Assembly: GCF_031179285.1 (NCBI RefSeq)
Contig: NZ_JAPSHY010000008.1
Location: 69,959-133,958 of the forward strand
Direction of reading: 5' to 3'
DNA from: Microbacterium sp.
GTDB lineage: Bacteria > Actinomycetota > Actinomycetes > Actinomycetales > Microbacteriaceae
DNA: 64,000 nucleotides
Part shown: positions 1 to 64,000 of the stretch, piece after piece
Position numbering within the stretch: the first letter of the stretch is position 1
How the letters are laid out: each line of letters starts with the position of its first letter
Notes under the pieces: generated by a model
Database searches by the model: none
Told to the model about the DNA's origin: nothing
What the model saw: the letters and a program-made list of their open reading frames with translations, nothing else
Program-made: the position numbers and the translations under genes

Positions 1-587
1 AGATAGCCCGGGTCGCAACCGGCCGTGTCAGGACATCCTTGTCCCATCGCGATATTGAATCGCCCTTGGCTGGGGAAAGTGTGGGTGACCAGGCTCTGTT
101 CCTTCTCCAGCATCACGACGAGGACTTGCGGGTTGATCCCGCAGGATTGTGCCACCTTCGCGATGATTGTCGCGGCGGACTCGTTGCCCGCGCCGGAGTA
201 TCCACGGCAGTATGCGTCGGCTGAACGGTTCGGTGTGTTCTGACGGTAGTCCTTGAGACACACGTAGCCGGCGCGGCATGAACTCACCTTGCTGCGCAGG
301 AACGAGTCGATGTTCGCGCTGCTCATCGTTGAAGGATTGAAGAAGACCGCGTCGGCGATGATGTTGCCCGGTCGGAAAGATGCGAGGTTCGCTGCCTTCG
401 TGATGTCGTTCGGTGCAGCCGCGTGGGTGGCTGTAGCGCTTCCGGAACTGGCCGCCATGCTGACGACCCCCGGGAAACCGGTGCTGGCAGCCGCAACCGG
501 ACTTGCCACGAGGATCGAGGCGCCGAGTATACCTGCGGCCACGCTGGCGACGATGGTCTGCAGGCTGAGGAATCGTTGACCGGTCAC
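1..587 (-). CDS. Secreted Cys-rich protein, N-terminal part only (runs off the window edge); signal peptide followed by a conserved domain, possibly lysozyme-like
   Basis: Manual translation from GTG at 587 is open to base 1: VTGQRFLSLQTIVASVAAGILGASILVASPVAAA (signal peptide)...FRPGNIIADAVFFNP...CLKDY...SAATIIAKVAQSCGINPQVLVVMLEKEQSLVT...AMGQGCPDTAGC. Missing from the ORF track because there is no stop in the window. CACAAT -10 lies 6 nt upstream. Confidence 0.75.
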   Translation of the reverse strand, partial: MTGQRFLSLQTIVASVAAGILGASILVASPVAAASTGFPGVVSMAASSGSATATHAAAPNDITKAANLASFRPGNIIADAVFFNPSTMSSANIDSFLRSKVSSCRAGYVCLKDYRQNTPNRSADAYCRGYSGAGNESAATIIAKVAQSCGINPQVLVVMLEKEQSLVTHTFPSQGRFNIAMGQGCPDTAGCDPGY

Positions 588-696
588 TTGCTCATTGTGA
601 CTGATATATGCGGATGATGCCAGTGTGAAGGATGTGACTTGCCTTGCTTGAGCTCGGCGCCCGCGGCTCTCAGCTCAGGTGTGGCACGATATGGGG

Positions 697-3985
<3,289 letters not shown>

Positions 3986-4125
3986 GCGCGCGAGGACTGC
4001 CGACGCGACGCCGGAAGGGAGACTGAGCCTCAACGGAATCGGCGACCTCGCTACGCGTCCTAGCAACAGCACTCTGAAGCTGGACGAGATTGTGTTGGCT
4101 GGCGTTCATCCCCTGCGGTGATGCG

Positions 4126-4152
4126 CGAGTGTTTGAGCTAGACGCTCAACTC
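4126..4152. terminator. Hairpin downstream of rmlCD, between convergent genes
   Basis: GAG.TGT.TTGAGC-tagac-GCTCAA.CTC inverted repeat. Confidence 0.4.
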
Positions 4153-4170
4153 TCTGTCGTGGGCGCAGAT

Positions 4171-4260
4171 GGACCTGGTGGATCTGTCAGATCTGTCGTG
4201 ACCCGGTAGATCTGTCGTGACCCGGTGGATCTGTCGTGACCCGGTGGATCTGTCGTCACC
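4171..4260. repeat. Tandem 19-bp direct repeat: 3 full units plus partial flanking units
   Basis: GATCTGTCGTGACCCGGT(A/G) at 4190-4208, 4209-4227, 4228-4246; partial units at 4171-4189 and 4247-4260. Confidence 0.92.
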
Positions 4261-4284
4261 GTCGTTGAGTGTAAGAGGCCGGCG

Positions 4285-6396
4285 TCACTGCGCTGGCGTT
4301 CCTGCTGTCAACATCGGCAGGAGCCGCTGTGTCAGAATTCGCGACGTGCTCGCCGCGAATGACCGGGTCAGGTGATTGTCGTCTGTGTAGACCACCAATC
4401 CGCCGATCTGGGAAAGGCATCGTGTTTCGGTACAGAAGACATCTGTCAGATCCAGCACACCTCCGCCTGCAGCCTCTGCACCCGCGCGCATCGGGTCGGA
4501 GAACTCACTCGCAGCTCGCGGAAGCGTGCACCCGTCAGCATCTAGGTGAACTGCCAAACAGTCAGCGGCGCTCGCCGCACCCTGAGCCGGCACGGCATTC
4601 AACTCCGGCGGAGCGGCGAGCACGATGACGTTCTTGCCTATCGACTCAAGCTCGGCGACGCTGTCGGCAACCATGTCCGGGGTCAATGGATGGAGCTCCG
4701 GATCATCGGAGAGGTACAGCCTCGTTCGGTTGACGAATACGACGTCGGTGATCGTAGGATCTGACGCTACTTCAGACAGCACCGCGTCCGTGAGCACAGG
4801 GCAGAGCTGGCTTCCAACAGGATCGAAACCCCACGCGCTGCCAAGCGGCTCGCGGCTGATCAGTGGACAGCCGGAGACCAGAAAGGTGCTGAGCCCGTGG
4901 CCGCTAGAAGCGGCTGCTCGTTCGAATGCTTCAACCCAGCGCGTGGCGTGCGAATCGCCCACGAGAGCGATTCGAGTAGCGCCTGGTTCCGCATCCACGA
5001 CGTCACACCGCACGTATTCTTGGCTCTCGACTGAGCGTTCGCAGGCTCGCACCGCTTCGCTGGGTAGGTCCGCAGGGAACGATTCGACCGGCGCTTGAAG
5101 CCGAATATACAGCGGATCACCGCACGACTTCGATGCCATCGACTCTGCCCCGACACACGGTTGCGTCGCCTCGGACACTTCAGGCGGCGGCGGCACGGTT
5201 GCGGTCGCGAGTGGAAGCGCGGTTGCACAGACCAGAGCCATCGCGCCAGCGGCGGCAAGCAGAGACCTTCGGGGGCGCGAACGACTGAGCCAGCGACTTG
5301 TCCGAGCCGGGTCCTCGACGAGAAACTTGGACGCACCGCCAAGAGCGAGAGACGCCGCCAGTACCGCGATCTTCTCTATCGTGGTCAATGCGTGACCGGT
5401 CGAGAACGGAACAAGGATGATCAGCGGCCAGTGCCAGAGGTATACACCGTACGAGATGTCGCCGACAAACTGTATTGGACGCCACGAGAGCATCCTGATC
5501 GGGGAAAGGCGAGCGGCGGCGGTCCCGGCAGCGACGACCATGATGGTGCCCACGACTGGGAGGGCAGCGGTGTAGGACGGGAAAGGCGTAGCCGGCCCGT
5601 AGACGAGCATGGCTATCGCGATGGCCGCCAATCCGCCCCAGGAGATCAATGTTCTTGCTGTGTGTGGGAACGTGTGGCTATTTCGCCGCAGCGTGAGCGC
5701 GAGAAGTGCGCCGGCGCCGAACTCCCAGGCACGGGTGAAGGTCGAGAAGTACGCAATATCGGGCGAGGTTGCAGTGGTCAGCACGGACGCCGTGAAACTG
5801 ACTGCAGTGATCACGGCGATTGCTACCGTGATCCCGGTCGTGCCGTCTCGGCCGAGGCGACGCGCTACCCACCAGCCCGCGATGAGAAGGATGGGCCACG
5901 CCAGATAGAACTGTTCCTCGACGCTCAGCGTCCAGAATTGCTGAGTGGGAGACTTGACGTTGGACAACGCCATGTAGTCAACTGATTGCGTTGCCAACGC
6001 CCAGTTCTCAATGTAGAGGGTAGATGCGATGATCTCGCTACCCAACTGAGCCCAGCGCGCGAGAGGCACGCTCACCCAGACGGCAATAGCGGTGACAGCG
6101 AGCACCAACAAAGACGCTGGAAGAAGGCGTCGCGCTCTTCGCGCCCAGAACGCAGGTAAGGAGATCGTGCCGTGTACTGCGAACTCTCGTGCGAGATGGT
6201 CAGTAATCAGAAAGCCTGAGACCACGAAAAACACATCAACCCCGACAAAACCCCCGGGGAGTCGTAGAGGCCACAGGTGGAAGAGCAGCACGCCCATGAC
6301 CGCAACTGCTCTGAGTCCCTGAATCTCCGGCCTGATTCTGTTGTGAGGCGCGCCTGCTTGAGGAGGCGCTGCCATGGCAAGCGCTGATGATGTCAC
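4285..6396 (-). CDS. Acyltransferase-3 / SGNH fusion O-acyltransferase (OafA/OatA-like)
   Basis: RPEIQGLRAVAV, GGFVGVDVFFVVSGFLIT, FWTLSVEEQFY, about 10 TM helices; C-terminal GDSHA and DDNH catalytic motifs. Confidence 0.92.
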   Translation of the reverse strand: MTSSALAMAAPPQAGAPHNRIRPEIQGLRAVAVMGVLLFHLWPLRLPGGFVGVDVFFVVSGFLITDHLAREFAVHGTISLPAFWARRARRLLPASLLVLAVTAIAVWVSVPLARWAQLGSEIIASTLYIENWALATQSVDYMALSNVKSPTQQFWTLSVEEQFYLAWPILLIAGWWVARRLGRDGTTGITVAIAVITAVSFTASVLTTATSPDIAYFSTFTRAWEFGAGALLALTLRRNSHTFPHTARTLISWGGLAAIAIAMLVYGPATPFPSYTAALPVVGTIMVVAAGTAAARLSPIRMLSWRPIQFVGDISYGVYLWHWPLIILVPFSTGHALTTIEKIAVLAASLALGGASKFLVEDPARTSRWLSRSRPRRSLLAAAGAMALVCATALPLATATVPPPPEVSEATQPCVGAESMASKSCGDPLYIRLQAPVESFPADLPSEAVRACERSVESQEYVRCDVVDAEPGATRIALVGDSHATRWVEAFERAAASSGHGLSTFLVSGCPLISREPLGSAWGFDPVGSQLCPVLTDAVLSEVASDPTITDVVFVNRTRLYLSDDPELHPLTPDMVADSVAELESIGKNVIVLAAPPELNAVPAQGAASAADCLAVHLDADGCTLPRAASEFSDPMRAGAEAAGGGVLDLTDVFCTETRCLSQIGGLVVYTDDNHLTRSFAASTSRILTQRLLPMLTAGTPAQ

Positions 6397-6518
6397 GTGA
6401 GTGTTCCAAGGTGTCGGAGCCCTGAATCACGGGCTTCTTGAAAGGCTACGCGAAAACCTGCCGCACCTCGACGCGGCAGCGGTGACGCACGCGCGCTCAC
6501 TGGTGAAGATACGATTGA

Positions 6519-7658
<1,140 letters not shown>

Positions 7659-7668
7659 ACTCGGCATT

Positions 7669-8460
7669 GTGAGTCACGCTGCTGTCGGGGCGCCGGGAAC
7701 GCCCCGGCGATACCTGCATTCACTCTGGCTGCTGTCGGCCCGCGATCTGAAGGTCCGCTACGCGACGAGCTTCTTGGGGTACGTCTGGTCGGTGCTCGAC
7801 CCTCTGGTGATGAGCCTGATCTACTGGTTCGTCTTCACTCAGGTCTTCAAGCGCTCCGTCGGCGAGGATCCGTACATCGTCTTCCTCATCGTCGCGCTTC
7901 TGCCGTGGGTGTGGTTCAACACCTCGGTGTCCGACTTCACGCGGGCCTTCCGCAAGGACTCGCGACTCGTTCGCTCCACGTCGATTCCGCGATCGATCTG
8001 GGTGAACCGGATTGTGCTCAGCAAGGGCGTCGAGTTCCTCTTCTCCCTTCCGGTGCTGGTGGTCTTCGCGATCCTCAACGGCGCAACCGTCACCTGGGCC
8101 CTGTTCTGGTTCCCGGTCGCGGTCATCCTGCAGGTGATGCTCCTCGTCGGCCTCGGGCTTTTAGTCGCTCCGCTGTGCGTCCTCTACACAGACCTCGAGC
8201 GGACAACTGCTCTCATCCTCCGAGCCCTCTTCTACGCGTCGCCGGTGATCTACAGCGTCCGTGACCTCCCAGCCCCCTTTGACGTCATCGGCTCTTTCAA
8301 TCCGCTTGCCGGCATCTTCACGCTCTATCGCGTCGGCTTCTTCCCCGACCAGTGGGAGACGATGCCTGTGATCATCAGCGTCGTGATAACGGTCGTCATC
8401 TTCGTCCTCGGAGTGTGGACCTTCAAGAGCCTCGAACGACCCGTGCTGAAGGAGCTGTGA
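7669..8460 (+). CDS. wzm: ABC-2 polysaccharide exporter permease
   Basis: RDLKVRYATSFLGYVWSVLDPL, 6 TM helices, FYASPVIYS, FNPL; GTG 7669 chosen. Confidence 0.92.
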   Translation: MSHAAVGAPGTPRRYLHSLWLLSARDLKVRYATSFLGYVWSVLDPLVMSLIYWFVFTQVFKRSVGEDPYIVFLIVALLPWVWFNTSVSDFTRAFRKDSRLVRSTSIPRSIWVNRIVLSKGVEFLFSLPVLVVFAILNGATVTWALFWFPVAVILQVMLLVGLGLLVAPLCVLYTDLERTTALILRALFYASPVIYSVRDLPAPFDVIGSFNPLAGIFTLYRVGFFPDQWETMPVIISVVITVVIFVLGVWTFKSLERPVLKEL

Positions 8461-9197
8461 TGCCGGTCGCCATCGAAGTGCAGAATCTCGGCGTCCACTT
8501 CCGACGCAATCGCCGCGGGCGGCGCAGCTTCAAAGATCTTTTCGCCGGAGCATCGCGCCGTTCCCGCCCAGGCGAGTTCTGGGCGCTCCGCGATGTCTCC
8601 TTCACCGTGCAGGCGGGGGAGTCCATCGGCGTCGTCGGTCGCAACGGGCAGGGCAAATCCACGCTCCTGCGCCTCGTCGCAGGCGTTCTCCTGCCTGACG
8701 AGGGCGGGGTGACGGTCAATGGGGGTGTCGCACCGCTGATCGAGATCACCGGGGGCTTCGTCGGCGATCTCACCGTGCGCGAGAACGTGCGCCTGACCGC
8801 GGGCCTGCACGGTATGTCCCGGGAAGAGGTGTCGCGTCGCTACGAAGGCATCATCGCTTTCGCGGAGCTCGAGGGCTTCGAGGACACTCCCTACAAGCAC
8901 CTGTCGAACGGTATGAAGGTGCGCCTGGCGTTCTCGGTGGTGTCGCAGCTCGACGAACCGATCCTGCTCGTGGACGAAGTGCTCGCCGTCGGCGACAAGG
9001 CCTTCCGCGAGAAGTGCTACAAGCGCATCGACGAGCTGCTTGCCGAGGGCCGGACGCTGTTCTTCGTCAGTCACAACGAGCGCGACCTTCGACGGTTCTG
9101 CACGCGGGGGTTGTATCTAGACAAGGGCGCACTCGCGCTCGATGCCCCCATCGCCGAGGTACTCGACCGCTACAACTCGGACTACAACCGACCGTAG
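8460..9197 (+). CDS. wzt: ABC polysaccharide exporter ATPase, with no C-terminal carbohydrate-binding domain
   Basis: FWALRDVSF, Walker A GRNGQGKST, LSNGMKVRL, LLVDEVLAVGD; 245 aa. Confidence 0.93.
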   Translation: MPVAIEVQNLGVHFRRNRRGRRSFKDLFAGASRRSRPGEFWALRDVSFTVQAGESIGVVGRNGQGKSTLLRLVAGVLLPDEGGVTVNGGVAPLIEITGGFVGDLTVRENVRLTAGLHGMSREEVSRRYEGIIAFAELEGFEDTPYKHLSNGMKVRLAFSVVSQLDEPILLVDEVLAVGDKAFREKCYKRIDELLAEGRTLFFVSHNERDLRRFCTRGLYLDKGALALDAPIAEVLDRYNSDYNRP

Positions 9198-9223
9198 CGG
9201 GGTCTTGGCGCACCGCTCGCCCG

Positions 9224-9955
9224 TTATCGCCCGGGCTTCTTCTGTTCGATGTGTGCGTTGATGGCCGCCAGATCCGGATTCGACTCAAGAACGCCGATGA
9301 TCTCTTCGGCTGTGCGAGTCTGCGCGTGGTGTTCGATGATCAGGCGTCGGATGAGCTCGAGATCCGCCGCGGTGTCCAGCGTGACCCGGTATGCGGATGC
9401 ATCGGATTCGCGCCGAACAGCGTGCATCGTAAAGCGCCCTGAGCGATTGGCGTAGAGATACGGCGTGACATGCTCACGGTCGGATGGTTCTGTCGCGTGG
9501 TGATCTGCCTCGATGAGCGCTTGCGTCGAGAACACTTCGAAGTCGAATCCTCGCGGATACGTTCGCTGTAGCACATTGGAGACGTGAGCGTACGGATCGT
9601 CGAGCGTCAGAAAGCGCTCAATCCCCTCGCGGATGACGGCGGGGTCGATGAGCGGGCAATCGGCGGTGACGCGGACCACGACGTCGAGCCCGGCCGCCTT
9701 CGCGGCGCCGGCGAAACGCGCGAGAACATCCTGCTCGCCGCCACGGAAAGTGCTGGCTCCGTGTGCGGCAGCCTCAGCGACGATCCCGTCATCGATGTCG
9801 TTCACGGTCGTCGCGACGGTCACCGGCACGCCGATCGGTGTCAGTCGGTCGAGTTGGTGGCCGAGCATCGATTTGCCGGCGACTTCGATGAGCACCTTTC
9901 CAGGCAAGCGAGTGCTCGTCATCCGCGCCTGGGTGATGATGCCGACCCGTCTCAT
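9224..9955 (-). CDS. pseF: SpsF-type nonulosonate cytidylyltransferase (CMP-Pse synthetase role)
   Basis: IITQARMTSTRLPGKVL, RVTADCPLIDP, YPRGFDFEV, REHVTPY, RVTLDT; lies directly downstream of pseBC. Confidence 0.8.
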   Translation of the reverse strand: MRRVGIITQARMTSTRLPGKVLIEVAGKSMLGHQLDRLTPIGVPVTVATTVNDIDDGIVAEAAAHGASTFRGGEQDVLARFAGAAKAAGLDVVVRVTADCPLIDPAVIREGIERFLTLDDPYAHVSNVLQRTYPRGFDFEVFSTQALIEADHHATEPSDREHVTPYLYANRSGRFTMHAVRRESDASAYRVTLDTAADLELIRRLIIEHHAQTRTAEEIIGVLESNPDLAAINAHIEQKKPGR

Positions 9956-11076
9956 CGCAGTGCTCGGATGAGGCTGTCGACCACACGGTCCACCTGATCG
10001 TCGGTGAGGTCTGGATAGATCGGCAGGGAGAGTTCCTCAGCGTAGAATGCCTCGGCATTGGGGCACATGCCGCGCCGGTATCCCGCGTCCGCGTAGACGG
10101 GGTGCCAGTACACAGGCATGTAGTTCACCTGCACACCGATACCGTCACCGCGCATTCGTTCGAACACCTCGCGTCGGCGACCGTCGAGGATCCTCACCGG
10201 GTAAAGGTGACGTACGAGCTCGACATTCGCCCGCTGCACCGGCAGTCTCACCCCATCGACATCTTGTAGCGCGATGTCGTACCGGCGGGTGATCTCCTGG
10301 CGCCGCCTCCGGAAATGGTCAAGGCGGCGAAGCTGAGCGATTCCGAGTGCAGAGGCGATATCGGTCAGGCGGTAGTTCACGCCGAACTCGTGAACCTCTT
10401 GGTGCCATGCTCCTTCGGTCGATATGCGAAATCGGTCCGGATCGCGGACGAGTCCGATGAAGTGGAACTCGTGCGCGCGCTGAGCGAGGAGCGGGTCCTT
10501 CGCCACCACCGCCCCGCCTTCGCCGGTCGTCATGTTCTTGGTTGGGAAGAACGAGAATGTCGTGATATCGGCGAGATCTCCGACGGGTCGCCCGTTGTAT
10601 GTGCTGCCGATCGAGTGGGCGGCGTCGTCGAGAACGAGGGCGCCGACCTTGGCGGTCACTGCGGCGAGACGATCGTAATCGGCTGGGTGTCCGGCATAGT
10701 CCACTGCAGCGACGACCTTCGTCTTGTCGTCGACGAGTGCATCGACGGCCGCGGGATCGATGAGCGCGGTGTCTTCCTCGACGTCGGCGAAGATGACCGA
10801 AGCACCGAGCATCGACGCCATGGATGCCGTCGCGATGAAAGTCATCGGCGTGGAGATGACCGTGTCGCCCGACGCTATCCCAGCAGCGGCGTACGCCATG
10901 TGGAGCGCGGCACTGCCGGAAGTCGCGCTCACGGCTCTGTGCCCTCCCGCGAGTTCTCCGATACGGCTCTCGAAGGCTGCGACGGTCGGTCCGGTGGTCA
11001 GCCAGTCGCCGCGGAGGATCGCGGTGACAGCTTCGATGTCATCGTCTGTTATCGATTGTCGTCCGTAGGGCAACAT
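9952..11076 (-). CDS. pseC: UDP-4-amino-4,6-dideoxy-N-acetyl-beta-L-altrosamine transaminase (DegT family)
   Basis: MLPYGRQSI, DWLTTGP, DDAAHSIG, SFFPTKNMTTGEGG, NYRLTDI. Confidence 0.9.
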   Translation of the reverse strand: MLPYGRQSITDDDIEAVTAILRGDWLTTGPTVAAFESRIGELAGGHRAVSATSGSAALHMAYAAAGIASGDTVISTPMTFIATASMASMLGASVIFADVEEDTALIDPAAVDALVDDKTKVVAAVDYAGHPADYDRLAAVTAKVGALVLDDAAHSIGSTYNGRPVGDLADITTFSFFPTKNMTTGEGGAVVAKDPLLAQRAHEFHFIGLVRDPDRFRISTEGAWHQEVHEFGVNYRLTDIASALGIAQLRRLDHFRRRRQEITRRYDIALQDVDGVRLPVQRANVELVRHLYPVRILDGRRREVFERMRGDGIGVQVNYMPVYWHPVYADAGYRRGMCPNAEAFYAEELSLPIYPDLTDDQVDRVVDSLIRALR

Positions 11077-11078
11077 TC

Positions 11079-12068
11079 TCAGATGCCTCGCCGGATGATC
11101 TCCGCGATTTGCTCTCGCGTGTACCACTGATCATTGCTGTCGGAGCGATACGCGAATCCGTCCGCTACGACCTCAGCTCCCTCTGGAGCCGAGTATCCCC
11201 ACGAAGCCAGATCCGGCTGGATGATGAAGTATTTGCCGTCGCTGACGACGACCGTCCGCCGCCCCTCTTCCGGGCTGATCATCTCCTCGTGCAACTTCTC
11301 GCCGGGCCGCAGTCCCACATCGATGAGCTCGGCATCCGGTGCGACGGCGTGGGCCAGGTCGGTGACTCTCATGGACGGGATCCGCGGAACAAGGAGTTCC
11401 CCTCCCTGCATCAACTCGAAGGTTTCAACGACCATCTCGACTGCCTGCGGCAAGGTGATGAAAAACCGGGTGCAGCGGAGGTCGGTGATCGGCAAGGGTT
11501 CCCCCGAGGCGCCGAGTTTCGCGAAGAACGGGATGACCGAACCCCGAGACCCCATCACGTTCCCGTAGCGGACGACCGCGAAGCGCGTTTCGTATGCCGC
11601 CGCGTAGTGGTTCCCGGTGATGAAGAGCTTGTCAGCGGTGAGTTTCGTTGCGCCGTAGAGGTTGATCGGACTCGAGGCCTTGTCGGTCGAGAGCGCGACA
11701 ACTTTCTTCACGCCGGCGTCGATTGACGCTTCGATGACGTTCTGACTGCCGAGGACGTTCGTCTTGACGAACTCGAAGGGATTGTATTCCGCGGTGTCCA
11801 CCTGCTTGAGGGCCGCGGCGTGAACGACGTAATCCACGCCGTGCAGTGCACGCACCAGACGCCGCTCGTCGCGGATGTCGCCGATGAACCAGCGGAGCCG
11901 AGGATCGTCGTTGAACTGCTGACGAACCTCATACTGTTTGAGCTCGTCCCGAGAGAAGATGACCAGGCGTCGCGGACGCAGGTTCTCCAGCGCATGACGG
12001 ATGAACGCCTTGCCGAACGAGCCGGTGCCACCGGTGATGAGGATGCTCGAGCCCTCGAGAATCGACAA
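11079..12068 (-). CDS. pseB: UDP-N-acetylglucosamine 4,6-dehydratase (inverting)
   Basis: ILITGGTGSFGK, FSRDELKQ, HAAALKQV, STDKASSPINLYGATK, RYGNVMGSRGSV, GLRPGEKLHE; TTG start with AGGAGA RBS. Confidence 0.95.
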   Translation of the reverse strand: MSILEGSSILITGGTGSFGKAFIRHALENLRPRRLVIFSRDELKQYEVRQQFNDDPRLRWFIGDIRDERRLVRALHGVDYVVHAAALKQVDTAEYNPFEFVKTNVLGSQNVIEASIDAGVKKVVALSTDKASSPINLYGATKLTADKLFITGNHYAAAYETRFAVVRYGNVMGSRGSVIPFFAKLGASGEPLPITDLRCTRFFITLPQAVEMVVETFELMQGGELLVPRIPSMRVTDLAHAVAPDAELIDVGLRPGEKLHEEMISPEEGRRTVVVSDGKYFIIQPDLASWGYSAPEGAEVVADGFAYRSDSNDQWYTREQIAEIIRRGI

Positions 12069-12210
12069 GCTGTCTCCTTGGCAATAGATGCGGACGCGGG
12101 CGAATCCTCGAGTGCCCTCCTGCCGAACTATCCTATCGGTGGGCGATCGCCCCACATGTCGATCCCTATACGCGGAGGACAGCGGCTTGCGCGAAGACGA
12201 AGGGACTGCG

Positions 12211-13710
12211 ATGGCTCGTCGAGTGCTTCTGCACTGCAACGCAGGCGGCCCCCATGGGATGGGGCATCTGATGAGATGTCTCGCCCTGGCCGACATCGCG
12301 CAGGAGCGGGGATGGCACGCCGCGCTGGTCGGAGACATCGACGAGGTCGGCTCCGCCGTGGCCGATCGGTTGTCCCCGCAGCTTGAGATCGTTCAATCAG
12401 CGTCGCTGCGGCGAAGCCGCTCCGCGACCAGCGTGTTCGCTGACGTCGAAGTGGTGCATCTGGACAGCTACTCGGACCTGCCCTTCACGATCCCCCGTGG
12501 GCTCCTGGTGAGCAACATGCAGGACGGACCGTTCGGCGTTCGCCCCGCAGATCTCGCCGTCGACGGCAACCTCGGCGCTGAGTTCCGGTTCGATCAGGCT
12601 GAGCTGAGCGCGCATCAACTCGTAGGCGCGGATGCCGCAGTGGTGCGCAATCAGGTGCTTCGACAGCGTGCGATCGACCCTGTCGAATCGGACCGGGTAC
12701 GAGTGCTGATCGTGATGGGGGGCACGGATCCGCTCGGTCTGACCTCTCGAGTTTTGCTCGCACTCGACAGCATCACAGTGCCGCTGGCCGTGACAGTGGT
12801 CGACCCGAATCAATCGAGCGACGTCCGATTGATCGCCGCCCGGTCTGCTCACCGAATCAGTGTCAGCGGCTTCGTTGATGACCTTCCCGCGCTCGCGCGC
12901 GAACACGATCTCGCTGTCAGCGCCGCCGGCACCTCGGTATGGGATTTCGCATGTATGGGAGTTCCGATGGCACTGCTCTGCGCGGTGGACAACCAACTCG
13001 CTGGCTACCGCACTGCAGTCGACGCGGGACTGGCTATCGGGTTGGGCACACCGCCGCATCGCGATCTGGAAAGGCGAGTCGCGGCGCTCGCTCCCCTTCT
13101 CGGCGATCGCCATGCGCTCCGTCGCCAACGTGACCGACTCATGCGCGTCATCGACGGACTAGGAGGCTGGCGAATCGTCGCAGCGTGGGAGGCGCTCATC
13201 TCGCGACGCGTGAAAGCGATCGACGCGCGTGCAGAGGAGCTCACCGTTCGCCGCGCGCGGCTCGACGATGCTTCACTCCTGTTCGAATGGCGCAATGACT
13301 CGGTGACGCGTCTGAATTCGCGTTCTACGGAAGTCCTGGATTGGGAGAGCCATCAAGCGTGGCTGGCCGCGTGCGTCGCAGACTCGGCTCGGCTGCTCCT
13401 GATCGCGGAGCATCGAGGCACGCCGATGGCGACGGTGAGGTGGGACCAGAAGGCCGGTGTCGACTGGGAGGTCTCGATCACCATGGCGCCGGAGTACCGC
13501 GGACGGGGACTCAGCGGAGCCGTACTGACGGCAGCCGAGCGGTCACTGCCTGCGTCAGCACCGGTCAGGATGCTTGCCGTCGTCCATGAAGCGAATGCGG
13601 CGTCGCTAGCCCTTTTCGCCCGCGCGGGCTACCTTCCGCATCTACCGTCGAATGCGGACGGATACGAGTCATGGGCGAGGTGGCAGCTGCCTTCCCCAGC
13701 TGCCGACTAA
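12211..13710 (+). CDS. pseG: Fused PseG (UDP-sugar hydrolase) and PseH (GNAT N-acetyltransferase)
   Basis: N-terminal GMGHLMRCLALA, MGGTDP, DLAVSAAGTS..., DNQ; C-terminal LFEWRND...H..W, PEYRGRGLS, NAASLALF. Confidence 0.87.
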   Translation: MARRVLLHCNAGGPHGMGHLMRCLALADIAQERGWHAALVGDIDEVGSAVADRLSPQLEIVQSASLRRSRSATSVFADVEVVHLDSYSDLPFTIPRGLLVSNMQDGPFGVRPADLAVDGNLGAEFRFDQAELSAHQLVGADAAVVRNQVLRQRAIDPVESDRVRVLIVMGGTDPLGLTSRVLLALDSITVPLAVTVVDPNQSSDVRLIAARSAHRISVSGFVDDLPALAREHDLAVSAAGTSVWDFACMGVPMALLCAVDNQLAGYRTAVDAGLAIGLGTPPHRDLERRVAALAPLLGDRHALRRQRDRLMRVIDGLGGWRIVAAWEALISRRVKAIDARAEELTVRRARLDDASLLFEWRNDSVTRLNSRSTEVLDWESHQAWLAACVADSARLLLIAEHRGTPMATVRWDQKAGVDWEVSITMAPEYRGRGLSGAVLTAAERSLPASAPVRMLAVVHEANAASLALFARAGYLPHLPSNADGYESWARWQLPSPAAD

Positions 13711-14768
13711 ATCAGGTCCCACGACAGCGGTGTGCCACGCTTGACGTCTCGGACGAATCGCCTCCCGACGATCTCATTGAAACAGTCGGGGGGCAGTCCG
13801 CCAGCGGGGCGGATCGAGCGCACATTCTCCGGAGCGACCGGTTCCCCCGCCCTCACGTCGGCGACCACGAACAGCGAGCGCCGCAGTGCGACGACAGCTC
13901 TTTCATCCGGTGTTGGCCCGAACGAGACGCCGCTCGATGCGGCGACGCGAGCTTGCTCGGACGCGGTGACGAGGGCAGAGAACTCTGAGGGGGTGAGGGA
14001 GAACTCCGAATCCACGCCGCCGTCCGCGCGGTCCAGTGTGACATGTTTTTCTACGACCACCGCACCGAAACCGGCGGCTGCAACGGCCACGCCGATTCCC
14101 GTCGTGTGATCCGACAGCCCCACCGGCACATCGAACGCCTCTCGCAGTGCTCGGATGTTCCCCAGGCGGGCCTCTTCCGGCACAGCGGGGTACGCGGCTG
14201 TGCATGCCAGGAGCACCAGTTGAGAGCACCCTGCGTCGCGCATCGCTGTGACCGCCGAGTCGATCTCGGACAGCGTGGCCATCCCTGTCGAGACGATCAC
14301 GGGCTTCCCTGTACGGGCGACCTCTCGAAGCAGCGGCAAGTCGACGATCTCGGCCGAAGCCGTCTTGTACAACTCCACGCCGAGGTCCTCGAGAAACGCG
14401 ACGGAACTGGGGTCGAACGGCGTTGAGAAGGGGAGAAGGCCGTGCTTACGCGTGCGTGCGAAGATCTCCGCGTGCCACTCCCATGGGGTGTGGGCTTCCC
14501 GGTACAGGGAGTAGAGATTTCGACCGCCCCAAAGATCATGGTCGCCTCTCACGCGGAACGCGGGCAGGTCCGAATCGATGGTCAGGGTGTCGGCGGTATA
14601 CGTCTGAATCTTCAGCGCCTTCGCACCCGTGGTCGCAACGGCGTCCACGATGCTCAGCGCCCGCGACAACTCTCCGTTGTGGTTGCCGGACATCTCGGCA
14701 ATGGTGAATATCGGCTGTCCGCGACCGATTGAAGAGTTCGAGAGCGCAATGGTCTGGGAGGCATCCAC
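13707..14768 (-). CDS. pseI: Pseudaminic acid synthase
   Basis: IAEMSGNHNG, KIQTYTADTLT, STPFD, KTASAE, STGMA, GLSDHT, EKHVTL, C-terminal SAF domain RRSLF...RSIRPAGGL; GTG 14768 follows TAGAGT by 7 nt. Confidence 0.93.
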   Translation of the reverse strand: MDASQTIALSNSSIGRGQPIFTIAEMSGNHNGELSRALSIVDAVATTGAKALKIQTYTADTLTIDSDLPAFRVRGDHDLWGGRNLYSLYREAHTPWEWHAEIFARTRKHGLLPFSTPFDPSSVAFLEDLGVELYKTASAEIVDLPLLREVARTGKPVIVSTGMATLSEIDSAVTAMRDAGCSQLVLLACTAAYPAVPEEARLGNIRALREAFDVPVGLSDHTTGIGVAVAAAGFGAVVVEKHVTLDRADGGVDSEFSLTPSEFSALVTASEQARVAASSGVSFGPTPDERAVVALRRSLFVVADVRAGEPVAPENVRSIRPAGGLPPDCFNEIVGRRFVRDVKRGTPLSWDLI

Positions 14769-14861
14769 GCTTCTCACTCTAGAGGCGAGAGGAGTCCGGC
14801 GTTCACACCCCTTGACGCCAACGTCGTGGGACCGTGCTGTTGTTGCCCTAAGCTTGGTGCC

Positions 14862-15557
14862 ATGGGGCGCGTAACGGAGCTCGCCGTCGACGATGTATCG
14901 ACAGCGGACGCGAATTTTTATGACCGGTTGAAACCATTGGCTGCGAGTTACGCGCGTACCCAAGTGGTGCGTCGTGTCGCGGTGGTGGGAAACCAGCCGT
15001 TGCAGTCGTCCGAGCACAGGGCAGCGCAGATCGACGGGGCGGACCTGGTCTTTCGCGTCAACGGATTCCGAGTGGATGAGCCCGACGCGCCGCCGGTGGT
15101 CGGCCGCCATACCGATATCGTCGTGTTCAACCGAGGGGTGAGACCGACGCCCTGGTTCTTCCACGACTATGCTGAGCGGCTTTACCTGATGATCGAGCCG
15201 GGTCGACTGCTCTGGGAGAACCCGAAGATCCCGGCGTTCTGGCCGGCGGACCTCGGTATCGTCACCGTCCCGAACCGAGAGGTGATATTGCCGCTGGGAC
15301 GTGCACTCGGCGCGGATCCCCGAGATGGCGGGCACTGGGCCACGACGGGTACTGTGATGCTCTGGATAGCGGCCCACCTTTTTCCCGAAGCCACGGTGGA
15401 TGCATACGGCTTGTCGTTCGTGGATGAACCGAGTCAGAAATCCTGGGACCATGCCTACGGCGACTCTTCACCGGTCGGCGAGGAGCACCTCATCGAGTTG
15501 GAGTCGCGACTCGTGCGGGGCTGGATTGATGCCGGCCGGGTCTACTACCACCGTTGA
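14862..15557 (+). CDS. GT29/GT42-like sialyltransferase-fold protein; candidate pseudaminyltransferase
   Basis: Motif L RVAVVGN...IDGADLVFRVN...VGRHTDIVVFN; motif S ATTGTVMLWIAAHLFPEATVDAYGLSF; motif III-like DHAYGD; motif VS HLIELE (H-x4-E); TAAGCT -10 lies 7 nt before the ATG. Confidence 0.75.
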   Translation: MGRVTELAVDDVSTADANFYDRLKPLAASYARTQVVRRVAVVGNQPLQSSEHRAAQIDGADLVFRVNGFRVDEPDAPPVVGRHTDIVVFNRGVRPTPWFFHDYAERLYLMIEPGRLLWENPKIPAFWPADLGIVTVPNREVILPLGRALGADPRDGGHWATTGTVMLWIAAHLFPEATVDAYGLSFVDEPSQKSWDHAYGDSSPVGEEHLIELESRLVRGWIDAGRVYYHR

Positions 15558-15587
15558 GAAACTGAACCATCGACCGATGAGGATTGC

Positions 15588-15956
15588 ATGCTGAAACGAC
15601 TGCGCCGTCGTATGGACGAAGCCGTGGAGCGCCGCGTGGACGCGCGAGTCGCCGTGAAACTCGAGCAGGTGCTCGCTGAGCTGGAGAAATCGCAACGCGA
15701 TTACGAAGCGCGCCTCGGTGGAACGCAGGCGGACTTCTCCTTCATCCGCTCAGAGTTCGATCGCATCGCCCCACAGCTTGCGGCTCTTGAGCAGAGATTT
15801 GAGGCGCTGCGTGCTCAGATCGACCTCACGGATGTGGACCCCGCGCACGCACTGGTCCTGGCCAGGGCGGAACACGAACGCGCCCGCCTGAGATTGGAGA
15901 TCGCCTCTCACTATGAGGAGCGTCTGCGGCGACTGGAAGACGAGCCGCGCGTCTGA
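15588..15956 (+). CDS. Small coiled-coil hypothetical protein
   Basis: 122 aa, rich in L/E/R/A with heptad-like periodicity; 30 bp downstream of the GT29-like gene on the same strand. Confidence 0.75.
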   Translation: MLKRLRRRMDEAVERRVDARVAVKLEQVLAELEKSQRDYEARLGGTQADFSFIRSEFDRIAPQLAALEQRFEALRAQIDLTDVDPAHALVLARAEHERARLRLEIASHYEERLRRLEDEPRV

Positions 15957-16006
15957 GCGTCACGTCGCAGCACTGAGCCCACGAGGCGAGGCGGAAGCGA
16001 GGTTGA

Positions 16007-16597
16007 TCAGAGACCGACCAGGTTTCGCAGCGCGTTCGCCCTGGTCCGTGAGTCGCCGACGGACAGAGAGTCGCCAGCGCTCGCCGCTTCTCGAAGGTCT
16101 TCGAGGCTCGCGGCATAGGCCGCGACTCCGTCCTGCCACTCCGTCTCGATGGCGGACGGCGGTTGAGTGCCTCCCAGGCGCTGAGCGTCGCCCTGGAGGG
16201 TGTCGATGATCGTCAGGGCCTCCGAGTCGTCGCTGTCCGCCACGAAGTCCAAGCCGGCCAAGGCGTCGTCGAGCCAGGGCTGCACCTGGCCGCGGAAGAA
16301 CGCCAGATCCGGATCGGCAGGTGGTGGGGGAGTGTCAACGGGGTTCGGCTCCGGTGCGGTAGTCGTTCCAGGTGTCGGTGTCGGTGTCGGCGTCGGGATC
16401 TGGGTGGCCGACGACGATGCCGTGGGCGTCGGCGTTCCCACCGGCTGCCCATCGTCGCGCGGGATCAGGAAGAAGAGCAGGAGCGCGACGATGATCACGG
16501 CCGCGACCGAGAGCCCCACGATCAGCCACACCCGCCCGCGGTTCCGCGGTTTCGGCGGGATCGGCGCCCACCGAACGTCCGGCTGCTGTTCGCTCAT
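16007..16597 (-). CDS. Single-pass membrane protein with a Pro/Thr linker and a helical extracellular domain
   Basis: MSEQQPDVRWAPIPP, hydrophobic VWLIVGLSVAAVIIVALLLFFLI, PTPTPTP repeats; GGAGG RBS. Confidence 0.8.
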   Translation of the reverse strand: MSEQQPDVRWAPIPPKPRNRGRVWLIVGLSVAAVIIVALLLFFLIPRDDGQPVGTPTPTASSSATQIPTPTPTPTPGTTTAPEPNPVDTPPPPADPDLAFFRGQVQPWLDDALAGLDFVADSDDSEALTIIDTLQGDAQRLGGTQPPSAIETEWQDGVAAYAASLEDLREAASAGDSLSVGDSRTRANALRNLVGL

Positions 16598-16599
16598 CG

Positions 16600-17556
16600 T
16601 CATGCCTCCAGGGGTGCCATCGGCTGCCAGGTGCGGTCGCGCCCCAGCTTGCCGCCCTCGCGGAGTCCGCGGAAGAGGTTGCTGGTTCCGCGCACCGTCC
16701 TCTCGACGAACACGAGCCGGATGAGTTCCTTCGCGAACGTCATCGCCGTTCCGAGGCCGAACAGCACGGGGTTGTAGACGCCGTGCGCGCGGTAATACTG
16801 CTTGATGTACGCGCGATTGCGCATGATGTAGAAGCGGTAGGCGTTGCTTGACGCATTCATGTGGCGGATGCCCATGTCCCACTGCTTGATCTCACGGGTG
16901 CGCCGCAGGACGAACTCGTCGACGATGACCGCGGTGGTCTTGCGCGACGCCAGCCAGCCATACGTCTGATCGTCCCAGTAGATGAAGAATCGGGGATCAG
17001 GAAGGCCGATCTGCTGCACGATCGAACGGTGGATGAACATGCCCTCGAAGCATCCGCTGTTCATCTCCTTGTAGCCGGACTCGTCAAAGCTCGAGGGCGC
17101 GAACGGAATCGGGATGCCCATGCGCTCGGCGATGCGGTACTGCCAGTAGAACTCGCTGCCGTCGTAGTCGTAGCGGCGGCCCTGAATGCTCTTGAATCGG
17201 GGCGCCCACTTGCCCATCTTGGCTAGTCCGTCCGCAACGACCTCGACGTCGTCGTCCATCATCCAGATCCACTCGGACCCGAGCTCGTACGCGGTTCGCA
17301 TGCCCTCGCTGAATCCGCCGGATCCGCCGGTGTTCGTCTTCAGCCGGCGATAGACGATCTCGGTGCCGATCCGTTCGCGGAAGGACTCCACGACGTCGGT
17401 CGTGTCATCCGACGAGGCGTTGTCGATGATCACCACATGACCCGGCTTCGGGGCCATCGCGGTGATGCTCTCGAGGAGTCCGGTGAGAAGGTGCGATCGG
17501 TTGTAGGTGACGATCACGATCGTCGCGGATGCCGGGTCGAAGGGGACGTGTGTCAC
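16600..17556 (-). CDS. GT2 glycosyltransferase, GlfT1-like (galactofuranosyltransferase)
   Basis: VIVTYNRS, IIDNASSD, NTGGSGGF, WIWMMDDD, FEGMFI, GLPDPRFFIYWDD, YIMRN. Confidence 0.85.
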   Translation of the reverse strand: MTHVPFDPASATIVIVTYNRSHLLTGLLESITAMAPKPGHVVIIDNASSDDTTDVVESFRERIGTEIVYRRLKTNTGGSGGFSEGMRTAYELGSEWIWMMDDDVEVVADGLAKMGKWAPRFKSIQGRRYDYDGSEFYWQYRIAERMGIPIPFAPSSFDESGYKEMNSGCFEGMFIHRSIVQQIGLPDPRFFIYWDDQTYGWLASRKTTAVIVDEFVLRRTREIKQWDMGIRHMNASSNAYRFYIMRNRAYIKQYYRAHGVYNPVLFGLGTAMTFAKELIRLVFVERTVRGTSNLFRGLREGGKLGRDRTWQPMAPLEA

Positions 17557-17689
17557 GAGGTGGGATCTCCGGAAGGCTGTGGGCTCGCGGGGCGCCGCGA
17601 GCAGGCACAAGCCTACCTGGCGGAGTTCCGGATCCCCCGAGGGCCAGCCGCGAAAGGGGAGACGTACGCCGCGCGATAGCATGACCGCC

Positions 17690-18679
17690 ATGAAGATTCT
17701 GATCACGGGCGGTGCCGGGTACATCGGATCGACGATCGCGACGGCATGTCTCGACGTCGGAATCGAGCCGATCCTGCTGGACGATCTCTCCACGGGCCTG
17801 CGTGCCTTCGGGAACGGACGATCGTTGTACGTGGGCGACATCGCCGACCAGCAGATCCTCGACCGCCTCTTCGCGGACCACCCCGACATCGACGCCGTCA
17901 TCCACTGCGCTGCGCGCATCGTCGTGCCCGAGTCCGTGGCCGACCCGCTCGGGTACTACGACGCGAACGTCGCCAAGACGATCACGTTCCTCCGGCGCAT
18001 GCGCGAGGCAGGAGTCGGGCGCGTCGTCTTCAGCTCTTCCGCCGCCGTCTACCAGGGCGAGTCGGGCGACGGCGTCGACGAGAGCGGTGCTCTCGCCCCC
18101 TCGAGCCCCTACGCGACCACGAAGGCGATGGTCGAGCAGATCCTCGCCGATGCCGCGGCCGCGGGCGACTTCCGCGCCATCGCGCTGCGTTACTTCAATC
18201 CCATCGGCGCCGACCCGCAGATGCGCACCGGTCTGCAGAATCCGATGCCCTCTCATGTACTCGGCAAGATCATGCAGGCGAGGGCGGCCGGCACTGCGTT
18301 CACGATCACGGGGAGCGACTGGCCGACCCGGGACGGCTCCGGCATCCGCGACTACGTCCACGTCTGGGATCTCGCCCTCGCGCACGTCGCGGCCGTCACG
18401 CGCTTCGACGAGGTCGCGACCACCGACGCGCCGTACCAGGTGATCAACCTCGGAACGGGCGATGGCGTCACCGTCCGCGAGCTCGTGGGCGCCTTCGAGC
18501 ACGTGACCGGCGAGCCGCTCGATGTCGTCGAGACCGAACGCCGTCCCGGTGACCAGGCCGGCGCCTACGCCATCGTCAAGCGTGCCGCCGATGTGCTCGG
18601 GTGGCGGGCGGAACGCTCGCTCGACGACGGGGTACGCGACGCGCTGGCGTGGGCGGAGAAGCTTCGCACCTTGCGCTGA
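17690..18679 (+). CDS. galE: UDP-glucose 4-epimerase
   Basis: MKILITGGAGYIGS, ESVADPLGYY, FSSSAAVY, YATTK, LRYFNPIGA, GIRDYVHVWDLA. Confidence 0.93.
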   Translation: MKILITGGAGYIGSTIATACLDVGIEPILLDDLSTGLRAFGNGRSLYVGDIADQQILDRLFADHPDIDAVIHCAARIVVPESVADPLGYYDANVAKTITFLRRMREAGVGRVVFSSSAAVYQGESGDGVDESGALAPSSPYATTKAMVEQILADAAAAGDFRAIALRYFNPIGADPQMRTGLQNPMPSHVLGKIMQARAAGTAFTITGSDWPTRDGSGIRDYVHVWDLALAHVAAVTRFDEVATTDAPYQVINLGTGDGVTVRELVGAFEHVTGEPLDVVETERRPGDQAGAYAIVKRAADVLGWRAERSLDDGVRDALAWAEKLRTLR

Positions 18680-18698
18680 GACGCGACGCTCGCCCGAG

Positions 18699-20000
18699 CT
18701 ACAGCTGCGGTCGGAGTGTCGGGATGACGCCGGTGTTGGCCGCGTCGATGCTCTCCCGCCACGAGCGGGACTGCCCCGCGCGAAGCGCGCACAGGACGAG
18801 CATGAACCAGCCGGCGCCCGCGAGCGTGAAGCTCTCGAACATCGACTCGACGGCGAGGGTCACCAGCACCAGCGGCGTCCAGGCGTAGACAACGGAGCGG
18901 CGCACGCTCGCGACCAGCCACGATCGGATGAGTGCGACGCCGCCCAGCAGGAGGAACAGCACGAGACCCGCGGCCCCCAGCTGCAGCAGGGTGTCGAAGT
19001 ACGCGTTCAGCGCCGACTGGTGGCGGTCGTCGAGGCGGAAGTTGATGTAGGTGAAGGGATACTCGCCCCGGGCCCACGGTCCGAACCATCCCCAGCCCTG
19101 CACCGGGTTGATGGCCGTGAAATCGAGGATGGTGTTCCACAGCGTCGCTCGGACCGAGAAGTCGGACCCGGCATCGAGCAACGCGATGATCTGATGGCGG
19201 AACGCGAAGGCGACCGCGAGTGACAGGGTCACGAGCGCACCGAGCGTCCACTGCACGAGGTTCCGGCGGTCTGCGGAGGTGTGACGAACGATCATGAGGG
19301 CGCCCGTCGCGATTCCCACGGCGAATGCCAGCACCAGCACCGTGGGGGAGGCCGACAGCAGCGCCAGCATTCCCGCGAGGGCGATCGAGGGCACCGAGAT
19401 CGGCGCACTCACCGACTGCGTCCGCCACTCGATGACGAACGTGATGAGGGCGATCACCGCCACGAAACCGAGCATGTTGCGGGTGCCGAAGATGCCCTGC
19501 ACCGGCCCGCCCATCGCTAGCTGCCCCTGGATGCCGAGGAATGTGAACGGCAGGTCGAGGATGATCCCCGACATGATCTCGAGTCCAAGCGAGATGCCCA
19601 GCAGAGCGCGCAGACTGTCGCCGATCGCGCGCACGGTCTGGAGGGTGTCGCGGATATGTCCGATGGTGATCGCGAGGAACGCGTACCCGAACAGCGCCAT
19701 CCAGCCGAACAGCGTGTCCGAGTGATCCGTCGTCCAGAAGATGCTCGTGAGCGCCCATGCCATGAACGCCAGGAGCGACGACGGTGCGATCCGCAGGAGC
19801 GAGAGCTCCTCCCGCCGGACGAACAGGACCGCGGCTCCGAGTACGCAGAGCACGGCGATGATCGTCGCCAGGGTGGTCATCGACGTCGCGCGTTCGATGG
19901 CGAACGAGCCGAAGATCGCGGTCAGGACCGTGAGTGTGAACGCCCGCGCCACCTCCACGGAACCCAGCAGGCGCCCGAGGCGCGACCGCGTCGTCGTCAC
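18699..20000 (-). CDS. O-antigen ligase/polymerase (Wzy_C)-like membrane protein, lacking the conserved His
   Basis: About 12 TM helices; GIFGTRNMLG, RATLW, PVQGWGW, SALNAYFDTLLQLG. Confidence 0.75.
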   Translation of the reverse strand: MTTTRSRLGRLLGSVEVARAFTLTVLTAIFGSFAIERATSMTTLATIIAVLCVLGAAVLFVRREELSLLRIAPSSLLAFMAWALTSIFWTTDHSDTLFGWMALFGYAFLAITIGHIRDTLQTVRAIGDSLRALLGISLGLEIMSGIILDLPFTFLGIQGQLAMGGPVQGIFGTRNMLGFVAVIALITFVIEWRTQSVSAPISVPSIALAGMLALLSASPTVLVLAFAVGIATGALMIVRHTSADRRNLVQWTLGALVTLSLAVAFAFRHQIIALLDAGSDFSVRATLWNTILDFTAINPVQGWGWFGPWARGEYPFTYINFRLDDRHQSALNAYFDTLLQLGAAGLVLFLLLGGVALIRSWLVASVRRSVVYAWTPLVLVTLAVESMFESFTLAGAGWFMLVLCALRAGQSRSWRESIDAANTGVIPTLRPQL

Positions 20001-21418
20001 GGCACCCGCCGGCGTCGCTCGCCGTGATCGATGAGGCGCTCACGCTCGCTCATGCCGACGCCCACCAGGGGCACCGACTTGATCTTGAACGAGAACAGCA
20101 CGATCAGCATCCAGCCCCAGAGCATGACGGGCGCCGATTCGGTGAATCCCTGCACGAGAAGCAGCGTGCCGACCAGGATCGGGAGGATCGTGACCGGCGA
20201 ATACGGTCGCTTCTCGTCGAGATCCCACCGCGGGCGATCGACGGCGAAGAACCAGGCACGCCAGAGGAACGTCAGCAGCACGACGCCGATGAGGATCACG
20301 CCGATGACGCCGAGCTGCAGGTACACGTCGACCCACATGTTGTGCGCTTGCAGCACGCTCATGCCGTGGTCGATGATCCAGCCGTCGAACGCCGGATCCC
20401 AGGGCAACCAGGGACTCGCATGCCCCCAGCCGATCACCGGACGCGCGTTCGCGCGTTCCAGGACGTCGCCCCAGATGCGTTCGCGACCGGTCAGATCGGC
20501 CGAGCGTCCGAGCGCCTGCAGGAGCGGTCCGCGCAGCAGCCATCCGGCGACGATGCCGACGAGTCCGACGCTCGCGAAGGCGATATAGGTGTTACGCCGG
20601 GCGGCGCCGGTCGGAGCTCGGCGGATGAGCAGCACGGTCGCGGCCACCAGCGCGACCGCGAGCGCACACACCACGGCCGTCGCAGAGCCGGCGCGGAAGA
20701 ACAGGAACGCGGTGACCACCATCCAACCGATCAGCCACGCCTGACGACGAGAACTCGCCCAAATCTGCACGGCGAACACGATGAGGGCGAGCAGGCAGAG
20801 GGCCGCGAGCAGATTGGCATTGCCGACGATCCCCTGCAGACGTCCTCCGTCGAAGAGGTTGTCGCGCGACCAGTACCACTGCTGATCGAATCTGCCGTCG
20901 GGCGGAGTCACGAAGTTCGGCAGAACGGGTCCGTGCACCACCAGTGACACCCACAGCTCGAACGCGAGCGAGAGGCCCAGCACCCATTTCAGGGCGGACG
21001 CGAGTGAGCGAAGCAACTCGCGCCAGGTCAGCCAGACCGCGAGGAACACCGCCTGCACCGTGATCGCAAGGAGCAAAACGCTGGTGACGAGCGTCGTCGC
21101 GCGCCACTCGGACCAGGCGACCGACAGCACCGCCAGGGCGGTATAGCCGAGCGCCGTCCAGGGGAGTCGGCGCCACGGAAACGGCGTCTCGCGCCGGAGG
21201 CGGATCATCCGGGGGACGCCGATGGCGATGGTGCCCGCGAGGATGATCGCGCCGACTGCGCCTGCGCCGACGGGGCCCAGTGCGTGCTGCAGCGCGGCGG
21301 GTGCGAGGGCGACGATGAGCGCGAGCACCGCGTACCCGCGCAGCATCAGGTGCCCCGTCGATTCCCGCTCGGGCGGGGCTGGCGGGGCTGCCACCGGATG
21401 ATTCGTGTACTGCGCCAT
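19997..21418 (-). CDS. O-antigen ligase family protein
   Basis: GIVGNANLL, LTGRERIW, PVIGWGH, AHNMWVDVYLQLG. Confidence 0.85.
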   Translation of the reverse strand: MAQYTNHPVAAPPAPPERESTGHLMLRGYAVLALIVALAPAALQHALGPVGAGAVGAIILAGTIAIGVPRMIRLRRETPFPWRRLPWTALGYTALAVLSVAWSEWRATTLVTSVLLLAITVQAVFLAVWLTWRELLRSLASALKWVLGLSLAFELWVSLVVHGPVLPNFVTPPDGRFDQQWYWSRDNLFDGGRLQGIVGNANLLAALCLLALIVFAVQIWASSRRQAWLIGWMVVTAFLFFRAGSATAVVCALAVALVAATVLLIRRAPTGAARRNTYIAFASVGLVGIVAGWLLRGPLLQALGRSADLTGRERIWGDVLERANARPVIGWGHASPWLPWDPAFDGWIIDHGMSVLQAHNMWVDVYLQLGVIGVILIGVVLLTFLWRAWFFAVDRPRWDLDEKRPYSPVTILPILVGTLLLVQGFTESAPVMLWGWMLIVLFSFKIKSVPLVGVGMSERERLIDHGERRRRVP

Positions 21419-21472
21419 CGCGTTCAGGCTACCGCCCCGTGCCGCGCCCTCGGTGGCTCTACGCTGGATGCC

Positions 21473-22603
21473 ATGCTGCTGAACCTCACCAATGCGCCTC
21501 GCGACTACGCCTGGGGATCGACGTCCCTTCTCGCAGAACTCGAGGGACGTGAGCCGACGGGGGCGCCGGAGGCGGAGGTCTGGTTCGGCGATCACCCGGG
21601 AGACCCGGCCGACGTGGCGGGCGGCGGCACTCTGGATGCCGTCACCGGTGGTGAGCTGCCGTATCTGCTCAAGCTCCTCGCCGCGGCGGACCCGCTGTCG
21701 ATCCAGGTGCACCCCACGATCGAGCAGGCGAAGAGCGGCTGGGAGCGCGAGGCGGGCCTCGCCCTAGACGACCCGCACCGCAACTACCGTGACGACAACC
21801 ACAAACCGGAACTCATCGTCGCGCTGAGCGACCGCTTCGAGGCTCTCAGCGGCCTGCGCCCGGTCGCCCACACCCGGCGGATGCTGGACGTCCTCGATGA
21901 TCGCGGCGGTGTCGTCGAACTGCGCGCTCGCCTGGACGAGGCGGGCGACGCGCTGCGCGAGACCATCGGCTGGCTGCTCTCCGGCAGGGCGCAGGCGGCG
22001 GTCGACGATGTCATCGCCGCGGTGGCGGCCGCGGCAGCCCGATCGGGCGAGACGGAGTTCGGGGCGACCCTGCAGACGGTGTCGCGCATCGCGGAGCGCA
22101 ACCCGGGCGACCCGGGGGTCGTCGTCGCGCTGCTGATGAACCATGTCGTGCTTCGCCGCGGCGAGGGCATCTTCCTGCGCGCGGGTCTACTTCACGCCTA
22201 CCTCGAGGGGCTCGGAGTCGAGATCATGGCGGCGAGCGACAACGTGCTACGCGGTGGCCTGACCCCGAAGCACATCGATGTCGCAGAGCTGCTGTCGGTC
22301 CTCGACACGACGCCGGGGGAGGTGCCGGTGCTCCGCCCCGAAGCCGAGGGCGCGGTCACGGCCTATCCCGTTCCGATCCCGGACTTCGCGCTGCGTCGCG
22401 TGTCGCTCGGGGGGACCCCCGTCGATGTCGACGTCGAAGGCCCGACGATGGTTCTCAGCACGCAGGGGGACGTCGCCGTCGCGGGAGCGGATGGCCACGA
22501 ACACCACGTCGCCGTGGGGGCGGTCGTGTTCGCGACGGCGGACGAGCGGATGCTGCGACTCACCGGTTCCGGCGAGGCTTTCATCGCCACGCCGGGGCGT
22601 TGA
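21473..22603 (+). CDS. manA: Mannose-6-phosphate isomerase, class I
   Basis: RDYAWGS, EVWFGDHP, YLLKLLAA..PLSIQVHP, YRDDNHKPE, HAYLEG, EIMAASDNVLRGGLTPKH. Confidence 0.96.
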   Translation: MLLNLTNAPRDYAWGSTSLLAELEGREPTGAPEAEVWFGDHPGDPADVAGGGTLDAVTGGELPYLLKLLAAADPLSIQVHPTIEQAKSGWEREAGLALDDPHRNYRDDNHKPELIVALSDRFEALSGLRPVAHTRRMLDVLDDRGGVVELRARLDEAGDALRETIGWLLSGRAQAAVDDVIAAVAAAAARSGETEFGATLQTVSRIAERNPGDPGVVVALLMNHVVLRRGEGIFLRAGLLHAYLEGLGVEIMAASDNVLRGGLTPKHIDVAELLSVLDTTPGEVPVLRPEAEGAVTAYPVPIPDFALRRVSLGGTPVDVDVEGPTMVLSTQGDVAVAGADGHEHHVAVGAVVFATADERMLRLTGSGEAFIATPGR

Positions 22604-22669
22604 CGCCGCGACACGCCGAGGAATGGTCAAGAACCTTCAAGACCGGATTGAGGGTTTACGATCCGCGAC

Positions 22670-22698
22670 TTGACCGGAGCGAATGACACGGGTGTAAT
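22670..22698 (+). promoter_or_regulatory. Putative sigmaA promoter of whiB2 with a GACAC motif in the spacer
   Basis: TTGACC(22670-75)-N17-TGTAAT(22693-98); GACAC at 22685-89. Confidence 0.55.
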
Positions 22699-22748
22699 TA
22701 GGTATTGCACGGCCCGCCGGGGGGCGGAGACAGGGTTGGGAGATCGAG

Positions 22749-23066
22749 ATGACGGGATACCGTTCCGACGTACCGGAGAACTGGTTCGTCGATCCGATCA
22801 ACCTCGGAGTTCCTGGGGTGCGGAGAGTCGAAGCCGACGACGACAATGCGCTCGCCTGGCAGACCGATGCTCTGTGCTCGCAGACCGACCCCGAGGCCTT
22901 CTTCCCGGAGAAGGGCGGATCGACCCGCGACGCGAAGCGGATCTGCACGTCGTGCGACGTCCGCGGCGAGTGCCTCGAGTACGCACTGAACAACGACGAG
23001 CGCTTCGGGATCTGGGGCGGCCTGTCCGAGCGCGAACGCCGCAAGCTCAAGCGTCGCGCCAGCTGA
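22749..23066 (+). CDS. whiB2: WhiB2 (WhmD/WhiB) Fe-S transcription factor
   Basis: LCSQTDPEAFFPEKGGSTRDAKRICTSCDVRGECLEYAL..DERFGIWGGLSERERR. Confidence 0.95.
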   Translation: MTGYRSDVPENWFVDPINLGVPGVRRVEADDDNALAWQTDALCSQTDPEAFFPEKGGSTRDAKRICTSCDVRGECLEYALNNDERFGIWGGLSERERRKLKRRAS

Positions 23067-23237
23067 CCACCGCGCCCACACTCTGTGCCGGTGGCGAGCG
23101 CTCCCCTCTGCGGCATCGCCGCTCCGTCGCCGTACGCGGAGCAGGGGTGAGCGGCCGGCTCCTGGGCGCACAGCTTCGCAGGCGCGCCGCGTACGCTCCT
23201 GCACCGGGGTGCCGCTCCCGCTTAGGCTGACCACGCC

Positions 23238-26200
23238 ATGCCAGCCCGAGTTCATGCCATCATCGTCGCGCGCCCCGGAGCCACAGCCCGAGCGCAACTG
23301 CTCCGAACGCTCGATGCGCTGCGGACCCAGAGCACCCCGCCCGCCGCGATCACACTGGTGATGTGCGGCAGCGCGGCCAGCGCCCGAGAGAGCGAGACGG
23401 TCGCGAACACGGTCGAAGGGATCATCGAGGCCCGCAGCAGCACCTCGTTCGCCGAGGCCGTGGAACTCGCGCGCCCCCGCGTGGCAGAGGGCAGTGCGAT
23501 CTGGCTGCTGACACACGACACCGCGCCGCACCCCCGTGCCCTCGAGCGGCTCACGGGAACCCTCGAGCGCTCGCCCTCGGCGGCGATGGTCGCGCCGAAG
23601 CTCGTGGACGCCGACGACGATCGCATGATCGCCTCGCTCGGCGTGAGCATGACCACGCTCGGCCGATCCGTCGAACTCGCAGCGGGAGAACTCGACCAGG
23701 GCCAGCACGACGCGGCCGACGATGCACTCGGCGCGGATGTCCGCGGCCTCCTGATCCGTTCCGAGGTGCGCGACGCGCTGCGGCCAGACTCCGCGCTCGC
23801 CGGAGCCGACGAGGGGCTCGATCTCGGCGTCCGCGCGCGCCTCGGCGGTGGCCGGGTCGTGCTCGCGCCGTCGGCGCGCGTCTCCGTGCACCCCGACGGT
23901 CCGGCAGCGCTCCCTCGCAGCCGGTCCCGCCGCGCGTACGTCACCCGGCTCGCGCAGCTGCACCGGCGCCTCGCATACGCCCCCGCGATCGCTCTTCCGC
24001 TGCACTGGCTGACGCTGCTGCCGCTGGCGCTCTGGCGCTCGATCACCGACCTGATCGGCAAACGCCCCGAATCCGTGTTCTCGGAATGGGGAGCGGCTCT
24101 GACGGCGATGGTCAGGTTCGGAGCCGTCGCGCGATCTCGGCGGCACATCAAAGCCTTCCGCACATCGAGCTGGGCGAGCATCGCGCCACTGCGCGTCTCC
24201 CGCTCACAGCTGCGCCGTCGACTCGACGACGGCCACGGCAGCGAGGGCGGCGCGGCGAGCGAGCTCCGGTTCTTCTCGGGCGGCGGTGCATGGACGGTGC
24301 TCGCAGCGCTCGCCGTCAGCGTCGGCGCATTCACCGCATTGCTCGCATGGCCCGTCCTCGGCGGCGGCGGCCTGCTGCCGCTGAGGGAGACGGTCACCGC
24401 GCTCTGGCAGGATGCCGCGTGGGGTGTGCGCGGGCTCGGCGTCGACGTCATCGGCCCCGCCGACCCGTTCGCCGGCGTCCTCGCGGTCCTCGGATCGCTC
24501 TGGCCCGCCGGTCCGTCGTTCGCGCTCGTGCTGCTGTGGGTGCTCGCGCTGCCCCTCGCCGTGCTCGGCGGCTGGTTCGCGGCGACGAGAGTGAGCGACC
24601 GCGCAGGCCTGCGGATCTTCGCCGGCATCGCGTGGGCGCTCGCGCCCACGTTCCTCACCGCCCTCGTCGACGGACGCCCCGCCGCGGTGATGGTGCATCT
24701 TCTGCTGCCGTGGCTGTTCCACACCGCCGTGGTCGCTCATCGCTCGTGGGGGGCCGCCGGAGCGGCATCCCTGCTGTTCGGTGCGGTTCTCGCGTGCGCG
24801 CCGTCGCTGGCGCCCGCGCTGGTGCTGCTGTGGGTCGTCGCGCTCGGCTTCGTCCTCAGCACCGCTCGCATCCGCGGCGCCGCACGGCTGCTCTGGATCC
24901 CGGTGCCGGCGGTGGCGCTGTTCGCTCCGCTCGTGGCGTGGCAGGTGCAGCACGGGAGCGCCTGGGCGCTCCTGGGCGACCCGGGGTTGATCTGGGCAGG
25001 CCCCCAGGCCACAGCGGATGCCGCCGGGCGTCTCGCCCTCGCCACGGGGTTTCCGACATCCGACCTGGCGGGATGGATGTCCCTCGCCGAACGCGCCCCG
25101 ATCGCCGTCTGGGCGCCGCTGCTGTGCGCACCGCTGGCACTGCTCGCGCTCGCGTCCGCGGTGTCGCCCCGCTGGCGAGCAGGGATCACCCTTCTCGTCG
25201 TGTCTCTTGCCGGCCTCGCCACCGCATTCATGGCGGTCGGAGTGCAGGTGAGTTTCTCGCAGGGGATTCCGGTGGCGATCTGGCCGGGCGCCGGGCTCAG
25301 CCTCGCCTGGATCGGGGTGGTGGGAGCGGCCCTCGTCACCCTCGACACGGCAGTCACGCTGCCACGACTGCGGCTGCTTGCGACCGCGGCCTCCGGGCTC
25401 GCCCTCGCGGTCTGTGCGCTCCCCGCCCTCACCGCGTTCCACGCGGATCGCTCGCTTCTCACCGACGGACCTCGGTCGACTCTTCCCGCCTACGTCGCAG
25501 CACTCGCAGCCGGCGATCGCGAGATCGGGACGCTGGTGCTGACGCCTCAGAACGACGGCGGTCTCGCCGCCGAGGTGGCGTGGGGGACGAGTGAGACCCT
25601 CGGGGCGCAGACGACGATGCTCTCGACGGCGACCGAGATCCGGGGAGCGGACATCACCTCTCTCGCTGTCGATCTGCTCTCGGCACGCGATTTCGATGCA
25701 CCGGGAGAACTCGCAGCTCACGGCATCAGCCACGTGCTGCTCGCCGAGGTGCCCGGCGGCGAGAGCGACAGGGCGCGCAGCTTCCGCACCGCCGCTGTCA
25801 CCTCCCTCGATCAGCGGGCGGGGTTCCTGCCGGCGGGGACGACAGATAGAGGGATGCTCTGGCGCCTCGAGGCCGAGACGTCGCCACGGGCTGCGATGTC
25901 GCCGGGCGAGACCGCGACGGCGCGACTGTTCATCACCCTGCAGCTGGTCGCCGTGTTCGCGGCGCTGCTGTTGTCCATTCCGACCAGAGCGTCGCGGCGC
26001 GCATCGCGAGCGCTGTCGCGCGTCGTCGGGCGTGCGCCCGACGAGCCGTTGGTGCTGCCGCGTCAGGCGGAGGAGTTCGACGAACCGATCGTCGGAGGCA
26101 CGGCTCATGACGCCGGCGCCGCGGAGGACGACATCGTGACGGGCCAGGGCATCGACGACGCGCGCGACGAACCCGAAGACGTCGAGCACCCGATCGCCCC

Positions 26201-26384
26201 GGCAGACACCGAAGCGGTCGAGTCCGGCGAAGCGCCGGGATCCGACGACGCGCTGGAGTCCGCCGAAGCGGTCGAGTCCGACGAGGTGCCGGAATCCGAG
26301 GTGGCGCCGGCACCCGAGGACGATCGCGACACCGGCGAGGTGCGTGCCGCCGCTGCGACGCAACCCACCGAGGAGGATCGATGA
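23238..26384 (+). CDS. Large GT2-like domain plus multi-pass membrane protein with an acidic C-terminal tail
   Basis: N-terminal GT-A-like region (WLLTHD, VAPKL, DLGVRAR), many TM helices, D/E-rich tail; typical position downstream of whiB2. Confidence 0.8.
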   Translation: MPARVHAIIVARPGATARAQLLRTLDALRTQSTPPAAITLVMCGSAASARESETVANTVEGIIEARSSTSFAEAVELARPRVAEGSAIWLLTHDTAPHPRALERLTGTLERSPSAAMVAPKLVDADDDRMIASLGVSMTTLGRSVELAAGELDQGQHDAADDALGADVRGLLIRSEVRDALRPDSALAGADEGLDLGVRARLGGGRVVLAPSARVSVHPDGPAALPRSRSRRAYVTRLAQLHRRLAYAPAIALPLHWLTLLPLALWRSITDLIGKRPESVFSEWGAALTAMVRFGAVARSRRHIKAFRTSSWASIAPLRVSRSQLRRRLDDGHGSEGGAASELRFFSGGGAWTVLAALAVSVGAFTALLAWPVLGGGGLLPLRETVTALWQDAAWGVRGLGVDVIGPADPFAGVLAVLGSLWPAGPSFALVLLWVLALPLAVLGGWFAATRVSDRAGLRIFAGIAWALAPTFLTALVDGRPAAVMVHLLLPWLFHTAVVAHRSWGAAGAASLLFGAVLACAPSLAPALVLLWVVALGFVLSTARIRGAARLLWIPVPAVALFAPLVAWQVQHGSAWALLGDPGLIWAGPQATADAAGRLALATGFPTSDLAGWMSLAERAPIAVWAPLLCAPLALLALASAVSPRWRAGITLLVVSLAGLATAFMAVGVQVSFSQGIPVAIWPGAGLSLAWIGVVGAALVTLDTAVTLPRLRLLATAASGLALAVCALPALTAFHADRSLLTDGPRSTLPAYVAALAAGDREIGTLVLTPQNDGGLAAEVAWGTSETLGAQTTMLSTATEIRGADITSLAVDLLSARDFDAPGELAAHGISHVLLAEVPGGESDRARSFRTAAVTSLDQRAGFLPAGTTDRGMLWRLEAETSPRAAMSPGETATARLFITLQLVAVFAALLLSIPTRASRRASRALSRVVGRAPDEPLVLPRQAEEFDEPIVGGTAHDAGAAEDDIVTGQGIDDARDEPEDVEHPIAPADTEAVESGEAPGSDDALESAEAVESDEVPESEVAPAPEDDRDTGEVRAAAATQPTEEDR

Positions 26385-27763
26385 GTGCGAAACGTGCTTT
26401 CCGTGTCGCCGCGACGAGCGCCCGCGTTCTGACGGGTGCCGCGGTGGCCGCTGCCTGCGTCGTCGGCGTGATCGCGGCGATCGCCGCCCCGTGGCCGACG
26501 GTGACGAACTCTCCCGCTCAGGCGCAGGTCACGCCGCTTCCCGGTGACACGATGCAGGTGTGCGGGGGAGACTTCCGGGCCATCGGGCGCTTCCCCGCGG
26601 ATCCGCTCAGGATGGTGTCCGCCGGCGAACCCGAACTGACAGCGGGCACCTCGGCCGGTGAGCCGCAGTCCGCGTCGTTGTCGATGGCAGGGCTCGAGGA
26701 CTCGGGCGAACTGACCGCGCTCACCGGCGCCGTCGAAGGCAGAAGCGCTCCCTTGATCGGCGCCGCCGAATCCCTCTCCATCGCTGCCGACGATCTCGCC
26801 GGTTTCGCCTCAGCACCGTGCCGCGAGCCTCGTACCGAGTCGTGGCTGGTCGGCGGCAGCGTCGCCACGGGCTCGGAAGATCTCGTGATCCTCACCAACC
26901 CGGGCGAGGTGAATGCGACCGTCACCCTGACGGTGTTCGGCGACAGCCTCAGTTCCAGCAACGTCGTGGTGCCGGCCGCGACCCAGGTCGCTCTGCCGCT
27001 CACCTCCATCGCGCCGGGGAATCAGGCACCGGTGGTCGGTGTGACCTCGGTCGGCTCACCGGTTCGCGCAATGCTCCAGTCGGTGCTGACCCGCACGCTC
27101 GACCCAGCGGGCATCGACCTCCAGGACTCGGTCGCCGGGCCTCAGCAGCACCCGGTGATTCCGGGCGTGCAGGTCTTCTCGAGCGCCGGAGACGATTCTG
27201 AGATGACCGTTCTGCGCATGCTCGCCCCGGAAGCCGGCACCGAGGCGAAGGTCGTGGTCAAACCGGTGGGGGAATCCGCCGTCGCCACCGAGTTCGCGGT
27301 GCCGCTGACCGCTGACCTGCCGACGCAGGTGTCGCTCGGCAGCCTGCCCGCCGGCGCCTACACTGTCGAAGTCGATGCCGGCGAGCCGATTCTCGCCGCG
27401 GTGAGGCAGCAGGACGGTGTCGGCCGCGGCACCGATTTCGCGTGGGCGATGCCGGCGCCGGAGATCGATACGGAAGTTCTCGTCGCGGTTCCCGCGGGTC
27501 CCGCCCCCACCATGCAGTTCGCAGGGGCGCCGGACGCGCAGGCGACGGTCGTCGTCGAACCGCTCGACGGCGGTGACGTGCAGACGATCACCGTGCCGGC
27601 GGGCGAGTCCGTCGCCGTCGCCGTCGAGGCGGACACCGTCTATACGGTGCGCCCGTCCGGAGTCGTGCATGCGGCGCTGACGATGAGCGCCGCGGGTGCC
27701 CTCTCCGCGTGGCCGGTATGGCCGCCGGCGGGCGCGGGGGACACCGTCACGGTCTATCCCTGA
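26381..27763 (+). CDS. DUF5719-type membrane-anchored secreted protein
   Basis: N-terminal TM helix; C...W..GG....G....L.L.NPG motif; overlaps the upstream stop. Confidence 0.75.
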   Translation: MSAKRAFRVAATSARVLTGAAVAAACVVGVIAAIAAPWPTVTNSPAQAQVTPLPGDTMQVCGGDFRAIGRFPADPLRMVSAGEPELTAGTSAGEPQSASLSMAGLEDSGELTALTGAVEGRSAPLIGAAESLSIAADDLAGFASAPCREPRTESWLVGGSVATGSEDLVILTNPGEVNATVTLTVFGDSLSSSNVVVPAATQVALPLTSIAPGNQAPVVGVTSVGSPVRAMLQSVLTRTLDPAGIDLQDSVAGPQQHPVIPGVQVFSSAGDDSEMTVLRMLAPEAGTEAKVVVKPVGESAVATEFAVPLTADLPTQVSLGSLPAGAYTVEVDAGEPILAAVRQQDGVGRGTDFAWAMPAPEIDTEVLVAVPAGPAPTMQFAGAPDAQATVVVEPLDGGDVQTITVPAGESVAVAVEADTVYTVRPSGVVHAALTMSAAGALSAWPVWPPAGAGDTVTVYP

Positions 27764-27805
27764 GGCCGCTTCGATGAGGGCGCCCGGGCCGCGGCCCGGA
27801 CGGAC

Positions 27806-28234
27806 TCAGTGATCGTGACCGAGATCCCACGGCTCGCGGCCGACGTACTCCGCCGCGGCGCGGAAGACAGCGCTCTCGATGGCCATCCGCCGATGCGCCC
27901 CGTCATCATGCCCCGGGGGAAGCAGCCGTTCGATCGGCAGGCGGAAGAGCACGATCCGGCGCGCCTCGCGATCGATGAACCAGCGCGGTACCTGGTCGGT
28001 CGCGTCGTAGCCGGGCATGGCGCCGATCTCGAAACGCACCTCCTGCAGCTCGGGCCAGGTGCCGCGGAGAAACTCGACGGCCGTTCCCACGGTCAGATCG
28101 AACCGGTCGATCCGGGCCTCCAGCGGTGCGAGCGGAGGACGCACGACCTCGCTGCGGCCGAGACGGCCGTGGCGGCCGTGGCGCGCACCGCGGCGCGGTG
28201 CTGCAGAGGCGCGAACGGTGCGGCGACGAGGCAT
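27806..28234 (-). CDS. Zincin-like metallopeptidase family protein (Rv3259-like)
   Basis: RHGRHGR.GRS...PP.., RIVLFRLPIERL; conserved neighbour of whiB2 and DUF3499. Confidence 0.75.
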   Translation of the reverse strand: MPRRRTVRASAAPRRGARHGRHGRLGRSEVVRPPLAPLEARIDRFDLTVGTAVEFLRGTWPELQEVRFEIGAMPGYDATDQVPRWFIDREARRIVLFRLPIERLLPPGHDDGAHRRMAIESAVFRAAAEYVGREPWDLGHDH

Positions 28235-28312
28235 GACGAAAGTCTAGGCGGTCCTCCCACAGCGCGGCGCGGCATCCGTCCGTCGCCTCTCGCCCCACGT
28301 ACGCTGACGGTG

Positions 28313-28519
28313 ATGGACGGACGACTCTGCTCGAAGGTCGGCTGCGCGCGAGAAGCCGTGGCGACGATCACGTACGACTACGGCGACCAGATGGCGGCCC
28401 TGGGCCCGCTCGGGATCGCCAGTCATCCTCACGCGCACGACCTCTGCTCCCCGCACGCCGACCGGGTGTCGGTGCCTGCCGGCTGGCTCATCGTCCGGCA
28501 CGAGGCTCTGCGCGCCTGA
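28313..28519 (+). CDS. DUF3499 family small Cys/His protein (Rv3258c-like)
   Basis: [20 protein letters not shown]...LGPL...[19 protein letters not shown]. Confidence 0.88.
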
Positions 28520-28626
28520 GCCGTCGAGCGGACGCGGCGCACCGCTCGCGCGGTGCCGACGCTCTCACGCGTCACACTGCGCCTCAGGGTGAGGAACCCG
28601 CACCTCCGGATGCGACAATCGGAACC

Positions 28627-30072
<1,446 letters not shown>

Positions 30073-30082
30073 ACCCACGCTC

Positions 30083-30892
30083 TCACACGCCGACGCGGCG
30101 CCCCGTCAGCTTCTCGGCTCGGCTGTCGGCGTTCAGCAGAGCGCGCCGTTCGCGCTCCCGGCGCAGGACCGTTATGCCCACGAGCACGAGTTCGGGCGAC
30201 GCCTGCGGCATCGGCGAGACGAACGGGGCGGCTTCGGCGAGGAGATCGTGAGCGACCCTCGCACGCGCGGCCGGAGCCATCCGGGGGGCCGACTGCAGGA
30301 ACTGCGATATGCGCCTCGCGAGCCGATCCGGTAGACGGGCGACGTCGGCGATCTGCGCCCAGCCGGCGAGGGCCGGGGGCAGCTGCGGCACGTGGGACAC
30401 GAGCTTCGGAGTGCGGACGCGCTGCGAGTAGGTGCCGGCGACCATGTCGCCGAGTCGCTGCGAGCGGGAGTTGAAGGCGCCCGCGAGCACGGCGATCCCG
30501 CCGAGGGTCATATAGATCTCCAGCACTCCCAGAAGCGCCCGGATGAACGCGTGGCGGAAGCCGGCCGCGCCGCCGTCGACGCGCACGATACGGCCCCCGA
30601 CCGCGAGCTTGCCGAGGCTGCGTCCCTTCAGCGCCACCTCCATCGCGATCGGCAGGATCACGAAGCTCACCACGAGAGCGGTGACGGTCGCGATCCGGTC
30701 GGTCGCCTCGTCGAGGATCCCGGCGTCGAGAAGCCAGATGCGCAGGAAGATCCACAGGATGAAGAGCGCGAAGCCCAGGAGCATGTCGATGATCGCCCCG
30801 ACCGCGCGCAGCAGGAAGCCGATCGGCTGCACATCGATGGCGACCGCTTCACCGGAGAGCACTTCATCGGAGGGGTCGATCGAGGCGGACAT
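30083..30892 (-). CDS. RDD family membrane protein
   Basis: SGEAVAID, RAVGAIID, GRSLGKLAVG, QRLGDMVAGT. Confidence 0.88.
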   Translation of the reverse strand: MSASIDPSDEVLSGEAVAIDVQPIGFLLRAVGAIIDMLLGFALFILWIFLRIWLLDAGILDEATDRIATVTALVVSFVILPIAMEVALKGRSLGKLAVGGRIVRVDGGAAGFRHAFIRALLGVLEIYMTLGGIAVLAGAFNSRSQRLGDMVAGTYSQRVRTPKLVSHVPQLPPALAGWAQIADVARLPDRLARRISQFLQSAPRMAPAARARVAHDLLAEAAPFVSPMPQASPELVLVGITVLRRERERRALLNADSRAEKLTGRRVGV

Positions 30893-30908
30893 GAGTACAG
30901 TAAATCAG

Positions 30909-31901
30909 GTGGATGCCGATGCGCTCAGCGATGCCCGCCGCCCCGAGTGGGAGCGGCTGGAGCAGTTGAGCCGCGCGCGCCTGGACGGTGCCGGAGTCGA
31001 CGAGCTCATCGTCCGCTATCGTGCGGCGTCGGCGGATCTCGCCGAGCTGAAGACCTCGGTCGGTGAGACGCCGCAGGGCGCGTATCTGTCGACCATCCTC
31101 GTGCGTGCGCGGCTGCGGCTCACCGGCGCCTCGGACAACGTGCTCACACAGCTCGCGCGGTTCTTCTCACAGCAGCTGCCGGCAGCCCTTTACCATCTGC
31201 GCTGGACCACGGCGGTGATCGCTGCGGTGTTCCTCGTGATCGCGGTGGGAACCGCCGCCTGGATCGCCGGCGACCCCGAGCTGGTCGCGACGCTCGGTCC
31301 GCCCGATCTGCTGGAGCAGTACGCCGACGAGAGCTTCACCGGCTACTACACCGAGAACCCAGCGGCGGTCTTCGCCGGGATGGTGTGGACCAACAACGCC
31401 TGGATCGCCGCGCAGTGCGTGCTCTTCGGCGTCACCGGGCTGTGGCCGGTCTACATGATCGTCCAGAACGCGATGGGTCTCGGCATGAGCGGAGCGGTGA
31501 TGGCCGCCCACGATCGTGCGGACGTCATGATCCTCTACATCCTCCCGCACGGGATGCTGGAGCTGACCTGCATCTTCGTCGCCGCTGCCGCGGGCCTTCA
31601 CGTCTTCTGGTCATGGGTGGCGCCGGGGCACCGCACCAGGGGCGAGTCTCTGGCGCGCGAGGGGCGCTCGCTGGCGACGGTCGCGATCGGGCTGATCTTC
31701 GCCCTCTTCCTCGCGGGACTCGTCGAGGGCTTCGTCACCGGATGGGCGCTGCCGTGGCCGGTCAAGATCGGCATCGGTGCAGCGGCGCTCGCCGTCTTCC
31801 TCATCTACATGCTGGTCGTCGGCGGACGCGCGTATCGCCGCGGCGAGCGGGGCGACCTCGTCGAGTACGAGGCGGGAACCTCTCGCCTCGTCGCCGGCTG
31901 A
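30909..31901 (+). CDS. SpoIIM/DUF95 family membrane protein
   Basis: WERLE.L, YR.ASADLA, WTNNAWIAAQC, ILPHGMLELT, VEGFVT. Confidence 0.88.
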   Translation: MDADALSDARRPEWERLEQLSRARLDGAGVDELIVRYRAASADLAELKTSVGETPQGAYLSTILVRARLRLTGASDNVLTQLARFFSQQLPAALYHLRWTTAVIAAVFLVIAVGTAAWIAGDPELVATLGPPDLLEQYADESFTGYYTENPAAVFAGMVWTNNAWIAAQCVLFGVTGLWPVYMIVQNAMGLGMSGAVMAAHDRADVMILYILPHGMLELTCIFVAAAAGLHVFWSWVAPGHRTRGESLAREGRSLATVAIGLIFALFLAGLVEGFVTGWALPWPVKIGIGAAALAVFLIYMLVVGGRAYRRGERGDLVEYEAGTSRLVAG

Positions 31902-31919
31902 CCGGAGAGACCCGGCGGG

Positions 31920-32702
31920 TCAGGCCCGAGTCGCGCCCGTCAACGTCGGCTTGCTCACCCCGTCGAACATCGCCGTGTATGCGAAGCCGGCGATGAGCGC
32001 GCCGATGACGGGGAACACCAGGAAGACCCAGAGCTGAGCGAGCGCATCGGTGTTGCCGTAGACGGCGGTCGCGATGGAGCGAGCGGGGTTCACCGAGGCG
32101 TTGTCGATCGGGATGATCGCCAGGTGGATGAGGGTCAGTGTGAGACCGATCACCAGTCCGCCGAACGCGTTGCCGCGCTTGGTGTGCGTCACGCCGAGGA
32201 TCACGATGAGGAACACGGCCGTGAACAGGATCTCGACGACGATGGCCGCGCCGAGTCCGAAGCCGCCTGGGGACGCGTCGCCGAATCCGTTGCTCGCAAA
32301 GCCTGCACTGCGCTGCGCCTCGAGCCACCCCTCCGGGCCGAAGAGACCGACGAGGAAGATCAGGGTCGTCGCGACGAGGCCGCCGATGATCTGCGCGATC
32401 ACGTAGCCGGGCACCTCGCGCCAGGGCAGACGCCCGGCGGCGGCGACGCCGACGGTGACGGCCGGATTGAAGTGTCCACCGGAGATGGGGCCGAACGCAT
32501 AGGCACCCGCGACGACGGTGAGACCGACGGCGAGCGACACGCCGAGGAATCCCACCCCCTTGTTGTGTGCGTCCGTCCCCTCGCCGAAACCCGCGGCGAA
32601 CAGAGCGGTGCTGATCACTCCGAGGACGAGGAGGAACGTGCCGACCGCTTCCGCGGTGAGCTTGGCCGAGGTGGACGGCGTTTCCGTACTGGTGTCGGTC
32701 AT
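31920..32702 (-). CDS. aqpZ: Aquaporin Z-like MIP channel
   Basis: Two NPA motifs: SGGHFNPAVT and NASVNPARS. Confidence 0.92.
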   Translation of the reverse strand: MTDTSTETPSTSAKLTAEAVGTFLLVLGVISTALFAAGFGEGTDAHNKGVGFLGVSLAVGLTVVAGAYAFGPISGGHFNPAVTVGVAAAGRLPWREVPGYVIAQIIGGLVATTLIFLVGLFGPEGWLEAQRSAGFASNGFGDASPGGFGLGAAIVVEILFTAVFLIVILGVTHTKRGNAFGGLVIGLTLTLIHLAIIPIDNASVNPARSIATAVYGNTDALAQLWVFLVFPVIGALIAGFAYTAMFDGVSKPTLTGATRA

Positions 32703-32854
32703 GATGGTCTCTCCTTGGGATTGGGAAGGCGAGGCATAGCGCAGAGATGCGGGCTCGCCCAACACCGGAGCATAGGGGACGCCCGGGTCGCTCTCAGGAG
32801 GCCGCGCGGTGCGCCGTCACGCGGCGACACGTGCGTTGCGGCAATCGGTGCGTC

Positions 32855-34162
32855 TCAGAGGCGACCGGCGGCCTTCAGTTCGAGATAGCGGTCCGCGATC
32901 ATCGGGGGCAGCGCCTCGGGGTCGGCGGCGATCGCCTCGCCGCCTGCCCGCCTGATCGCATCGGCCACGTTCTCAGCATCACGGAGTGTGCGCTCCGCGG
33001 CCGCCGCGAGATAGATCTCCTCGCGGGAACCGCGCCGCTGCGCGAGGTCTGCCACCGCATCGTCGGTCACAGAGCCGACGAGAACCGTGGTGGCTCGCGA
33101 GGCGTCGGGGAATGCGCCGAGGAAGCCGCGCGCCGACTCCGCCGCGTCCTGCGCGGTCAGGACCACGATGAGCGACGGTCGGGTGGTGAGCGTGCGCACG
33201 GCCGCGAAGGCCCCATGCCAATCGGTGTCGACGAGGCGCGCGTGCACCGGTGCCATCGCGTCCGTCATCGCGGGCAGGAGAGCGGCGCCGTCGACTCCGG
33301 TCACCCGGCCGCGCACGACCCGGTCGTAGAGAAGCAGATGTACGTGATCGCCCGCCCGAGATGCGAGGGCCGCCAGGAGGAGCGCTGCTTCGAGTGACGC
33401 GTCGACCCTGGTGCCGTCGCCGACGCGGGCCGCGGCCGTGCGCCCGGTGTCGATGATGATGACGACGTGCCTGTCGCGCTCAGGGCGCCAGGTGCGCAGC
33501 ATGGTGGTGCCGGCGCGTGCGGTGGCGCGCCAGTCGATCGAGCGCACATCGTCGCCGCGAACGTACTCGCGCAAGGAATCGAACTCGGTGCCCTGACCGC
33601 GCACCTGGATGCTGGTGTTGCCGTCGAGTTCTCGCAGCCGCGCCAGGCGCGATGGGAGGTGCTTGCGGGAGGAGAAGGCGGGGAGCACACGGATGGCGCC
33701 ACGCACCCGATGGCGCGCCTGCCTGCCGGCGAGGCCGAGGGGGCCCTGCGAGCGGATCATCACGAACTCGCTCACCAGCTCGCCGCGGCGGCGGGGGAGC
33801 AGGGGGATCGCGACGCGGCGGCGTTCGCCGGGCGGGACCGTGAGGCGCTGCCGTTCGCTTCCCGCTCCTGCCGTGGGCTGCCAGGCGTCGCGGATCAGGG
33901 CATGAAGGGTGCGCGGGCCGCGGTTGTGCACGGCGATGCTCACCGGCACCGGTTCGCCGAGCCGCGTTCGGCTCGGCACCCGGCGCGTGACCTCGACGGT
34001 GCGCACATCGGCGGCCAGCGCCACGTCGATGCCGACCAGCAGCGCGCAGAGCCCCACCCATCCTCCGAGCAGCGCATACGGCGGGAAGCCCGCCATCCCG
34101 AAGGCGACGAGCGGGATGACGCCGACGGCGAGAGCTGCGGCGAGGCGGCCGGTGACGAACAC
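32855..34162 (-). CDS. DUF58 (vWA-like) MoxR partner
   Basis: GQGTEFDSLREYVRGDDVRSIDWRATAR, VVIIIDTGR. Confidence 0.92.
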   Translation of the reverse strand: MFVTGRLAAALAVGVIPLVAFGMAGFPPYALLGGWVGLCALLVGIDVALAADVRTVEVTRRVPSRTRLGEPVPVSIAVHNRGPRTLHALIRDAWQPTAGAGSERQRLTVPPGERRRVAIPLLPRRRGELVSEFVMIRSQGPLGLAGRQARHRVRGAIRVLPAFSSRKHLPSRLARLRELDGNTSIQVRGQGTEFDSLREYVRGDDVRSIDWRATARAGTTMLRTWRPERDRHVVIIIDTGRTAAARVGDGTRVDASLEAALLLAALASRAGDHVHLLLYDRVVRGRVTGVDGAALLPAMTDAMAPVHARLVDTDWHGAFAAVRTLTTRPSLIVVLTAQDAAESARGFLGAFPDASRATTVLVGSVTDDAVADLAQRRGSREEIYLAAAAERTLRDAENVADAIRRAGGEAIAADPEALPPMIADRYLELKAAGRL

Positions 34163-35134
34163 CTAGATCGGCACCCTGGTCTGCTGGACGACGGAGGTGA
34201 GGACGGCATCCGCGGAAACGCCCTCCATCTGGGCGTCCGGCCGCAGCTGCAGCCGATGACGCCACACCGGCACCAGCATCGTCTGGACATGGTCGGGCGT
34301 CACCGCGGACGATGCGTTGAGCCACGCCCATGCCTTCGCGGCGGCGAGGAGTCCCGTCGACGCGCGCGGGCTCGCGCCGAGCTCGACCGACGGAGACTGT
34401 CGAGTGGCCCGTGCGAGATCGACCACGTAACCGAGCACGTCGTCGGTGACCTCCACGCGACCGGCGGCTGCCTGCGCCGACCGGATCTCGTCGGCGCTGA
34501 CGACCCCCTCCACGCCGGTGAGGTCCCGGGGAGAGAAGCCCTCGGCATGCCGGCGCAGCACCGACACCTCGGCATCGCGCTCCGGCATCCCCACGACGAG
34601 CTTCATCAGGAAGCGATCCAGCTGAGCTTCCGGCAGCGTATAGGTGCCCTCATGCTCGATCGGATTCTGGGTCGCGGCGACCAGGAAAGGATCGGGCAGG
34701 GTGCGGCTGGTGCCGTCGGCCGAGACCTGACGCTCCTCCATCGCCTCCAGAAGGGCCGCCTGCGTCTTGGGCGGTGTGCGGTTGATCTCGTCGGCGAGCA
34801 GGATGTTGGTGAAGACGGGACCAGCGCGGAAGTCGAACTCGCCGGTGCGGGCGTCGTACACGAGCGAGCCCGTGACATCGCCCGGCATGAGATCGGGCGT
34901 GAATTGCACGCGCTTGGTGTCCAGGCCCAGCGCTCGCGCGAAGGAGCGCACAACGAGTGTCTTCGCGACGCCGGGGACACCCTCGAGGAGAACGTGCCCG
35001 CGCGCGAGCAGGGAGACGAGGAGGCCGGTGATCGTGCCGGCCTGGCCGACGACGGCCTTGTCGACCTCCGTGCGCACGCGGTGCATGGCGTTGCGGAGCG
35101 CCGCGTCGTCGGGAGTCAGGTTGTCAGTGGTCAC
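34163..35134 (-). CDS. moxR: MoxR family AAA+ ATPase
   Basis: GHVLLEGVPGVAKT, QFTPDLMPGD, LADEINRTPPKTQAALLEAMEE, QNPIEHEGTY.LPEAQLDRF. Confidence 0.96.
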   Translation of the reverse strand: MTTDNLTPDDAALRNAMHRVRTEVDKAVVGQAGTITGLLVSLLARGHVLLEGVPGVAKTLVVRSFARALGLDTKRVQFTPDLMPGDVTGSLVYDARTGEFDFRAGPVFTNILLADEINRTPPKTQAALLEAMEERQVSADGTSRTLPDPFLVAATQNPIEHEGTYTLPEAQLDRFLMKLVVGMPERDAEVSVLRRHAEGFSPRDLTGVEGVVSADEIRSAQAAAGRVEVTDDVLGYVVDLARATRQSPSVELGASPRASTGLLAAAKAWAWLNASSAVTPDHVQTMLVPVWRHRLQLRPDAQMEGVSADAVLTSVVQQTRVPI

Positions 35135-35182
35135 GTGGTGTCCTCGGCTTCCGTTCGGATGAGTGGACGGTGGTGGTGCGGT

Positions 35183-36367
35183 TCATTCTGAGCGGGGAGA
35201 GTCTCGGCTCTCGGCGACCGCGGCCTCCAGCTCGCCGAGCCGTCGGGCGAGATCGATGAGGCCGTCATCGTCGGACGGGAGGGGTCCGCCGAGCAGTTCC
35301 TGCAGGGATCCGCGGGGTACGCGCAGGCGGTCGGCGGCTGCATCGGCGACCTCGTCCACGCGTGCGTGCGCGGCAAGTCCCAGACGACGGGCGAGGCGGC
35401 GCTGCGATCCGTCGCGGAGCGCGGCGGCGGCGTGCGCGGAGTCAGCCGCCTTCGCGGTCAGCCGTGCTCGGCCGTGCATGGTCTCGGATGCGCGCACCGT
35501 GACGGGGAGCGTCTCCGCCACCAGCGGGCCGAACCGCTGTCCCCGCCAGACCGCGGCGGCGATGCCGGCGATCATGAGCAGCAGGATCGCGGGCGTGACC
35601 CAGCCCGGGGTGAGCGATCCGAGCGTCTCGGGCTGGTCGACCTCGCGGTCGGAGTCGCCGAACGTCGGCACGTACCAGACGACGCGCTCGGTCTGACCGA
35701 GCAGCGCCAGCGCCAGCGCGGCGTTGCCGTTCTCGGCGAGGTAGGCGTTGCTGAAGAGCTTCGTCCCCTCGACGACCGCCTGCCATCGCTCGCCTCGGTC
35801 ATCGATGAGGACAGCGGCACCGTCGGCGTCACCGAAACAGGCCTCGACGCCGTCGGCGGGGGTGAAGAGCCGGTCGGGGCGGATGCTGCCGACCTCGGCG
35901 AATTCGGCTGCCGCGCAGTCCGCCGACACCGACGCCGCACTCCCGGCTGCCGCCTCACCGATCCCGAGCTCCCTGAGCAGGTGCGTGCCCGTCGAGAGGA
36001 ACACGACGCGCTCGGCGGGCTCGATGAGTTCAGCGACGGCCTCGTCGGACAGTGTGTAGGGGTTGGTCATGACAAGTGTCGTGTCGTCGCCGAGGGCACG
36101 TCGGGCCTCGTGCCGCGACCGGAATGTCTCGACCTCGACCCCCTGATCGCGCAGGATCTCGGCGAGCGCGAGGGTGCCGGTGTCGCCTCTGCCCTCGGGG
36201 TCCATCCCGCCGTGCGCGTCCGGGGCGGTCGCACTCACCCGTAGAGCGACCAGCGCCACGGCGACGACGAGAATGGCGACCAGCGCCCAGCCCCCGACCC
36301 GGCGCATCCTCCCCGGGTCGCGTTCCACCGTCGACGGCGCGTCCACCGACGTGTCGACACCGCTCAC
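35183..36367 (-). CDS. DUF4350 domain membrane protein
   Basis: N-terminal TM, GTLALAEIL, FSNAYL...NAALAL, RFGPLVAE.LPVTVRASET. Confidence 0.85.
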   Translation of the reverse strand: MSGVDTSVDAPSTVERDPGRMRRVGGWALVAILVVAVALVALRVSATAPDAHGGMDPEGRGDTGTLALAEILRDQGVEVETFRSRHEARRALGDDTTLVMTNPYTLSDEAVAELIEPAERVVFLSTGTHLLRELGIGEAAAGSAASVSADCAAAEFAEVGSIRPDRLFTPADGVEACFGDADGAAVLIDDRGERWQAVVEGTKLFSNAYLAENGNAALALALLGQTERVVWYVPTFGDSDREVDQPETLGSLTPGWVTPAILLLMIAGIAAAVWRGQRFGPLVAETLPVTVRASETMHGRARLTAKAADSAHAAAALRDGSQRRLARRLGLAAHARVDEVADAAADRLRVPRGSLQELLGGPLPSDDDGLIDLARRLGELEAAVAESRDSPRSE

Positions 36368-37005
36368 GCCGGCACCGCCTCGGGGTGCACACTGCGCATC
36401 CGCTCATCCGTCGCGGCGAGCTGCGCGTATCGCTGGGCATCGGATGGATGCCGGAGGTAGCGGACGTCGTCGAAGGCGACAGCGGCGTCGCGCAGTGCAG
36501 CCGCCTCGGCGGGGAATGAGGCCGCGGCCTCGCGTGCGATCGCCTGCGCGGTGGCGCCCGGCGCAGGATCGATGAGGTCGCGTTCGAGCAGTTCGCGCGC
36601 CAGCGCGCGGAAACGGAGAATGGTCGCGGTGTCCCAGTCGCCGGCGCGAGCGCTGCGTTCCGCGTCGGCGCGCAGCTGCGCCGCCGAGCGGTCATCGCTC
36701 TCGCCGAGCAGGTCGCCCCGGGAACGCCGGATCGTTCTCGAACCGCGCGGGCGCCCCCAGATGATGAGCGCGGTGACGAGGGCGGCGACGATGACCACGC
36801 TCACGATGATCAGCGCGGCCGGGCCGATGTCGGCGCCGTTCCCCGACGAGAACAGGTCGGCGATGAAGCGGCCGATGTCGCGCGCCATGAGGTCGAACCA
36901 GGTGGGCTTGGCGTCGGCGTAGCGCGGGTTCGACAGCTCCTCCTCGGCCCAGCGTCGAGCCTCATCCCCATCCGGGACGAAGACCTCGAAGTGCCAACCG
37001 ATCAT
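36364..37005 (-). CDS. DUF4129 domain protein
   Basis: EARRWAEEELS.P.Y, AGDW..A...RFRA, PGATA, FDDVRY. Confidence 0.85.
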   Translation of the reverse strand: MIGWHFEVFVPDGDEARRWAEEELSNPRYADAKPTWFDLMARDIGRFIADLFSSGNGADIGPAALIIVSVVIVAALVTALIIWGRPRGSRTIRRSRGDLLGESDDRSAAQLRADAERSARAGDWDTATILRFRALARELLERDLIDPAPGATAQAIAREAAASFPAEAAALRDAAVAFDDVRYLRHPSDAQRYAQLAATDERMRSVHPEAVPA

Positions 37006-38369
37006 GCCGAGTCGGAGCCGGGCGCGGCCCAGGGGCTGTCGGTCGGGGGCTTTGCCGTGGACGCAGGCTGCGGGGGATACGTGGTCGCAGCAGGCGGCGT
37101 CGCGGCGGGCGGCGGCGGAGCAGGATAGGTCTGACCCGGGTACGGCTGTCCCGAATTCGGCTGTCCGGGATACGCGTGGCCGGGGGTCGCCTGTCCGGGA
37201 TACGCGTGGCCGGCGGGAGGGGCCGGATACGGTGACGGCTGGTAGCCGTAGGGCGCGGGTGTCATCGCATATTCGGGTGTCTGCCGCGGCGGCGGGGCGC
37301 TGCTGACGGCGCGGCTCGGGTCGACGGCGTACGGATCTCCCAGCTGATCGTCGCTCCATCCCAGCTCACGTCGCTCGACGTGGGCGATGAGCGTCTGATC
37401 GAGGCCCTCGTACCGCATCCGGCAATCCAGGTAGACGAGCGCGGATGCCGTGCTCTGCACGACGAGAGTGATGGCCTGCAGCACCAGGAGGAGGATCTGC
37501 GGCGCCAGCATCGCGAGGACGAATCCGAGGATTTCTCCGGCGTCGGGCGAACCCGTGGGCGCGATGATCGAACCGAAGAGGCTGCTCACCAGCGAGACCG
37601 GTATCCCGACCACCTGCATCGCGAGACCCATGATGATGCTGATGAGGACCGTCACGCCCCAGGCGACCCAGAAGCGTCCTCTGGTCAGCCGCCAGGAGCG
37701 CACCAGCGCGGCGCGGAATGTGGCGCGTTCGAGCACGAGGATCGACGGGACGAGCAGCAGCTTCGTCGTCAGCCACACGGTCAGGGGGATGCTCGCTGCG
37801 ACGATCAGGAGCACCACGACGACGATCAGTCCGACGAGCTCGGGGGTGGAGCCGACGCCGCCGGCGACGAACGCGGCGATGATCCCCACGACGATGGCGA
37901 TCAGCCCGAACACGAACAGCACCGCGAGGGCGGAGAATGCGGCGAGCCGCCAGAACGACGGCGCCATCTTGCGCCAGAGCATGCCGAGGGACGCTTTGAC
38001 GCCGACGGCCGCGAATCCGACCTCGGCGGCGACCACACCCTGCATGAGAGCGGTGAAGGCGACGGATGCCACGCCGACCGCGAGACCGGCGAGGATGTTG
38101 GCGAGGATCGTGCCGGCGAACACCGCTTCGAAATCGGGGGAGGAGGGCGACACCGTCTCGAGACGCGAGAAGGTGGTGAACAGGACGACGCCCATCACCG
38201 AGGCCATCACGATCACCGCGATGAGCTGGATGACGACCGCGAAGCCGAACAGCACCCTGGGGTTGTGGCGGAGGGCTGCGAAGGCCTTTCCCAGCAGCAT
38301 CCCGAATGTCAGGGGGTGCAGAGGGATGATGCCCTTCCTCGGGGCAGGGGTCCAGCTCTGGGCGCTCAC
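37002..38369 (-). CDS. Multi-pass membrane protein with a Pro/Tyr/Gln-rich tail (Rv3689-like)
   Basis: IPLHPLTFG.LLG.AF, RSWRLTRGRFW, YLDCRMRYEGLD; repeated GHAYPGQ/PYPGQ; GTG start with GGAGGGAG RBS. Confidence 0.82.
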   Translation of the reverse strand: MSAQSWTPAPRKGIIPLHPLTFGMLLGKAFAALRHNPRVLFGFAVVIQLIAVIVMASVMGVVLFTTFSRLETVSPSSPDFEAVFAGTILANILAGLAVGVASVAFTALMQGVVAAEVGFAAVGVKASLGMLWRKMAPSFWRLAAFSALAVLFVFGLIAIVVGIIAAFVAGGVGSTPELVGLIVVVVLLIVAASIPLTVWLTTKLLLVPSILVLERATFRAALVRSWRLTRGRFWVAWGVTVLISIIMGLAMQVVGIPVSLVSSLFGSIIAPTGSPDAGEILGFVLAMLAPQILLLVLQAITLVVQSTASALVYLDCRMRYEGLDQTLIAHVERRELGWSDDQLGDPYAVDPSRAVSSAPPPRQTPEYAMTPAPYGYQPSPYPAPPAGHAYPGQATPGHAYPGQPNSGQPYPGQTYPAPPPPAATPPAATTYPPQPASTAKPPTDSPWAAPGSDSA

Positions 38370-38486
38370 AGTACTCCCTCCGTCATGGGCTCCCATCGTG
38401 TCATATCCGAACGGCGGCTGTCGGGGGTGAAGCGCCGTGGGTCGGTGTCGCAGGGGATGCGAGAGCGAGTGTCATAAGGTACAGGT

Positions 38487-39167
38487 ATGACCTCACGAAT
38501 TCTTGTGGTCGACGACGACACCGCGCTCGCTGAGATGATCGGCATCGTGCTGCGCACCGAGGGTTTCGATCCGGTGTTCTGCGCCGACGGTGCGCGGGCC
38601 GTCGAGGAGTGGCGCACCCAGCGCCCCGATCTGGTGCTGCTCGATCTGATGCTGCCCGGAATGGATGGGATCGAGATCTGCACGCGGATCCGTGCCGAAT
38701 CCGGCGTCCCCGTCATCATGCTCACGGCACGCAGCGACACGGCCGACGTCGTCCGGGGTCTCGAGGTCGGGGCGGATGACTACATCGTCAAGCCGTTCAA
38801 CCCGAAGGAGCTCGTCGCCCGCATCCGCACACGGCTGCGTCCGGCACCGCAGACCGTCGGCGAGCAGCTGCGCGTCGGCGATCTCACCGTCGATGTCGAC
38901 GCGCACGAGGTGCGCCGCGGCACGACGCCGATCGCGTTGACCCCGCTCGAGTTCCAGCTGCTCGTCGCGCTCGCCTCGAAGCCGCAGCAGGTGTTCTCCC
39001 GCGAGATGCTTCTCGAGCAGGTGTGGGGATATCACTACAAGGCCGACACCCGGCTGGTGAACGTGCACGTGCAGCGGCTTCGGGCCAAGGTCGAACTCGA
39101 CCCCGACAACCCGAAGATCGTGATGACGGTGCGTGGCGTCGGCTACCGTGCCGGGAGCGCCGGCTAG
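38487..39167 (+). CDS. mtrA: Response regulator MtrA
   Basis: RILVVDDDTALAEMIGIVL, LLDLMLPG, KPFNPKELVARIR, WGYHYKADTRLVNVHVQRLR. Confidence 0.97.
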   Translation: MTSRILVVDDDTALAEMIGIVLRTEGFDPVFCADGARAVEEWRTQRPDLVLLDLMLPGMDGIEICTRIRAESGVPVIMLTARSDTADVVRGLEVGADDYIVKPFNPKELVARIRTRLRPAPQTVGEQLRVGDLTVDVDAHEVRRGTTPIALTPLEFQLLVALASKPQQVFSREMLLEQVWGYHYKADTRLVNVHVQRLRAKVELDPDNPKIVMTVRGVGYRAGSAG

Positions 39168-39173
39168 GGGCAG

Positions 39174-40862
39174 ATGGTGGCAGCGACGGGCACGACCACC
39201 GTGACGGTCGCGGTCCTCCGCGACTGGCGCGGCTGGCCGTCCAGGCTCGTAGCCCTCTGGCGGCGATCGCTGCGGTTTCGCACCCTGACCGTCACCCTGG
39301 TGCTGACGGCTCTCGCGATCTTCATCACCTGCGTGACGATGGCGCTGGTGATTCAGAACGATCTGTTCGAGTCCCGCAAGAACCAGGCGCTCGAGGATGC
39401 GAGTCGCGCGGTCAATCAGGCCCAGAACACGCTCGACGTCGCCGAGGTGGGCGATGACCCGGCCGCGCTCAGCGACCTGTGGGACAGGATCCAGGATGAT
39501 CTGGGGCGCAACTCCTCCTCCGATATGCTCGCTGCGATCCGGATCAACGCCGAGCCGTCGGGCGTCCGGCTCAACGGCTTCACCGCGGGCCTGAGTGCCA
39601 ATCACGTCAGTCCGGCGATGCGGACCTGGGTCGTGAAGTTCGATGATCGGCAAGCGTGGCAGTCCGTGGGCCTGCCCGTCGACGGCGGCGGCGAGGTGCC
39701 AGGCATCATCGTCGGTCAGCAGCTGGTCGTGCCCGAGGTCGGCCCGTTCGAGCTCTACATCGCCTACGACCTCGCCGATGCGAACCAGACCCTCACCTTC
39801 GTGCAGCGCACGCTCTGGATCGCGGGGATCGGTCTCGTGGCGATCGTCGCGGTCATCTCCTGGGTGGTCCTGCGCACGGTGTCGACGCCGATCATCGAGG
39901 CGGCCGAGACGAGTGCGCGCCTGGCGTCCGGTGATCTCGGCGTGCGCCTCGAGGTGCACGGTGAGGACGAACTGGCCACGCTCGGCCGCTCCTTCAACCT
40001 CATGGCCGACAGCATCGAGGAGCAGATCAAGGAGCTCGGCGAGTTGTCGCTCGTGCAGCAGCGGTTCGTGTCCGACGTGTCGCACGAGCTGAGGACTCCG
40101 CTCACGACCATCCGCCTCGCCGCAGACATGCTCAATGATCAGCGCGACGAGTTCGATCCAACGACGGCTCGCACCGCTGAGCTGCTGCACACCCAGGTGC
40201 AGCGCTTCGAGACACTGCTGTCCGATCTGCTGGAGATCAGCCGCTACGACGCCGGATCGGTTCAGCTCGAGATGGAGGCGACGAGTCTCGCCCACCTCGC
40301 CGAAGACGTCATCGAGCAGATGAGGCCGCTCGCGGACGGTCGTGGCAGCGAGTTGCGACTCGTGGCGCCGGGCGGCTACTCGCCCGTCGACATGGACCCC
40401 CGTCGCGTGCGACGAGTGCTGCGCAACCTCATCGGCAACGCGATCGAGCATGGCGAGGGCAAGCCCATCGTCGTCACCGTCGACAGCAACCACGACGCCG
40501 TGGCCGCCGGCGTGAGGGACTTCGGGCTGGGGATGACCCCGGAGGACGCCGAGCGGGTGTTCGACCGGTTCTGGCGCGCCGATCCCTCCCGCCAGCGCAC
40601 GATCGGCGGCACGGGACTCGGTCTCTCCATCGCCCTGGGCGATGCGACGCTGCACAACGGAACGCTCGAAGTGTGGTCGGAGCGTGGAGTCGGCACCAAT
40701 TTCGTCCTCACCCTTCCCCGTCACGAGGGGACGCTGCAGGGGGAATCGCCGGTGCCCCTGGAGCCGCAGGAGACGCACTCCGAGCTGAGCAGCATGACGC
40801 AGCCGATCGAGGTCACCGACCTGCGCACCGCGCTTCCTGCGGAAGACGGGAGCCGCTCATGA
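39174..40862 (+). CDS. mtrB: Sensor histidine kinase MtrB
   Basis: HAMP domain, FVSDVSHELRTPLTTIR, N box NLIGNA, RFWRADPSR, GGTGLGLSI. Confidence 0.96.
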   Translation: MVAATGTTTVTVAVLRDWRGWPSRLVALWRRSLRFRTLTVTLVLTALAIFITCVTMALVIQNDLFESRKNQALEDASRAVNQAQNTLDVAEVGDDPAALSDLWDRIQDDLGRNSSSDMLAAIRINAEPSGVRLNGFTAGLSANHVSPAMRTWVVKFDDRQAWQSVGLPVDGGGEVPGIIVGQQLVVPEVGPFELYIAYDLADANQTLTFVQRTLWIAGIGLVAIVAVISWVVLRTVSTPIIEAAETSARLASGDLGVRLEVHGEDELATLGRSFNLMADSIEEQIKELGELSLVQQRFVSDVSHELRTPLTTIRLAADMLNDQRDEFDPTTARTAELLHTQVQRFETLLSDLLEISRYDAGSVQLEMEATSLAHLAEDVIEQMRPLADGRGSELRLVAPGGYSPVDMDPRRVRRVLRNLIGNAIEHGEGKPIVVTVDSNHDAVAAGVRDFGLGMTPEDAERVFDRFWRADPSRQRTIGGTGLGLSIALGDATLHNGTLEVWSERGVGTNFVLTLPRHEGTLQGESPVPLEPQETHSELSSMTQPIEVTDLRTALPAEDGSRS

Positions 40863-42580
40863 AGCCCACCACTCGCCGCGCGGTGCGCGGGATCGCCGTC
40901 GCCGCAGTCGCAGCGATGCTCGCCGGATGCACGGGCCTGCCGACCAGCGGCGATGTGACGGTCGTGGAACTCGGTCAGGCCCCCGACGATCCGGACTTCC
41001 TCCCGCTCGCCTCCGACCCGGTACCGGGCGCCGGTCCCGCCGAGATCGTCGAAGGCTTCATCGAGGCGGGCATCACCCCCGCGGACGGATGGCAGACCGC
41101 GCGCAAGTTCCTCACCCCGCAGCTGGCGGCCACCTGGCGGCCCGGTGCCGGAGTGGCGATCGACGCCAGCGCCACGTCGCGTACCGTCATCTCCTCCGTC
41201 GACGAGGAGGAGTCGGAGGCGGAGGACGTCACCGAGGCCGACGTCAGGGTGCAGACCGAGTTGGTCGCCAGCGTCGACGAGACCGGCGCCTACGTCGAAG
41301 CACCCGGCACCGGCGACCTGCCTTTCCGCCTCGTGCGCGACAGCGACGGCGAGTGGCGCATCTCCGACGCACCCGACGGCATCGTGATCGACGAGAACCG
41401 CTTCCCCGTCGTCTTCGACGGCTATCCGTTGAACTATTTCGACCGATCATGGAAGCGCCTGGTGCCGGATGTGCGCTGGTTCCCGCGACGTGCCGCCATC
41501 GCCACTCCGATCGTCCAGGCCCTGATCGGTGGCGCGCCCAGTCCCTGGCTGGAGCCCGCGGTGCAGAGCGCCTTCCCGCCCGATGTCCGTCTCGCCCTCG
41601 ACGCGGTGCGCATCGATTCCGAACAGGTGGCTGATGTGGCGCTCAACCGTGCCGCGCTCGCGCTGGACCAGACGACGCTCGCGCGCATGCGCACGCAGTT
41701 GCAGCAGACCCTCAACGACGCGGGCGTGAGGGTGAGTCAGGTGCGCTTCAGTGTCGATGGGCGCCCGCTCGACGCGGGCATCGTCGAGCTCGAGCAGACC
41801 CCCGCCGGGGCGGGTCCTCTGGTCCTTCGCAATGGCGCTTTCGGCACGATCGTCGGGGATGATGTCGTGCCGATCCCCGGTCTCAGCGACGACATCCTGA
41901 GCATGTCGCCGCCGATCGCCGCCATCGATGTCGCGGCGGATGAGTCGCGTGCTGCCGTACAGCTCGGAACCGGAAGCGTGTTCCACGTCGGCGACGGCAC
42001 AGTCGACGCGCTCGACGAGCGGTCAGGCTTGGTGAGACCGTCCATCGACCGGTACGGCTACACCTGGTCGGTGCCCTCCGCTGCCCCACACGCACTCGTC
42101 GCGTGGGGCAGCGACGGGACGGAGCACCCGGTCGTGAACGCGTGGCCGGAGGCATCCGCGGTCTCCCATCTCCGCGTCGCGGCCGACGGCGCGAGGATCG
42201 CGGCGGTGGTGACGGTGGGAGGCCAGCGCTGGCTCGCCGTTGCCGCCGTGATCAGAGACGGCAACGGGATGCCCGTCGAACTCGGCGACATGACACCGCT
42301 CGGCAGAGTCCAGGGCGAGGCGACGGGACTCGTCTGGCTCGGTACCGACCGCCTCGGCATCCTCATGGAGCTGGACGGCCCGATGCTCGTGTCGCAGCTG
42401 GTCGGGGGACCCGCCACCATCGAAGCAGCCCCTGCCGAGGCGCGCGCGATCGCCGGCGCCAGCACCGTGGGCGGCGTGCGGATGCTCGGTGCCGACGGCG
42501 CCCTGTTCGTGCGCAGTGGCTCCGCTTGGCGTGAATCGACCTCCGGGATCGCGGTGCTGGCGACGCGATCAGGACAGTGA
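40859..42580 (+). CDS. lpqB: Lipoprotein LpqB (GerMN domain)
   Basis: Lipobox LAGC, LVPDVRWFP; third gene of the mtrAB operon. Confidence 0.92.
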   Translation: MKPTTRRAVRGIAVAAVAAMLAGCTGLPTSGDVTVVELGQAPDDPDFLPLASDPVPGAGPAEIVEGFIEAGITPADGWQTARKFLTPQLAATWRPGAGVAIDASATSRTVISSVDEEESEAEDVTEADVRVQTELVASVDETGAYVEAPGTGDLPFRLVRDSDGEWRISDAPDGIVIDENRFPVVFDGYPLNYFDRSWKRLVPDVRWFPRRAAIATPIVQALIGGAPSPWLEPAVQSAFPPDVRLALDAVRIDSEQVADVALNRAALALDQTTLARMRTQLQQTLNDAGVRVSQVRFSVDGRPLDAGIVELEQTPAGAGPLVLRNGAFGTIVGDDVVPIPGLSDDILSMSPPIAAIDVAADESRAAVQLGTGSVFHVGDGTVDALDERSGLVRPSIDRYGYTWSVPSAAPHALVAWGSDGTEHPVVNAWPEASAVSHLRVAADGARIAAVVTVGGQRWLAVAAVIRDGNGMPVELGDMTPLGRVQGEATGLVWLGTDRLGILMELDGPMLVSQLVGGPATIEAAPAEARAIAGASTVGGVRMLGADGALFVRSGSAWRESTSGIAVLATRSGQ

Positions 42581-42679
42581 CGACGCGCTCGTCCTGCACA
42601 TCCAGCCGGGTGCTCGCGTTGTGCACGGCTCGCACGCGCCCGGCGCTGGCGGCGGCGTGACGGCGAGCAGGATCGGGGG

Positions 42680-43357
42680 ATGCCGACATCCACCTTCGCC
42701 CGGGTGGGGGAGGAGATCGCCGCCTTCCTCCTCGCCGCCTGCTGCGCCGGATGCGACGCGCCGGGCGAACTGCTGTGCGACGCCTGTCGCGTCCGGCTCG
42801 CGCCGTCGCCACGCGAATCGACCACGCCGGGAGGGCTGCCCGTGGTGGCCGCGCTCGGCTACGACGACATCGCGGCACGCTGCATCCGGCGGTTGAAGGG
42901 GGAAGGCGAGACGCTGCTCGCGGGGCCGCTGGGACTGGCTCTGCGGGCGACGCTCGCTCGAGTGACTGCCGACGGGGCGGTGCTCGTGCCGATCCCCACC
43001 GGCCGCGCGGCATTCCGGCGCCGCGGATATCGCGTCCCGGACCTGCTCGTCCGCCGCGCCGGCGGGCGTCCGGTGCGGCTGCTCGCTCCCGCGCGCCCCA
43101 CCGCAGACCAGCGCGGGCTCAGCACCGAGGAGCGTGCAGAGAACGTACGGGGAAGCATGAGGATGCGAGCGGGCATCGTATCGACGGTGGGGCCGGTGGT
43201 CCTGGTCGACGACGTCGTGACCACCGGAGCGACCTTCGATGAAGCAGCGAGAGTGCTGGCCACGGCCGGGGTGGAGGTGCGCGCGGCGGTCGCGCTCGCC
43301 GCCACGCCGCTTCACCGGAGAATCATCGAGAACGCACCGGCGACACGGAGAAAGTGA
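42680..43357 (+). CDS. comF: ComF family phosphoribosyltransferase-like protein
   Basis: CAGC...C..C zinc motif, RRRGY, DQRGL...R..N, LVDDVVTTGAT. Confidence 0.9.
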   Translation: MPTSTFARVGEEIAAFLLAACCAGCDAPGELLCDACRVRLAPSPRESTTPGGLPVVAALGYDDIAARCIRRLKGEGETLLAGPLGLALRATLARVTADGAVLVPIPTGRAAFRRRGYRVPDLLVRRAGGRPVRLLAPARPTADQRGLSTEERAENVRGSMRMRAGIVSTVGPVVLVDDVVTTGATFDEAARVLATAGVEVRAAVALAATPLHRRIIENAPATRRK

Positions 43358-43449
43358 CCCGTGACTTCCCGTGAGGACCGGACTACGGTGGGGGCACAAG
43401 GCGACCACGGTCCGCCCTTGACCGGGAGGACCGGGACAAGGAGGCAGCA

Positions 43450-44106
43450 ATGGAAACAAGCATCGTTGGCGTCGGAGTGGGTATCACCGATCGCTTCCGC
43501 ACCGTTGTCGAAGAGAAGATCGCCCGGCTTCAGGCGCTCGCGGCTCGAGCCCAGCGCCTGGACGTGAAGGTCACGCACCGCGTCTATCGCAACGGCCATG
43601 TGCCCGATGAGACCGTCGAGCTCACACTGGTCGGCAAGGGTCCGGTGGTGCGTGCCGAGGCGACCGATGGCGACAAGTTCGTCGCACTCGACCTCGCGAT
43701 CGACAAACTGTCGACGCAGTTGCGCCGAGCGAAGGAGAAGCGTGTCGACGGGAGACAGCATCCTCGCGGCGCGCACTTCGAGAAGGGCAGTGGCTCCCTC
43801 GAGGGGATCGATGTGGAGCCGGCCTCCGTCGACGTCCTGCACGCCGTGGCCACCGGCAGCATCCCCGTGCACAACGACGAGGAGGAGGCGTACTCGCCCG
43901 TCGTCATCCGCACGAAGAGTTTCGAGGCGGAGTGGATGACCGTGGAGGAGGCCGTCGACCGGATGGAGCTCGTCGGGCACGACTTCTTCCTCTTCGTGGA
44001 CGTGCGCACCGACCACCCGAGCGTCGTCTACCGCCGCAAGGGGTGGGACTACGGTGTCATCGCGCTGAGCACCCAGGCTCCGCCCGCAAAGGCACTCGCA
44101 TCCTGA
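43450..44106 (+). CDS. hpf: Ribosome hibernation promoting factor (long HPF)
   Basis: VELT...G...RAEA...D...ALDLA..KL..QLRR.K; C-terminal MTVEEAVDRMELVGHDFFLF. Confidence 0.93.
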   Translation: METSIVGVGVGITDRFRTVVEEKIARLQALAARAQRLDVKVTHRVYRNGHVPDETVELTLVGKGPVVRAEATDGDKFVALDLAIDKLSTQLRRAKEKRVDGRQHPRGAHFEKGSGSLEGIDVEPASVDVLHAVATGSIPVHNDEEEAYSPVVIRTKSFEAEWMTVEEAVDRMELVGHDFFLFVDVRTDHPSVVYRRKGWDYGVIALSTQAPPAKALAS

Positions 44107-44118
44107 CCTGAGATGCGA

Positions 44119-44152
44119 AGAGCGGTCCGGCCTGCGAAGGCCGGACCGCTCT
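44119..44152. terminator. Strong hairpin between the convergent hpf and downstream gene
   Basis: AGAGCGGTCCGGCCT-gcga-AGGCCGGACCGCTCT: perfect 15-bp stem with a GNRA loop. Confidence 0.88.
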
Positions 44153-44183
44153 GTGTGCCGGCATCGGTGCCGGCGACGGACGA

Positions 44184-45518
44184 TCAGTCGAAGATGCCGT
44201 CGAAGATGCTGCCGATGACGAGGCCGCCGAGGATGCCCGAGGCGATGTCGCCGCCTCCACCGCCGCGTCGACCGCCGCCCCAACCGCCACCGCCCCAGCC
44301 GTCCCCGCCCCAGCCCTGATCCTGCGGGCGAGAGGAGTCGATGTCGCGCTGCGCGAGCTGCAGCGCCTCGGATGCCAGGTACGCCACCCGGCGGGCGGTG
44401 TGAAGCGCTTCCTCGCGTGTCTCCTCTGCTGGCAGCAGTGCCGGCAGATCGACGCGCAGCCGCTCGGCCTCCGCGAGCCGGGTGCGTGCGTCTGCCCCGA
44501 TCCAACCGCGGTGGCCGGCGATCAGCCCGCGGGCGACACCGAGCTGGCGATCGGCGTCGTCGATGGCATGCTGCACGTGTTGCACGCTCGGAAGCGGATT
44601 CTCGGCACGGTGGCGAGCGGTCGCGATGGCCTCGTCGAGTGCGGAGTTCGCTGCACGCAGCTGCGACAGTTCCGCGAAGGGGTCACCCGGCGTGCCCGCA
44701 GGGGAGAGGGCGGCGAGCGCCTGCTCGAGCTCCGTGACGGCAGCGGTGACCGCCGGGACCCGCGGTGCGGTGCGGGCGGCGATGAGGTCGTTGCGTGAGT
44801 CAGCGACGACCTCCGCGAGAGTCGATTCGGCGCGCAGCGCCTCGATCTCGAAGTCCTCGACCGCGTCCAGAAGTGCAGATGCGCGCCGAGTGGCCTCGGT
44901 GGCGGTCTCCAGGGCGAGGTTCGCCTCTTCGTTCTGTTTTGCAGCCCGCCTGCGCTCGGAGACGTTGGCCCCGTGCACGGCGAAGGCGATGAGCTGCTCC
45001 GCCTCCTTCGCGCTCGCCGTGATCTGCGCCATCGCCGAATCCGAATAGCGTGCGGCGAGCCGCTCGATGGCGGCGTTCGTCTGGGGGATGCGCTCGCTCA
45101 AACGCTCAGCATCCGCGCGCACCTGCGCGATGATCTCAGGGGCTCGTCGCACCCGGGCGATGGATTCGGCGAGCTCGCCGGTCTTCTCATCGAGCAGGTC
45201 CAGTGCCCAGTCGCACAGCTGCACGATCCGCGCGTTGCGCGTGCGCAGCTCCTCCGGCGTGTCCGGGATCTCGTCGTGGTTGAGCTGGTGGAGCTGGAAA
45301 GCCTCCTGGAGGTGGGTGCGCACCGCGGTGACGGCCTTCTTCAGGTCGGCGGTGAGCGATTCGCCGAGCTCCGCATCGGCGAACGCGAGCTCGTCCGCCG
45401 TGGTGCGGATGCGCTCGTCCGTCGCCACCAGCGCCTGCTCGGCGCGGCGAGCGAGATCGGCATCCTGCGCCGCGAGGTCTTCTTCTTCGCGCTTGCGTTT
45501 GCCCCAGAATCCAGCCAT
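44184..45518 (-). CDS. Long coiled-coil protein with a Gly-rich C-terminus (resembles the C-terminal half of TPM-domain proteins)
   Basis: Ala/Glu/Arg-rich helices, IGADARTRLAEA, GGGGWGG...GILGGLVIGSIFDGIFD. Confidence 0.75.
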   Translation of the reverse strand: MAGFWGKRKREEEDLAAQDADLARRAEQALVATDERIRTTADELAFADAELGESLTADLKKAVTAVRTHLQEAFQLHQLNHDEIPDTPEELRTRNARIVQLCDWALDLLDEKTGELAESIARVRRAPEIIAQVRADAERLSERIPQTNAAIERLAARYSDSAMAQITASAKEAEQLIAFAVHGANVSERRRAAKQNEEANLALETATEATRRASALLDAVEDFEIEALRAESTLAEVVADSRNDLIAARTAPRVPAVTAAVTELEQALAALSPAGTPGDPFAELSQLRAANSALDEAIATARHRAENPLPSVQHVQHAIDDADRQLGVARGLIAGHRGWIGADARTRLAEAERLRVDLPALLPAEETREEALHTARRVAYLASEALQLAQRDIDSSRPQDQGWGGDGWGGGGWGGGRRGGGGGDIASGILGGLVIGSIFDGIFD

Positions 45519-45559
45519 GTCCCGATCTTACGGGAGCCGACCGACCTTCAGCCCGGTTG

Positions 45560-46216
45560 TCACGGCGAGACGGGCGCCGCACTTCCGCTTCCCGCGAACG
45601 GCACGGCGGCGCCGCGCGGCGCGACCTCTGCGTCCTTGCTCATCGGGCGGCCGCGTCGCGGACGTTCGGTGGCGAGCCCCAGCTCGATGGCGTGCAGCGG
45701 ATGCTGCGTCAGGTGCTGCTCGACATGATCGAGCCACCGCAGTTCCGCCTCGGCGGCGAAGATCAGCGAGTCGACGACGAGTGAGCGGGCGAGATCTTCG
45801 GGCGTGGCGGCGGACTCGAGTTCGCTTGCCGCCCTCAGCTTCTGCAGTCGAGAACGCGATGCCGCTCGCTGTACGCGGATGACGCCGGCGGCATCGACGC
45901 CGGGGAGGGTCGCGGCCAACGCGAGCTTCATGGTCAGCTCGTCCCTGGTCGCGGCGGAGCGTCGCACGGGATGCGCCAGCCACTGGGCGACTTCGGCGGA
46001 ACCGGCATCCGTGATGCGCCAGTACACGTGCCCCTGCGCATCGGCGTCGCCCCGCTCGACGAGAGCGTCGCGCTCGAGCCGTTCGAGCGTGTTGTAGATC
46101 TGCCCGACGTTGAGCGGCCAGGTGGAGCCGGTGCGCCGGTCGAACTCGTGCCTCAGCTGATATCCGTAGCAGGGCCCCTGATCGAGGATGGCGAGCAGGC
46201 TCTGGCGCACCGACAC
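45560..46216 (-). CDS. PadR family transcriptional regulator
   Basis: LLAILDQGPCYGYQLR..F, WPLNVGQIYNTLERLERD, YWRITDAG. Confidence 0.92.
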   Translation of the reverse strand: MSVRQSLLAILDQGPCYGYQLRHEFDRRTGSTWPLNVGQIYNTLERLERDALVERGDADAQGHVYWRITDAGSAEVAQWLAHPVRRSAATRDELTMKLALAATLPGVDAAGVIRVQRAASRSRLQKLRAASELESAATPEDLARSLVVDSLIFAAEAELRWLDHVEQHLTQHPLHAIELGLATERPRRGRPMSKDAEVAPRGAAVPFAGSGSAAPVSP

Positions 46217-46251
46217 ACGCAACTCCGTCCGACAGGTCATGCAAGGCTGTA

Positions 46252-46271
46252 CCGAGTATATGGATACTCGG
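46252..46271. promoter_or_regulatory. Palindromic operator candidate overlapping the padR -10 element
   Basis: CCGAGTAT-atgg-ATACTCGG; the minus-strand TATACT -10 lies inside it. Confidence 0.65.
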
Positions 46272-46397
46272 AAACGCATGAGGGTGAACGCTCGCAGGCG
46301 ACGCGCAGGTCACAGGCCGGTAACATGACACAGTATGCCTGTGCGTGCCCGAGGACGGGCGCCCGGCAGAAGACCCACCAACAGGGAGAAGACATCT

Positions 46398-49199
<2,802 letters not shown>

Positions 49200-49206
49200 C
49201 AGAGCA

Positions 49207-49244
49207 CGATGAAGGCCCGGTCCGCAGGGACCGGTCCTTCATCG
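49207..49244 (+). terminator. secA terminator hairpin
   Basis: CGATGAAGG.CCGGTCC-gcag-GGACCGG.CCTTCATCG. Confidence 0.82.
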
Positions 49245-49324
49245 TCGGCGGGACTGAACTCGCTTCGTGCGGCACCGCCACGCCGACGGACGATGCTTCG
49301 CGAGACGGGCGATAGGCTTGGCCG

Positions 49325-50551
49325 ATGACACCAACGCGCCACTTCGATCAGTCGTCGAAGCTCAAGAACGTCCTGTACGAGATCCGTGGAAACACGCTCG
49401 TCGAGGCGGCGCGGCTGGAGGCCGAGGGCCACAAGGTGCTCAAGCTCAACACCGGAAATCCGGCGATCTTCGGGTTCGAGGCCCCGCACCAGATCGTGCA
49501 CGACATGCTGGCGGCCCTCCCCACCGCCCACGGTTACAGCGACAGCAAGGGCATCATCTCGGCGCGCCGGGCCGTCGTCAGCCGCTACGAGCAGATCCCG
49601 GGCTTTCCTCGTATCGATCCCGATGACGTCTACCTCGGCAACGGCGTCTCGGAACTCATCACGATGACGATGCAGGCGCTGCTCGACGAGGGTGATGAGG
49701 TGCTCATCCCGGCCCCGGACTACCCGCTGTGGACCGCGATGACGAGCCTCGCGGGCGGCACGCCGGTGCACTACCTCTGCGACGAGGAAGACGGCTGGCA
49801 GCCCGACCTGGAAGACGTCCGCTCCAAGATCACGCCGAGGACCAAGGCGCTGGTCATCATCAACCCGAACAATCCCACCGGGGTCGTCTACTCACGCGAC
49901 GTGCTCGAAGGACTCGTGCAGATCGCGCGGGAGCACCAGTTGCTGCTGCTCTCGGATGAGATCTACGACCGCATCCTGTTCGATGACGCTGTTCACATCC
50001 CGACCGCCACCCTCGCGCCCGATCTGCTGTGTCTGACCTTCAACGGCCTCTCGAAGACGTACCGCGTCGCCGGGTACCGCTCCGGGTGGCTCGTCATCAG
50101 CGGCCCGCAGTCCCACGCGAAGGGATTCATCGAGGGGATCACGCTGCTCGCATCGACGCGGTTGTGCCCCAACGTGCCGTCGCAGCACGCCCTCCAGGCG
50201 GCGCTCTCCGGCGTGCAGTCCATCGACGCCCTGATCGCACCGACCGGCCGGCTCCACGAACAGCGAGACATCGCCTGGCAGGGTCTCGAGTCGATTCCCG
50301 GCGTCTCGTGCGTGAAGCCCGAGGGGGCGCTGTACGCCTTCCCGCGGCTCGACCCGAACGTCCATGAGATCAGGGACGATGCCAAGCTCGTCTTCGACCT
50401 GCTCGTCTCCGAGCACATCCTTCTCGTGCAGGGCACCGGATTCAACTGGCAGACTCCGGATCACCTCCGGATCGTGACCCTGCCGGAGGCACGTGTGCTC
50501 AGCGAGGCGATCGAGCGACTCGGAAACTTTCTCGCCAGCTACCGCCAGTAG
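49325..50551 (+). CDS. alaA: PLP-dependent alanine transaminase (AlaA/AlaT type)
   Basis: VLYEIRG, LKLNTGNP, GNGVSELI, INPNNPTG, SDEIYD, NGLSKTYRVAGYRSGW. Confidence 0.9.
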   Translation: MTPTRHFDQSSKLKNVLYEIRGNTLVEAARLEAEGHKVLKLNTGNPAIFGFEAPHQIVHDMLAALPTAHGYSDSKGIISARRAVVSRYEQIPGFPRIDPDDVYLGNGVSELITMTMQALLDEGDEVLIPAPDYPLWTAMTSLAGGTPVHYLCDEEDGWQPDLEDVRSKITPRTKALVIINPNNPTGVVYSRDVLEGLVQIAREHQLLLLSDEIYDRILFDDAVHIPTATLAPDLLCLTFNGLSKTYRVAGYRSGWLVISGPQSHAKGFIEGITLLASTRLCPNVPSQHALQAALSGVQSIDALIAPTGRLHEQRDIAWQGLESIPGVSCVKPEGALYAFPRLDPNVHEIRDDAKLVFDLLVSEHILLVQGTGFNWQTPDHLRIVTLPEARVLSEAIERLGNFLASYRQ

Positions 50552-51770
50552 CCGGCGTCTTCCTCCTCGGTGCGGTCGCAGCACCTGCGGCCGACGAATC
50601 CCCCGACGGAGCTGCCGGTGTGAGAGCTCCGGCGAGCCGGCGCACGGCTGCCACGAGCGGCGAGCGAGGGGTCACATCGGTCATCGGTCTCGCGTGCAGG
50701 AGCGCGGCGTCGGCCGCACGAAGGTCGTACGGCAGGAACGTCACGTCGGTGATACCCGCGAAACGATCGAGCGTGCGGCGGATCTGACCGCGAGCGTCGA
50801 TCCCGAGCGGTCCCTGACGCACCTGATTGACGACGACCGCGATGGGAGACGGTCCGATCAGGTCGCGAAGCTCGGCATGGTCGCGAAGGAACCTGCTGAT
50901 CCCGAGCGGGTCGGCAGCGGCGACGGCGACGACCAGGTCCGCCTCGCGAAGCGCGGCCGTGGTCGCGGCGTGACGGCGCGGACCCACGAGGTCGAATGTC
51001 GTCTCATCGTCCGCGTCGAGCGCCGCTCCGATATCGACGACGATCTCCTGGGCCCACTGCCGGCAGACCTGGAGCGCGGTGCGCAGGCGAGGGGCGGAGA
51101 GTTCCGGCCAGCGGCTGGGGCGGTTGATGCCGGCCAGAACATCGACGGAGCCGGCGCTCGTCTCGACAGTCGCGGCCAGCCGATCGAGTTCGGCGGAATC
51201 CAGACCGCCGAGCTCGGCGCGCCGGCACGCGGCGGCGATGCCGGGGGCATCGTCGCTCAATCCGAGGAGGAGGGCCAGAGCCGGTGCCACCGTGTCGGCG
51301 TCGACGAGAGCCGTACGACGGCCGCTGCGGGCCAGTTCGACGGCGAGCTGGATGGCGACGGTGGAGCGACCGGGCGCGCCCTGCGGCCCCCACACCGCGA
51401 TGACACGGCTTGCCGGCTCCGGCACCCTGCGCGCTGTGGCGGGGGAGTCCGCCTGAATCGCGGCCGCCACCTGCCACCCCGCGGCGTCCGCCGGGAGCGC
51501 GGCCGTCAATCCGTAGCGGCCGAGAAGACGGCTGTCGCCGTCGCCCAGGGGAATGATGCGCACGCCGCCTCGGTCGCAGGCGGCGATGAGTTCGGCGGTG
51601 AGGATGGTCCGGGCGGCCGGCGCGATGAGCGTGGCGGCGCCCGCGAGGTGAGGCAAGATCGGCGCAGACGGAGCGACGATCGTGATGCCGTCGATGCCCT
51701 CGAGCTCCAGCTCCGCGGCGAGACTGCTGGCGCGCGGCTCCGGGATGGTGATCACGACGTCGCCGTTCAT
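50499..51770 (-). CDS. CpaE/MinD-ParA-like P-loop protein with a deviant Walker A
   Basis: IAVWGPQGAPGRST, LVDADT, VVDIG, VVVNQVR; degenerate receiver-like N-terminus. Confidence 0.78.
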   Translation of the reverse strand: MNGDVVITIPEPRASSLAAELELEGIDGITIVAPSAPILPHLAGAATLIAPAARTILTAELIAACDRGGVRIIPLGDGDSRLLGRYGLTAALPADAAGWQVAAAIQADSPATARRVPEPASRVIAVWGPQGAPGRSTVAIQLAVELARSGRRTALVDADTVAPALALLLGLSDDAPGIAAACRRAELGGLDSAELDRLAATVETSAGSVDVLAGINRPSRWPELSAPRLRTALQVCRQWAQEIVVDIGAALDADDETTFDLVGPRRHAATTAALREADLVVAVAAADPLGISRFLRDHAELRDLIGPSPIAVVVNQVRQGPLGIDARGQIRRTLDRFAGITDVTFLPYDLRAADAALLHARPMTDVTPRSPLVAAVRRLAGALTPAAPSGDSSAAGAATAPRRKTPATGGSWRESFRVARSPR

Positions 51771-52387
51771 GAGCTCGCGCCGATCGGAACAAGCGACAGC
51801 GCCGAGCCCCCGGTGACGGCTGCCAGCACATCCGCGACGTCCGATCGATCGATCACCACCTCGACGCCGGTGCCCTCGGTGGCGAGCATCCCCTCCGACT
51901 CGATGACCGATGAGACGGCGGCGTCAGCGACGAGGATCCGCGGCGCGTCATGGGAGCGCCCGTCGGGGAGCAGCGGCGCGTGCCAGAGTTCGACGATCGT
52001 GCCGGGACCGACACCGGCCGGGATGCCGGTGCTGCTTTGGATCACGATCGTCGTCGTCCGTCCGCTGTCCGCCTCGGCGGCTGCCGCCGCTGGTACCAGC
52101 TCTCCCTCGGTGAGGGTTCTCGCGGCGATCTGGCCCGATTCCAGATCCTGCGGCGCGAGGTAGTCCGACGAGGCCGCGCCCAAGCTCACCTCCACCACCT
52201 GGAAGTCCGCCGACACCAGCGTCTCGCCCTGCACGATGGTGCGGTTGGCCTGCAGCACCGGCGTGGTGCGTCCGGCGGACGAGACGACCAGCCACACCCC
52301 GGCGATCGAGAGCGCCACCAGCGCGATACCGATCAGGAAGCGCACGTCACCCCAGAAGGCGCGCCGCGGTCGTGGGTTCGTCGTCAT
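51767..52387 (-). CDS. SAF-domain / CpaB-like membrane-anchored protein
   Basis: D.RFLIGIALVALSIAG, A.RTI..GE.L...D...V.V.LG, RTLTEGELVP. Confidence 0.78.
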   Translation of the reverse strand: MTTNPRPRRAFWGDVRFLIGIALVALSIAGVWLVVSSAGRTTPVLQANRTIVQGETLVSADFQVVEVSLGAASSDYLAPQDLESGQIAARTLTEGELVPAAAAAEADSGRTTTIVIQSSTGIPAGVGPGTIVELWHAPLLPDGRSHDAPRILVADAAVSSVIESEGMLATEGTGVEVVIDRSDVADVLAAVTGGSALSLVPIGASS

Positions 52388-52418
52388 GCAGACATGGTCA
52401 CAGAAACGCGCGGATCAC

Positions 52419-52435
52419 CGCCCGACTTATCCACA
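52419..52435. promoter_or_regulatory. DnaA-box-containing motif, copy 1
   Basis: CGCCCGAC-TTATCCACA; box at 52427-52435, 40 nt from the SAF gene start. Confidence 0.7.
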
Positions 52436-52486
52436 GGGCCCTCGCCAAGGAGGGTTTCCGGTGTCGGCGGGGGAGAGAATGGTGAC

Positions 52487-52762
52487 ATGCCCGATTCGCC
52501 CGTATCCGCCCCTCGCTTCCTCGCGCCTGCCCAGGTCGCCGAGTTGCTGAGCATCGATGTCGACGAGGTGATCGCGCTCGTGATGGAGGGGCGGCTCAGA
52601 GGGTCCCAGCTCGGGTCTCCGGCGCGCTGGCGGGTCGAGGAGTCGAGCCTGTCGGAGTACCTCGCCGAGCAGTCGGAGCATTCGAGGCGGATGGCGCTGT
52701 GGCGCCAGGCCAACGAGGCGAGTTTCCCCGAGGTCTGGGGTACTTCCACTCACGGCAGCTGA
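52487..52762 (+). CDS. Small excisionase/BldC-like HTH protein
   Basis: RFLAPAQVAELLSI...V..LV..G.L.G.QLG....WRV. Confidence 0.82.
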   Translation: MPDSPVSAPRFLAPAQVAELLSIDVDEVIALVMEGRLRGSQLGSPARWRVEESSLSEYLAEQSEHSRRMALWRQANEASFPEVWGTSTHGS

Positions 52763-53358
52763 GCGTCACCCGACGTCCGGATCCAGAGGATCGCGGTGAA
52801 CGGGATGATGCGGAATCCGCGCACGGCCCCTGCTCGCCGAGGCTCTCCGGCATCGTGTTCGGCCAGGTCGAGGTGATCGGCGCCTGCACGATCGACGGTA
52901 CCGTGGACGTCTCCGCCATCGCGCAGAGCGATGCGCAGCGGCACCCGACGGCGGGCCATGTCGCGCAGCACGAAGCCCAGGCTCATCCGCTCTCGCAGCT
53001 CCGGAGCCGTCTGCGCGTGCGCATCCAGACTGGCCAGCAGCACCCCATGATCGGTCGACACGCCCCGGATCATCGCAAGCGGGATCACCGACACGGCGGA
53101 TCGAGCGCCTCCGCCGGGCGCGGACTCGGCCGCGAGCCAGTCGGATCCGAGTGCGCGCAGTCTCACGGAGAGGCGCTGGGTGCCGGCGAGTTCGAGGATC
53201 ACCGGAGCGTCGAGGCTGCACAGCGTCCGCAACCGGGTGCGCAGCTCGAGCCGAGAGATGCGCAGCCGCTCGGACTCGGCATCGAGCGACGCGCGTTCGG
53301 CCTCCCATTCGGAGGCGAGCTGACCCTCGAGGTCCTCGAACAATCTGTCCCACTGCAC
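52750..53358 (-). CDS. Conserved actinobacterial hypothetical protein (WDRLFEDLEGQ family)
   Basis: MQWDRLFEDLEGQL, L.A.GSDW, GTVDRAGADHLDLA..D.GE.RR; TACGCT -10 lies 7 nt upstream. Confidence 0.8.
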   Translation of the reverse strand: MQWDRLFEDLEGQLASEWEAERASLDAESERLRISRLELRTRLRTLCSLDAPVILELAGTQRLSVRLRALGSDWLAAESAPGGGARSAVSVIPLAMIRGVSTDHGVLLASLDAHAQTAPELRERMSLGFVLRDMARRRVPLRIALRDGGDVHGTVDRAGADHLDLAEHDAGEPRRAGAVRGFRIIPFTAILWIRTSGDAQLP

Positions 53359-53389
53359 GCGACCGAGCGTAGGGGAGCGGCGCGTGCGA

Positions 53390-53406
53390 CGTCCGAGTTA
53401 TCCACA
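53390..53406. promoter_or_regulatory. DnaA-box-containing motif, copy 2
   Basis: CGTCCGAG-TTATCCACA; box at 53398-53406, 40 nt from the 53358 gene start. Confidence 0.7.
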
Positions 53407-53483
53407 ATTCGGCGGCGGGGTCTTCACCTTCGGCGCTCGGCGTGCTGTACTTCTCGCAGTTGCCGAGACCGAGAGCGCCACCG

Positions 53484-53870
53484 ATGATGTTGAACGAGTA
53501 CTTCGCACCGCAGCCGACGCCGTCGTCCGAGTTGCCGGAGCCCACGCCGCTGCTGCGCAGCCTCACGCAGGGGGTGCTCGAAGTCCTCGCCGGCGTGCGC
53601 GAGGTCGATCAGCTCGCCAGGTGGTTCAGCGAGGACGCCTTCCGGAGCCTGGTGACACGCGCGAACCTCTCGGCGCGAGCCCGTAGCGCCCGCGGCGTCG
53701 TCCCGGCCCGCCCGACCTTCGAGATCCTCTCCATCCGCTGCTCCGCCCCGGCAGACAGCGTCGTCGAGTCCGTGGTCGTGGTCGCGGGCCCCGGGCGCAC
53801 GCGTGCCGTCGCCATCCGCATCGAGGGCCTGGACCGCAGATGGCGCGCGACATCGCTGGCCATCCTCTGA
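53484..53870 (+). CDS. Rv3235 family (DUF6459) protein; start uncertain
   Basis: LEVLAGVREVDQLARW, RTRAVAIRIEG..RRWRAT. Confidence 0.85.
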   Translation: MMLNEYFAPQPTPSSELPEPTPLLRSLTQGVLEVLAGVREVDQLARWFSEDAFRSLVTRANLSARARSARGVVPARPTFEILSIRCSAPADSVVESVVVVAGPGRTRAVAIRIEGLDRRWRATSLAIL

Positions 53871-53894
53871 GCGAAGTGACCCTAGGCTTGTGGG

Positions 53895-55379
53895 GTGCCA
53901 ACCCTCAGTGATCTCGCCCAGGCTCAGGGCTGCCTGACCGACGACGACGTCGAATGGCTTCACCGCCTCGCCGGAGACGGCCAGCTTCTCGCCGACCTCG
54001 CGTCAGCCGACATCGTCGTGTGGATCCGAACAGACGACGGCTCATTCGTGGCCGTGGCCCACGCCCGCCCGAGCGGAGCCGCGACGCTGTTCTACCGCGA
54101 CATCGTCGGTGAGCGGGTCAGGCCGCAATGGCGCACGCAGGTGCACGGCGCGTATGAGTCCGGCGAGATCGTCGACTCGTCGTCGCCGGACTGGTTCGAG
54201 GAGACGCCGACGAGGGTGCGTGCGGTTCCGATCGTCAGCGAGCGCAGCAACGGCGAGACGTCGGCCGCTGTCATCGGTGTCGTCACCCGGCACACCAATC
54301 TCGGCGAGGCACGCACGCCGTCGCGGCAGCAGATCACGTTCGAGGAGTGCGCGAACGATCTGTTCCGCATGATCGCCGACGGCAGCTTCCCCGACCTCGC
54401 CGCCCCCACGTCTCCCCGTCGAGGCGCGCCTCGAGCATCGGACGGTCTGATCAGGATCGACGTGGACGGAATCACGACGTTCGCCAGTCCGAACGCGCTG
54501 TCCGCCTTCAACCGGATGGGTTTCGACGACGAGCTCGAAGGAGAGTCGCTCGCCGAGGTCACCACGCGTCTCGTTCCGCCGTCCCGGCAGGTCGATGAGT
54601 CTCTGCCCGTCGTCGTCACCGGCCGCGCCCCCTGGCGCACCGACATCGAGGCGCGGGGAGTGACCGTCTCGCTGCGCGCCATCCCGCTGAAGGATCGCGG
54701 GAATCGGATCGGCGCGATTCTGCTGTGCCGTGATGTCTCGGAACTGCGACACCAGGAGCAGGAGCTCATCACCAAGGATGCGACGATCCGCGAGATCCAC
54801 CACCGGGTGAAGAACAACCTGCAGACGGTGGCCTCGCTGCTGCGGATCCAGGCGCGACGCACCCACTCCGAAGAGGCGCGCGATGCGCTCACCCAGGCGA
54901 TGCGGCGGGTCGACGCGATCGCCGTCGTGCACGACACGCTCGCGCAGGGGCTGACGCAGAAGGTCGATTTCGACGAGGTCTTCCAGCGCGCGCTCAAGCT
55001 CGTCGCCGAGGTCGCATCCGCACCGAACACGCGCGCCCGCGTGCGATCGAGCGGCAAGTTCGGCGTCCTGCCGAGCGAATACGCCACCCCTCTCGCCCTC
55101 GCGCTCACCGAGGTCGTGACCAACGCGGTGGAGCACGGGCTCGCCGGGCAGGAGGGCTCGGTGACGGTCGATGCCGTCCGCACCGAGGAGAACCTCCGCG
55201 TGACGGTGAGTGACACCGGACACGGCTTGCCCGAGGGGCGCATCGGTCAGGGCTTGGGCACCCAGATCATCCGCACCCTGATCCAGGGTGAGCTCGGCGG
55301 GACGATCGACTGGCAGGGCGACGAGGGCGAAGGCACCACGGTGACCATCGACATCCCGCTGCGCTGGCTGACCAAGTGA
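53895..55379 (+). CDS. pdtaS: Soluble sensor kinase PdtaS (GAF-PAS-HisKA_2)
   Basis: QLLADLASAD, SDGLIR, IREIHHRVKNNLQTVASLLR, NAVEHGL, GLGTQI. Confidence 0.93.
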   Translation: MPTLSDLAQAQGCLTDDDVEWLHRLAGDGQLLADLASADIVVWIRTDDGSFVAVAHARPSGAATLFYRDIVGERVRPQWRTQVHGAYESGEIVDSSSPDWFEETPTRVRAVPIVSERSNGETSAAVIGVVTRHTNLGEARTPSRQQITFEECANDLFRMIADGSFPDLAAPTSPRRGAPRASDGLIRIDVDGITTFASPNALSAFNRMGFDDELEGESLAEVTTRLVPPSRQVDESLPVVVTGRAPWRTDIEARGVTVSLRAIPLKDRGNRIGAILLCRDVSELRHQEQELITKDATIREIHHRVKNNLQTVASLLRIQARRTHSEEARDALTQAMRRVDAIAVVHDTLAQGLTQKVDFDEVFQRALKLVAEVASAPNTRARVRSSGKFGVLPSEYATPLALALTEVVTNAVEHGLAGQEGSVTVDAVRTEENLRVTVSDTGHGLPEGRIGQGLGTQIIRTLIQGELGGTIDWQGDEGEGTTVTIDIPLRWLTK

Positions 55380-55400
55380 GGCCGGGCGCACGGTCCTGAC

Positions 55401-55444
55401 GCGGATTCAATCCGCCCGAGAGCGCAGAGGCAGGTGCGCTCGGG
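55401..55444. terminator. Two hairpins between the convergent pdtaS and whiB1
   Basis: GCGGAT-tca-ATCCGC and CCCGA(GA)GCGCA-N8-TGCGCTCGGG. Confidence 0.5.
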
Positions 55445-55466
55445 CCGCGTCCCCTGCCCGAGGCGG

Positions 55467-55715
55467 TCAGGACGCGCGGCGTGCGCGCGCTGCGCGGCGC
55501 TTGAGTGCGCGGCGCTCGTCTTCGGAGAGACCTCCCCAGACGCCCGAGTCCTGACTGGACTCGAGGGCGTACTGCAGGCAGATCTCGGTCACCGTGCAGG
55601 TGGCGCAGACAGTCTTCGCCTTCTCGATCTGATCGACGGCCGGACCGGTGTTCCCGACGGGGAAGAACAGTTCGGGGTCGACAGTCAGGCAGGCGGCCTT
55701 GTCGCGCCAATCCAT
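55467..55715 (-). CDS. whiB1: WhiB1 Fe-S transcription factor
   Basis: MDWRDKAACLTVDPELFFPVGNTGPA..QIEKAK.VC..C.V...CLQYA...QDSGVWGGLSEDERRALKRR. Confidence 0.96.
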   Translation of the reverse strand: MDWRDKAACLTVDPELFFPVGNTGPAVDQIEKAKTVCATCTVTEICLQYALESSQDSGVWGGLSEDERRALKRRAARARRAS

Positions 55716-55946
55716 GGGGGCTCCTCGGTGTGGATTTCAAGAGCGATCGCGATGCGATGCTCGATTCGGGCGTCGGTTCGGGTTCCGCTACCCTGTTCTG
55801 AGATGCGGGCGGATGCCCGCGTTAGTGTTGCGAGCGAAGCGCTCGCCCCACGCCGCTGTGGGAGCACATGACTTTGTCTATTCTGTTACATGAAACCTGC
55901 GAAATCAAGGTTTTTCCTCCTTCTCACTCGATTCCCAGGAGACGTC

Positions 55947-56333
55947 GTGCGCTCACCCCGACTCGCTCTCGTCACGGCCGCCGTGCTGGCGGCGGAGGGC
56001 CTCGCCCTCGCCGCATTTGCGGTGATCGAGATCGCGGGCCTCGGAGCGGGCGACGCCTCGTCGCTTCCGACGGCTATCGCTCTGATCGTCCTCACGCTGA
56101 TCGGCGCGTCGGCCCTGATCGCGTTCGCGTTCGGGGTGCGCAGGGGACGCTCCTGGGCGCGGTCGGGGGGCGTGGTGTTCCAGGTGCTGGCGGTGGCACT
56201 GGCACTCGCGTCGCTGACCCTTCAACCCGTCCCGTGGCTCTTCACGGCGGGGCTCGGGCTCCCTGGTGTCGCCGGCTTCGTGCTGCTGATCGCCAGCGCC
56301 AGACTCGAAGCGGATCCGACGGCCCCGGAATGA
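55947..56333 (+). CDS. Small 4-TM membrane protein
   Basis: Four hydrophobic segments, GRSWARSGGVVFQVL; GTG start with AGGAGA RBS. Confidence 0.75.
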   Translation: MRSPRLALVTAAVLAAEGLALAAFAVIEIAGLGAGDASSLPTAIALIVLTLIGASALIAFAFGVRRGRSWARSGGVVFQVLAVALALASLTLQPVPWLFTAGLGLPGVAGFVLLIASARLEADPTAPE

Positions 56334-56337
56334 CCGG

Positions 56338-56811
56338 TCAGGCGTCGATGCCCAGGAGTTTGCGGATGCGGGCGACGTGGCCCGTCGCCTTCACGTTGTA
56401 GAGGGCGAGAGACACGACGCCGTCCTCGTCAAGGACGAACGTGGAGCGGATGACGCCCTCGACCGTCTTGCCGTAGTTCATCTTCTCGCCCCAGACCCCG
56501 TAGGCGCTGTGCACGGCGTGGTCGGGGTCGCTCAGGAGGGTGAACGTCAGGCCGTCGCGCTCACGGAACTCGGCGAGCTTCTCCGGGGCGTCCCGGGAGA
56601 TGCCGATCACGCGATAGCCGGCTCCCTGCAGCGAAGAGATGCTGTCGCGGAAGTCGCATGCCTGCGTCGTGCACCCAGGGGTCATCGCCGCAGGGTAGAA
56701 GTACAGGATCGTCTTCGTGCCGCGCAGGTCGCTCAGTCGCACGGACTGACCGTCCTGGTCCAGGAGGGCGAAGTCGGGGGCAGCGGTTCCGGGTTCGAGG
56801 CGCACAGTCAC
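56338..56811 (-). CDS. bcp: Thioredoxin-dependent thiol peroxidase
   Basis: YFYPAAMTPGCTTQACDFRD, LLSDPD, YGVWGEK, IRSTFV. Confidence 0.95.
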   Translation of the reverse strand: MTVRLEPGTAAPDFALLDQDGQSVRLSDLRGTKTILYFYPAAMTPGCTTQACDFRDSISSLQGAGYRVIGISRDAPEKLAEFRERDGLTFTLLSDPDHAVHSAYGVWGEKMNYGKTVEGVIRSTFVLDEDGVVSLALYNVKATGHVARIRKLLGIDA

Positions 56812-56824
56812 CGTCCCAGCCTAT

Positions 56825-57889
56825 CTATCGACCCGGCTCCGGCTTGTCGGCGAATGTCTGCAGCAGGCGCTGCAGGGAATCCAGGCGAGCACGCCCCGTC
56901 TCGCTCAGCTCACCGCGCTCGGCGGCTTCGATGAGCGCGCAGTCGGGCGCGTCGGCGAGATGGGTGCAGCCTCGAGGGCAGTCCTCGGCGATCAGGGCGA
57001 GCTCGGTGAAGGCGGCGAGGATGTTCGCAGGCTCCACGTGCCCGAGCCCGAAGGAGCGCACCCCGGGAGTGTCGATCACCCATCCGGTGCCCGTCGGGCC
57101 CTCATAGCGCAGTGACACCGTCGAGGAGGACGTGTGCCGCCCGCGGCCGGTGACCTGATTCACATGGCCGGTCGCCCGACCCGCGCTCGGAACGAGCGCG
57201 TTCACGAGCGTGGATTTGCCCACGCCAGAATGACCGACGAAGACCGTGGAGTGGCCCACGAGGGAAGCGCCGATCTCGGCCACCGGCATCCGCTCCTCCG
57301 CACTGGTGAAGACCCGCAGATCGAGTCCCTCGAAGTGAGACAGGAACGCGGTCGGGTCGGCGAGGTCAGTCTTGGTCACGACGAGAAGCGGGCGGATGCC
57401 GGCATCCAGCGCCGCGACCAGGTACCGATCGACGAGGCGTGCCCGCGGTTCGGGGTCGGCCGCAGCGACCACGATGAGCATCTGGTCGGCGTTGGCGACG
57501 ATGACCCGCTCGACCTGGTCGGTATCGTCGGCGCTGCGCCGGAGCAACGAGGTGCGCTCGACGATCCCCACGATGCGGCAGAGCGTTCCTTCGTCACCGG
57601 ACGTGTCGCCGACGATCCTCGCCCGGTCGCCCGTCACGATCGGCGTTCTACGCAGCTCTCTCGCCCGTGTCGCCGTGACCGCTCGTTCGGTGCCGGTGCC
57701 CTCGTCGACGAGGACCGAGTAGCGCCCCCTGTCGACGCCCAGGACGCGACCGATCTCGGCGTCGTCGTGCGCCGGTCGGCGCTTGGTGCGCGGTCGGTTC
57801 GCCTTCGGGTTCGGGCGGGTGCGGATGCTGCTCTCGTCGTAGTCCTCGAAGTCGTCCTCGAGGTCGTCGGCGTCGTCGAGCCAGCTCAC
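56825..57889 (-). CDS. rsgA: Ribosome small subunit-dependent GTPase
   Basis: ANADQ, TKTD, GHSGVGKSTLVN, GRGRHTS, DTPGVRSFG, C..C.H....C. Confidence 0.95.
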   Translation of the reverse strand: MSWLDDADDLEDDFEDYDESSIRTRPNPKANRPRTKRRPAHDDAEIGRVLGVDRGRYSVLVDEGTGTERAVTATRARELRRTPIVTGDRARIVGDTSGDEGTLCRIVGIVERTSLLRRSADDTDQVERVIVANADQMLIVVAAADPEPRARLVDRYLVAALDAGIRPLLVVTKTDLADPTAFLSHFEGLDLRVFTSAEERMPVAEIGASLVGHSTVFVGHSGVGKSTLVNALVPSAGRATGHVNQVTGRGRHTSSSTVSLRYEGPTGTGWVIDTPGVRSFGLGHVEPANILAAFTELALIAEDCPRGCTHLADAPDCALIEAAERGELSETGRARLDSLQRLLQTFADKPEPGR

Positions 57890-59211
57890 GCGGGGGTGCC
57901 CCGCAGCATCCGCTCCCAGAGCATCGTGAATTCGGGAAGGGTCTTGGCCGTGGTGCCGATGTCGTCGATCTCGACGCCGGGAGTGCGAAGGCCGACGAGC
58001 GCGCCGGTCGTCGCCATGCGGTGATCGTGGTGAGCGGGCCAGGTTCCGCCGTGCAGGGGGCGCGGGTTGATGCGCAGACCGTCCGAGAGCTCCTCGGCGT
58101 CGCCGCCGAGAGCGTTGACGTTCGCGACGAGAGCGCTGATCCGGTCGGTCTCATGAAGGCGGATGTGGTTGATGCCGCGAATGGTCGTCGGCGTCTCGGC
58201 GTACAGCGCCAGCCCCACAAGGGTGGGGGTGAGCTCGCTCGCCGCGGACAGATCGAGGTCGAGTCCGCGGATGGGGCCGCCGCTGCGAACCGTGAGGGCA
58301 CCGCCGTGGCGCGAGATATGCGCACCTGCGGCCTGGAGGAGCTCCGGGAGGAGGGCACCGGGCTGAGTCGAATGCGCGGGCCAGCCGGTGATGGTCACCG
58401 AGCCGCGGGTGACGAGAGCCGCTGCGAGGAACGGGGCGGCATTGGACAGGTCCGGCTCGATCGCGACCTCTTTCGCCCGAGGCACTCCGGCCTCGACGAG
58501 CCATTCTCCTGTCGCCGGGCGCTCGATGCGGATGCCGCGACGGCTCAGTGCCTCGATCGTCATGTCGATGTGAGGAAGACTCGGCAGGTGCGGCCCGGTG
58601 TGCACGAGGTGGAGCCCGACGTCGAAGCGAGGCGCGGCGAGGAGGAGCCCGGAGACGAACTGGCTGGAGGCGGACGCGTCGATCTCGATACGGCCGCCAC
58701 GGATGCGGCCGTGTCCGCGGATCGTGAACGGCAGCGACCATGTCCCCTCGTCGTCGATGTCGACGCCGAGGTCTCGCAGCGCGCTGATCAGAGCGCCCAT
58801 CGGGCGGTGAAGGGCTGTCTCGTGAGCGGTGAGATGCACGTCGTGGGCCGCGAGACCGGCCAGGGGAGCGATGAAGCGCATCACCGTGCCCGCCTGCCCG
58901 CAATCGACGGTCGTGCCGCCCTGGATCCGCGCCGGTGTCACGACGAGATCCGGTCCGAACTCATTGCCGGCGTCCTGCTCCTCGATCCCGACCCCGAGAG
59001 CGCGCAGCGCCTCCACCATGCGGCGGGAGTCGTCGGAGTGCAGGGGGGCGATGAGGCGACCGGGGCCGTCCGCGATCGCCGCGATGATGAGCTCCCGATT
59101 GGTGAGGGACTTCGACCCCGGGATTGTCAGAGTGGCGCGCACGGCATCGTCCGTACCGGGCGCGGTGTAGGAGCCCTGGACGAGGGGAGGGGAATACCTG
59201 TTGACGCTCAT
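57886..59211 (-). CDS. aroA: 3-phosphoshikimate 1-carboxyvinyltransferase
   Basis: [51 protein letters not shown]. Confidence 0.97.
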
Positions 59212-59216
59212 CGGTT
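59191..59216 (+). promoter_or_regulatory. SigH/SigR-type promoter upstream of sigH (autoregulation)
   Basis: GGAAT(59191-95)-N18-GTT(59214-16). Confidence 0.65.
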
Positions 59217-59260
59217 TCCACCTTAGTGAACGGTGGTGCACCCGCCGAGAAGGAGACAGA

Positions 59261-59923
59261 ATGCTCGCCACGCTCGAACGCGAGACGGTGGACCTCAGCG
59301 GCCTAGACTGGCCGGTGATGGATGACACGGCAACCGAAGACACGGCCGGCGACGCTCGGAGCCAGTTCGAGGAGCAGGCGCTCCCGTTCATGGATCAGCT
59401 CTACGCGGCGGCGATGCGTATGACGCGCAATCCCGCTGACGCCGCTGATCTCGTGCAGGAGACCTTCGTGAAGGCGTTCGGCTCGTGGTCGACCTTCACG
59501 CAGGGGACGAACCTCAAGGCGTGGCTCTACCGCATCCTGACCAACACGTACATCAACATCTATCGCAAGAAGCAGCGCGAGCCGTTCCAGGGCACCATCG
59601 ATGAGCTCGAGGACTGGCAGCTGGGCGGAGCCGAGTCCACCACGGCGTCGCACGGTCGCTCGGCTGAGGCGGAGGCCATCGATCGCATGCCGGCGTCCGT
59701 CGTCAAGGATGCGCTGCAGGCGGTTCCGGAGGACTTCCGGCTGGCGGTGTATTTCGCCGATGTCGAGGGGTTCGCCTACCAGGAGATCGCCGACATCATG
59801 AAGACGCCCATCGGCACCGTGATGAGCCGTCTGCACAGGGGCAGGCGGATGCTGCGGGAGCTGCTGGCTGATTACGCCGCGGAGCGGGGCATCGCCGCGG
59901 CCGACACGAGGAGTGAAGGATGA
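59261..59923 (+). CDS. sigH: ECF sigma factor SigH (SigR type); alternative start at 59315 or 59318
   Basis: [65 protein letters not shown]. Confidence 0.94.
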
Positions 59924-60165
59924 GCGACTGCGGCTGCGACAAAGCACGCCAGGATCTGGAGGAGTACCTCCGCAACGAGGTATGCAAGACAGAGCACTCC
60001 GAGATCCGCGAGCACCTGGAGAACTGCCCGTCCTGTCAGGACGAGGCTCTCGTCGCGACGACACTGACAGAGGTGATCGCCCGCGCCTGCAAGGAGAGCG
60101 CGCCCGAGGAATTGCGCGACCAGGTCTTCGCACGCCTGAGGGCGGTACAGGCCGCCCAGCACTGA
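59920..60165 (+). CDS. rshA: ZAS anti-sigma factor RshA/RsrA
   Basis: HLENCPSC (HxxxCxxC), APEELR; overlaps the sigH stop. Confidence 0.92.
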
Positions 60166-60204
60166 CCGACCGCGGTGTCCGAGCCGGTCGATAATGTGGA
60201 AAGC

Positions 60205-61509
60205 ATGAGTCTCTTCGACGCCCGGGACGCACCTGCGGACCAGATCTCCATGGACCGACTGGCCGAGAACGGCCTCGTCTACCGGCGCGTCGATATCAGC
60301 GACACCGAGCAGGCGACGGCGTTCCAGCGTGCCGTCGTCCGCGGATTCCTCGGGGCGGAGCCGAACGCCGAGGCCCTCGAGTTCGGACTCGCGCCGTTCG
60401 AGGCGCGCCGCAACATCGGCGTGTACGACGCCGGTGCCACTGCCGGTGCGGCACCCGTCGCTTCGGTCAACTCCTGGGTCACTCCGATGACCGTCCCCGG
60501 TGGCGCCGAGCTCGGCATGTGGGCGATCAGTGTGGTCACGGTTGCCGCGACCCATCGCCGGCGCGGCATCGCCAGGGCCCTGCTCGAAGGCGAGCTGCGT
60601 GCCGCTGCGGCGGCCGGTGTCGCCGTCGCGGGCCTCACGGTGACGGAGGCGACCATCTACGGTCGCTACGGCTTCGGCGCCGCCATCCCCACGGTGCAGT
60701 TCACCGTCGACACGCGCCGTGCCGGCTGGGCAGGTGCCTCGCCCGGGGGACGCCTCGAACTCATCGAGCGCGAAGTCCTTGCAACCGAGCTCGCCGAGGT
60801 GCACGACCGGGCCCGAATCGCGCGGTCCGGCCAGATTCAGGGCTGGCAGCGGCGCTGGGAAGGACAGGCAGGGCTCGGGCCGGCGGACCCCCATCGCGAT
60901 CGCGTGCGCGGTGTCCGATTCCTCGACGAGGAAGGACAGACGCGTGGCGTGATGTCCTACACGCTACGCGAGAAGGGTGACTCGTTCCGCTTCGAGCTGC
61001 ACGTCCGGATGCTCGTGGCTGAGACTCCAGACGCGCTGGCTGCTCTCTGGCGGTTCGCGCTCCAGCATGACCTGGTCGATGAGGTCACCGCCGACCTCCG
61101 ACCTGTCGATGATCCGCTGCCGTGGCTCGTCGCCGACACACGCGCCGTGACGCAGGTCGTTCACGATCACGGCTGGCTGCGCGTCCTCGACGTTCCGGTC
61201 GCGCTCACGGCGCGGACGTTCGCCGCGCCGATCGATGTGGCGATCCGCATCGAGGACTCTCTCGGCTTCGCCGCAGGGCTCTGGCGGCTGCGGGTCGGGG
61301 GCGAAGGCACCGCGGCGGTCGAGCCGGACGCATCGGAACAGCCCGACGTCACGATGGACGTGGCGGCGTTCTCCACGCTGTACGCCGGCGCGATCCGCGC
61401 ATCGACGTTGCATGCGGCGGGGCTGCTGGACGCGGACGCTGAGACCGTGCTGTTGTTGGACCGCGCTTTCAGCGCGTATCCCGCCCCATCGCTCGACATC
61501 TGGTACTGA
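60205..61509 (+). CDS. eis: Eis-like GNAT acetyltransferase with an SCP2-like C-terminus
   Basis: VTVAATHRRRGIARAL, TEATIYGRYGFG, PVDDPLPW, WLRVLDVPVALTAR. Confidence 0.85.
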   Translation: MSLFDARDAPADQISMDRLAENGLVYRRVDISDTEQATAFQRAVVRGFLGAEPNAEALEFGLAPFEARRNIGVYDAGATAGAAPVASVNSWVTPMTVPGGAELGMWAISVVTVAATHRRRGIARALLEGELRAAAAAGVAVAGLTVTEATIYGRYGFGAAIPTVQFTVDTRRAGWAGASPGGRLELIEREVLATELAEVHDRARIARSGQIQGWQRRWEGQAGLGPADPHRDRVRGVRFLDEEGQTRGVMSYTLREKGDSFRFELHVRMLVAETPDALAALWRFALQHDLVDEVTADLRPVDDPLPWLVADTRAVTQVVHDHGWLRVLDVPVALTARTFAAPIDVAIRIEDSLGFAAGLWRLRVGGEGTAAVEPDASEQPDVTMDVAAFSTLYAGAIRASTLHAAGLLDADAETVLLLDRAFSAYPAPSLDIWY

Positions 61510-61626
61510 CTCCGGTCGGCGCTTCTTCGGCGTGCGCTCGGGCAGGCGCGAGGATTGTCCGAGAAACGACGATGATTGTCCGTGCAGGTCCTCGGGCGCC
61601 GGGAGGCGATGCCCGAGGATGAGCGG

Positions 61627-62964
61627 ATGGCCACCATCATCGCTCGCCGCTCGGCCGGCGGGCTCGGCGTCATGCAGGGCGTCGCGCTGTACCTGGCATC
61701 CGTTCTCGGCACGGGCCTGCTCGTGCTTCCCGGTCTCGCGGCGCGGGAGGCGGGACCTGCGAGCGTGCTGTCCGTCGCCGCGGTCACGGTTCTCGCCATC
61801 CCGCTCGCCGTCACCTTCGCGGTGCTCGCCGCCCGCTACCCGGACGCGGGCGGGGTGGCCAGCTACGTCCGCACAGCACTCGGTGGCACGGCGGCGAGGG
61901 CGACCGGCTACTGGTTCCTCATCGGGGTGGCGGCCGGGGGACCGGTGGTGGCCACCCTCGGTGCGCAGTACATCTCCGCTGTCCTCGGGATCGACCGGGC
62001 AGCGGTGCCGTTGGTGGCACTGGCGTTCTACGGCATCCCGTTCTGCGTCAACATGTTCGGCGTGCGCGTGGCCGGCTGGTTGCAACTGCTGCTCACCGCG
62101 CTCCTTCTCGGTGTGGTCGTCACCGTCGTCGCCGTCGCCGCGCCGGCGGTGGAGGCTGCGAACTTCACACCGTTCCTCCCGCACGGCTGGGGCGGGGTGG
62201 GCACGGCGATCGTGATGTACGTCTGGGCGTTCGCGGGGTGGGAGGTCGGCACCCATATCTCCGGCGAGTTCGAGAAGCCGCGGCGTGCCATTCCCATCGC
62301 CACTGCCGTCACACTGCTCCTGTCCGGCGCGGCCTACCTCGGGCTCCAGTTCGTCACGGTGGGGGCGCTGGGACCGCGAGCGGGCACAGGAGACGTCGTT
62401 CTGCTCGACCTCGCGCAGGAGGGCGCACCGGGCGCCGCCGCGATCCTGGTGGGAGCGGTTGCTGCGATCGTGGCGGTCGGCGTGCTCAACGTCTATCTCG
62501 CCGCCTTCGCGAAGCTCGGCGCATCGCTCGCACTCAACGCGGACCTGCCGCGCTGGTTCGCGCGCGGCTCGGAGAACGGCGCGGTTCCCCGGCGAGCTCT
62601 CGTGCTCACCGGAGCGATCGGGGCTGTCTATTTCTCGCTGCTGTTGTGGAGTGGACTCGATCTGCAGCCGTTCATCCTCATCCACACCTCGAGCATGGTC
62701 GCCATCTATGTGCTCGGGATGATCGCGGCCGTCCGGATCCTCGAACGGGGAAGCATCGGCTGGTGGATGGCCGTGACCGCGACGGTGCTCTGCGTCGGTC
62801 TGCTCGCACTCGCGGCCTCGGCGCTGCTCGTCGTCGGCCTGCTGGCGGCCGCGGCCGTGGCGGTCGCTCTGGTGCGCGCATCGTCACGACGGCGCTGGTG
62901 GGAAGCCGGGGAGCAGGACGCCGGTGCCGCCGGCGACGCTCACGAACAGGGGCGGCCCGACTGA
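61627..62964 (+). CDS. APC family amino acid permease (YjeH-like); start uncertain (61576-61627)
   Basis: SVLGTGLL.LPG, PDAGGVASY, WAFAGWE, EFEKPRRAIP; about 12 TM helices. Confidence 0.85.
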   Translation: MATIIARRSAGGLGVMQGVALYLASVLGTGLLVLPGLAAREAGPASVLSVAAVTVLAIPLAVTFAVLAARYPDAGGVASYVRTALGGTAARATGYWFLIGVAAGGPVVATLGAQYISAVLGIDRAAVPLVALAFYGIPFCVNMFGVRVAGWLQLLLTALLLGVVVTVVAVAAPAVEAANFTPFLPHGWGGVGTAIVMYVWAFAGWEVGTHISGEFEKPRRAIPIATAVTLLLSGAAYLGLQFVTVGALGPRAGTGDVVLLDLAQEGAPGAAAILVGAVAAIVAVGVLNVYLAAFAKLGASLALNADLPRWFARGSENGAVPRRALVLTGAIGAVYFSLLLWSGLDLQPFILIHTSSMVAIYVLGMIAAVRILERGSIGWWMAVTATVLCVGLLALAASALLVVGLLAAAAVAVALVRASSRRRWWEAGEQDAGAAGDAHEQGRPD

Positions 62965-62991
62965 GGTCGAGACGCCCCTGCCGGCGTGGGA

Positions 62992-64000
62992 TCAGCCCAG
63001 CGTCAGCGCTTCGCGCAGCAGCGCCGCCTGCTCGTTCGCGTGCACCTTCGAGGAGCCGGTGGAGGGAGAAGCGGATGCCGCTCGGCTCACCGGGTGGAAG
63101 ACGCGGTCTCCCGGCACATCGGCGAAGGCGAGAGCGAGGAACGGCCAGGCTCCCTGGTTCTCCGGCTCCTCCTGCACCCACACCAGCTCGGCGTTGGGAT
63201 ACGAGTCGGTGATCGTCTTGAGGGCGTTGATCGGAGTCGGGTAGAGCTGTTCGAGGCGGACCAGCGCGATCTCCGGATTCGGGTTCTTCTCGAGTTCGCT
63301 GCGCAGGTCCCAATGAATCTTGCCCGAGTGCACCAGGACACGCTTGACGGCTTCCCGATCGAGACCCCGGTCATCATCGATGACGGGTTCGAAGCGGCCG
63401 CTGGTGAATGCCTCCACCGGGCTCGTCGCGCCGCGCAGGCGCAGCATCGCCTTCGGGGTGAAGACGATGAGCGGCTTGCGCGGACGCGCGTACGCCTGAC
63501 GACGCAGCAGGTGGAAGTGCGATGCCGGCGTCGACGGCCGCGCGACGATCATGTTCTCCTGCGCGCACAGCTGAAGGAAACGCTCGATGCGTGCCGAGGA
63601 GTGATCGGGCCCCTGACCCTCGTAACCGTGAGGAAGCAGCAGCGTGACGCTGGAATACTGACCCCACTTCTGCTCCGCTGCCGAGATGTACTCGTCGATG
63701 ACCGACTGTGCGCCGTTGACGAAATCGCCGAACTGCGCCTCCCAAAGCACCAGGGCTTCCGGGGCCTCGACGGAGTAGCCGTACTCGAAGGCGAGGGCGG
63801 CGTACTCGCTCAGCAGCGAATCGTAGACGAAGAAGCGGCCCTGACTGTCGGAGAGGTTCGCCAGCGGCAGCCATTCCTGACCGTTCGCCCGGTCGTGGAG
63901 AGTCGCGTGCCGCTGAACGAAGGTTCCGCGGCGCGAATCCTGCCCGGCCAGTCGCACCGGCGTGCCCTCGACCAGGAGTGAGCCGAACGCGAGGAGCTCT
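62992..64000 (-). CDS. kgd: Multifunctional 2-oxoglutarate decarboxylase/dehydrogenase, C-terminal part
   Basis: VRLAGQDSRRGTF, SLLSEYAALAFEYGYS, WEAQFGDF, LLPHGYEGQGPDHSSARIERFL, WVQEEPENQG; the frame stays open to the window edge. Confidence 0.96.
   Translation of the reverse strand, partial: ELLAFGSLLVEGTPVRLAGQDSRRGTFVQRHATLHDRANGQEWLPLANLSDSQGRFFVYDSLLSEYAALAFEYGYSVEAPEALVLWEAQFGDFVNGAQSVIDEYISAAEQKWGQYSSVTLLLPHGYEGQGPDHSSARIERFLQLCAQENMIVARPSTPASHFHLLRRQAYARPRKPLIVFTPKAMLRLRGATSPVEAFTSGRFEPVIDDDRGLDREAVKRVLVHSGKIHWDLRSELEKNPNPEIALVRLEQLYPTPINALKTITDSYPNAELVWVQEEPENQGAWPFLALAFADVPGDRVFHPVSRAASASPSTGSSKVHANEQAALLREALTLG

What the first reader, a model, noticed from the sequence alone, without database searches (positions are those of the whole stretch)
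9224..15956. Self-contained Pse cassette inserted into a Rha/Galf wall-glycan locus
Seen: all six Pse activities are present (PseB, PseC, PseG+PseH, PseI, PseF), plus the GT29-like and coiled-coil genes. They form four alternating blocks (-, +, -, +) between wzt and the GT2/galE genes. By eye the block uses more A/T-ending codons than the backbone. Known: Pse is best studied on Gram-negative flagella, LPS and capsule; in actinobacteria it is reported chemically in wall teichulosonic acids. Inference: a horizontally exchanged module that puts a sialic-acid mimic on the surface, affecting phage receptors or host interaction.
Basis: partly seen in the sequence, partly recalled or inferred. Interest (0 to 1): 0.68.

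Follow-up and report, generated by a model that had tools for sequence, protein, structure and literature searches.

The report
Accessory pseudaminic-acid cassette in Microbacterium wall-glycan locus
A soil-type Gram-positive bacterium (Microbacterium) carries a 6.8-kb optional gene block that should make the sialic-acid-like sugar pseudaminic acid and attach it to a cell-wall sugar polymer; most related species lack the block or carry other genes at that spot, so it behaves like a surface-variation module.

Summary
Window 9198-16006 holds seven genes in four alternating strand blocks: pseB-pseC-cytidylyltransferase (-), a pseG-pseH fusion (+), pseI (-), and a GT29-fold transferase plus a helical partner (+). 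The block lies exactly between the convergent stop codons of wzt and a small membrane-protein gene. The surrounding locus is rmlABCD-glf-wzm-wzt-GlfT1-like. Cassette GC3 is 0.72-0.80, against 0.82-0.89 in the flanks and a genome mean of 0.854. The predicted synteny test holds: of 78 Microbacterium species loci, 47 have an empty site (10-151 bp), 17 carry other cargo and 14 carry the Pse cassette. Genus-wide, 16 of 301 species have a bona fide PseI.

The history differs from a simple recent insertion. The cassette tree mostly tracks the backbone tree. One empty site keeps a pseF 3' scar, which shows loss. AU tests support one transfer within the genus. No mobility genes, tRNA or boundary repeats were found.

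The GT29-like gene and its partner travel with pse genes next to galactan wzm/wzt genes in three actinobacterial orders, so the GT29-like enzyme is the likely pseudaminyltransferase. The sugar product, its acceptor and any ecological role are inferred, not shown. This is a moderately interesting variant of a known kind.

The parts
6522..7658 (+). glf (UDP-galactopyranose mutase), conserved backbone gene
   Evidence: PF03275 hit of 278.5 bits at G000:C66:76921-77556, which is window 6963-7598. GC3 is 0.88. 83-95% identical in 78 species. The overlapping 424-aa minus-strand ORF (6393-7667) is a shadow ORF (GC1 0.85, GC3 0.60).
7705..8460 (+). wzm, ABC-2 permease of the glycan exporter
   Evidence: PF01061, 59.3 bits. 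GC3 0.857.
8457..9197 (+). wzt, ABC ATPase and left flank of the slot. It has 246 aa and consists of the nucleotide-binding domain only, with no C-terminal carbohydrate-binding module.
   Evidence: PF00005, 72.2 bits. GC3 0.838. 83-94% identical in relatives. Its stop codon abuts the membrane gene in 47 species.
9224..9955 (-). CMP-nonulosonate cytidylyltransferase (PseF role, SpsF-like PF02348 subfamily)
   Evidence: PF02348, 85.7 bits. No TIGR03584 PseF hit. Best solved relative is 6OEW, 'Cytidylyltransferase', E 4e-41. Its start overlaps the pseC stop by 4 bp. GC3 0.742.
9952..11076 (-). pseC aminotransferase
   Evidence: TIGR03588, 408.5 bits (cut-off 423.5), against LegC at 186.8 bits. 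The ATG at 11076 forms an ATGA overlap with the pseB stop. GC3 0.735.
11079..12068 (-). pseB, inverting UDP-GlcNAc 4,6-dehydratase
   Evidence: TIGR03589, 464.4 bits, above the 407.75 cut-off. TTG start at 12068 is preceded by AGGAG. GC3 0.798.
12211..13710 (+). pseG-pseH fusion: N-terminal UDP-sugar hydrolase, C-terminal GNAT N-acetyltransferase
   Evidence: TIGR03590 PseG, 90.8 bits, E 1e-25, model positions 2-274 of 280 (below the 153.55 cut-off). PF13302/PF00583 GNAT at residues 345-475. TIGR03585 PseH, 22.9 bits. The two domains are separate genes in Pseudonocardiaceae and fused in Naasia. GC3 0.719.
13707..14777 (-). pseI, pseudaminic acid synthase (NeuB + SAF domains)
   Evidence: TIGR03586, 422.5 bits, above the 340.25 cut-off; NeuB model 271 bits. 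PF03102 + PF08666. GC3 0.757.
14862..15557 (+). GT29-fold glycosyltransferase, candidate pseudaminyltransferase. Soluble, with no cysteines.
   Evidence: PF00777, 31.9 bits. AlphaFold model pLDDT 90. The top 30 Foldseek PDB hits are all GT29 sialyltransferases (6apl E 1.4e-8, TMq 0.45-0.59). Motif L aligns to ST8SiaIII. Invariant H197, H209 and E214. No TM segment and 0 Cys. Co-occurs with PseI.
15588..15956 (+). 122-aa all-helical partner protein, always directly after the GT29-like gene
   Evidence: Three long helices (2-43, 50-80, 85-118), pLDDT 69. Homologous to the small ORF after GT29 in Saccharomonospora, Amycolatopsis and Naasia (BLASTP E 1e-11; conserved C-terminal YE[ED]RLR[RK]LE, read HYEERLRRLE in this protein). 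No Pfam hit above cut-off.
16007..16603 (-). Small single-pass membrane protein with a Pro/Thr-rich linker; right flank of the slot
   Evidence: TM segment at residues 27-45. Present in all 78 loci but only 35-57% identical. GC3 0.818.
16600..17499 (-). GT2 glycosyltransferase, GlfT1-like, conserved backbone gene (true start lies upstream and was not fixed)
   Evidence: PF00535, 54.3 bits. NF050113 GlfT1, 65.8 bits (cut-off 330). 88-95% identical in 80 species. GC3 0.873.
17681..18679 (+). galE, sitting in a second variable slot between GT2 and the Wzy_C-like genes
   Evidence: TIGR01179, 317 bits. In relatives the slot is empty (about 160 bp), holds galE alone (about 1.2 kb), or holds 2.1-kb or 3.1-kb inserts.

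Best explanation
Window 9198-16006 is a complete module for making and transferring pseudaminic acid. It occupies a variable 'accessory slot' of the conserved Microbacterium wall-glycan locus (rmlA, rmlB, rmlCD, glf, wzm, wzt | slot | membrane gene, GlfT1-like GT2).

Inferred chemistry. PseB, PseC, the GNAT (PseH) domain and the PseG domain convert UDP-GlcNAc to 2,4-diacetamido-2,4,6-trideoxy-L-altrose. PseI condenses that sugar with PEP to give Pse5Ac7Ac. The PF02348 cytidylyltransferase makes CMP-Pse. The soluble, cysteine-free GT29-fold enzyme, probably working with its helical partner, adds Pse to the lipid-linked rhamnose/galactofuranose glycan on the cytoplasmic side. Wzm/Wzt then export the glycan.

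History. The module is old within the genus and behaves like a serotype determinant. It has mostly co-diverged with the backbone, has been deleted or replaced many times, and has been exchanged at least once between species by recombination through the conserved flanks.

What is shown: gene content, fold, composition, slot structure, patchy distribution, one deletion scar and one tree incongruence.
What is inferred: the sugar product, the acceptor and any ecological effect.
For: Gene identities.

Composition: cassette GC3 0.715-0.798, flanks 0.82-0.89, genome mean 0.854 +/- 0.048. The GC3 step coincides with the boundaries defined by synteny.

Slot contents in 78 species loci:
- 47 empty (10-151 bp between the two stop codons)
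- 13 with inserts of 1.1-2.3 kb
- 4 with a 5.9-kb insert
- 14 with a 6.75-6.93-kb Pse cassette (6809 bp here), plus one further cassette-bearing locus (L025) cut off by a contig end and not among the 78

Alternative cargo includes a pyruvyl transferase and an RgpF/GT2/PMT set.

Distribution:
- PseI above cut-off in 16 of 301 genus genomes.
- At least 8 state changes on the backbone tree; the window's nearest relatives, L010 and L031, have empty slots.

Age and loss:
- Cassette and backbone trees are largely congruent.
- Divergence of cassette genes (pseB 89%, pseC and pseI 80%) is comparable to manA (70%) and wzy1 (76%).
- L040's empty site retains about 37 nt of the pseF 3' end, encoding ...AVNAHVEQKK.

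Exchange: L001+L050 are sisters in the cassette tree only; AU p = 7e-5 and 1e-6.

GT29-Pse link:
- 13 of 14 GT29-bearing genomes have PseI close by, and only 4 of 287 other genomes have PseI. Fisher p = 1.6e-18, which largely reflects physical linkage.
- The same GT29 + small helical ORF + pse gene set lies beside wzm/wzt or GlfT2 in Saccharomonospora, Amycolatopsis and Naasia. Gene orders are rearranged among these.
- A GT29-like gene also lies within 9 kb of PseI in Nocardioides, Actinophytocola and Actinokineospora.
Against:
- PseC, PseG and PseH score below the NCBIfam equivalog cut-offs, and the cytidylyltransferase is not a TIGR03584 PseF.
- The backbone tree is built from genes of the same locus, not from core genes, so congruence could partly reflect co-transfer of the cassette with its flanks.
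- The AU-tested groups were named after the trees had been seen.
- Lower GC3 is seen in every carrier (about 0.80-0.90 vs 0.88-0.94). It may therefore reflect weak codon selection rather than foreign origin.
- The acceptor is unknown. This genome also has a second, conserved nonulosonate locus.
Confidence: 0.72

Rival explanations
1. Recent horizontal insertion from outside the genus. The cassette arrived in this lineage as a foreign island, which is the simple form of the first reader's reading.
For: - Six of the seven cassette genes have GC3 in the bottom 1-5% of the genome; pseB lies near the 12th percentile.
- The window's nearest backbone relatives, L010 and L031, have empty sites.
- The cassette is rare in the genus, 16 of 301 species.
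Against: - All closest homologues are Microbacterium cassettes at the identical site (pseB 88-91%, pseI 77-82%). The best match outside the genus is PseI at 68% in Nocardioides.
- The window's cassette sits deep on its own branch, in parallel with its backbone position.
- No integrase, tRNA or flanking repeats, and no plasmid copy.
- A deletion scar in L040 shows that empty sites can arise by loss.
Confidence: 0.1
2. The product is not pseudaminic acid but legionaminic acid or another nonulosonic acid.
For: - PseC, PseG and PseH are below equivalog cut-offs, and the cytidylyltransferase belongs to a non-PseF subfamily.
- A related Microbacterium (G299) pairs GT29 and the helical partner with PseB, an RmlD-like reductase and a NeuB-like synthase. 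The module can therefore serve other nonulosonates.
Against: - PseB and PseI pass the curated equivalog cut-offs.
- Each Pse model beats the corresponding Leg/Neu model by a wide margin: 464 vs 62, 408 vs 187 and 422 vs 271 bits.
- A PseG-type hydrolase domain matches the whole model at E 1e-25.
- All seven ORFs are assigned, so no NeuC/LegG-type 2-epimerase and no GDP-sugar-forming enzyme is encoded in the block.
Confidence: 0.06
3. Pse is made here but goes onto something other than the Rha/Galf wall glycan, for example a glycoprotein (flagellin, pilin or S-layer) or a separate teichulosonic-acid polymer.
For: - Pse is best known as a protein O-glycan.
- Actinobacterial Pse has been reported in teichulosonic acids (Tul'skaya et al. 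2011, cited in the reference list seen).
- This genome has a second nonulosonate locus with a polysialyltransferase-like gene.
- Wzt lacks a carbohydrate-binding module that could sense a Pse cap.
Against: - The cassette contains one small GT and no polymerase-like or Maf/FlmG-like gene.
- In three actinobacterial orders it lies directly beside wzm/wzt and GlfT1/GlfT2 genes.
- The same slot carries other glycan-modifying cargo, such as a pyruvyl transferase and an RgpF set, in other species.
- Kribbella and Actinoplanes PseI loci lack the GT29-like gene within 9 kb, so the polymer-type systems appear to use other enzymes.
Confidence: 0.15

Closest known systems
CMP-pseudaminic acid pathway of Campylobacter jejuni / Helicobacter pylori (PseB, PseC, PseH, PseG, PseI, PseF)
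   Same: The same six activities are present, in a UDP-GlcNAc-based route. PseB and PseI reach NCBIfam equivalog cut-offs. PseC and PseG are clear homologues.
   Different: - PseG and PseH are fused into one 499-aa protein.
- The cytidylyltransferase is an SpsF-like PF02348 member, not TIGR03584 PseF.
- The transferase is GT29-fold rather than Maf-type.
- The presumed target is a wall polysaccharide of a Gram-positive actinobacterium, not flagellin.
Eukaryotic GT29 sialyltransferases (ST6GalNAc2 6APL, ST3Gal-I 2WNB, ST8SiaIII 5BO6) and the bacterial GT29-like sequences of Proteobacteria (Petit et al. 2018, PMC5811610)
   Same: - Same fold: the top 30 PDB matches are all GT29.
- Motif L aligns by HMMER.
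- Motifs resembling S (WATTG), III (HAY) and VS (H-x4-E) are invariant in the family.
- A CMP-nonulosonate donor is expected.
   Different: - Only 231 aa, with no membrane anchor and no cysteines, so it is cytoplasmic.
- Found in Actinobacteria, which that paper did not report.
- Genetically tied to Pse rather than Neu5Ac synthesis.
- Always paired with a small helical protein.
- Sequence similarity to solved GT29 enzymes is marginal (E 0.002-0.1).
Variable regions of ABC-transporter-dependent O-antigen, capsule and wall-polysaccharide loci (serotype-determining cassettes exchanged through conserved flanks)
   Same: - Conserved flanks with alternative cargo in one slot.
- Patchy distribution.
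- Lower GC3 than the flanks.
- No mobility genes.
- Evidence for both loss and exchange within the genus.
   Different: The slot lies between two convergent stop codons only 10-60 bp apart when empty. The cassette has largely co-diverged with the backbone rather than being shuffled freely.
Mycobacterial / corynebacterial galactan system (Rha-GlcNAc linker, Glf, GlfT1/GlfT2, Wzm/Wzt)
   Same: - The backbone holds rml genes, glf, a GlfT1-like GT2 and wzm/wzt.
- In Pseudonocardiaceae the GT29-Pse module lies beside GlfT2, GT2 and wzm/wzt.
   Different: - The GlfT1 match is weak (65.8 bits against a cut-off of 330).
- No Pse decoration of such galactans turned up in the literature searches run here.
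- Microbacterium has no mycolyl-arabinogalactan.
Chain-terminating cap systems of ABC-dependent O-antigens (E. coli O9a WbdD; Klebsiella O12 WbbB with beta-Kdo cap and coiled-coil ruler), recalled from general knowledge
   Same: An ulosonic-acid transferase associated with a coiled-coil element, in an ABC-transporter-dependent glycan pathway.
   Different: - The helical protein is a separate 122-aa polypeptide.
- Wzt (246 aa) has no carbohydrate-binding module, and it looks the same in species with and without the cassette.
- A terminator role is therefore speculative.

Membership tests
CMP-pseudaminic acid biosynthesis pathway | PseB: inverting UDP-GlcNAc 4,6-dehydratase/5-epimerase (TIGR03589 equivalog) | tested here: met
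   464.4 bits against a cut-off of 407.75; FnlA 240 bits, LegB 62 bits.
CMP-pseudaminic acid biosynthesis pathway | PseC aminotransferase (TIGR03588 equivalog) | tested here: inconclusive
   408.5 bits, just under the 423.5 cut-off, but far above LegC (186.8) and ArnB (258.6).
CMP-pseudaminic acid biosynthesis pathway | PseH N-acetyltransferase | tested here: inconclusive
   A GNAT domain is present (PF13302 34.6 bits, PF00583 33.3 bits). TIGR03585 scores only 22.9 bits against a cut-off of 93.1. The role is assigned from the fusion to PseG and from context.
CMP-pseudaminic acid biosynthesis pathway | PseG UDP-sugar hydrolase (TIGR03590) | tested here: inconclusive
   90.8 bits, E 1.1e-25, covering model positions 2-274 of 280, below the 153.55 cut-off. 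No solved relative was found by sequence.
CMP-pseudaminic acid biosynthesis pathway | PseI synthase (TIGR03586 equivalog) | tested here: met
   422.5 bits against a cut-off of 340.25; NeuB model 271.2 bits.
CMP-pseudaminic acid biosynthesis pathway | PseF CMP-Pse synthetase (TIGR03584 equivalog) | tested here: not met
   No TIGR03584 hit at E <= 1e-3. The protein is a PF02348 cytidylyltransferase (85.7 bits) nearest to the uncharacterised 6OEW. The activity is inferred from its constant presence in these cassettes.
CMP-pseudaminic acid biosynthesis pathway | Product shown chemically to be Pse | not testable with these tools
   Needs NMR or MS of cell-wall hydrolysates.
GT29 sialyltransferase family | Match to the family profile (PF00777) above the gathering score | tested here: met
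   31.9 bits against a cut-off of 23, but only over residues 42-103 of the 243-aa ORF (motif L region).
GT29 sialyltransferase family | GT29 (GT-A variant) fold | tested here: met
   Model pLDDT 90, pTM 0.88. Foldseek ranks 1-30 are all GT29 enzymes, probability 1.00, E 1.4e-8 to 7e-4, TMq 0.44-0.59. The next hits are unrelated, with probability mostly under 0.2 (one at 0.84, TM about 0.4).
GT29 sialyltransferase family | Sialylmotifs L, S, III and VS, including the catalytic His of VS | tested here: inconclusive
   Motif L is aligned by HMMER to ST8SiaIII. The S-like WATTG, the III-like H197-A-Y and the VS-like H209-x4-E214 are invariant in 38 homologues. They were assigned by inspection, not by structural superposition.
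GT29 sialyltransferase family | Type II membrane anchor and conserved disulfide between motifs L and S | tested here: not met
   No hydrophobic segment (maximum KD19 0.96) and zero cysteines. This is a soluble cytoplasmic variant.
GT29 sialyltransferase family | Transfers a CMP-activated nonulosonate | not testable with these tools
   Only gene linkage supports it: GT29 sits next to PseI in 13 of 14 genus genomes and in three orders.
Horizontally acquired genomic island | Composition deviating from the genome | tested here: met
   GC3 0.715-0.798 against a genome mean of 0.854 +/- 0.048. The step occurs exactly at the slot borders. A smaller offset is seen in all carriers.
Horizontally acquired genomic island | Patchy distribution with empty sites in relatives | tested here: met
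   47 of 78 loci are empty and 14 of 78 carry the Pse cassette. At least 8 state changes on the tree. PseI in 16 of 301 species genus-wide.
Horizontally acquired genomic island | Mobility signatures (integrase, tRNA target, flanking repeats, plasmid copies) | tested here: not met
   All ORFs are biosynthetic. No tRNA in 1-24000. No repeats at the borders. No plasmid match.
Horizontally acquired genomic island | Gene tree incongruent with the host tree | tested here: inconclusive
   Mostly congruent. One strongly supported conflict (L001+L050; AU p = 7e-5 and 1e-6). The host tree was built from locus genes only.

The most novel reading that the evidence does not exclude
The soluble GT29-fold protein and its small helical partner form a previously uncharacterised class of bacterial nonulosonate (pseudaminyl) transferase. 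This pair decorates or caps ABC-exported galactofuranan-type wall glycans across Actinobacteria (Microbacteriaceae, Pseudonocardiaceae, Nocardioides). It would be a cytoplasmic prokaryotic lineage of the fold used by eukaryotic Golgi sialyltransferases. The helical partner may act as a tether or chain-length ruler.
Probability: 0.45. Interest if true: 0.7.

Novelty: new variant of a known kind. Interest (0 to 1): 0.5.

Why it matters
Pseudaminic acid has been found chemically in actinobacterial cell walls. However, no paper in the searched library describes its genetics or its transferase in this phylum.

This locus offers a compact, testable system. It has a conserved galactofuranan/rhamnose export backbone with one slot, and that slot is empty, holds Pse genes, or holds other modification genes (for example a pyruvyl transferase). 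This natural variation makes a ready panel for asking how wall-glycan decoration affects phage adsorption, lectin or toxin targeting, and plant or animal host interaction.

The locus also links a rare GT29-fold family to Pse. Only 34 clusters at 50% identity score below 1e-30 among 1.84 billion representatives. That bears on the bacterial origin of eukaryotic sialyltransferases and could yield an enzyme for chemo-enzymatic pseudaminylation.

Tried and rejected
- The 424-aa minus-strand ORF 6393-7667 was at first taken as a gene. Its codon-position G+C (GC1 0.85, GC3 0.60) and a PF03275 hit on the other strand show that it is a shadow of glf.
- My first genome-wide GC3 gene set was contaminated by shadow ORFs. 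It was redone with the filter GC3 > GC1 > GC2.
- Total G+C does not distinguish the cassette from the left part of the locus (0.634 vs 0.639). Only GC3 does.
- No border repeats, tRNA or integrase were found, and there is no plasmid copy.
- Literature searches for Pse in Microbacterium, GT29 with Pse, pseudaminyltransferase, teichulosonic acid, and galactofuranan in Microbacteriaceae found nothing on this system. The library lacks most subscription-journal papers on cell-wall chemistry.
- The pattern-based locus search with PseI recovered only two Microbacterium loci. It therefore shows the nearest out-of-genus relatives but cannot be used for counts.
- The helical partner gave no family hit and only a medium-confidence model.
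- A recent foreign origin and legionaminic acid as the product were both considered and judged unlikely (see the rival explanations).

Full report
**What is there.** The window comes from a Microbacterium genome (3.59 Mb, 68% G+C). All 80 loci retrieved with the neighbouring GT2 protein are Microbacterium or close MAGs, at 88-95% identity. The left part of the window is a wall-glycan locus:
- rmlA (679-1566)
- rmlB (1569-2564)
- an rmlC-rmlD fusion (2561-3985)
- an AT3-SGNH acyltransferase (4285-6396, minus strand)
- glf (6522-7658)
- wzm (7705-8460)
- wzt (8457-9197)
- the block in question
- a small membrane-protein gene (16007-16603, minus)
- a GlfT1-like GT2 (16600-17499, minus)
- galE (17681-18679)
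- two Wzy_C-like membrane proteins
- manA

. The label 'Rha/Galf locus with an ABC exporter' is therefore justified. glf was first missed because a longer shadow ORF lies on the opposite strand.

**The block.**
- pseB (11079-12068), pseC (9952-11076) and a PF02348 cytidylyltransferase (9224-9955) form a minus-strand operon with 4-bp overlaps.
- A pseG-GNAT (pseH) fusion (12211-13710) is transcribed divergently from pseB across 142 bp.
- pseI (13707-14777, minus) converges on the fusion gene.
- A GT29-like gene (14862-15557) and a 122-aa helical protein (15588-15956) are transcribed divergently from pseI.

PseB (464 bits) and PseI (422 bits) pass NCBIfam equivalog cut-offs. PseC falls just short (408 against 423). 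The PseG domain matches the whole model at E 1e-25 but below cut-off. PseH is recognisable only as a GNAT domain. The cytidylyltransferase is not a TIGR03584 PseF. Its nearest solved relative is an uncharacterised cytidylyltransferase, 6OEW.

Each Pse model beats its Leg/Neu counterpart by a wide margin. No ORF is left over that could be a NeuC/LegG-type epimerase. Pse is therefore the best-supported product.

**Composition.** A genome-wide set of 2293 ORFs, filtered for GC3 > GC1 > GC2, has a GC3 mean of 0.854, sd 0.048 and 5th percentile 0.759. The cassette genes have GC3 values of 0.742, 0.735, 0.798, 0.719, 0.757, 0.734 and 0.715. The immediate flanks are 0.857 (wzm), 0.838 (wzt), 0.818 (membrane gene), 0.873 (GT2) and 0.886 (galE). 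The step coincides with the slot borders, so the 'by eye' observation is confirmed.

Two caveats apply. Total G+C does not separate the block from the left flank. In the 14 other carriers the cassette also runs 0.05-0.10 below its flanks. The offset is thus a persistent property and not, on its own, a sign of recent arrival.

**Synteny test.** In 78 species-representative loci the distance between the wzt stop and the membrane-gene stop is:
- 10-151 bp in 47 loci (empty)
- 1.1-2.3 kb in 13 loci
- 5.9 kb in 4 loci
- 6.75-6.93 kb in 14 loci that carry the same seven genes in the same order; the window's distance is 6809 bp

. One more locus has the cassette cut off by a contig end.

The other inserts are also glycan-modifying. 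They include a polysaccharide pyruvyl transferase (L029), an RgpF-like gene plus a GT2/GT1 protein plus a PMT-like GT-C (L058), and unknown genes (L012). This is a genuine variable slot. A second such slot lies between GT2 and the Wzy_C-like genes, where galE sits here.

Across 301 species of the genus, a PseI above cut-off occurs in 16.

**History.** On a tree built from five backbone proteins, presence of the cassette needs at least 8 changes (15 carriers of 78; shuffled mean 13.9). The window's nearest neighbours, L010 and L031, are empty.

Several results nevertheless argue against a recent import:
- The cassette is not a foreign newcomer. Its genes are 51-91% identical to those of other Microbacterium carriers, a spread comparable to backbone genes such as manA (70%) and wzy1 (76%).
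- The cassette and backbone trees are largely congruent.
- The best PseI outside the genus is only 68% identical (Nocardioides).
- The 109-bp 'empty' site of L040 still contains about 37 nt of the pseF 3' end at 88-95% identity to many carriers, encoding ...AVNAHVEQKK. This is direct evidence of deletion.

One conflict is strong. L001 and L050 are sisters in the cassette tree (100/100). The backbone data reject that grouping (AU p = 7e-5), and the cassette data reject the backbone grouping (p = 1e-6). There has therefore been at least one exchange within the genus.

There are no border repeats, no tRNA, no integrase and no plasmid copy. Movement is presumably by homologous recombination through the conserved flanks. 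The backbone tree comes from locus genes, and the AU groups were chosen after seeing the trees. A core-genome tree is needed for firm counts.

**The transferase.**
- Relatives: the 231-aa protein has 139 relatives at 90% clustering. Most are from Microbacterium. Others are from Naasia, Schumannella, Jatrophihabitans, Saccharomonospora, Prauserella, Amycolatopsis and Actinophytocola.
- Rarity: the family is rare. It has 34 clusters at 50% identity with E <= 1e-30 among 1.84 billion representatives.
- Fold: a confident model (pLDDT 90) matches only GT29 sialyltransferases in its top 30 PDB hits.
- Motifs: motif L aligns to ST8SiaIII. WATTG, H197-A-Y and H209-x4-E214 are invariant.
- Location: the protein has no membrane anchor and no cysteines, so it should act in the cytoplasm.

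The link to Pse rests on gene neighbourhood.
- Within the genus, 14 of 301 genomes have the GT29-like gene, and 13 of these have PseI close by.
- The fourteenth (G299) pairs it with PseB, an RmlD-like reductase and a NeuB-like synthase, which suggests a variant nonulosonate.
- Only 4 of the other 287 genomes have PseI. At least one of them (G003) has a different Pse cluster with a 1028-aa unknown protein in place of the GT29-like gene.
- In Saccharomonospora marina, Amycolatopsis cihanbeyliensis and Naasia, the GT29-like gene, a homologous small helical ORF (E 1e-11) and the pse genes lie together in rearranged order. They sit beside wzm/wzt or GlfT2.
- A GT29-like gene also lies within 9 kb of PseI in Nocardioides, Actinophytocola and Actinokineospora. 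It does not in Micromonospora, Kribbella, Actinoplanes or Nonomuraea.

This is good circumstantial evidence that the GT29-like enzyme is the Pse transferase acting on the ABC-exported glycan. It remains an inference.

Wzt is a bare 246-aa ATPase with no carbohydrate-binding module, and it looks the same in species with and without the cassette. A cap-sensing export mechanism is therefore not supported. The helical partner's role is open (three long helices, pLDDT 69).

**Literature.** The searchable library holds nothing on Pse in Microbacterium or on a GT29-type pseudaminyltransferase. Bacterial GT29-like sequences have been reported only from Proteobacteria (PMC5811610). Actinobacterial teichulosonic acids are known chemically (reference seen). 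NCBI already labels these proteins 'glycosyltransferase family 29 protein'.

**Verdict.** It is a new variant of a known kind, of moderate interest. Most of that interest lies in the GT29-fold candidate pseudaminyltransferase and in the natural panel of slot variants.

Noticed in passing
window 4285-6396 (-): The AT3-SGNH acyltransferase has the lowest GC3 in the locus (0.68-0.69). Relatives match it at only 30-40% identity. It is probably another variable O-acylation gene inserted between rmlCD and glf.
   Followed up: partly
window 6393-7667 (-) vs 6522-7658 (+): The longest ORF here (424 aa, minus strand) is a shadow ORF (GC1 0.85, GC3 0.60). The real gene is glf on the plus strand (PF03275, 278 bits).
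   Followed up: yes
window 17500-18700; L001-L080 between GT2 and the first Wzy_C-like gene: A second variable slot. In relatives it is empty (about 160 bp), holds galE alone (about 1.2 kb, as here), or holds 2.1-kb or 3.1-kb inserts.
   Followed up: partly
G000:C54:134700-141700 (L084 3777-10674), outside the window: A second nonulosonate locus in the same genome: GT2, an alpha-2,8-polysialyltransferase-like protein (PF07388), a CTP-transferase+HAD fusion, NeuB without a SAF domain, and a DUF6716 glycosyltransferase. Weaker NeuB-type matches (about 200 bits to the PseI model), as given by this paralogue, account for most of the 179 of 301 Microbacterium species with any match. It looks like a Kdn-type teichulosonic acid cluster.
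   Followed up: partly
L165 (G299:C1:2640000-2657000) 4766-10870: Another Microbacterium species pairs the GT29-like gene and helical partner with PseB, an RmlD-like reductase (no aminotransferase), a NeuB-like synthase, a GT4 and a cytidylyltransferase. This may be a pathway to a 7-hydroxy nonulosonate.
   Followed up: partly
L166 (G003:C3:2519000-2536000) 5462-15006: A second type of Microbacterium Pse cluster. It has separate PseG and PseH, no GT29-like gene, a wzm-like permease and a 1028-aa protein with no family match (a candidate transferase or polymerase).
   Followed up: partly
L040 11497-11605: The 'empty' slot of this Microbacterium MAG keeps about 37 nt of the pseF 3' end. This is a deletion scar of the cassette.
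   Followed up: yes
G000:C66:56414-64139 (about 6-13.5 kb upstream of the window start): Another run of five low-GC3 genes (mean 0.76) lies just outside the window. It may be more variable surface-glycan genes.
   Followed up: no
window 18699-21712 (-): Two adjacent Wzy_C / O-antigen-ligase-like membrane proteins sit in a locus that otherwise uses an ABC exporter. Both are conserved in all 78 relatives.
   Followed up: no

What the first reader, a model, noticed from the sequence alone, without database searches (positions are those of the whole stretch)
14862..15557. GT29 sialylmotif protein beside a complete pseudaminic acid pathway: candidate new pseudaminyltransferase
Seen: this 231-aa ORF carries the four eukaryotic-type sialyltransferase motifs in the correct order. 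Motif L is RVAVVGN-x13-ID-x2-D-x-VFR-x-N...VG-x2-TD-IVVFN; motif S is TTG-x2-M-x3-A...VDAYGL; motif III-like is HAY; motif VS is H-x4-E (HLIELE). It lacks the motif Cys residues and any N-terminal TM anchor, so it should be cytoplasmic. It is divergent from pseI, 93 bp apart. Known: GT29 and GT42 enzymes use CMP-nonulosonate donors, and PseB/C/H/G/I/F make CMP-Pse. No Maf protein, flagellin or other nonulosonate transferase is visible in the window. Inference: it transfers Pse onto the ABC-exported wall glycan, or polymerises a teichulosonic-acid-like polymer. That would be an actinobacterial Pse transferase of a fold not normally linked to Pse.
Basis: partly seen in the sequence, partly recalled or inferred. 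Interest (0 to 1): 0.9.

Follow-up and report, generated by a model that had tools for sequence, protein, structure and literature searches.

The report
Actinobacterial GT29-like candidate pseudaminic acid transferase
A small, soluble bacterial relative of animal sialyltransferases travels as one gene cassette with a coiled-coil partner and a full pseudaminic-acid pathway, so it is very probably the enzyme that attaches this sialic-acid-like sugar to the Microbacterium cell-wall glycan, although nobody has tested it.

Summary
ORF 14862-15557 (+) encodes a 231-aa, Cys-free protein with no membrane anchor. It passes Pfam GT29 (32.1 bits, cut-off 23). All four sialylmotifs are conserved across 56 homologues. 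The AlphaFold model (pLDDT 90.7) has 30 best PDB matches, and all are eukaryotic GT29 sialyltransferases.

In 78 of 80 homologue loci from Actinomycetota, a nonulosonate synthase lies within 10 kb; 70 of these look like true PseI. The two exceptions carry one elsewhere in the genome. Three same-genus genomes without the gene show that window 9198-16006 is a 6.8-kb insertion. It contains only the Pse pathway, the GT29-like gene and a coiled-coil gene. The genome has no Maf, flagellin or KpsS-like gene.

- Bacterial GT29 sequences without Cys or a TM anchor were already described (Petit 2018, Proteobacteria only), and NCBI already names some of these proteins GT29.
- The family is not Pse-exclusive: one Modestobacter member sits with NeuC/NeuB/NeuA.
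- An uncharacterised coiled-coil partner follows the gene in essentially every locus.

The acceptor, and whether the enzyme caps or polymerises, remain unknown. I rate it a new variant of a known kind, of moderate-to-good interest.

The parts
14862..15557 (+). GT29-like glycosyltransferase (231 aa), the candidate CMP-pseudaminic acid transferase. Motif L spans about residues 37-90, motif S 161-184, motif III H197-A-Y, motif VS H209-x4-E214.
   Evidence: Pfam PF00777 at 32.1 bits, cut-off 23. Invariant motif residues in 56 homologues. AF2 pLDDT 90.7. Foldseek top 30 hits are all eukaryotic GT29. H209/E214 align to the ST6Gal1 'HPLLYE' motif.
15588..15956 (+). Conserved coiled-coil partner (122 aa), 30 bp downstream of the GT29-like gene with a GAGGA ribosome-binding site. 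Predicted as one long helix (2-80) plus a second helix (85-118).
   Evidence: A homologue or helical ORF lies directly downstream of the GT29-like gene in about 79 of 80 loci. Three conserved blocks with invariant R8, R16, R59, P62, R102, R112, L113, E117. AF2 pLDDT 90, pTM 0.43. No Pfam family. RBS seen.
14769..14861 (.). 93-bp divergent intergenic region between pseI and the GT29-like gene; presumed bidirectional promoter region.
   Evidence: Sequence; start codons. No sigma-70 consensus match, so promoters are not defined.
13707..14768 (-). pseI, pseudaminic acid synthase.
   Evidence: TIGR03586 at 420.5 bits, cut-off 340. Pfam NeuB + SAF.
12211..13710 (+). pseG-pseH fusion: UDP-sugar hydrolase fused to a GNAT N-acetyltransferase. 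The start is approximate.
   Evidence: TIGR03590 PseG at 90 bits (below cut-off), and PseH/GNAT matches in the C-terminal third. Start candidates.
11079..12068 (-). pseB, inverting UDP-GlcNAc 4,6-dehydratase.
   Evidence: TIGR03589 at 468 bits, cut-off 408. TTG start with an AAGGAG site.
9952..11076 (-). pseC aminotransferase.
   Evidence: TIGR03588 at 408.5 bits (cut-off 423.5) is the best family; Pfam DegT_DnrJ_EryC1.
9224..9955 (-). CMP-nonulosonate synthetase (PseF role).
   Evidence: Pfam CTP_transf_3 at 85.7 bits. No equivalog-level NCBIfam match.
9198..16006 (.). The whole 6.8-kb accessory cassette (pseF, pseC, pseB, pseGH, pseI, GT29-like, coiled-coil), inserted between the convergent ABC ATPase and membrane-protein genes. 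It has lower GC3 than its flanks.
   Evidence: Three same-genus genomes without it have the ABC ATPase directly followed by the membrane protein and GT2. GC3 is about 0.70-0.78 here against 0.85-0.90 outside.
7552..9197 (+). Resident ABC-2 permease and ATPase (ATPase about 245 aa, with no C-terminal carbohydrate-binding extension); the presumed exporter of the lipid-linked wall glycan.
   Evidence: Pfam ABC2_membrane and ABC_tran. Present in both cassette-plus and cassette-minus relatives.
16600..17556 (-). Resident GlfT1-like GT2 galactofuranosyltransferase. With Glf (6519-7658) it probably builds the acceptor glycan.
   Evidence: Pfam Glycos_transf_2; NCBIfam GlfT1 at 74.7 bits, below cut-off. 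83-93% identical in relatives with and without the cassette.

Best explanation
The ORF encodes a soluble, cytoplasmic, minimal GT29-fold glycosyltransferase. It takes CMP-pseudaminic acid, made by the adjacent PseB/C/H/G/I/F enzymes, and transfers Pse to a glycan acceptor. H209 of the VS motif would act as the catalytic base, with inversion at C2 as in other GT29 enzymes.

The most likely acceptor is the undecaprenyl-linked Galf/Rha-type wall glycan. The resident locus (Glf, GlfT1-like GT2, a 1048-aa GT2 protein, RmlA/CD) would assemble it on the inner face of the membrane before export by the resident ABC-2 transporter.

The enzyme works with the 122-aa coiled-coil protein encoded 30 bp downstream. 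That partner probably tethers or positions it at the membrane or assembly complex.

Shown here: family and fold membership, motif conservation, near-universal linkage to NulO pathways, cassette co-inheritance, and partner conservation. Inferred: the donor identity, the acceptor, the stereochemistry and the partner's role.
For: Family and fold:
- PF00777 is above its cut-off.
- The AF2 model has pLDDT 90.7. Its 30 best PDB matches are ST6GalNAc2, ST3Gal1, ST8Sia3 and ST6Gal1, with E 6e-9 to 1.6e-3 and TMq about 0.44-0.58.
- Motif L aligns to ST8Sia3 and ST6Gal1. 'aeHrieaE' aligns to the ST6Gal1 'AYHPLLYE' motif.
- N44, D61, R65, N67, T162, G163, H197, H209 and E214 are invariant.

Linkage to NulO pathways:
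- 78 of 80 loci across Microbacteriaceae, Pseudonocardiaceae, Geodermatophilaceae and Nocardioidaceae have a NeuB-family synthase within 10 kb.
- 70 of these are 55-82% identical to this PseI, usually with PseB/C/F/GH.
- The two exceptions have a NeuB gene elsewhere in the genome.
- For comparison, only 6 of 201 Microbacteriaceae genomes have a true PseI and 4 of 201 have the GT29-like gene.

Cassette:
- Three same-genus genomes lacking it place the ABC ATPase directly next to the downstream membrane protein and GT2.
- So the GT29-like and coiled-coil genes are the only non-biosynthetic genes gained along with the Pse pathway.

No rival transferase: there is no Maf, flagellin or Capsule_synth gene in the genome, and only a single GT29-like copy.

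Distant relatives: single- and multi-domain GT29-like relatives also sit beside NeuB, a CMP-synthetase and ABC transporters.
Against: - There is no biochemical or genetic test of any bacterial GT29.
- The family is not tied to Pse alone. Three members sit with NeuB-like synthases, one of them with NeuC/NeuB/NeuA. Five more sit with synthases that score ambiguously between NeuB and PseI.
- Five of the six PseI-positive Microbacteriaceae genomes sampled lack this family, so other Pse transferases exist.
- The genome has a second NeuB-like gene on another contig.
- Linkage to an ABC transporter is absent in Geodermatophilaceae and Nocardioidaceae loci, so the acceptor may differ between lineages.
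- The GT52 and GT42 genome searches had controls that did not ring, so their absence is not established.
- TM-scores to GT29 structures are moderate (about 0.55) because the protein is some 50-70 residues shorter.
Confidence: 0.65

Rival explanations
1. The enzyme has the same donor but acts as a polymerase. With its coiled-coil partner it builds a Pse-containing repeat or poly-Pse (teichulosonic-acid-like) chain on a short GlfT1-made primer. That chain, not a decorated galactan, is what the ABC transporter exports.
For: - GT29 includes processive enzymes such as the ST8Sia family, a member of which (ST8Sia3) is among the structural hits.
- In Actinophytocola and Amycolatopsis loci, the only glycosyltransferases next to the ABC transporter and Pse genes are one GT2 and the GT29-like gene.
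- This genome lacks the 636-aa GlfT2-like polymerase found at the same locus in cassette-less relatives.
- Pse-containing teichulosonic acids are reported from actinomycete walls (my recollection; not found in the searchable library).
Against: - Four cassette-bearing Microbacterium loci keep the GlfT2-like gene, so cassette and galactan polymerase are not mutually exclusive.
- The 1048-aa resident GT2 protein is present in both kinds of genome and could be the polymerase.
- Nothing in the sequence distinguishes processive from single-addition enzymes.
Confidence: 0.17
2. It is a protein glycosyltransferase that works like Maf. It O-glycosylates a protein in the cytoplasm with Pse, possibly the coiled-coil partner itself or another exported protein.
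For: - All well-studied Pse transferases of this fold class (Maf) modify a helical protein, flagellin (my recollection).
- The MptE/Maf-type structure 8sd5 is the only non-GT29 hit with high probability, 0.92.
- The partner has a conserved Ser/Thr-containing block, 'GTQADFSxxRSEFDR', in Microbacterium.
Against: - The partner's Ser/Thr positions are not conserved outside Microbacteriaceae; its invariant residues are Arg, Pro, Leu and Glu.
- The partner has no signal peptide or TM segment.
- The cassette is inserted in a wall-glycan locus, and relatives sit beside ABC-2 exporters and GT2 genes.
- There is no flagellin.
Confidence: 0.07
3. It uses a different CMP-activated sugar, for example the product of the second NeuB-like gene on contig 54, or Kdo/Kdn. 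Another unrecognised enzyme transfers Pse.
For: - There is a second NeuB-family gene in the genome (G000:C54, 200 bits).
- Family members in other genera pair with NeuB-like synthases.
Against: - The short NeuB-like type occurs in about 62 of 201 Microbacteriaceae genomes, whereas the GT29-like gene occurs in 4.
- The GT29-like gene is gained and lost together with the Pse genes.
- In the tree, NeuB-like-associated members are isolated, long-branched tips next to PseI-associated sisters. This points to secondary donor switches.
Confidence: 0.06
4. It is a catalytically inactive or non-transferase GT29 relic, such as a CMP-Pse-binding regulator or hydrolase.
For: It is shorter than eukaryotic catalytic domains, and no bacterial GT29 has a demonstrated activity.
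Against: All nucleotide-binding and catalytic motif residues are invariant over sequences down to 47% identity. The model is confident and compact.
Confidence: 0.03

Closest known systems
Eukaryotic GT29 sialyltransferases (ST6GalNAc2 6apl/6apj, ST3Gal1 2wnb/2wnf, ST8Sia3 5bo6-9, ST6Gal1 4mps/6qvt)
   Same: It belongs to the same Pfam family and has the same four sialylmotifs in the same order. The fold is the same GT-A-variant fold (the 30 best Foldseek hits). The VS-motif His/Glu are conserved.
   Different: - About 16-22% identity, and 231 aa against roughly 270-300 aa for the catalytic domain.
- No L-S disulfide (no Cys at all), no type II membrane anchor or stem, and cytoplasmic rather than Golgi-luminal.
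- The predicted donor is CMP-Pse rather than CMP-Neu5Ac.
- It is encoded with an obligate coiled-coil partner.
Proteobacterial GT29-like sequences of Petit et al. 2018 (Sci Rep 8:2946, PMC5811610)
   Same: These are also bacterial GT29 members that keep the sialylmotifs and lack the TM domain and conserved Cys. Their function is likewise unknown.
   Different: That set contained only alpha-, gamma- and epsilon-Proteobacteria. It had no Actinomycetota, proposed no link to Pse, and described no coiled-coil partner. The clade here is small: 33 clusters at 50% identity with E<1e-30 among 1.8 billion representatives.
Maf (PF01973) flagellin Pse/Leg transferases and GT42 CstII-type sialyltransferases
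   Same: They use a CMP-nonulosonate donor and have a related sialyltransferase-like Rossmann core (recollection). An MptE-like structure is a weaker Foldseek hit.
   Different: There is no PF01973 or PF06002 match, and no GT42 structure among the hits with E<=1e-3. The organism has no flagellin. The context is a wall-glycan locus, not flagellar genes.
KpsS1 (GT107-type) capsule pseudaminyltransferase of Acinetobacter baumannii
   Same: It is a dedicated glycan (not protein) Pse transferase in an exported polysaccharide system (recollection; the word 'pseudaminyltransferase' occurs in only 5 library papers).
   Different: It has an unrelated fold (KpsS/KpsC-like, retaining). No Capsule_synth homologue is in this genome.
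Coiled-coil-bearing chain terminators of ABC-dependent O-antigen systems (WbdD; WbbB with its beta-Kdo GT99 domain)
   Same: In both, a ulosonic-acid or other terminal modification enzyme is associated with an extended coiled coil in an ABC-transporter-dependent glycan pathway (recollection). Here the partner is predicted to have a 79-residue helix.
   Different: In those systems the coiled coil is fused to the enzyme, and the Wzt protein has a carbohydrate-binding domain. Here the coiled coil is a separate 122-aa protein and the ATPase is short. No sequence similarity was detected.

Membership tests
GT29 (CAZy) / Pfam PF00777 Glyco_transf_29 | Significant match to the family profile above the curated threshold | tested here: met
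   32.1 bits against a cut-off of 23, E 1e-7, in two stretches. Most homologues carry a precomputed PF00777 hit.
GT29 (CAZy) / Pfam PF00777 Glyco_transf_29 | Sialylmotifs L, S, III and VS present in that order | tested here: met
   The motifs can be read. Their key residues are invariant in 56 sequences. Motif L and motif VS align to ST8Sia3 and ST6Gal1.
GT29 (CAZy) / Pfam PF00777 Glyco_transf_29 | GT-A variant (sialyltransferase) fold closest to solved GT29 structures | tested here: met
   Model pLDDT 90.7, pTM 0.89. Foldseek ranks 1-30 are all GT29, with E down to 6e-9 and probability 1.00.
GT29 (CAZy) / Pfam PF00777 Glyco_transf_29 | Catalytic His of motif VS (H-x4-E) | tested here: met
   H209 and E214 are invariant. 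They align to the His/Glu of the ST6Gal1 'YHPLLYE' motif. The catalytic role itself is inferred.
GT29 (CAZy) / Pfam PF00777 Glyco_transf_29 | Conserved disulfide between Cys of motif L and Cys of motif S | tested here: not met
   The protein has no Cys. The same is reported for proteobacterial GT29 (PMC5811610), so this defines the eukaryotic branch rather than the fold.
GT29 (CAZy) / Pfam PF00777 Glyco_transf_29 | Type II membrane topology (N-terminal anchor and stem) | tested here: not met
   There is no hydrophobic N-terminal segment. Residues 14-28 form an amphipathic helix in the model.
GT29 (CAZy) / Pfam PF00777 Glyco_transf_29 | Inverting transfer from a CMP-nonulosonate donor | not testable with these tools
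   Only genomic context is available: a CMP-NulO synthetase and a NulO synthase lie next to the gene in 78 of 80 loci.
Pseudaminic acid glycosyltransferase (functional class) | Genetic coupling to a CMP-Pse pathway | tested here: met
   70 of 80 loci have PseI-type synthases, usually with PseB/C/F/GH. The gene is gained with the Pse genes as one cassette.
Pseudaminic acid glycosyltransferase (functional class) | Demonstrated transfer of Pse to an acceptor | not testable with these tools
   This needs an enzyme assay or a mutant analysis.
Maf / MptE-like (PF01973) | Match to PF01973 and association with flagellin | tested here: not met
   The protein has no PF01973 hit. The genome has no PF01973 hit and no flagellin.
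GT42 (PF06002, CstII-like) | Match to PF06002 or closest structure CstII | tested here: not met
   There is no Pfam hit. No GT42 chain is among the Foldseek hits with E<=1e-3.

The most novel reading that the evidence does not exclude
The GT29-like enzyme and its coiled-coil partner form a self-contained two-protein polymerase/ruler module. It would build a Pse-based teichulosonic-acid-type wall polymer of defined length on a lipid-linked primer for ABC export. In GlfT2-less strains such as this one, the 6.8-kb cassette would then replace the galactofuran chain rather than merely decorate it. This would be the first bacterial GT29 with a defined activity, and a stand-alone coiled-coil chain-length determinant.
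Probability: 0.13. Interest if true: 0.8.

Novelty: new variant of a known kind. Interest (0 to 1): 0.58.

Why it matters
Very few enzymes that transfer pseudaminic acid are known, and none belongs to GT29. No bacterial GT29 has any demonstrated activity.

This clade offers a small (231 aa), soluble, Cys-free candidate with a confidently predicted fold, which should be easy to express. That has three uses:
- It would give glycobiologists a tool for making Pse-glycosides.
- It would give a first functional anchor for the bacterial branch from which eukaryotic sialyltransferases are proposed to derive (PMC5811610).
- It would give a genetic marker for Pse-bearing wall glycopolymers in Actinomycetota such as Microbacterium, Amycolatopsis, Saccharomonospora, Actinophytocola and Blastococcus.

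The natural cassette-plus and cassette-minus Microbacterium strains form a ready-made comparison. The invariably linked coiled-coil partner is a new, unannotated component whose role can be tested.

Tried and rejected
- NCBIfam has no model for the protein.
- A single-sequence PDB search gave only marginal GT29 hits (E 0.03). The profile search improved them only to 1e-3, so fold evidence was needed.
- Literature searches found no paper linking this clade to Pse. The terms tried were GT29 + pseudaminic, GT29 + Actinobacteria, teichulosonic + Microbacterium, pseudaminic + Microbacterium, pseudaminyltransferase, and nonulosonic + Actinobacteria + sialyltransferase. Subscription journals are not covered.
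- GT52 and GT42 genome searches found nothing, but their controls did not ring, so they are uninformative.
- The promoter/terminator scan of 14600-16200 found nothing.
- I considered a strict anticorrelation between the cassette and the GlfT2-like polymerase. I rejected it because 4 cassette-bearing loci keep GlfT2.
- I looked for donor-specificity residues by comparing PseI- and NeuB-associated members. Only weak candidates next to motif III emerged (A198S, D201T/A), from 3 sequences.
- ORF 16163-16777 (+) was rejected in favour of 16007-16603 (-), a single-pass membrane protein.
- The antisense ORF 13707-15452 was rejected as pseI plus read-through.
Full report
**1. The observation**

The window is 67.8% G+C. 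The closest relatives of its proteins are from Microbacterium. ORF 14862-15557 (+) gives a 231-aa protein with no cysteine and no hydrophobic N-terminus.

The only slip is a 12-residue, not 13-residue, spacer between VVGN and ID. Homologues are 231-232 aa and start with the same MGR, so the start codon is right.

- Pfam PF00777 (Glyco_transf_29) matches at 32.1 bits, above the 23-bit gathering score.
- NCBIfam has nothing.
- In an alignment of 56 homologues down to 47% identity, the residues that define the sialylmotifs are invariant: N44, D61, R65 and N67 (motif L); T162, G163 and S185 (motif S); H197 (motif III); H209 and E214 (motif VS).

The long antisense ORF 13707-15452 is pseI plus high-GC read-through. 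The PseI model starts matching at its residue 248. With the GTG start at 14768, the divergent gap to the GT29-like gene is 93 bp, as stated.

**2. Fold**

An AlphaFold2 model built on the 56-sequence alignment is confident (pLDDT 90.7, pTM 0.89).

- In a Foldseek search of the PDB, ranks 1-30 are exclusively eukaryotic GT29 enzymes: ST6GalNAc2, ST3Gal1, ST8Sia3 and ST6Gal1. E-values run from 6e-9 to 1.6e-3, probability is 1.00 and TMq is about 0.44-0.58.
- After these, scores fall to noise. The one exception is an MptE-like kinase (8sd5, probability 0.92), which belongs to the Maf-type fold family.
- A profile search of PDB sequences aligns motif L to ST8Sia3 and ST6Gal1. It aligns 'gaeHrieaE' to the ST6Gal1 'GAYHPLLYE' motif, which from memory contains the catalytic His.

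No GT42 structure is among the significant hits.

**3. Neighbourhood**

| Coordinates | Strand | Gene or product |
|---|---|---|
| 652-1566 | + | RmlA-like |
| 2525-3985 | + | RmlC-RmlD fusion |
| 4285-6426 | - | AT3-SGNH acyltransferase |
| 6519-7658 | + | Glf |
| 7552-8460 | + | ABC-2 permease |
| 8460-9197 | + | short ABC ATPase |
| 9224-9955 | - | pseF-like |
| 9952-11076 | - | pseC |
| 11079-12068 | - | pseB |
| ~12211-13710 | + | pseG-pseH fusion |
| 13707-14768 | - | pseI |
| 14862-15557 | + | GT29-like |
| 15588-15956 | + | coiled-coil protein |
| 16007-16603 | - | single-pass membrane protein with a Pro/Thr-rich linker |
| 16600-17556 | - | GlfT1-like GT2 |
| ~17690-18679 | + | epimerase |
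| 18699-21712 | - | two Wzy_C-like membrane proteins |
| 21284-22603 | + | PMI |
| 23238-26384 | + | 1048-aa GT2 protein |

PseB and PseI pass their equivalog cut-offs. PseC is just below its cut-off. PseG/H and the cytidylyltransferase are assigned by weaker matches.

**4. Co-occurrence**

A scan of one genome per species returned 185 relatives. The best 80 loci, each with 10-kb flanks, come only from Actinomycetota: Microbacterium, Naasia, Schumannella, Actinophytocola, Amycolatopsis, Saccharomonospora, Prauserella, Blastococcus, Modestobacter, Nocardioidaceae and others.

tblastn with the window's proteins gave these results:
- 78 of 80 loci have a NeuB-family synthase within 10 kb.
- 70 of these are 55-82% identical to this PseI, and nearly all also have PseB, PseC, a cytidylyltransferase and PseG/H. 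The tally of 71 PseI-labelled rows includes the window itself.
- Five have synthases that score about equally as NeuB and PseI, and these still sit with PseB/PseC.
- Three have NeuB-like synthases.
- The two loci without a synthase are a 1.7-kb contig and a Jiangellales MAG. Both genomes carry a NeuB gene elsewhere, in the MAG probably about 20 kb away on the same contig.

For background, in 201 evenly sampled Microbacteriaceae genomes only 4 have the GT29-like gene and only 6 have a PseI above cut-off. The linkage is therefore far beyond chance.

The reverse does not hold. Five of the six PseI-positive genomes lack this family, so it is one of several routes to Pse transfer.

**5. Cassette test**

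Three same-genus genomes have 92-95% identical Glf but neither PseI nor the GT29-like gene. In all three, the ABC ATPase is followed directly by the membrane-protein gene and the GlfT1-like GT2. Window 9198-16006 is therefore a 6.8-kb accessory insertion. This fits its lower GC3 of about 0.70-0.78, against 0.85-0.90 outside.

The cassette contains the six Pse activities plus exactly two other genes: the GT29-like gene and the coiled-coil gene. A module that confers Pse on a surface glycan must supply a transferase, and the GT29-like protein is the only candidate in it.

The 98.9%-complete genome has a single GT29-like copy and no Maf, flagellin or Capsule_synth (KpsS/C) homologue. Searches for GT52 and GT42 were empty, but their controls failed, so they are uninformative.

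**6. The family is a nonulosonate-linked family, not a strictly Pse-linked one**

In Modestobacter sp. VKM Ac-2986 the gene order is GT29-like, coiled-coil, CMP-synthetase, NeuC-type epimerase, NeuB. That is a Neu5Ac-type rather than a Pse-type set.

In the maximum-likelihood tree, the three NeuB-like-associated members are separate, long-branched tips. Each sits next to PseI-associated sisters from the same genus or family. This implies at least three secondary switches of the linked pathway. Two of them carry substitutions right after the motif III His (A198S, D201T/A). With three sequences this is only a hint.

More distant GT29-like relatives were found with the profile in 1.8 billion representatives: 469 at E<1e-3 but only 33 at E<1e-30, so this clade is small.
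- They include multi-domain proteins fused to GT4, GT2/GT92, GT8, DUF4422 and TPR modules.
- Three of the four inspected sit beside NeuB, a CMP-synthetase and ABC-2 or capsule export genes. The fourth is on a 2.7-kb contig next to a Capsule_synth gene.

**7. The partner**

A helical ORF rich in Ala, Glu, Arg and Leu, 113-211 aa long, begins -28 to +64 nt after the GT29-like stop codon in essentially every locus. In the window it lies 30 bp downstream and has a GAGGA site.

- The family has three conserved blocks. Residues R8, R16, R59, P62, R102, R112, L113 and E117 are invariant across orders.
- It has no Pfam family, and its homologues are all 'hypothetical'.
- AlphaFold predicts a 79-residue helix, a short break and a 34-residue helix (pLDDT 90, pTM 0.43). 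That suggests an elongated protein that needs a partner or oligomerisation.

Its role as tether, scaffold or ruler is inference only.

**8. Mechanism proposed**

The sequence of events would be:
1. PseB, C, H, G, I and F make CMP-Pse in the cytoplasm.
2. The soluble GT29-like enzyme, held at the membrane or assembly complex by the coiled-coil protein, transfers Pse with inversion to the lipid-linked wall glycan built by the resident GTs. H209 acts as the base.
3. The resident ABC-2 transporter exports the product.

The resident machinery, including the 1048-aa GT2 protein, is shared by cassette-plus and cassette-minus strains. This favours decoration of an existing glycan.

A polymerase role cannot be excluded, for two reasons. 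This genome lacks the GlfT2-like polymerase present at the same place in cassette-less relatives. Pseudonocardiaceae loci contain only one GT2 plus the GT29-like gene next to the exporter. Against it, four cassette-bearing loci keep GlfT2.

**9. Comparison with what is known**

Petit et al. 2018 (PMC5811610) already reported bacterial GT29 sequences with sialylmotifs but no TM domain and no conserved Cys. All were Proteobacteria, and no function was assigned. NCBI already labels several of the Microbacterium proteins 'glycosyltransferase family 29 protein'. So the family assignment itself is not new.

What I could not find in the searchable literature:
- an actinobacterial GT29 clade;
- its near-obligate linkage to Pse pathways;
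- the cassette;
- the coiled-coil partner.

From memory, the known Pse transferases (Maf, FlmG, KpsS1/GT107) belong to other families. Maf shares the broad sialyltransferase-like fold, so the fold-to-donor link is expected rather than surprising. Earlier notes of this scan describe similar sialyltransferase-fold genes beside NulO pathways in phages and Bacteroidota. That also makes the general pattern unsurprising.

**10. Verdict**

I put about 0.65 on 'Pse transferase acting on the exported wall glycan', and about 0.85 on 'CMP-nonulosonate glycosyltransferase' in general.
- Novelty: a new variant of a known kind.
- Interest is moderate to good. The protein is a tractable candidate for a rare enzyme activity and could give the first functional handle on bacterial GT29. 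It is not a new principle.

Noticed in passing
window 9198-16006 vs L093, L094, L095: The Pse/GT29/coiled-coil block is a clean 6.8-kb presence/absence polymorphism. It sits between the convergent ABC ATPase and a membrane-protein gene in a conserved Galf/Rha wall-glycan locus, and its GC3 is lower than that of the flanks.
   Followed up: yes
L093:11486-13393 (also L094, L095, L008, L010, L016, L022); missing between window 17556 and 17690: A 636-aa GlfT2-like galactofuranosyltransferase lies between the GlfT1-like GT2 and the epimerase in cassette-less relatives and in 4 cassette-bearing loci. It is absent from the window and was not detected anywhere in the window's genome, so this strain may not make a long galactofuran chain.
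   Followed up: partly
G000:C54:139431-140219 (other contig of the same genome): There is a second NeuB-family gene that matches only positions 2-268 of the PseI model (200 bits). This short NeuB-like type occurs in about 62 of 201 Microbacteriaceae genomes, and its product is unknown to me.
   Followed up: no
L082 (Modestobacter sp. VKM Ac-2986) 9398-14133: The gene order is GtrA, GT29-like, coiled-coil, CMP-synthetase, NeuC-type 2-epimerase, NeuB. This is a sialic-acid-type (not Pse) set in a soil actinomycete, beside an EmbC-like arabinosyltransferase.
   Followed up: partly
window 16007-16603 (-): A 198-aa single-pass membrane protein has a long Thr/Pro/Ser-rich extracytoplasmic linker and a C-terminal domain of unknown function. 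Its start overlaps the stop of the GlfT1-like GT2. It is resident in both cassette-plus and cassette-minus genomes and has no Pfam family.
   Followed up: partly
window 12211-13710 (+) and 13707-14768 (-): PseG and a PseH-like GNAT are fused into one ~500-aa protein. Its gene converges on pseI with the stop codons overlapping by 4 bp. The Pse genes are split into four short transcription units in alternating directions.
   Followed up: no
GT29-like residues 198 and 201 (window 15453-15464): Members linked to NeuB-like rather than PseI synthases carry A198S (2 of 3) and D201T/A (2 of 3), immediately after the motif III His. These may be donor-specificity positions, but the sample is very small.
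   Followed up: partly
window 18699-21712 (-): Two adjacent Wzy_C (O-antigen ligase/polymerase-like) membrane proteins sit in a locus that also has an ABC-2 exporter. This is an unusual mix of Wzy-type and ABC-type components, conserved in relatives.
   Followed up: no
L081 (Actinophytocola) 12226-12939 and 17531-18502: In Pseudonocardiaceae the GT29/Pse locus also carries an APH-family kinase-like gene and a polyprenyl synthase. This hints at a phosphorylated or otherwise modified Pse, or at a dedicated lipid carrier.
   Followed up: no

What the first reader, a model, noticed from the sequence alone, without database searches (positions are those of the whole stretch)
52419..53406. Same 17-bp DnaA-box motif exactly 40 nt upstream of two leaderless genes
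Seen: CG-Y-CCGA-S-TTATCCACA occurs at 52419-52435 and 53390-53406 (15/17 identical). Each 9-mer begins exactly 40 nt from a minus-strand start codon (52387 and 53358). Both genes look leaderless: a -10-like hexamer (GACCAT, TACGCT) lies 6-7 nt upstream and there is no good -35. The box therefore sits at -40 to -48, an activator position. Known: TTATCCACA is the consensus DnaA box. A rough estimate at about 69% GC gives under 0.1 chance copies per window. Inference: a positionally conserved regulon controlled by DnaA or another factor recognising the longer motif, linking these uncharacterised genes to replication or the cell cycle.
Basis: partly seen in the sequence, partly recalled or inferred. 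Interest (0 to 1): 0.72.

Follow-up and report, generated by a model that had tools for sequence, protein, structure and literature searches.

The report
DnaA-box operator of Tad/competence promoters
The two perfect DnaA-box 9-mers are real, conserved control sites at fixed positions in leaderless promoters of the Tad-pilus and DNA-uptake genes of Microbacterium and many other Actinobacteria, giving a concrete handle on the still-unknown regulator of natural competence in this phylum.

Summary
Observation confirmed. TTATCCACA occurs exactly at 52427-35 and 53398-406, where about 0.02 copies per window are expected. The 3.59-Mb genome has 11 copies: 5 at oriC/PdnaA, 1 before dnaB, and 4 lying exactly 48 nt from the start codon of a gene.

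The spacing is conserved:
- TGTGGATAA-N39-RTG gives about 70 hits in 24 Microbacterium genomes, against about 0 for a reversed control.
- It occurs in 52 of 80 Microbacteriaceae genera and in other actinobacterial families.
- A(-11) and T(-7) emerge unselected, supporting leaderless starts.

The genes are not cell-cycle unknowns. They are SAF/CpaB-TadZ, TadA-B-C-Flp, prepilin peptidase, Flp, a lipoprotein, the 202-aa protein, and nuclease-like genes.

A second geometry places a reversed box 39-40 nt from the -10. It serves the adjacent HTH_17 gene, comEA and yraN-comM-dprA. Together these form a Tad/competence regulon.

The window locus is syntenic with M. luteus "cluster 13" (Mlut_14660 HTH_17 / Mlut_14650 SAF), a published hotspot of mutations that de-repress comEA/EC.

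Genetics implicates HTH_17. Which protein binds is unresolved. The 17-bp extension is not conserved; only cTGTGGATAACt is.

The parts
52427..52435 (-). Box A: perfect DnaA-box 9-mer. It reads TGTGGATAA on the minus strand at -48..-40 of the SAF/TadZ operon. It reads TTATCCACA on the plus strand at -60..-52 of the HTH_17 gene. It is shared by two divergent leaderless promoters whose starts are 100 bp apart.
   Evidence: Invariant in 20/20 aligned Microbacterium loci with a gapless spacer. Exact box with the start at 48/49 in 19/23 same-genus loci.
52394..52399 (-). -10 hexamer GACCAT of the SAF/TadZ promoter. It is preceded by TGT (extended -10) and lies 6 nt before the ATG.
   Evidence: A(-11)/T(-7) found in 37/41 independent sites.
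50499..52387 (-). Operon of the SAF-domain CpaB/RcpC-like protein (51767-52387) and the TadZ/CpaE/Ssd-like ParA ATPase (50499-51770). The start is predicted to be leaderless, at 52387.
   Evidence: Pfam/NCBIfam. Counterpart of M. luteus Mlut_14650/14640 (PMC8467076).
52475..52480 (+). -10 hexamer GAGAAT of the HTH_17 promoter. It lies 39 nt downstream of TTATCCACA and 6 nt before the ATG at 52487 (reverse-box geometry).
   Evidence: Sequence. The same 39-40-nt geometry is seen at comEA, at yraN, and at the M. luteus SAF and tad-1 promoters.
52487..52762 (+). HTH_17 (excisionase-family) small DNA-binding protein. It is the syntenic counterpart of M. luteus Mlut_14660, a genetically identified negative regulator of the comEA/EC promoter, and a candidate box reader or antagonist.
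   Evidence: Pfam PF12728 and TIGR01764. 39% identity over 69 aa to the M. luteus protein. PMC8467076.
53398..53406 (-). Box B: perfect DnaA-box 9-mer at -48..-40 of the 202-aa gene.
   Evidence: Exact with the start at 48/49 in 13/23 same-genus loci, and degenerate in others.
53366..53371 (-). -10 hexamer TACGCT of the 202-aa gene, 7 nt before the GTG at 53358.
   Evidence: consensus TACNCT is conserved.
52750..53358 (-). 202-aa regulon member with no Pfam family ('MRWDNLFDDLESQL' family). It is predicted to have a long N-terminal helix plus two Sm/Hfq-like small barrels.
   Evidence: AlphaFold pLDDT 85. Foldseek top hits are all Hfq, E about 1e-3. Box-preceded orthologues occur in at least 6 other genera.
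53442..53870 (+). DUF6459 gene divergent from the 202-aa gene. Its relation to box B is unclear. A conserved 11-mer (53441-53451) lies where a reverse-geometry -10 would be.
53895..55379 (+). PdtaS-type PAS/GAF histidine kinase. This is context only: a homologue lies in the M. luteus cluster-13 neighbourhood.
   Evidence: Homologue at M. luteus 1603098-1604564. PMC8467076.

Best explanation
Each 9-mer is the single upstream operator of a conserved actinobacterial Tad-pilus/competence regulon. Its promoters are leaderless and have no -35 element. There are two fixed geometries. In geometry 1 the box reads TGTGGATAA, lies 26-27 nt from the -10, and spans -48..-40. It serves SAF-TadZ, the 202-aa gene, tadA-B-C-flp, prepilin peptidase, flp, a lipoprotein, and DUF559/REase-like genes. 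In geometry 2 the box is flipped (TTNTNCACA), lies 39-40 nt from the -10, and spans about -61..-53. It serves HTH_17, comEA and yraN-comM-dprA. Box A serves both geometries at once for the divergent SAF and HTH_17 promoters. On this view it binds as a monomer through domain IV and helps RNA polymerase at these -35-less promoters, so pilus and DNA-uptake genes follow the amount or availability of DnaA. I further infer that the small HTH_17 protein encoded next to box A is the negative regulator of the same promoters, as in M. luteus, possibly by competing for or acting beside the box. Shown here: the sites, the spacing, the conservation, the regulon content, the co-variation with oriC boxes, and the synteny with the M. 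luteus regulatory hotspot. Inferred: TSS at the start codons, DnaA binding, activation rather than repression, and the role of HTH_17 at the box.
For: - Chance is excluded.
- 4 of 6 non-oriC/dnaA-promoter exact boxes (one of which lies before dnaB) have a start codon at exactly +48, with a -10 hexamer 6-7 nt before it.
- The pattern TGTGGATAA-N39-RTG is strongly enriched over the reversed control in 24 Microbacterium genomes and occurs in 52/80 genera of the family.
- The tadA promoter has an exact box at 48 in 59 of 80 Microbacterium loci, and at 47/49 in 6 more.
- A(-11) and T(-7) emerge unselected in 37/41 sites, with no -35 signal and flanks cTGTGGATAACt.
- Downstream genes cluster into Tad components and recurrent families.
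- The reverse box shows TCCAC at -58 in 11/16 comEA loci. Relaxed boxes peak at -62..-60 in 36/74 yraN loci, with nothing between -59 and -20.
- A phylum-wide sample recovers the same architecture in Arthrobacter, Kribbella, Mycobacterium spp., Frankiaceae, Nocardioidaceae, Streptomyces and others.
- For DnaA: the 9-mer and its flanks equal the oriC/PdnaA boxes of the same genome.
- For DnaA: boxes also precede dnaB, as at DnaA-bound sites in mycobacteria (PMC7738170).
- For DnaA: the genome has only one DnaA domain IV gene.
- For DnaA: the degeneracy of reverse boxes (TT-N-T-N-CAC-A) matches the known relaxed DnaA consensus.
- For DnaA: the box variant tracks the lineage's oriC variant. Microbacterium and Arthrobacter use TTATCCACA. 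M. luteus, G025 and G031 use TTGTCCACA.
- In M. luteus (identified as G283), one box lies between HTH_17 and SAF. The predicted TSSs are about 98 bp apart, against 97 bp by 5'RACE (PMC8467076).
- The M. luteus tad-1 promoter has TTGTCCACA-39 nt-TATCTT.
Against:
- Single DnaA boxes are often unoccupied in vivo in E. coli and B. subtilis.
- DnaA IDAP-seq/ChIP in mycobacteria found only five regions, none at the tad-like locus. I could not check whether those species carry the box there.
- Genetics in M. luteus points to the HTH_17 protein, not DnaA, as the factor whose alteration changes comEA/EC expression.
- Many actinobacterial promoters work without a -35, so an activator is not strictly required.
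- The M. luteus HTH_17/SAF box is TTTTCCACA although its oriC uses TTGTCCACA.
- comEA, yraN and dprA boxes in G000 itself are degenerate.
- recA and ssb have no box.
Confidence: 0.55

Rival explanations
1. The box is the operator of the small HTH_17 (excisionase/BldC-like) protein encoded beside box A, and DnaA plays no part. HTH_17 binds the asymmetric 9-mer as a monomer or head-to-tail multimer. It represses (or gates) the Tad/com promoters and its own gene. The likeness to DnaA boxes is convergence or deliberate mimicry.
For: - In M. luteus, nearly all mutants with a de-repressed comEA/EC promoter carry missense changes in the HTH_17 gene Mlut_14660 (S27L, S46F, R64W) or changes in its 5'UTR/SD. 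The authors propose it binds com promoters (PMC8467076).
- The window's HTH_17 is its syntenic counterpart.
- The gene itself carries the box in its promoter, which would give autoregulation.
- It is conserved next to SAF/TadZ across Actinobacteria (PMC8467076 Fig. 5 legend).
- HTH_17/Xis-type proteins bind asymmetric sites (general knowledge).
Against: - It does not explain why the site equals the perfect DnaA consensus.
- It does not explain why the variant follows each lineage's oriC boxes.
- It does not explain why the degeneracy follows TTNTNCACA.
- A position at -44 or -57, upstream of the core promoter, is unusual for a simple repressor.
- Binding was never tested.
Confidence: 0.33
2. 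The boxes are DnaA-titrating or replication-control sites (datA/DARS-like, or B. subtilis DnaA-box clusters) that happen to lie in intergenic regions. They do not regulate the neighbouring genes.
For: They are perfect high-affinity boxes. DnaA reservoirs outside oriC are known in E. coli and B. subtilis (general knowledge; PMC4447404 title/abstract).
Against: - Each site is a single box, not a cluster.
- The distance to the -10 and the start codon is fixed to +/-1 nt in hundreds of promoters of functionally related genes.
- Titration sites have no need for such register or for orientation-specific geometries.
Confidence: 0.04
3. The 9-mer is half of a CRP/GlxR-type class II site (TGTGA-N6-TCACA centred near -41.5), or the -10 of a sigma-28/WhiG-type promoter (GCCGATAA).
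For: TGTGG resembles a CRP half-site. The centre of a 16-bp site would fall near -41. Several promoters have an extended -10, as at class II CRP promoters. GGATAA resembles CGATAA.
Against: - No second half-site is conserved. Positions -39..-33 carry little information beyond C-T-t.
- The invariant ATAA core is not a CRP feature.
- No TAAA -35 lies upstream and there is no conservation 5' of the box.
- An independent A(-11)/T(-7) signal lies 27 nt downstream.
Confidence: 0.03

Closest known systems
DnaA boxes acting as transcriptional operators (E. coli dnaA/nrdAB, B. subtilis dnaA/sda, Caulobacter gcrA/ftsZ/podJ; mycobacterial DnaA sites at rpmH-dnaA, dnaB, Rv0010c-11c)
   Same: The 9-mer is the perfect R1/R4-type box. 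The same variant is used at oriC, PdnaA and upstream of dnaB in this genome. The degeneracy of weaker sites follows TTWTNCACA.
   Different: Here a single box sits at one of two rigid positions (-48..-40, or -61..-53 flipped) in leaderless, -35-less promoters. The regulated genes are Tad pili and DNA-uptake genes, not replication or nucleotide genes. DnaA binding is untested. No such regulon is in the literature I could search.
M. luteus competence-regulatory 'cluster 13' (Mlut_14660 HTH_17 / Mlut_14650 SAF / Mlut_14640 CpaE) and Flp-pilus-dependent transformation (PMC8467076, PMC4322843)
   Same: The gene set and divergent arrangement are the same. The HTH_17 proteins are 39% identical. One box lies between two divergent TSSs about 100 bp apart (97 bp by 5'RACE in M. 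luteus). tad genes carry boxes.
   Different: In M. luteus the geometry is swapped: HTH_17 has the -48 geometry and SAF the -61 geometry. Transcripts there have 5'UTRs, and the box variant is TTTTCCACA/TTGTCCACA. The papers did not notice the box. Microbacterium is not known to be transformable, and this strain's tadA is interrupted.
CRP-S / Sxy(TfoX) competence regulons of Gammaproteobacteria
   Same: A competence regulon is defined by a fixed-position upstream site for a general DNA-binding protein. A small accessory factor is possible.
   Different: The protein families and site are different. The accessory role of HTH_17 is only a hypothesis, and genetically it behaves as a negative factor.
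BldC (Streptomyces), a small MerR/Xis-like HTH_17-family developmental regulator
   Same: It is the same Pfam domain family as the adjacent HTH_17 protein. It is a small protein that binds asymmetric repeats without a ligand domain.
   Different: BldC sites are AT-rich direct repeats, not DnaA boxes (from memory). No orthology was tested.

Membership tests
High-affinity DnaA box | 9-mer matching TTATCCACA (relaxed TTWTNCACA) | tested here: met
   Exact matches at 52427-35 and 53398-406. Reverse-geometry sites fit TTNTNCACA.
High-affinity DnaA box | Same box variant as used at the organism's own oriC / dnaA promoter | tested here: met
   G000 oriC/PdnaA has TTATCCACA x5. The variant co-varies in M. 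luteus, G025, G031 and Arthrobacter. One exception: the M. luteus HTH/SAF box is TTTTCCACA.
High-affinity DnaA box | Bound by DnaA domain IV in vitro / in vivo | not testable with these tools
   Needs EMSA, footprinting or ChIP. The genome has only one DnaA domain IV gene.
DnaA-regulated promoter | Transcription changes when DnaA level/activity or the box is altered | not testable with these tools
   The only weak hint comes from Mtb dnaA-variant RNA-seq: Rv3660c log2FC 0.35 (padj 0.017) and Rv3659c 0.53 (padj 0.044), in the supplements of PMC7738170.
Leaderless promoter | -10 element 6-7 nt upstream of the start codon, no Shine-Dalgarno, TSS at the start codon | tested here: inconclusive
   Sequence criteria are met: A(-11)/T(-7) in 37/41 sites, and hexamers at 52394-99, 53366-71 and 52475-80. 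Indirect support: 97 bp between divergent TSSs in M. luteus by 5'RACE, against about 98 bp predicted.
Competence (Tad pilus + DNA uptake) regulon | Same cis-element before pilus genes and before comEA/EC and dprA operons | tested here: met
   Tad genes. comEA. yraN-comM-dprA. The comEA/yraN sites are weaker and flipped. recA and ssb have none.
Competence (Tad pilus + DNA uptake) regulon | Genes required for natural transformation in this organism | not testable with these tools
   Shown only for M. luteus (PMC4322843, PMC8467076). tadA of this strain is interrupted by an 11.5-kb element.
CRP/GlxR class II site | Two inverted half-sites TGTGA-N6-TCACA | tested here: not met
   No conserved second half-site in the logo of 41 sites.
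Sigma-28/WhiG promoter | TAAA -35 15-16 nt upstream of GCCGATAA | tested here: not met
   No conservation upstream of the box.

The most novel reading that the evidence does not exclude
The replication initiator DnaA is the positive master regulator of natural competence and Tad-pilus biogenesis across Actinobacteria. It reads one high-affinity box placed at -44 or -57 of leaderless promoters. The small, possibly essential HTH_17 protein (Mlut_14660 family) is its dedicated antagonist and competes for the same DnaA boxes, perhaps also at oriC. DNA uptake would then be wired directly to the replication-initiation potential of the cell.
Probability: 0.25. Interest if true: 0.9.

Novelty: new variant of a known kind. 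Interest (0 to 1): 0.78.

Why it matters
How Actinobacteria control natural transformation is an open question. The 2021 and 2026 M. luteus papers state that the regulatory cascade is unknown, and that binding of the HTH_17 protein to com promoters is untested. This finding supplies what was missing:
- A precisely positioned, phylum-wide cis-element.
- The list of genes that carry it: Tad machinery, comEA, yraN-comM-dprA, an Sm-like protein, a lipoprotein, and nuclease-like genes.
- Two named candidate readers.

Simple EMSA, ChIP and reporter experiments can now decide the mechanism.

Tried and rejected
- **Longer 17-bp motif.** Rejected. Only cTGTGGATAACt is conserved.
- **CRP-type dimer site and sigma-28 -10.** Rejected by the logo.
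- **DnaA-box cluster / titration site.** At one mismatch or fewer there are no extra boxes near the two sites.
- **Second DnaA-like reader.** Only one DnaA domain IV gene is present.
- **Boxes at recA, ssb and dprA's own upstream region in G000.** None found.
- **comEA and yraN in G000.** There is no box with one mismatch or fewer. The signal became visible only in multi-genome alignments anchored on the -10.
- **Protein-level co-variation of DnaA.** Microbacterium has H->Y in the recognition helix and R->Q in the basic loop. I dropped the claim because Arthrobacter keeps H and also uses TTATCCACA.
- **Relatives of the G031 SAF protein by name.** Only 5 loci were found and they were uninformative.
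- **M. luteus comEA/EC promoter.** My coordinate guess (1.347-1.367 Mb) did not contain comEA, and searches were exhausted.
- **M. luteus tad-2 and yraN.** They share the 12-mer CTCCTGCACAGG within a near-identical ~23-nt stretch, but I could not place a -10.
- **Literature.** Searches for DnaA box + tad/Actinobacteria/leaderless found nothing describing this.
Full report
**1. Observation**

- The window (contig C66 of a 3.59-Mb, 68% GC Microbacterium genome; closest named relative by TadA is M. aurantiacum at 92%) carries TTATCCACA exactly at 52427-52435 and 53398-53406.
- Dinucleotide shuffles of the window give 0.02 exact copies on average, and never two.
- Both copies lie in divergent intergenic regions:
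  - Box A lies between the SAF-domain gene (51767-52387, minus) and a small HTH_17 gene (52487-52762, plus).
  - Box B lies between a 202-aa gene (52750-53358, minus) and a DUF6459 gene (53442-53870, plus).
- Read on the minus strand, each box is TGTGGATAA and starts 48 nt before the start codon. A -10-like hexamer lies 6-7 nt before that codon: GACCAT at 52394-99 and TACGCT at 53366-71.

**2. It is not chance: whole genome**

The genome holds only 11 exact boxes:
- Five flank dnaA: three exact boxes (plus one near-box) in the dnaA-dnaN spacer, which is oriC, and two upstream of dnaA.
- One, plus two near-boxes, lies upstream of dnaB. This region is also bound by DnaA in mycobacteria (PMC7738170).
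- Four have a start codon at exactly +48 with a proper hexamer before it. These are the two in the finding, a lipoprotein gene (contig C1), and the N-terminus of tadA/cpaF (contig C34).
- Only one copy looks random.
- One-mismatch boxes with the same architecture precede a hemolysin-III/TrhA-family gene and a small membrane protein.

**3. Conservation**

- In 20 Microbacterium genomes the SAF box is invariant and the spacer to the ATG is gapless.
- The 202-aa-gene box and its TACNCT hexamer are conserved in most.
- Exact boxes with the start at 48/49 occur in 19/23 (SAF) and 13/23 (202-aa gene) same-genus loci.
- The pattern TGTGGATAA-N39-RTG gives about 70 hits in 24 Microbacterium genomes, against 3 in total for the reversed control across all 41 genomes searched (1 within Microbacterium). 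It occurs in 52 of 80 genera of the family.
- Of 80 named Microbacterium tadA loci, 59 have the exact box at 48 and 6 more at 47/49. Several of the rest are truncated contigs.
- A logo of 41 sites from different genes and genera shows two unselected signals, A at -11 and T at -7 (37/41 each). These are the two key -10 positions if transcription starts at the first base of the start codon.
- The logo shows no -35 signal, and flanks limited to cTGTGGATAACt.

**4. What the genes are**

I fetched 52 box-preceded loci from 22 genomes (17 genera) and clustered the encoded proteins. The families were:
- TadA/CpaF.
- The SAF/CpaB-like protein, followed by TadZ/CpaE/Ssd.
- A24 prepilin peptidase.
- 57-59-aa Flp-type pilins.
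- The lipoprotein family (15 members).
- The 202-aa family (5 fetched loci plus the window's own gene).
- A ~320-aa family ending in a DUF559/MTES_1575 restriction-endonuclease-like domain.
- A ~300-aa family that includes mycobacterial Rv3661-like proteins.
- DUF222/HNH-type proteins.
- A GIY-YIG protein.

In G000, tadA is followed by tadB, tadC, flp and tadE. The regulon is thus the Tad/Flp pilus system plus associated genes. The 202-aa protein is predicted (pLDDT 85) as a long helix followed by two Sm/Hfq-like barrels.

**5. A second geometry and the competence genes**

Notes from other agents of this scan claimed that similar boxes precede DNA-uptake genes in other Actinobacteria, so I tested this here.
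- In G000, comEA and yraN have no good box.
- Anchoring 16 Microbacterium comEA promoters on their conserved leaderless TAGCGT -10 shows TCCAC at -58 in 11 of them. This is part of (T/G)TGTCCAC(G/C) read in the opposite orientation.
- In 74 yraN-comM-dprA promoters, matches to TT.T.CAC. pile up at -62..-60 (36 loci). None occur between -59 and -20, and secondary peaks lie further upstream.
- The HTH_17 gene of the window has the same arrangement: TTATCCACA, 39 nt, GAGAAT, 6 nt, ATG at 52487.
- Box A is therefore shared by two divergent promoters whose starts are 100 bp apart.
- recA and ssb lack boxes.

**6. Link to published genetics**

- In M. luteus, Flp/Tad pili are required for transformation (PMC4322843).
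- An EMS screen found that nearly all mutants with a de-repressed comEA/EC promoter carry changes in a 550-bp region. This region comprises Mlut_14660 (HTH_17, excisionase family; S27L, S46F, R64W; not deletable), its 5'UTR/SD, and Mlut_14650 (SAF).
- Deleting Mlut_14650 lowers transformation 10^4-fold (PMC8467076).
- That locus (HTH_17 divergent from SAF-CpaE, with a PAS kinase nearby) is the counterpart of the window's locus. The HTH_17 proteins are 39% identical.
- Its only TGTGNAWAA in the whole genome lies in the HTH_17/SAF spacer:
  - TTTTCCACA-39 nt-TACCCT for the SAF operon.
  - TGTGGAAAA-26 nt-TTGAAT for HTH_17.
- This predicts TSSs about 98 bp apart. The paper's 5'RACE reports 97 bp.
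- The tad-1 promoter has two inverted perfect TTGTCCACA boxes, one of them 39 nt from TATCTT.
- The papers do not mention the box, and the 2026 paper states the regulatory cascade is unknown.

**7. Who reads the box?**

For DnaA:
- The site is the perfect consensus, with the same flanks as the oriC boxes.
- There is only one DnaA domain IV gene.
- Weaker sites degenerate exactly as DnaA boxes do, at positions 3 and 5.
- The variant follows the lineage's oriC variant. Microbacterium and Arthrobacter use TTATCCACA at oriC and in regulon sites. M. luteus, G025 and G031 use TTGTCCACA in both.

Against DnaA:
- No binding data exist.
- Single boxes are often unoccupied in model bacteria.
- Mycobacterial DnaA pull-downs list only five regions.

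For HTH_17:
- The M. luteus genetics, its own box, and its conserved position all point to it.
- The alleles and the SD mutation suggest it acts negatively.

Because a site at -44 or -57 is a typical activator position, I favour DnaA as reader and activator, with HTH_17 as antagonist. I hold the DnaA part at roughly even odds.

Rejected alternatives: a CRP-type site, a sigma-28 -10, and a titration site. A tempting DnaA protein co-variation (H->Y, R->Q in Microbacterium) was also dropped, because Arthrobacter keeps H and uses the same box.

**8. Breadth**

A capped scan of all species genomes for TGTGGATAAC-N26-NANNNT-N6-RTG returned many high-GC actinobacterial hits followed by long ORFs of the same families. 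The taxa were Salinibacterium, Glaciihabitans, Aquiluna, Arthrobacter, Pseudarthrobacter, Sinomonas, Kribbella, Marmoricola, Aeromicrobium, Intrasporangium, Frankiaceae, Mycobacterium spp., and Streptomyces (a UvrD-like helicase). Hits in low-GC genomes lacked ORFs. In families f8 and f13 the SAF promoter keeps box-27 nt-hexamer, but with TGTGGACAA and a 5'UTR.

**9. Verdict**

- The positional-regulon idea is right.
- The biology is Tad pili / natural competence rather than unknown cell-cycle genes.
- I found no description of this element in the searchable literature. Other agents of this scan reached similar conclusions on other genomes, which I partly re-tested here.

Noticed in passing
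G000 contig C34:186096-198842 (outside the window): tadA of this strain is split after about codon 83 by an ~11.5-kb insert. The insert ends with a 544-aa large serine recombinase gene (C34:196253-197887, minus). The C-terminal two-thirds of tadA resume at C34:197871, followed by intact tadB-tadC-flp-tadE. This could be an integrated mobile element, or an excisable intervening element in a competence/pilus gene.
   Followed up: partly
window 52750-53358 (-): The 202-aa regulon protein has no Pfam/NCBIfam family. It is modelled with confidence (pLDDT 85) as a long N-terminal helix plus two tandem Sm/Hfq-like barrels. Foldseek's top 50 PDB hits are all Hfq (E about 1e-3, TM to target 0.7-0.85). 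Actinobacteria are generally thought to lack Hfq.
   Followed up: partly
window 53441-53451: A sharply conserved 11-mer lies 35 nt from box B in Microbacterium genomes, with unconserved flanks. It reads AGTAGAGCACA on the minus strand and GTGCT(C/G)TACT on the plus strand. It overlaps the annotated GTG start of the DUF6459 ORF and sits where a reverse-geometry -10 would be, but it lacks the A at hexamer position 2. Unexplained.
   Followed up: no
G000 contig C11:6012-6154 (outside the window): Three DnaA-type boxes (TCATCCACA, TTATGCACA, TTATCCACA) lie upstream of dnaB. This mirrors the DnaA-bound region upstream of dnaB in M. tuberculosis and M. smegmatis.
   Followed up: partly
L217-L296 (yraN promoters of Microbacterium): Besides the main peak at -62..-60, relaxed boxes also pile up at -71, -88/-89 and -98 in subsets of genomes. 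This suggests a second upstream site at the yraN-comM-dprA promoter.
   Followed up: no
L136, L146, L150, L151, L164, L165, L168, L299, L308 and others: A ~320-aa family with a C-terminal DUF559/MTES_1575 restriction-endonuclease-like domain is among the most frequent box-preceded genes, often several per genome. DUF222/HNH proteins and a GIY-YIG protein also carry the box. So the regulon includes several nuclease-fold proteins of unknown role.
   Followed up: partly
L420 1000290-1000320 and L422 about 1968245-1968270 (M. luteus): The M. luteus yraN and tad-2 upstream regions share the 12-mer CTCCTGCACAGG within near-identical ~23-nt stretches (GTCCACTCCTGCACAGGCGTCCGG at yraN, GTCCGCTCCTGCACAGGCGCCGG at tad-2). 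This contains a TCCTGCACA box-like core. I could not assign a -10.
   Followed up: no
L128 (G031:C5:760153): A TGTGGACAA-27 nt-TACGGT promoter is followed by a 5-codon ORF (ATGAGGACCCCACGATGA). Its stop overlaps the ATG of the real gene. This may be a leaderless mini-ORF coupled to the downstream gene.
   Followed up: no
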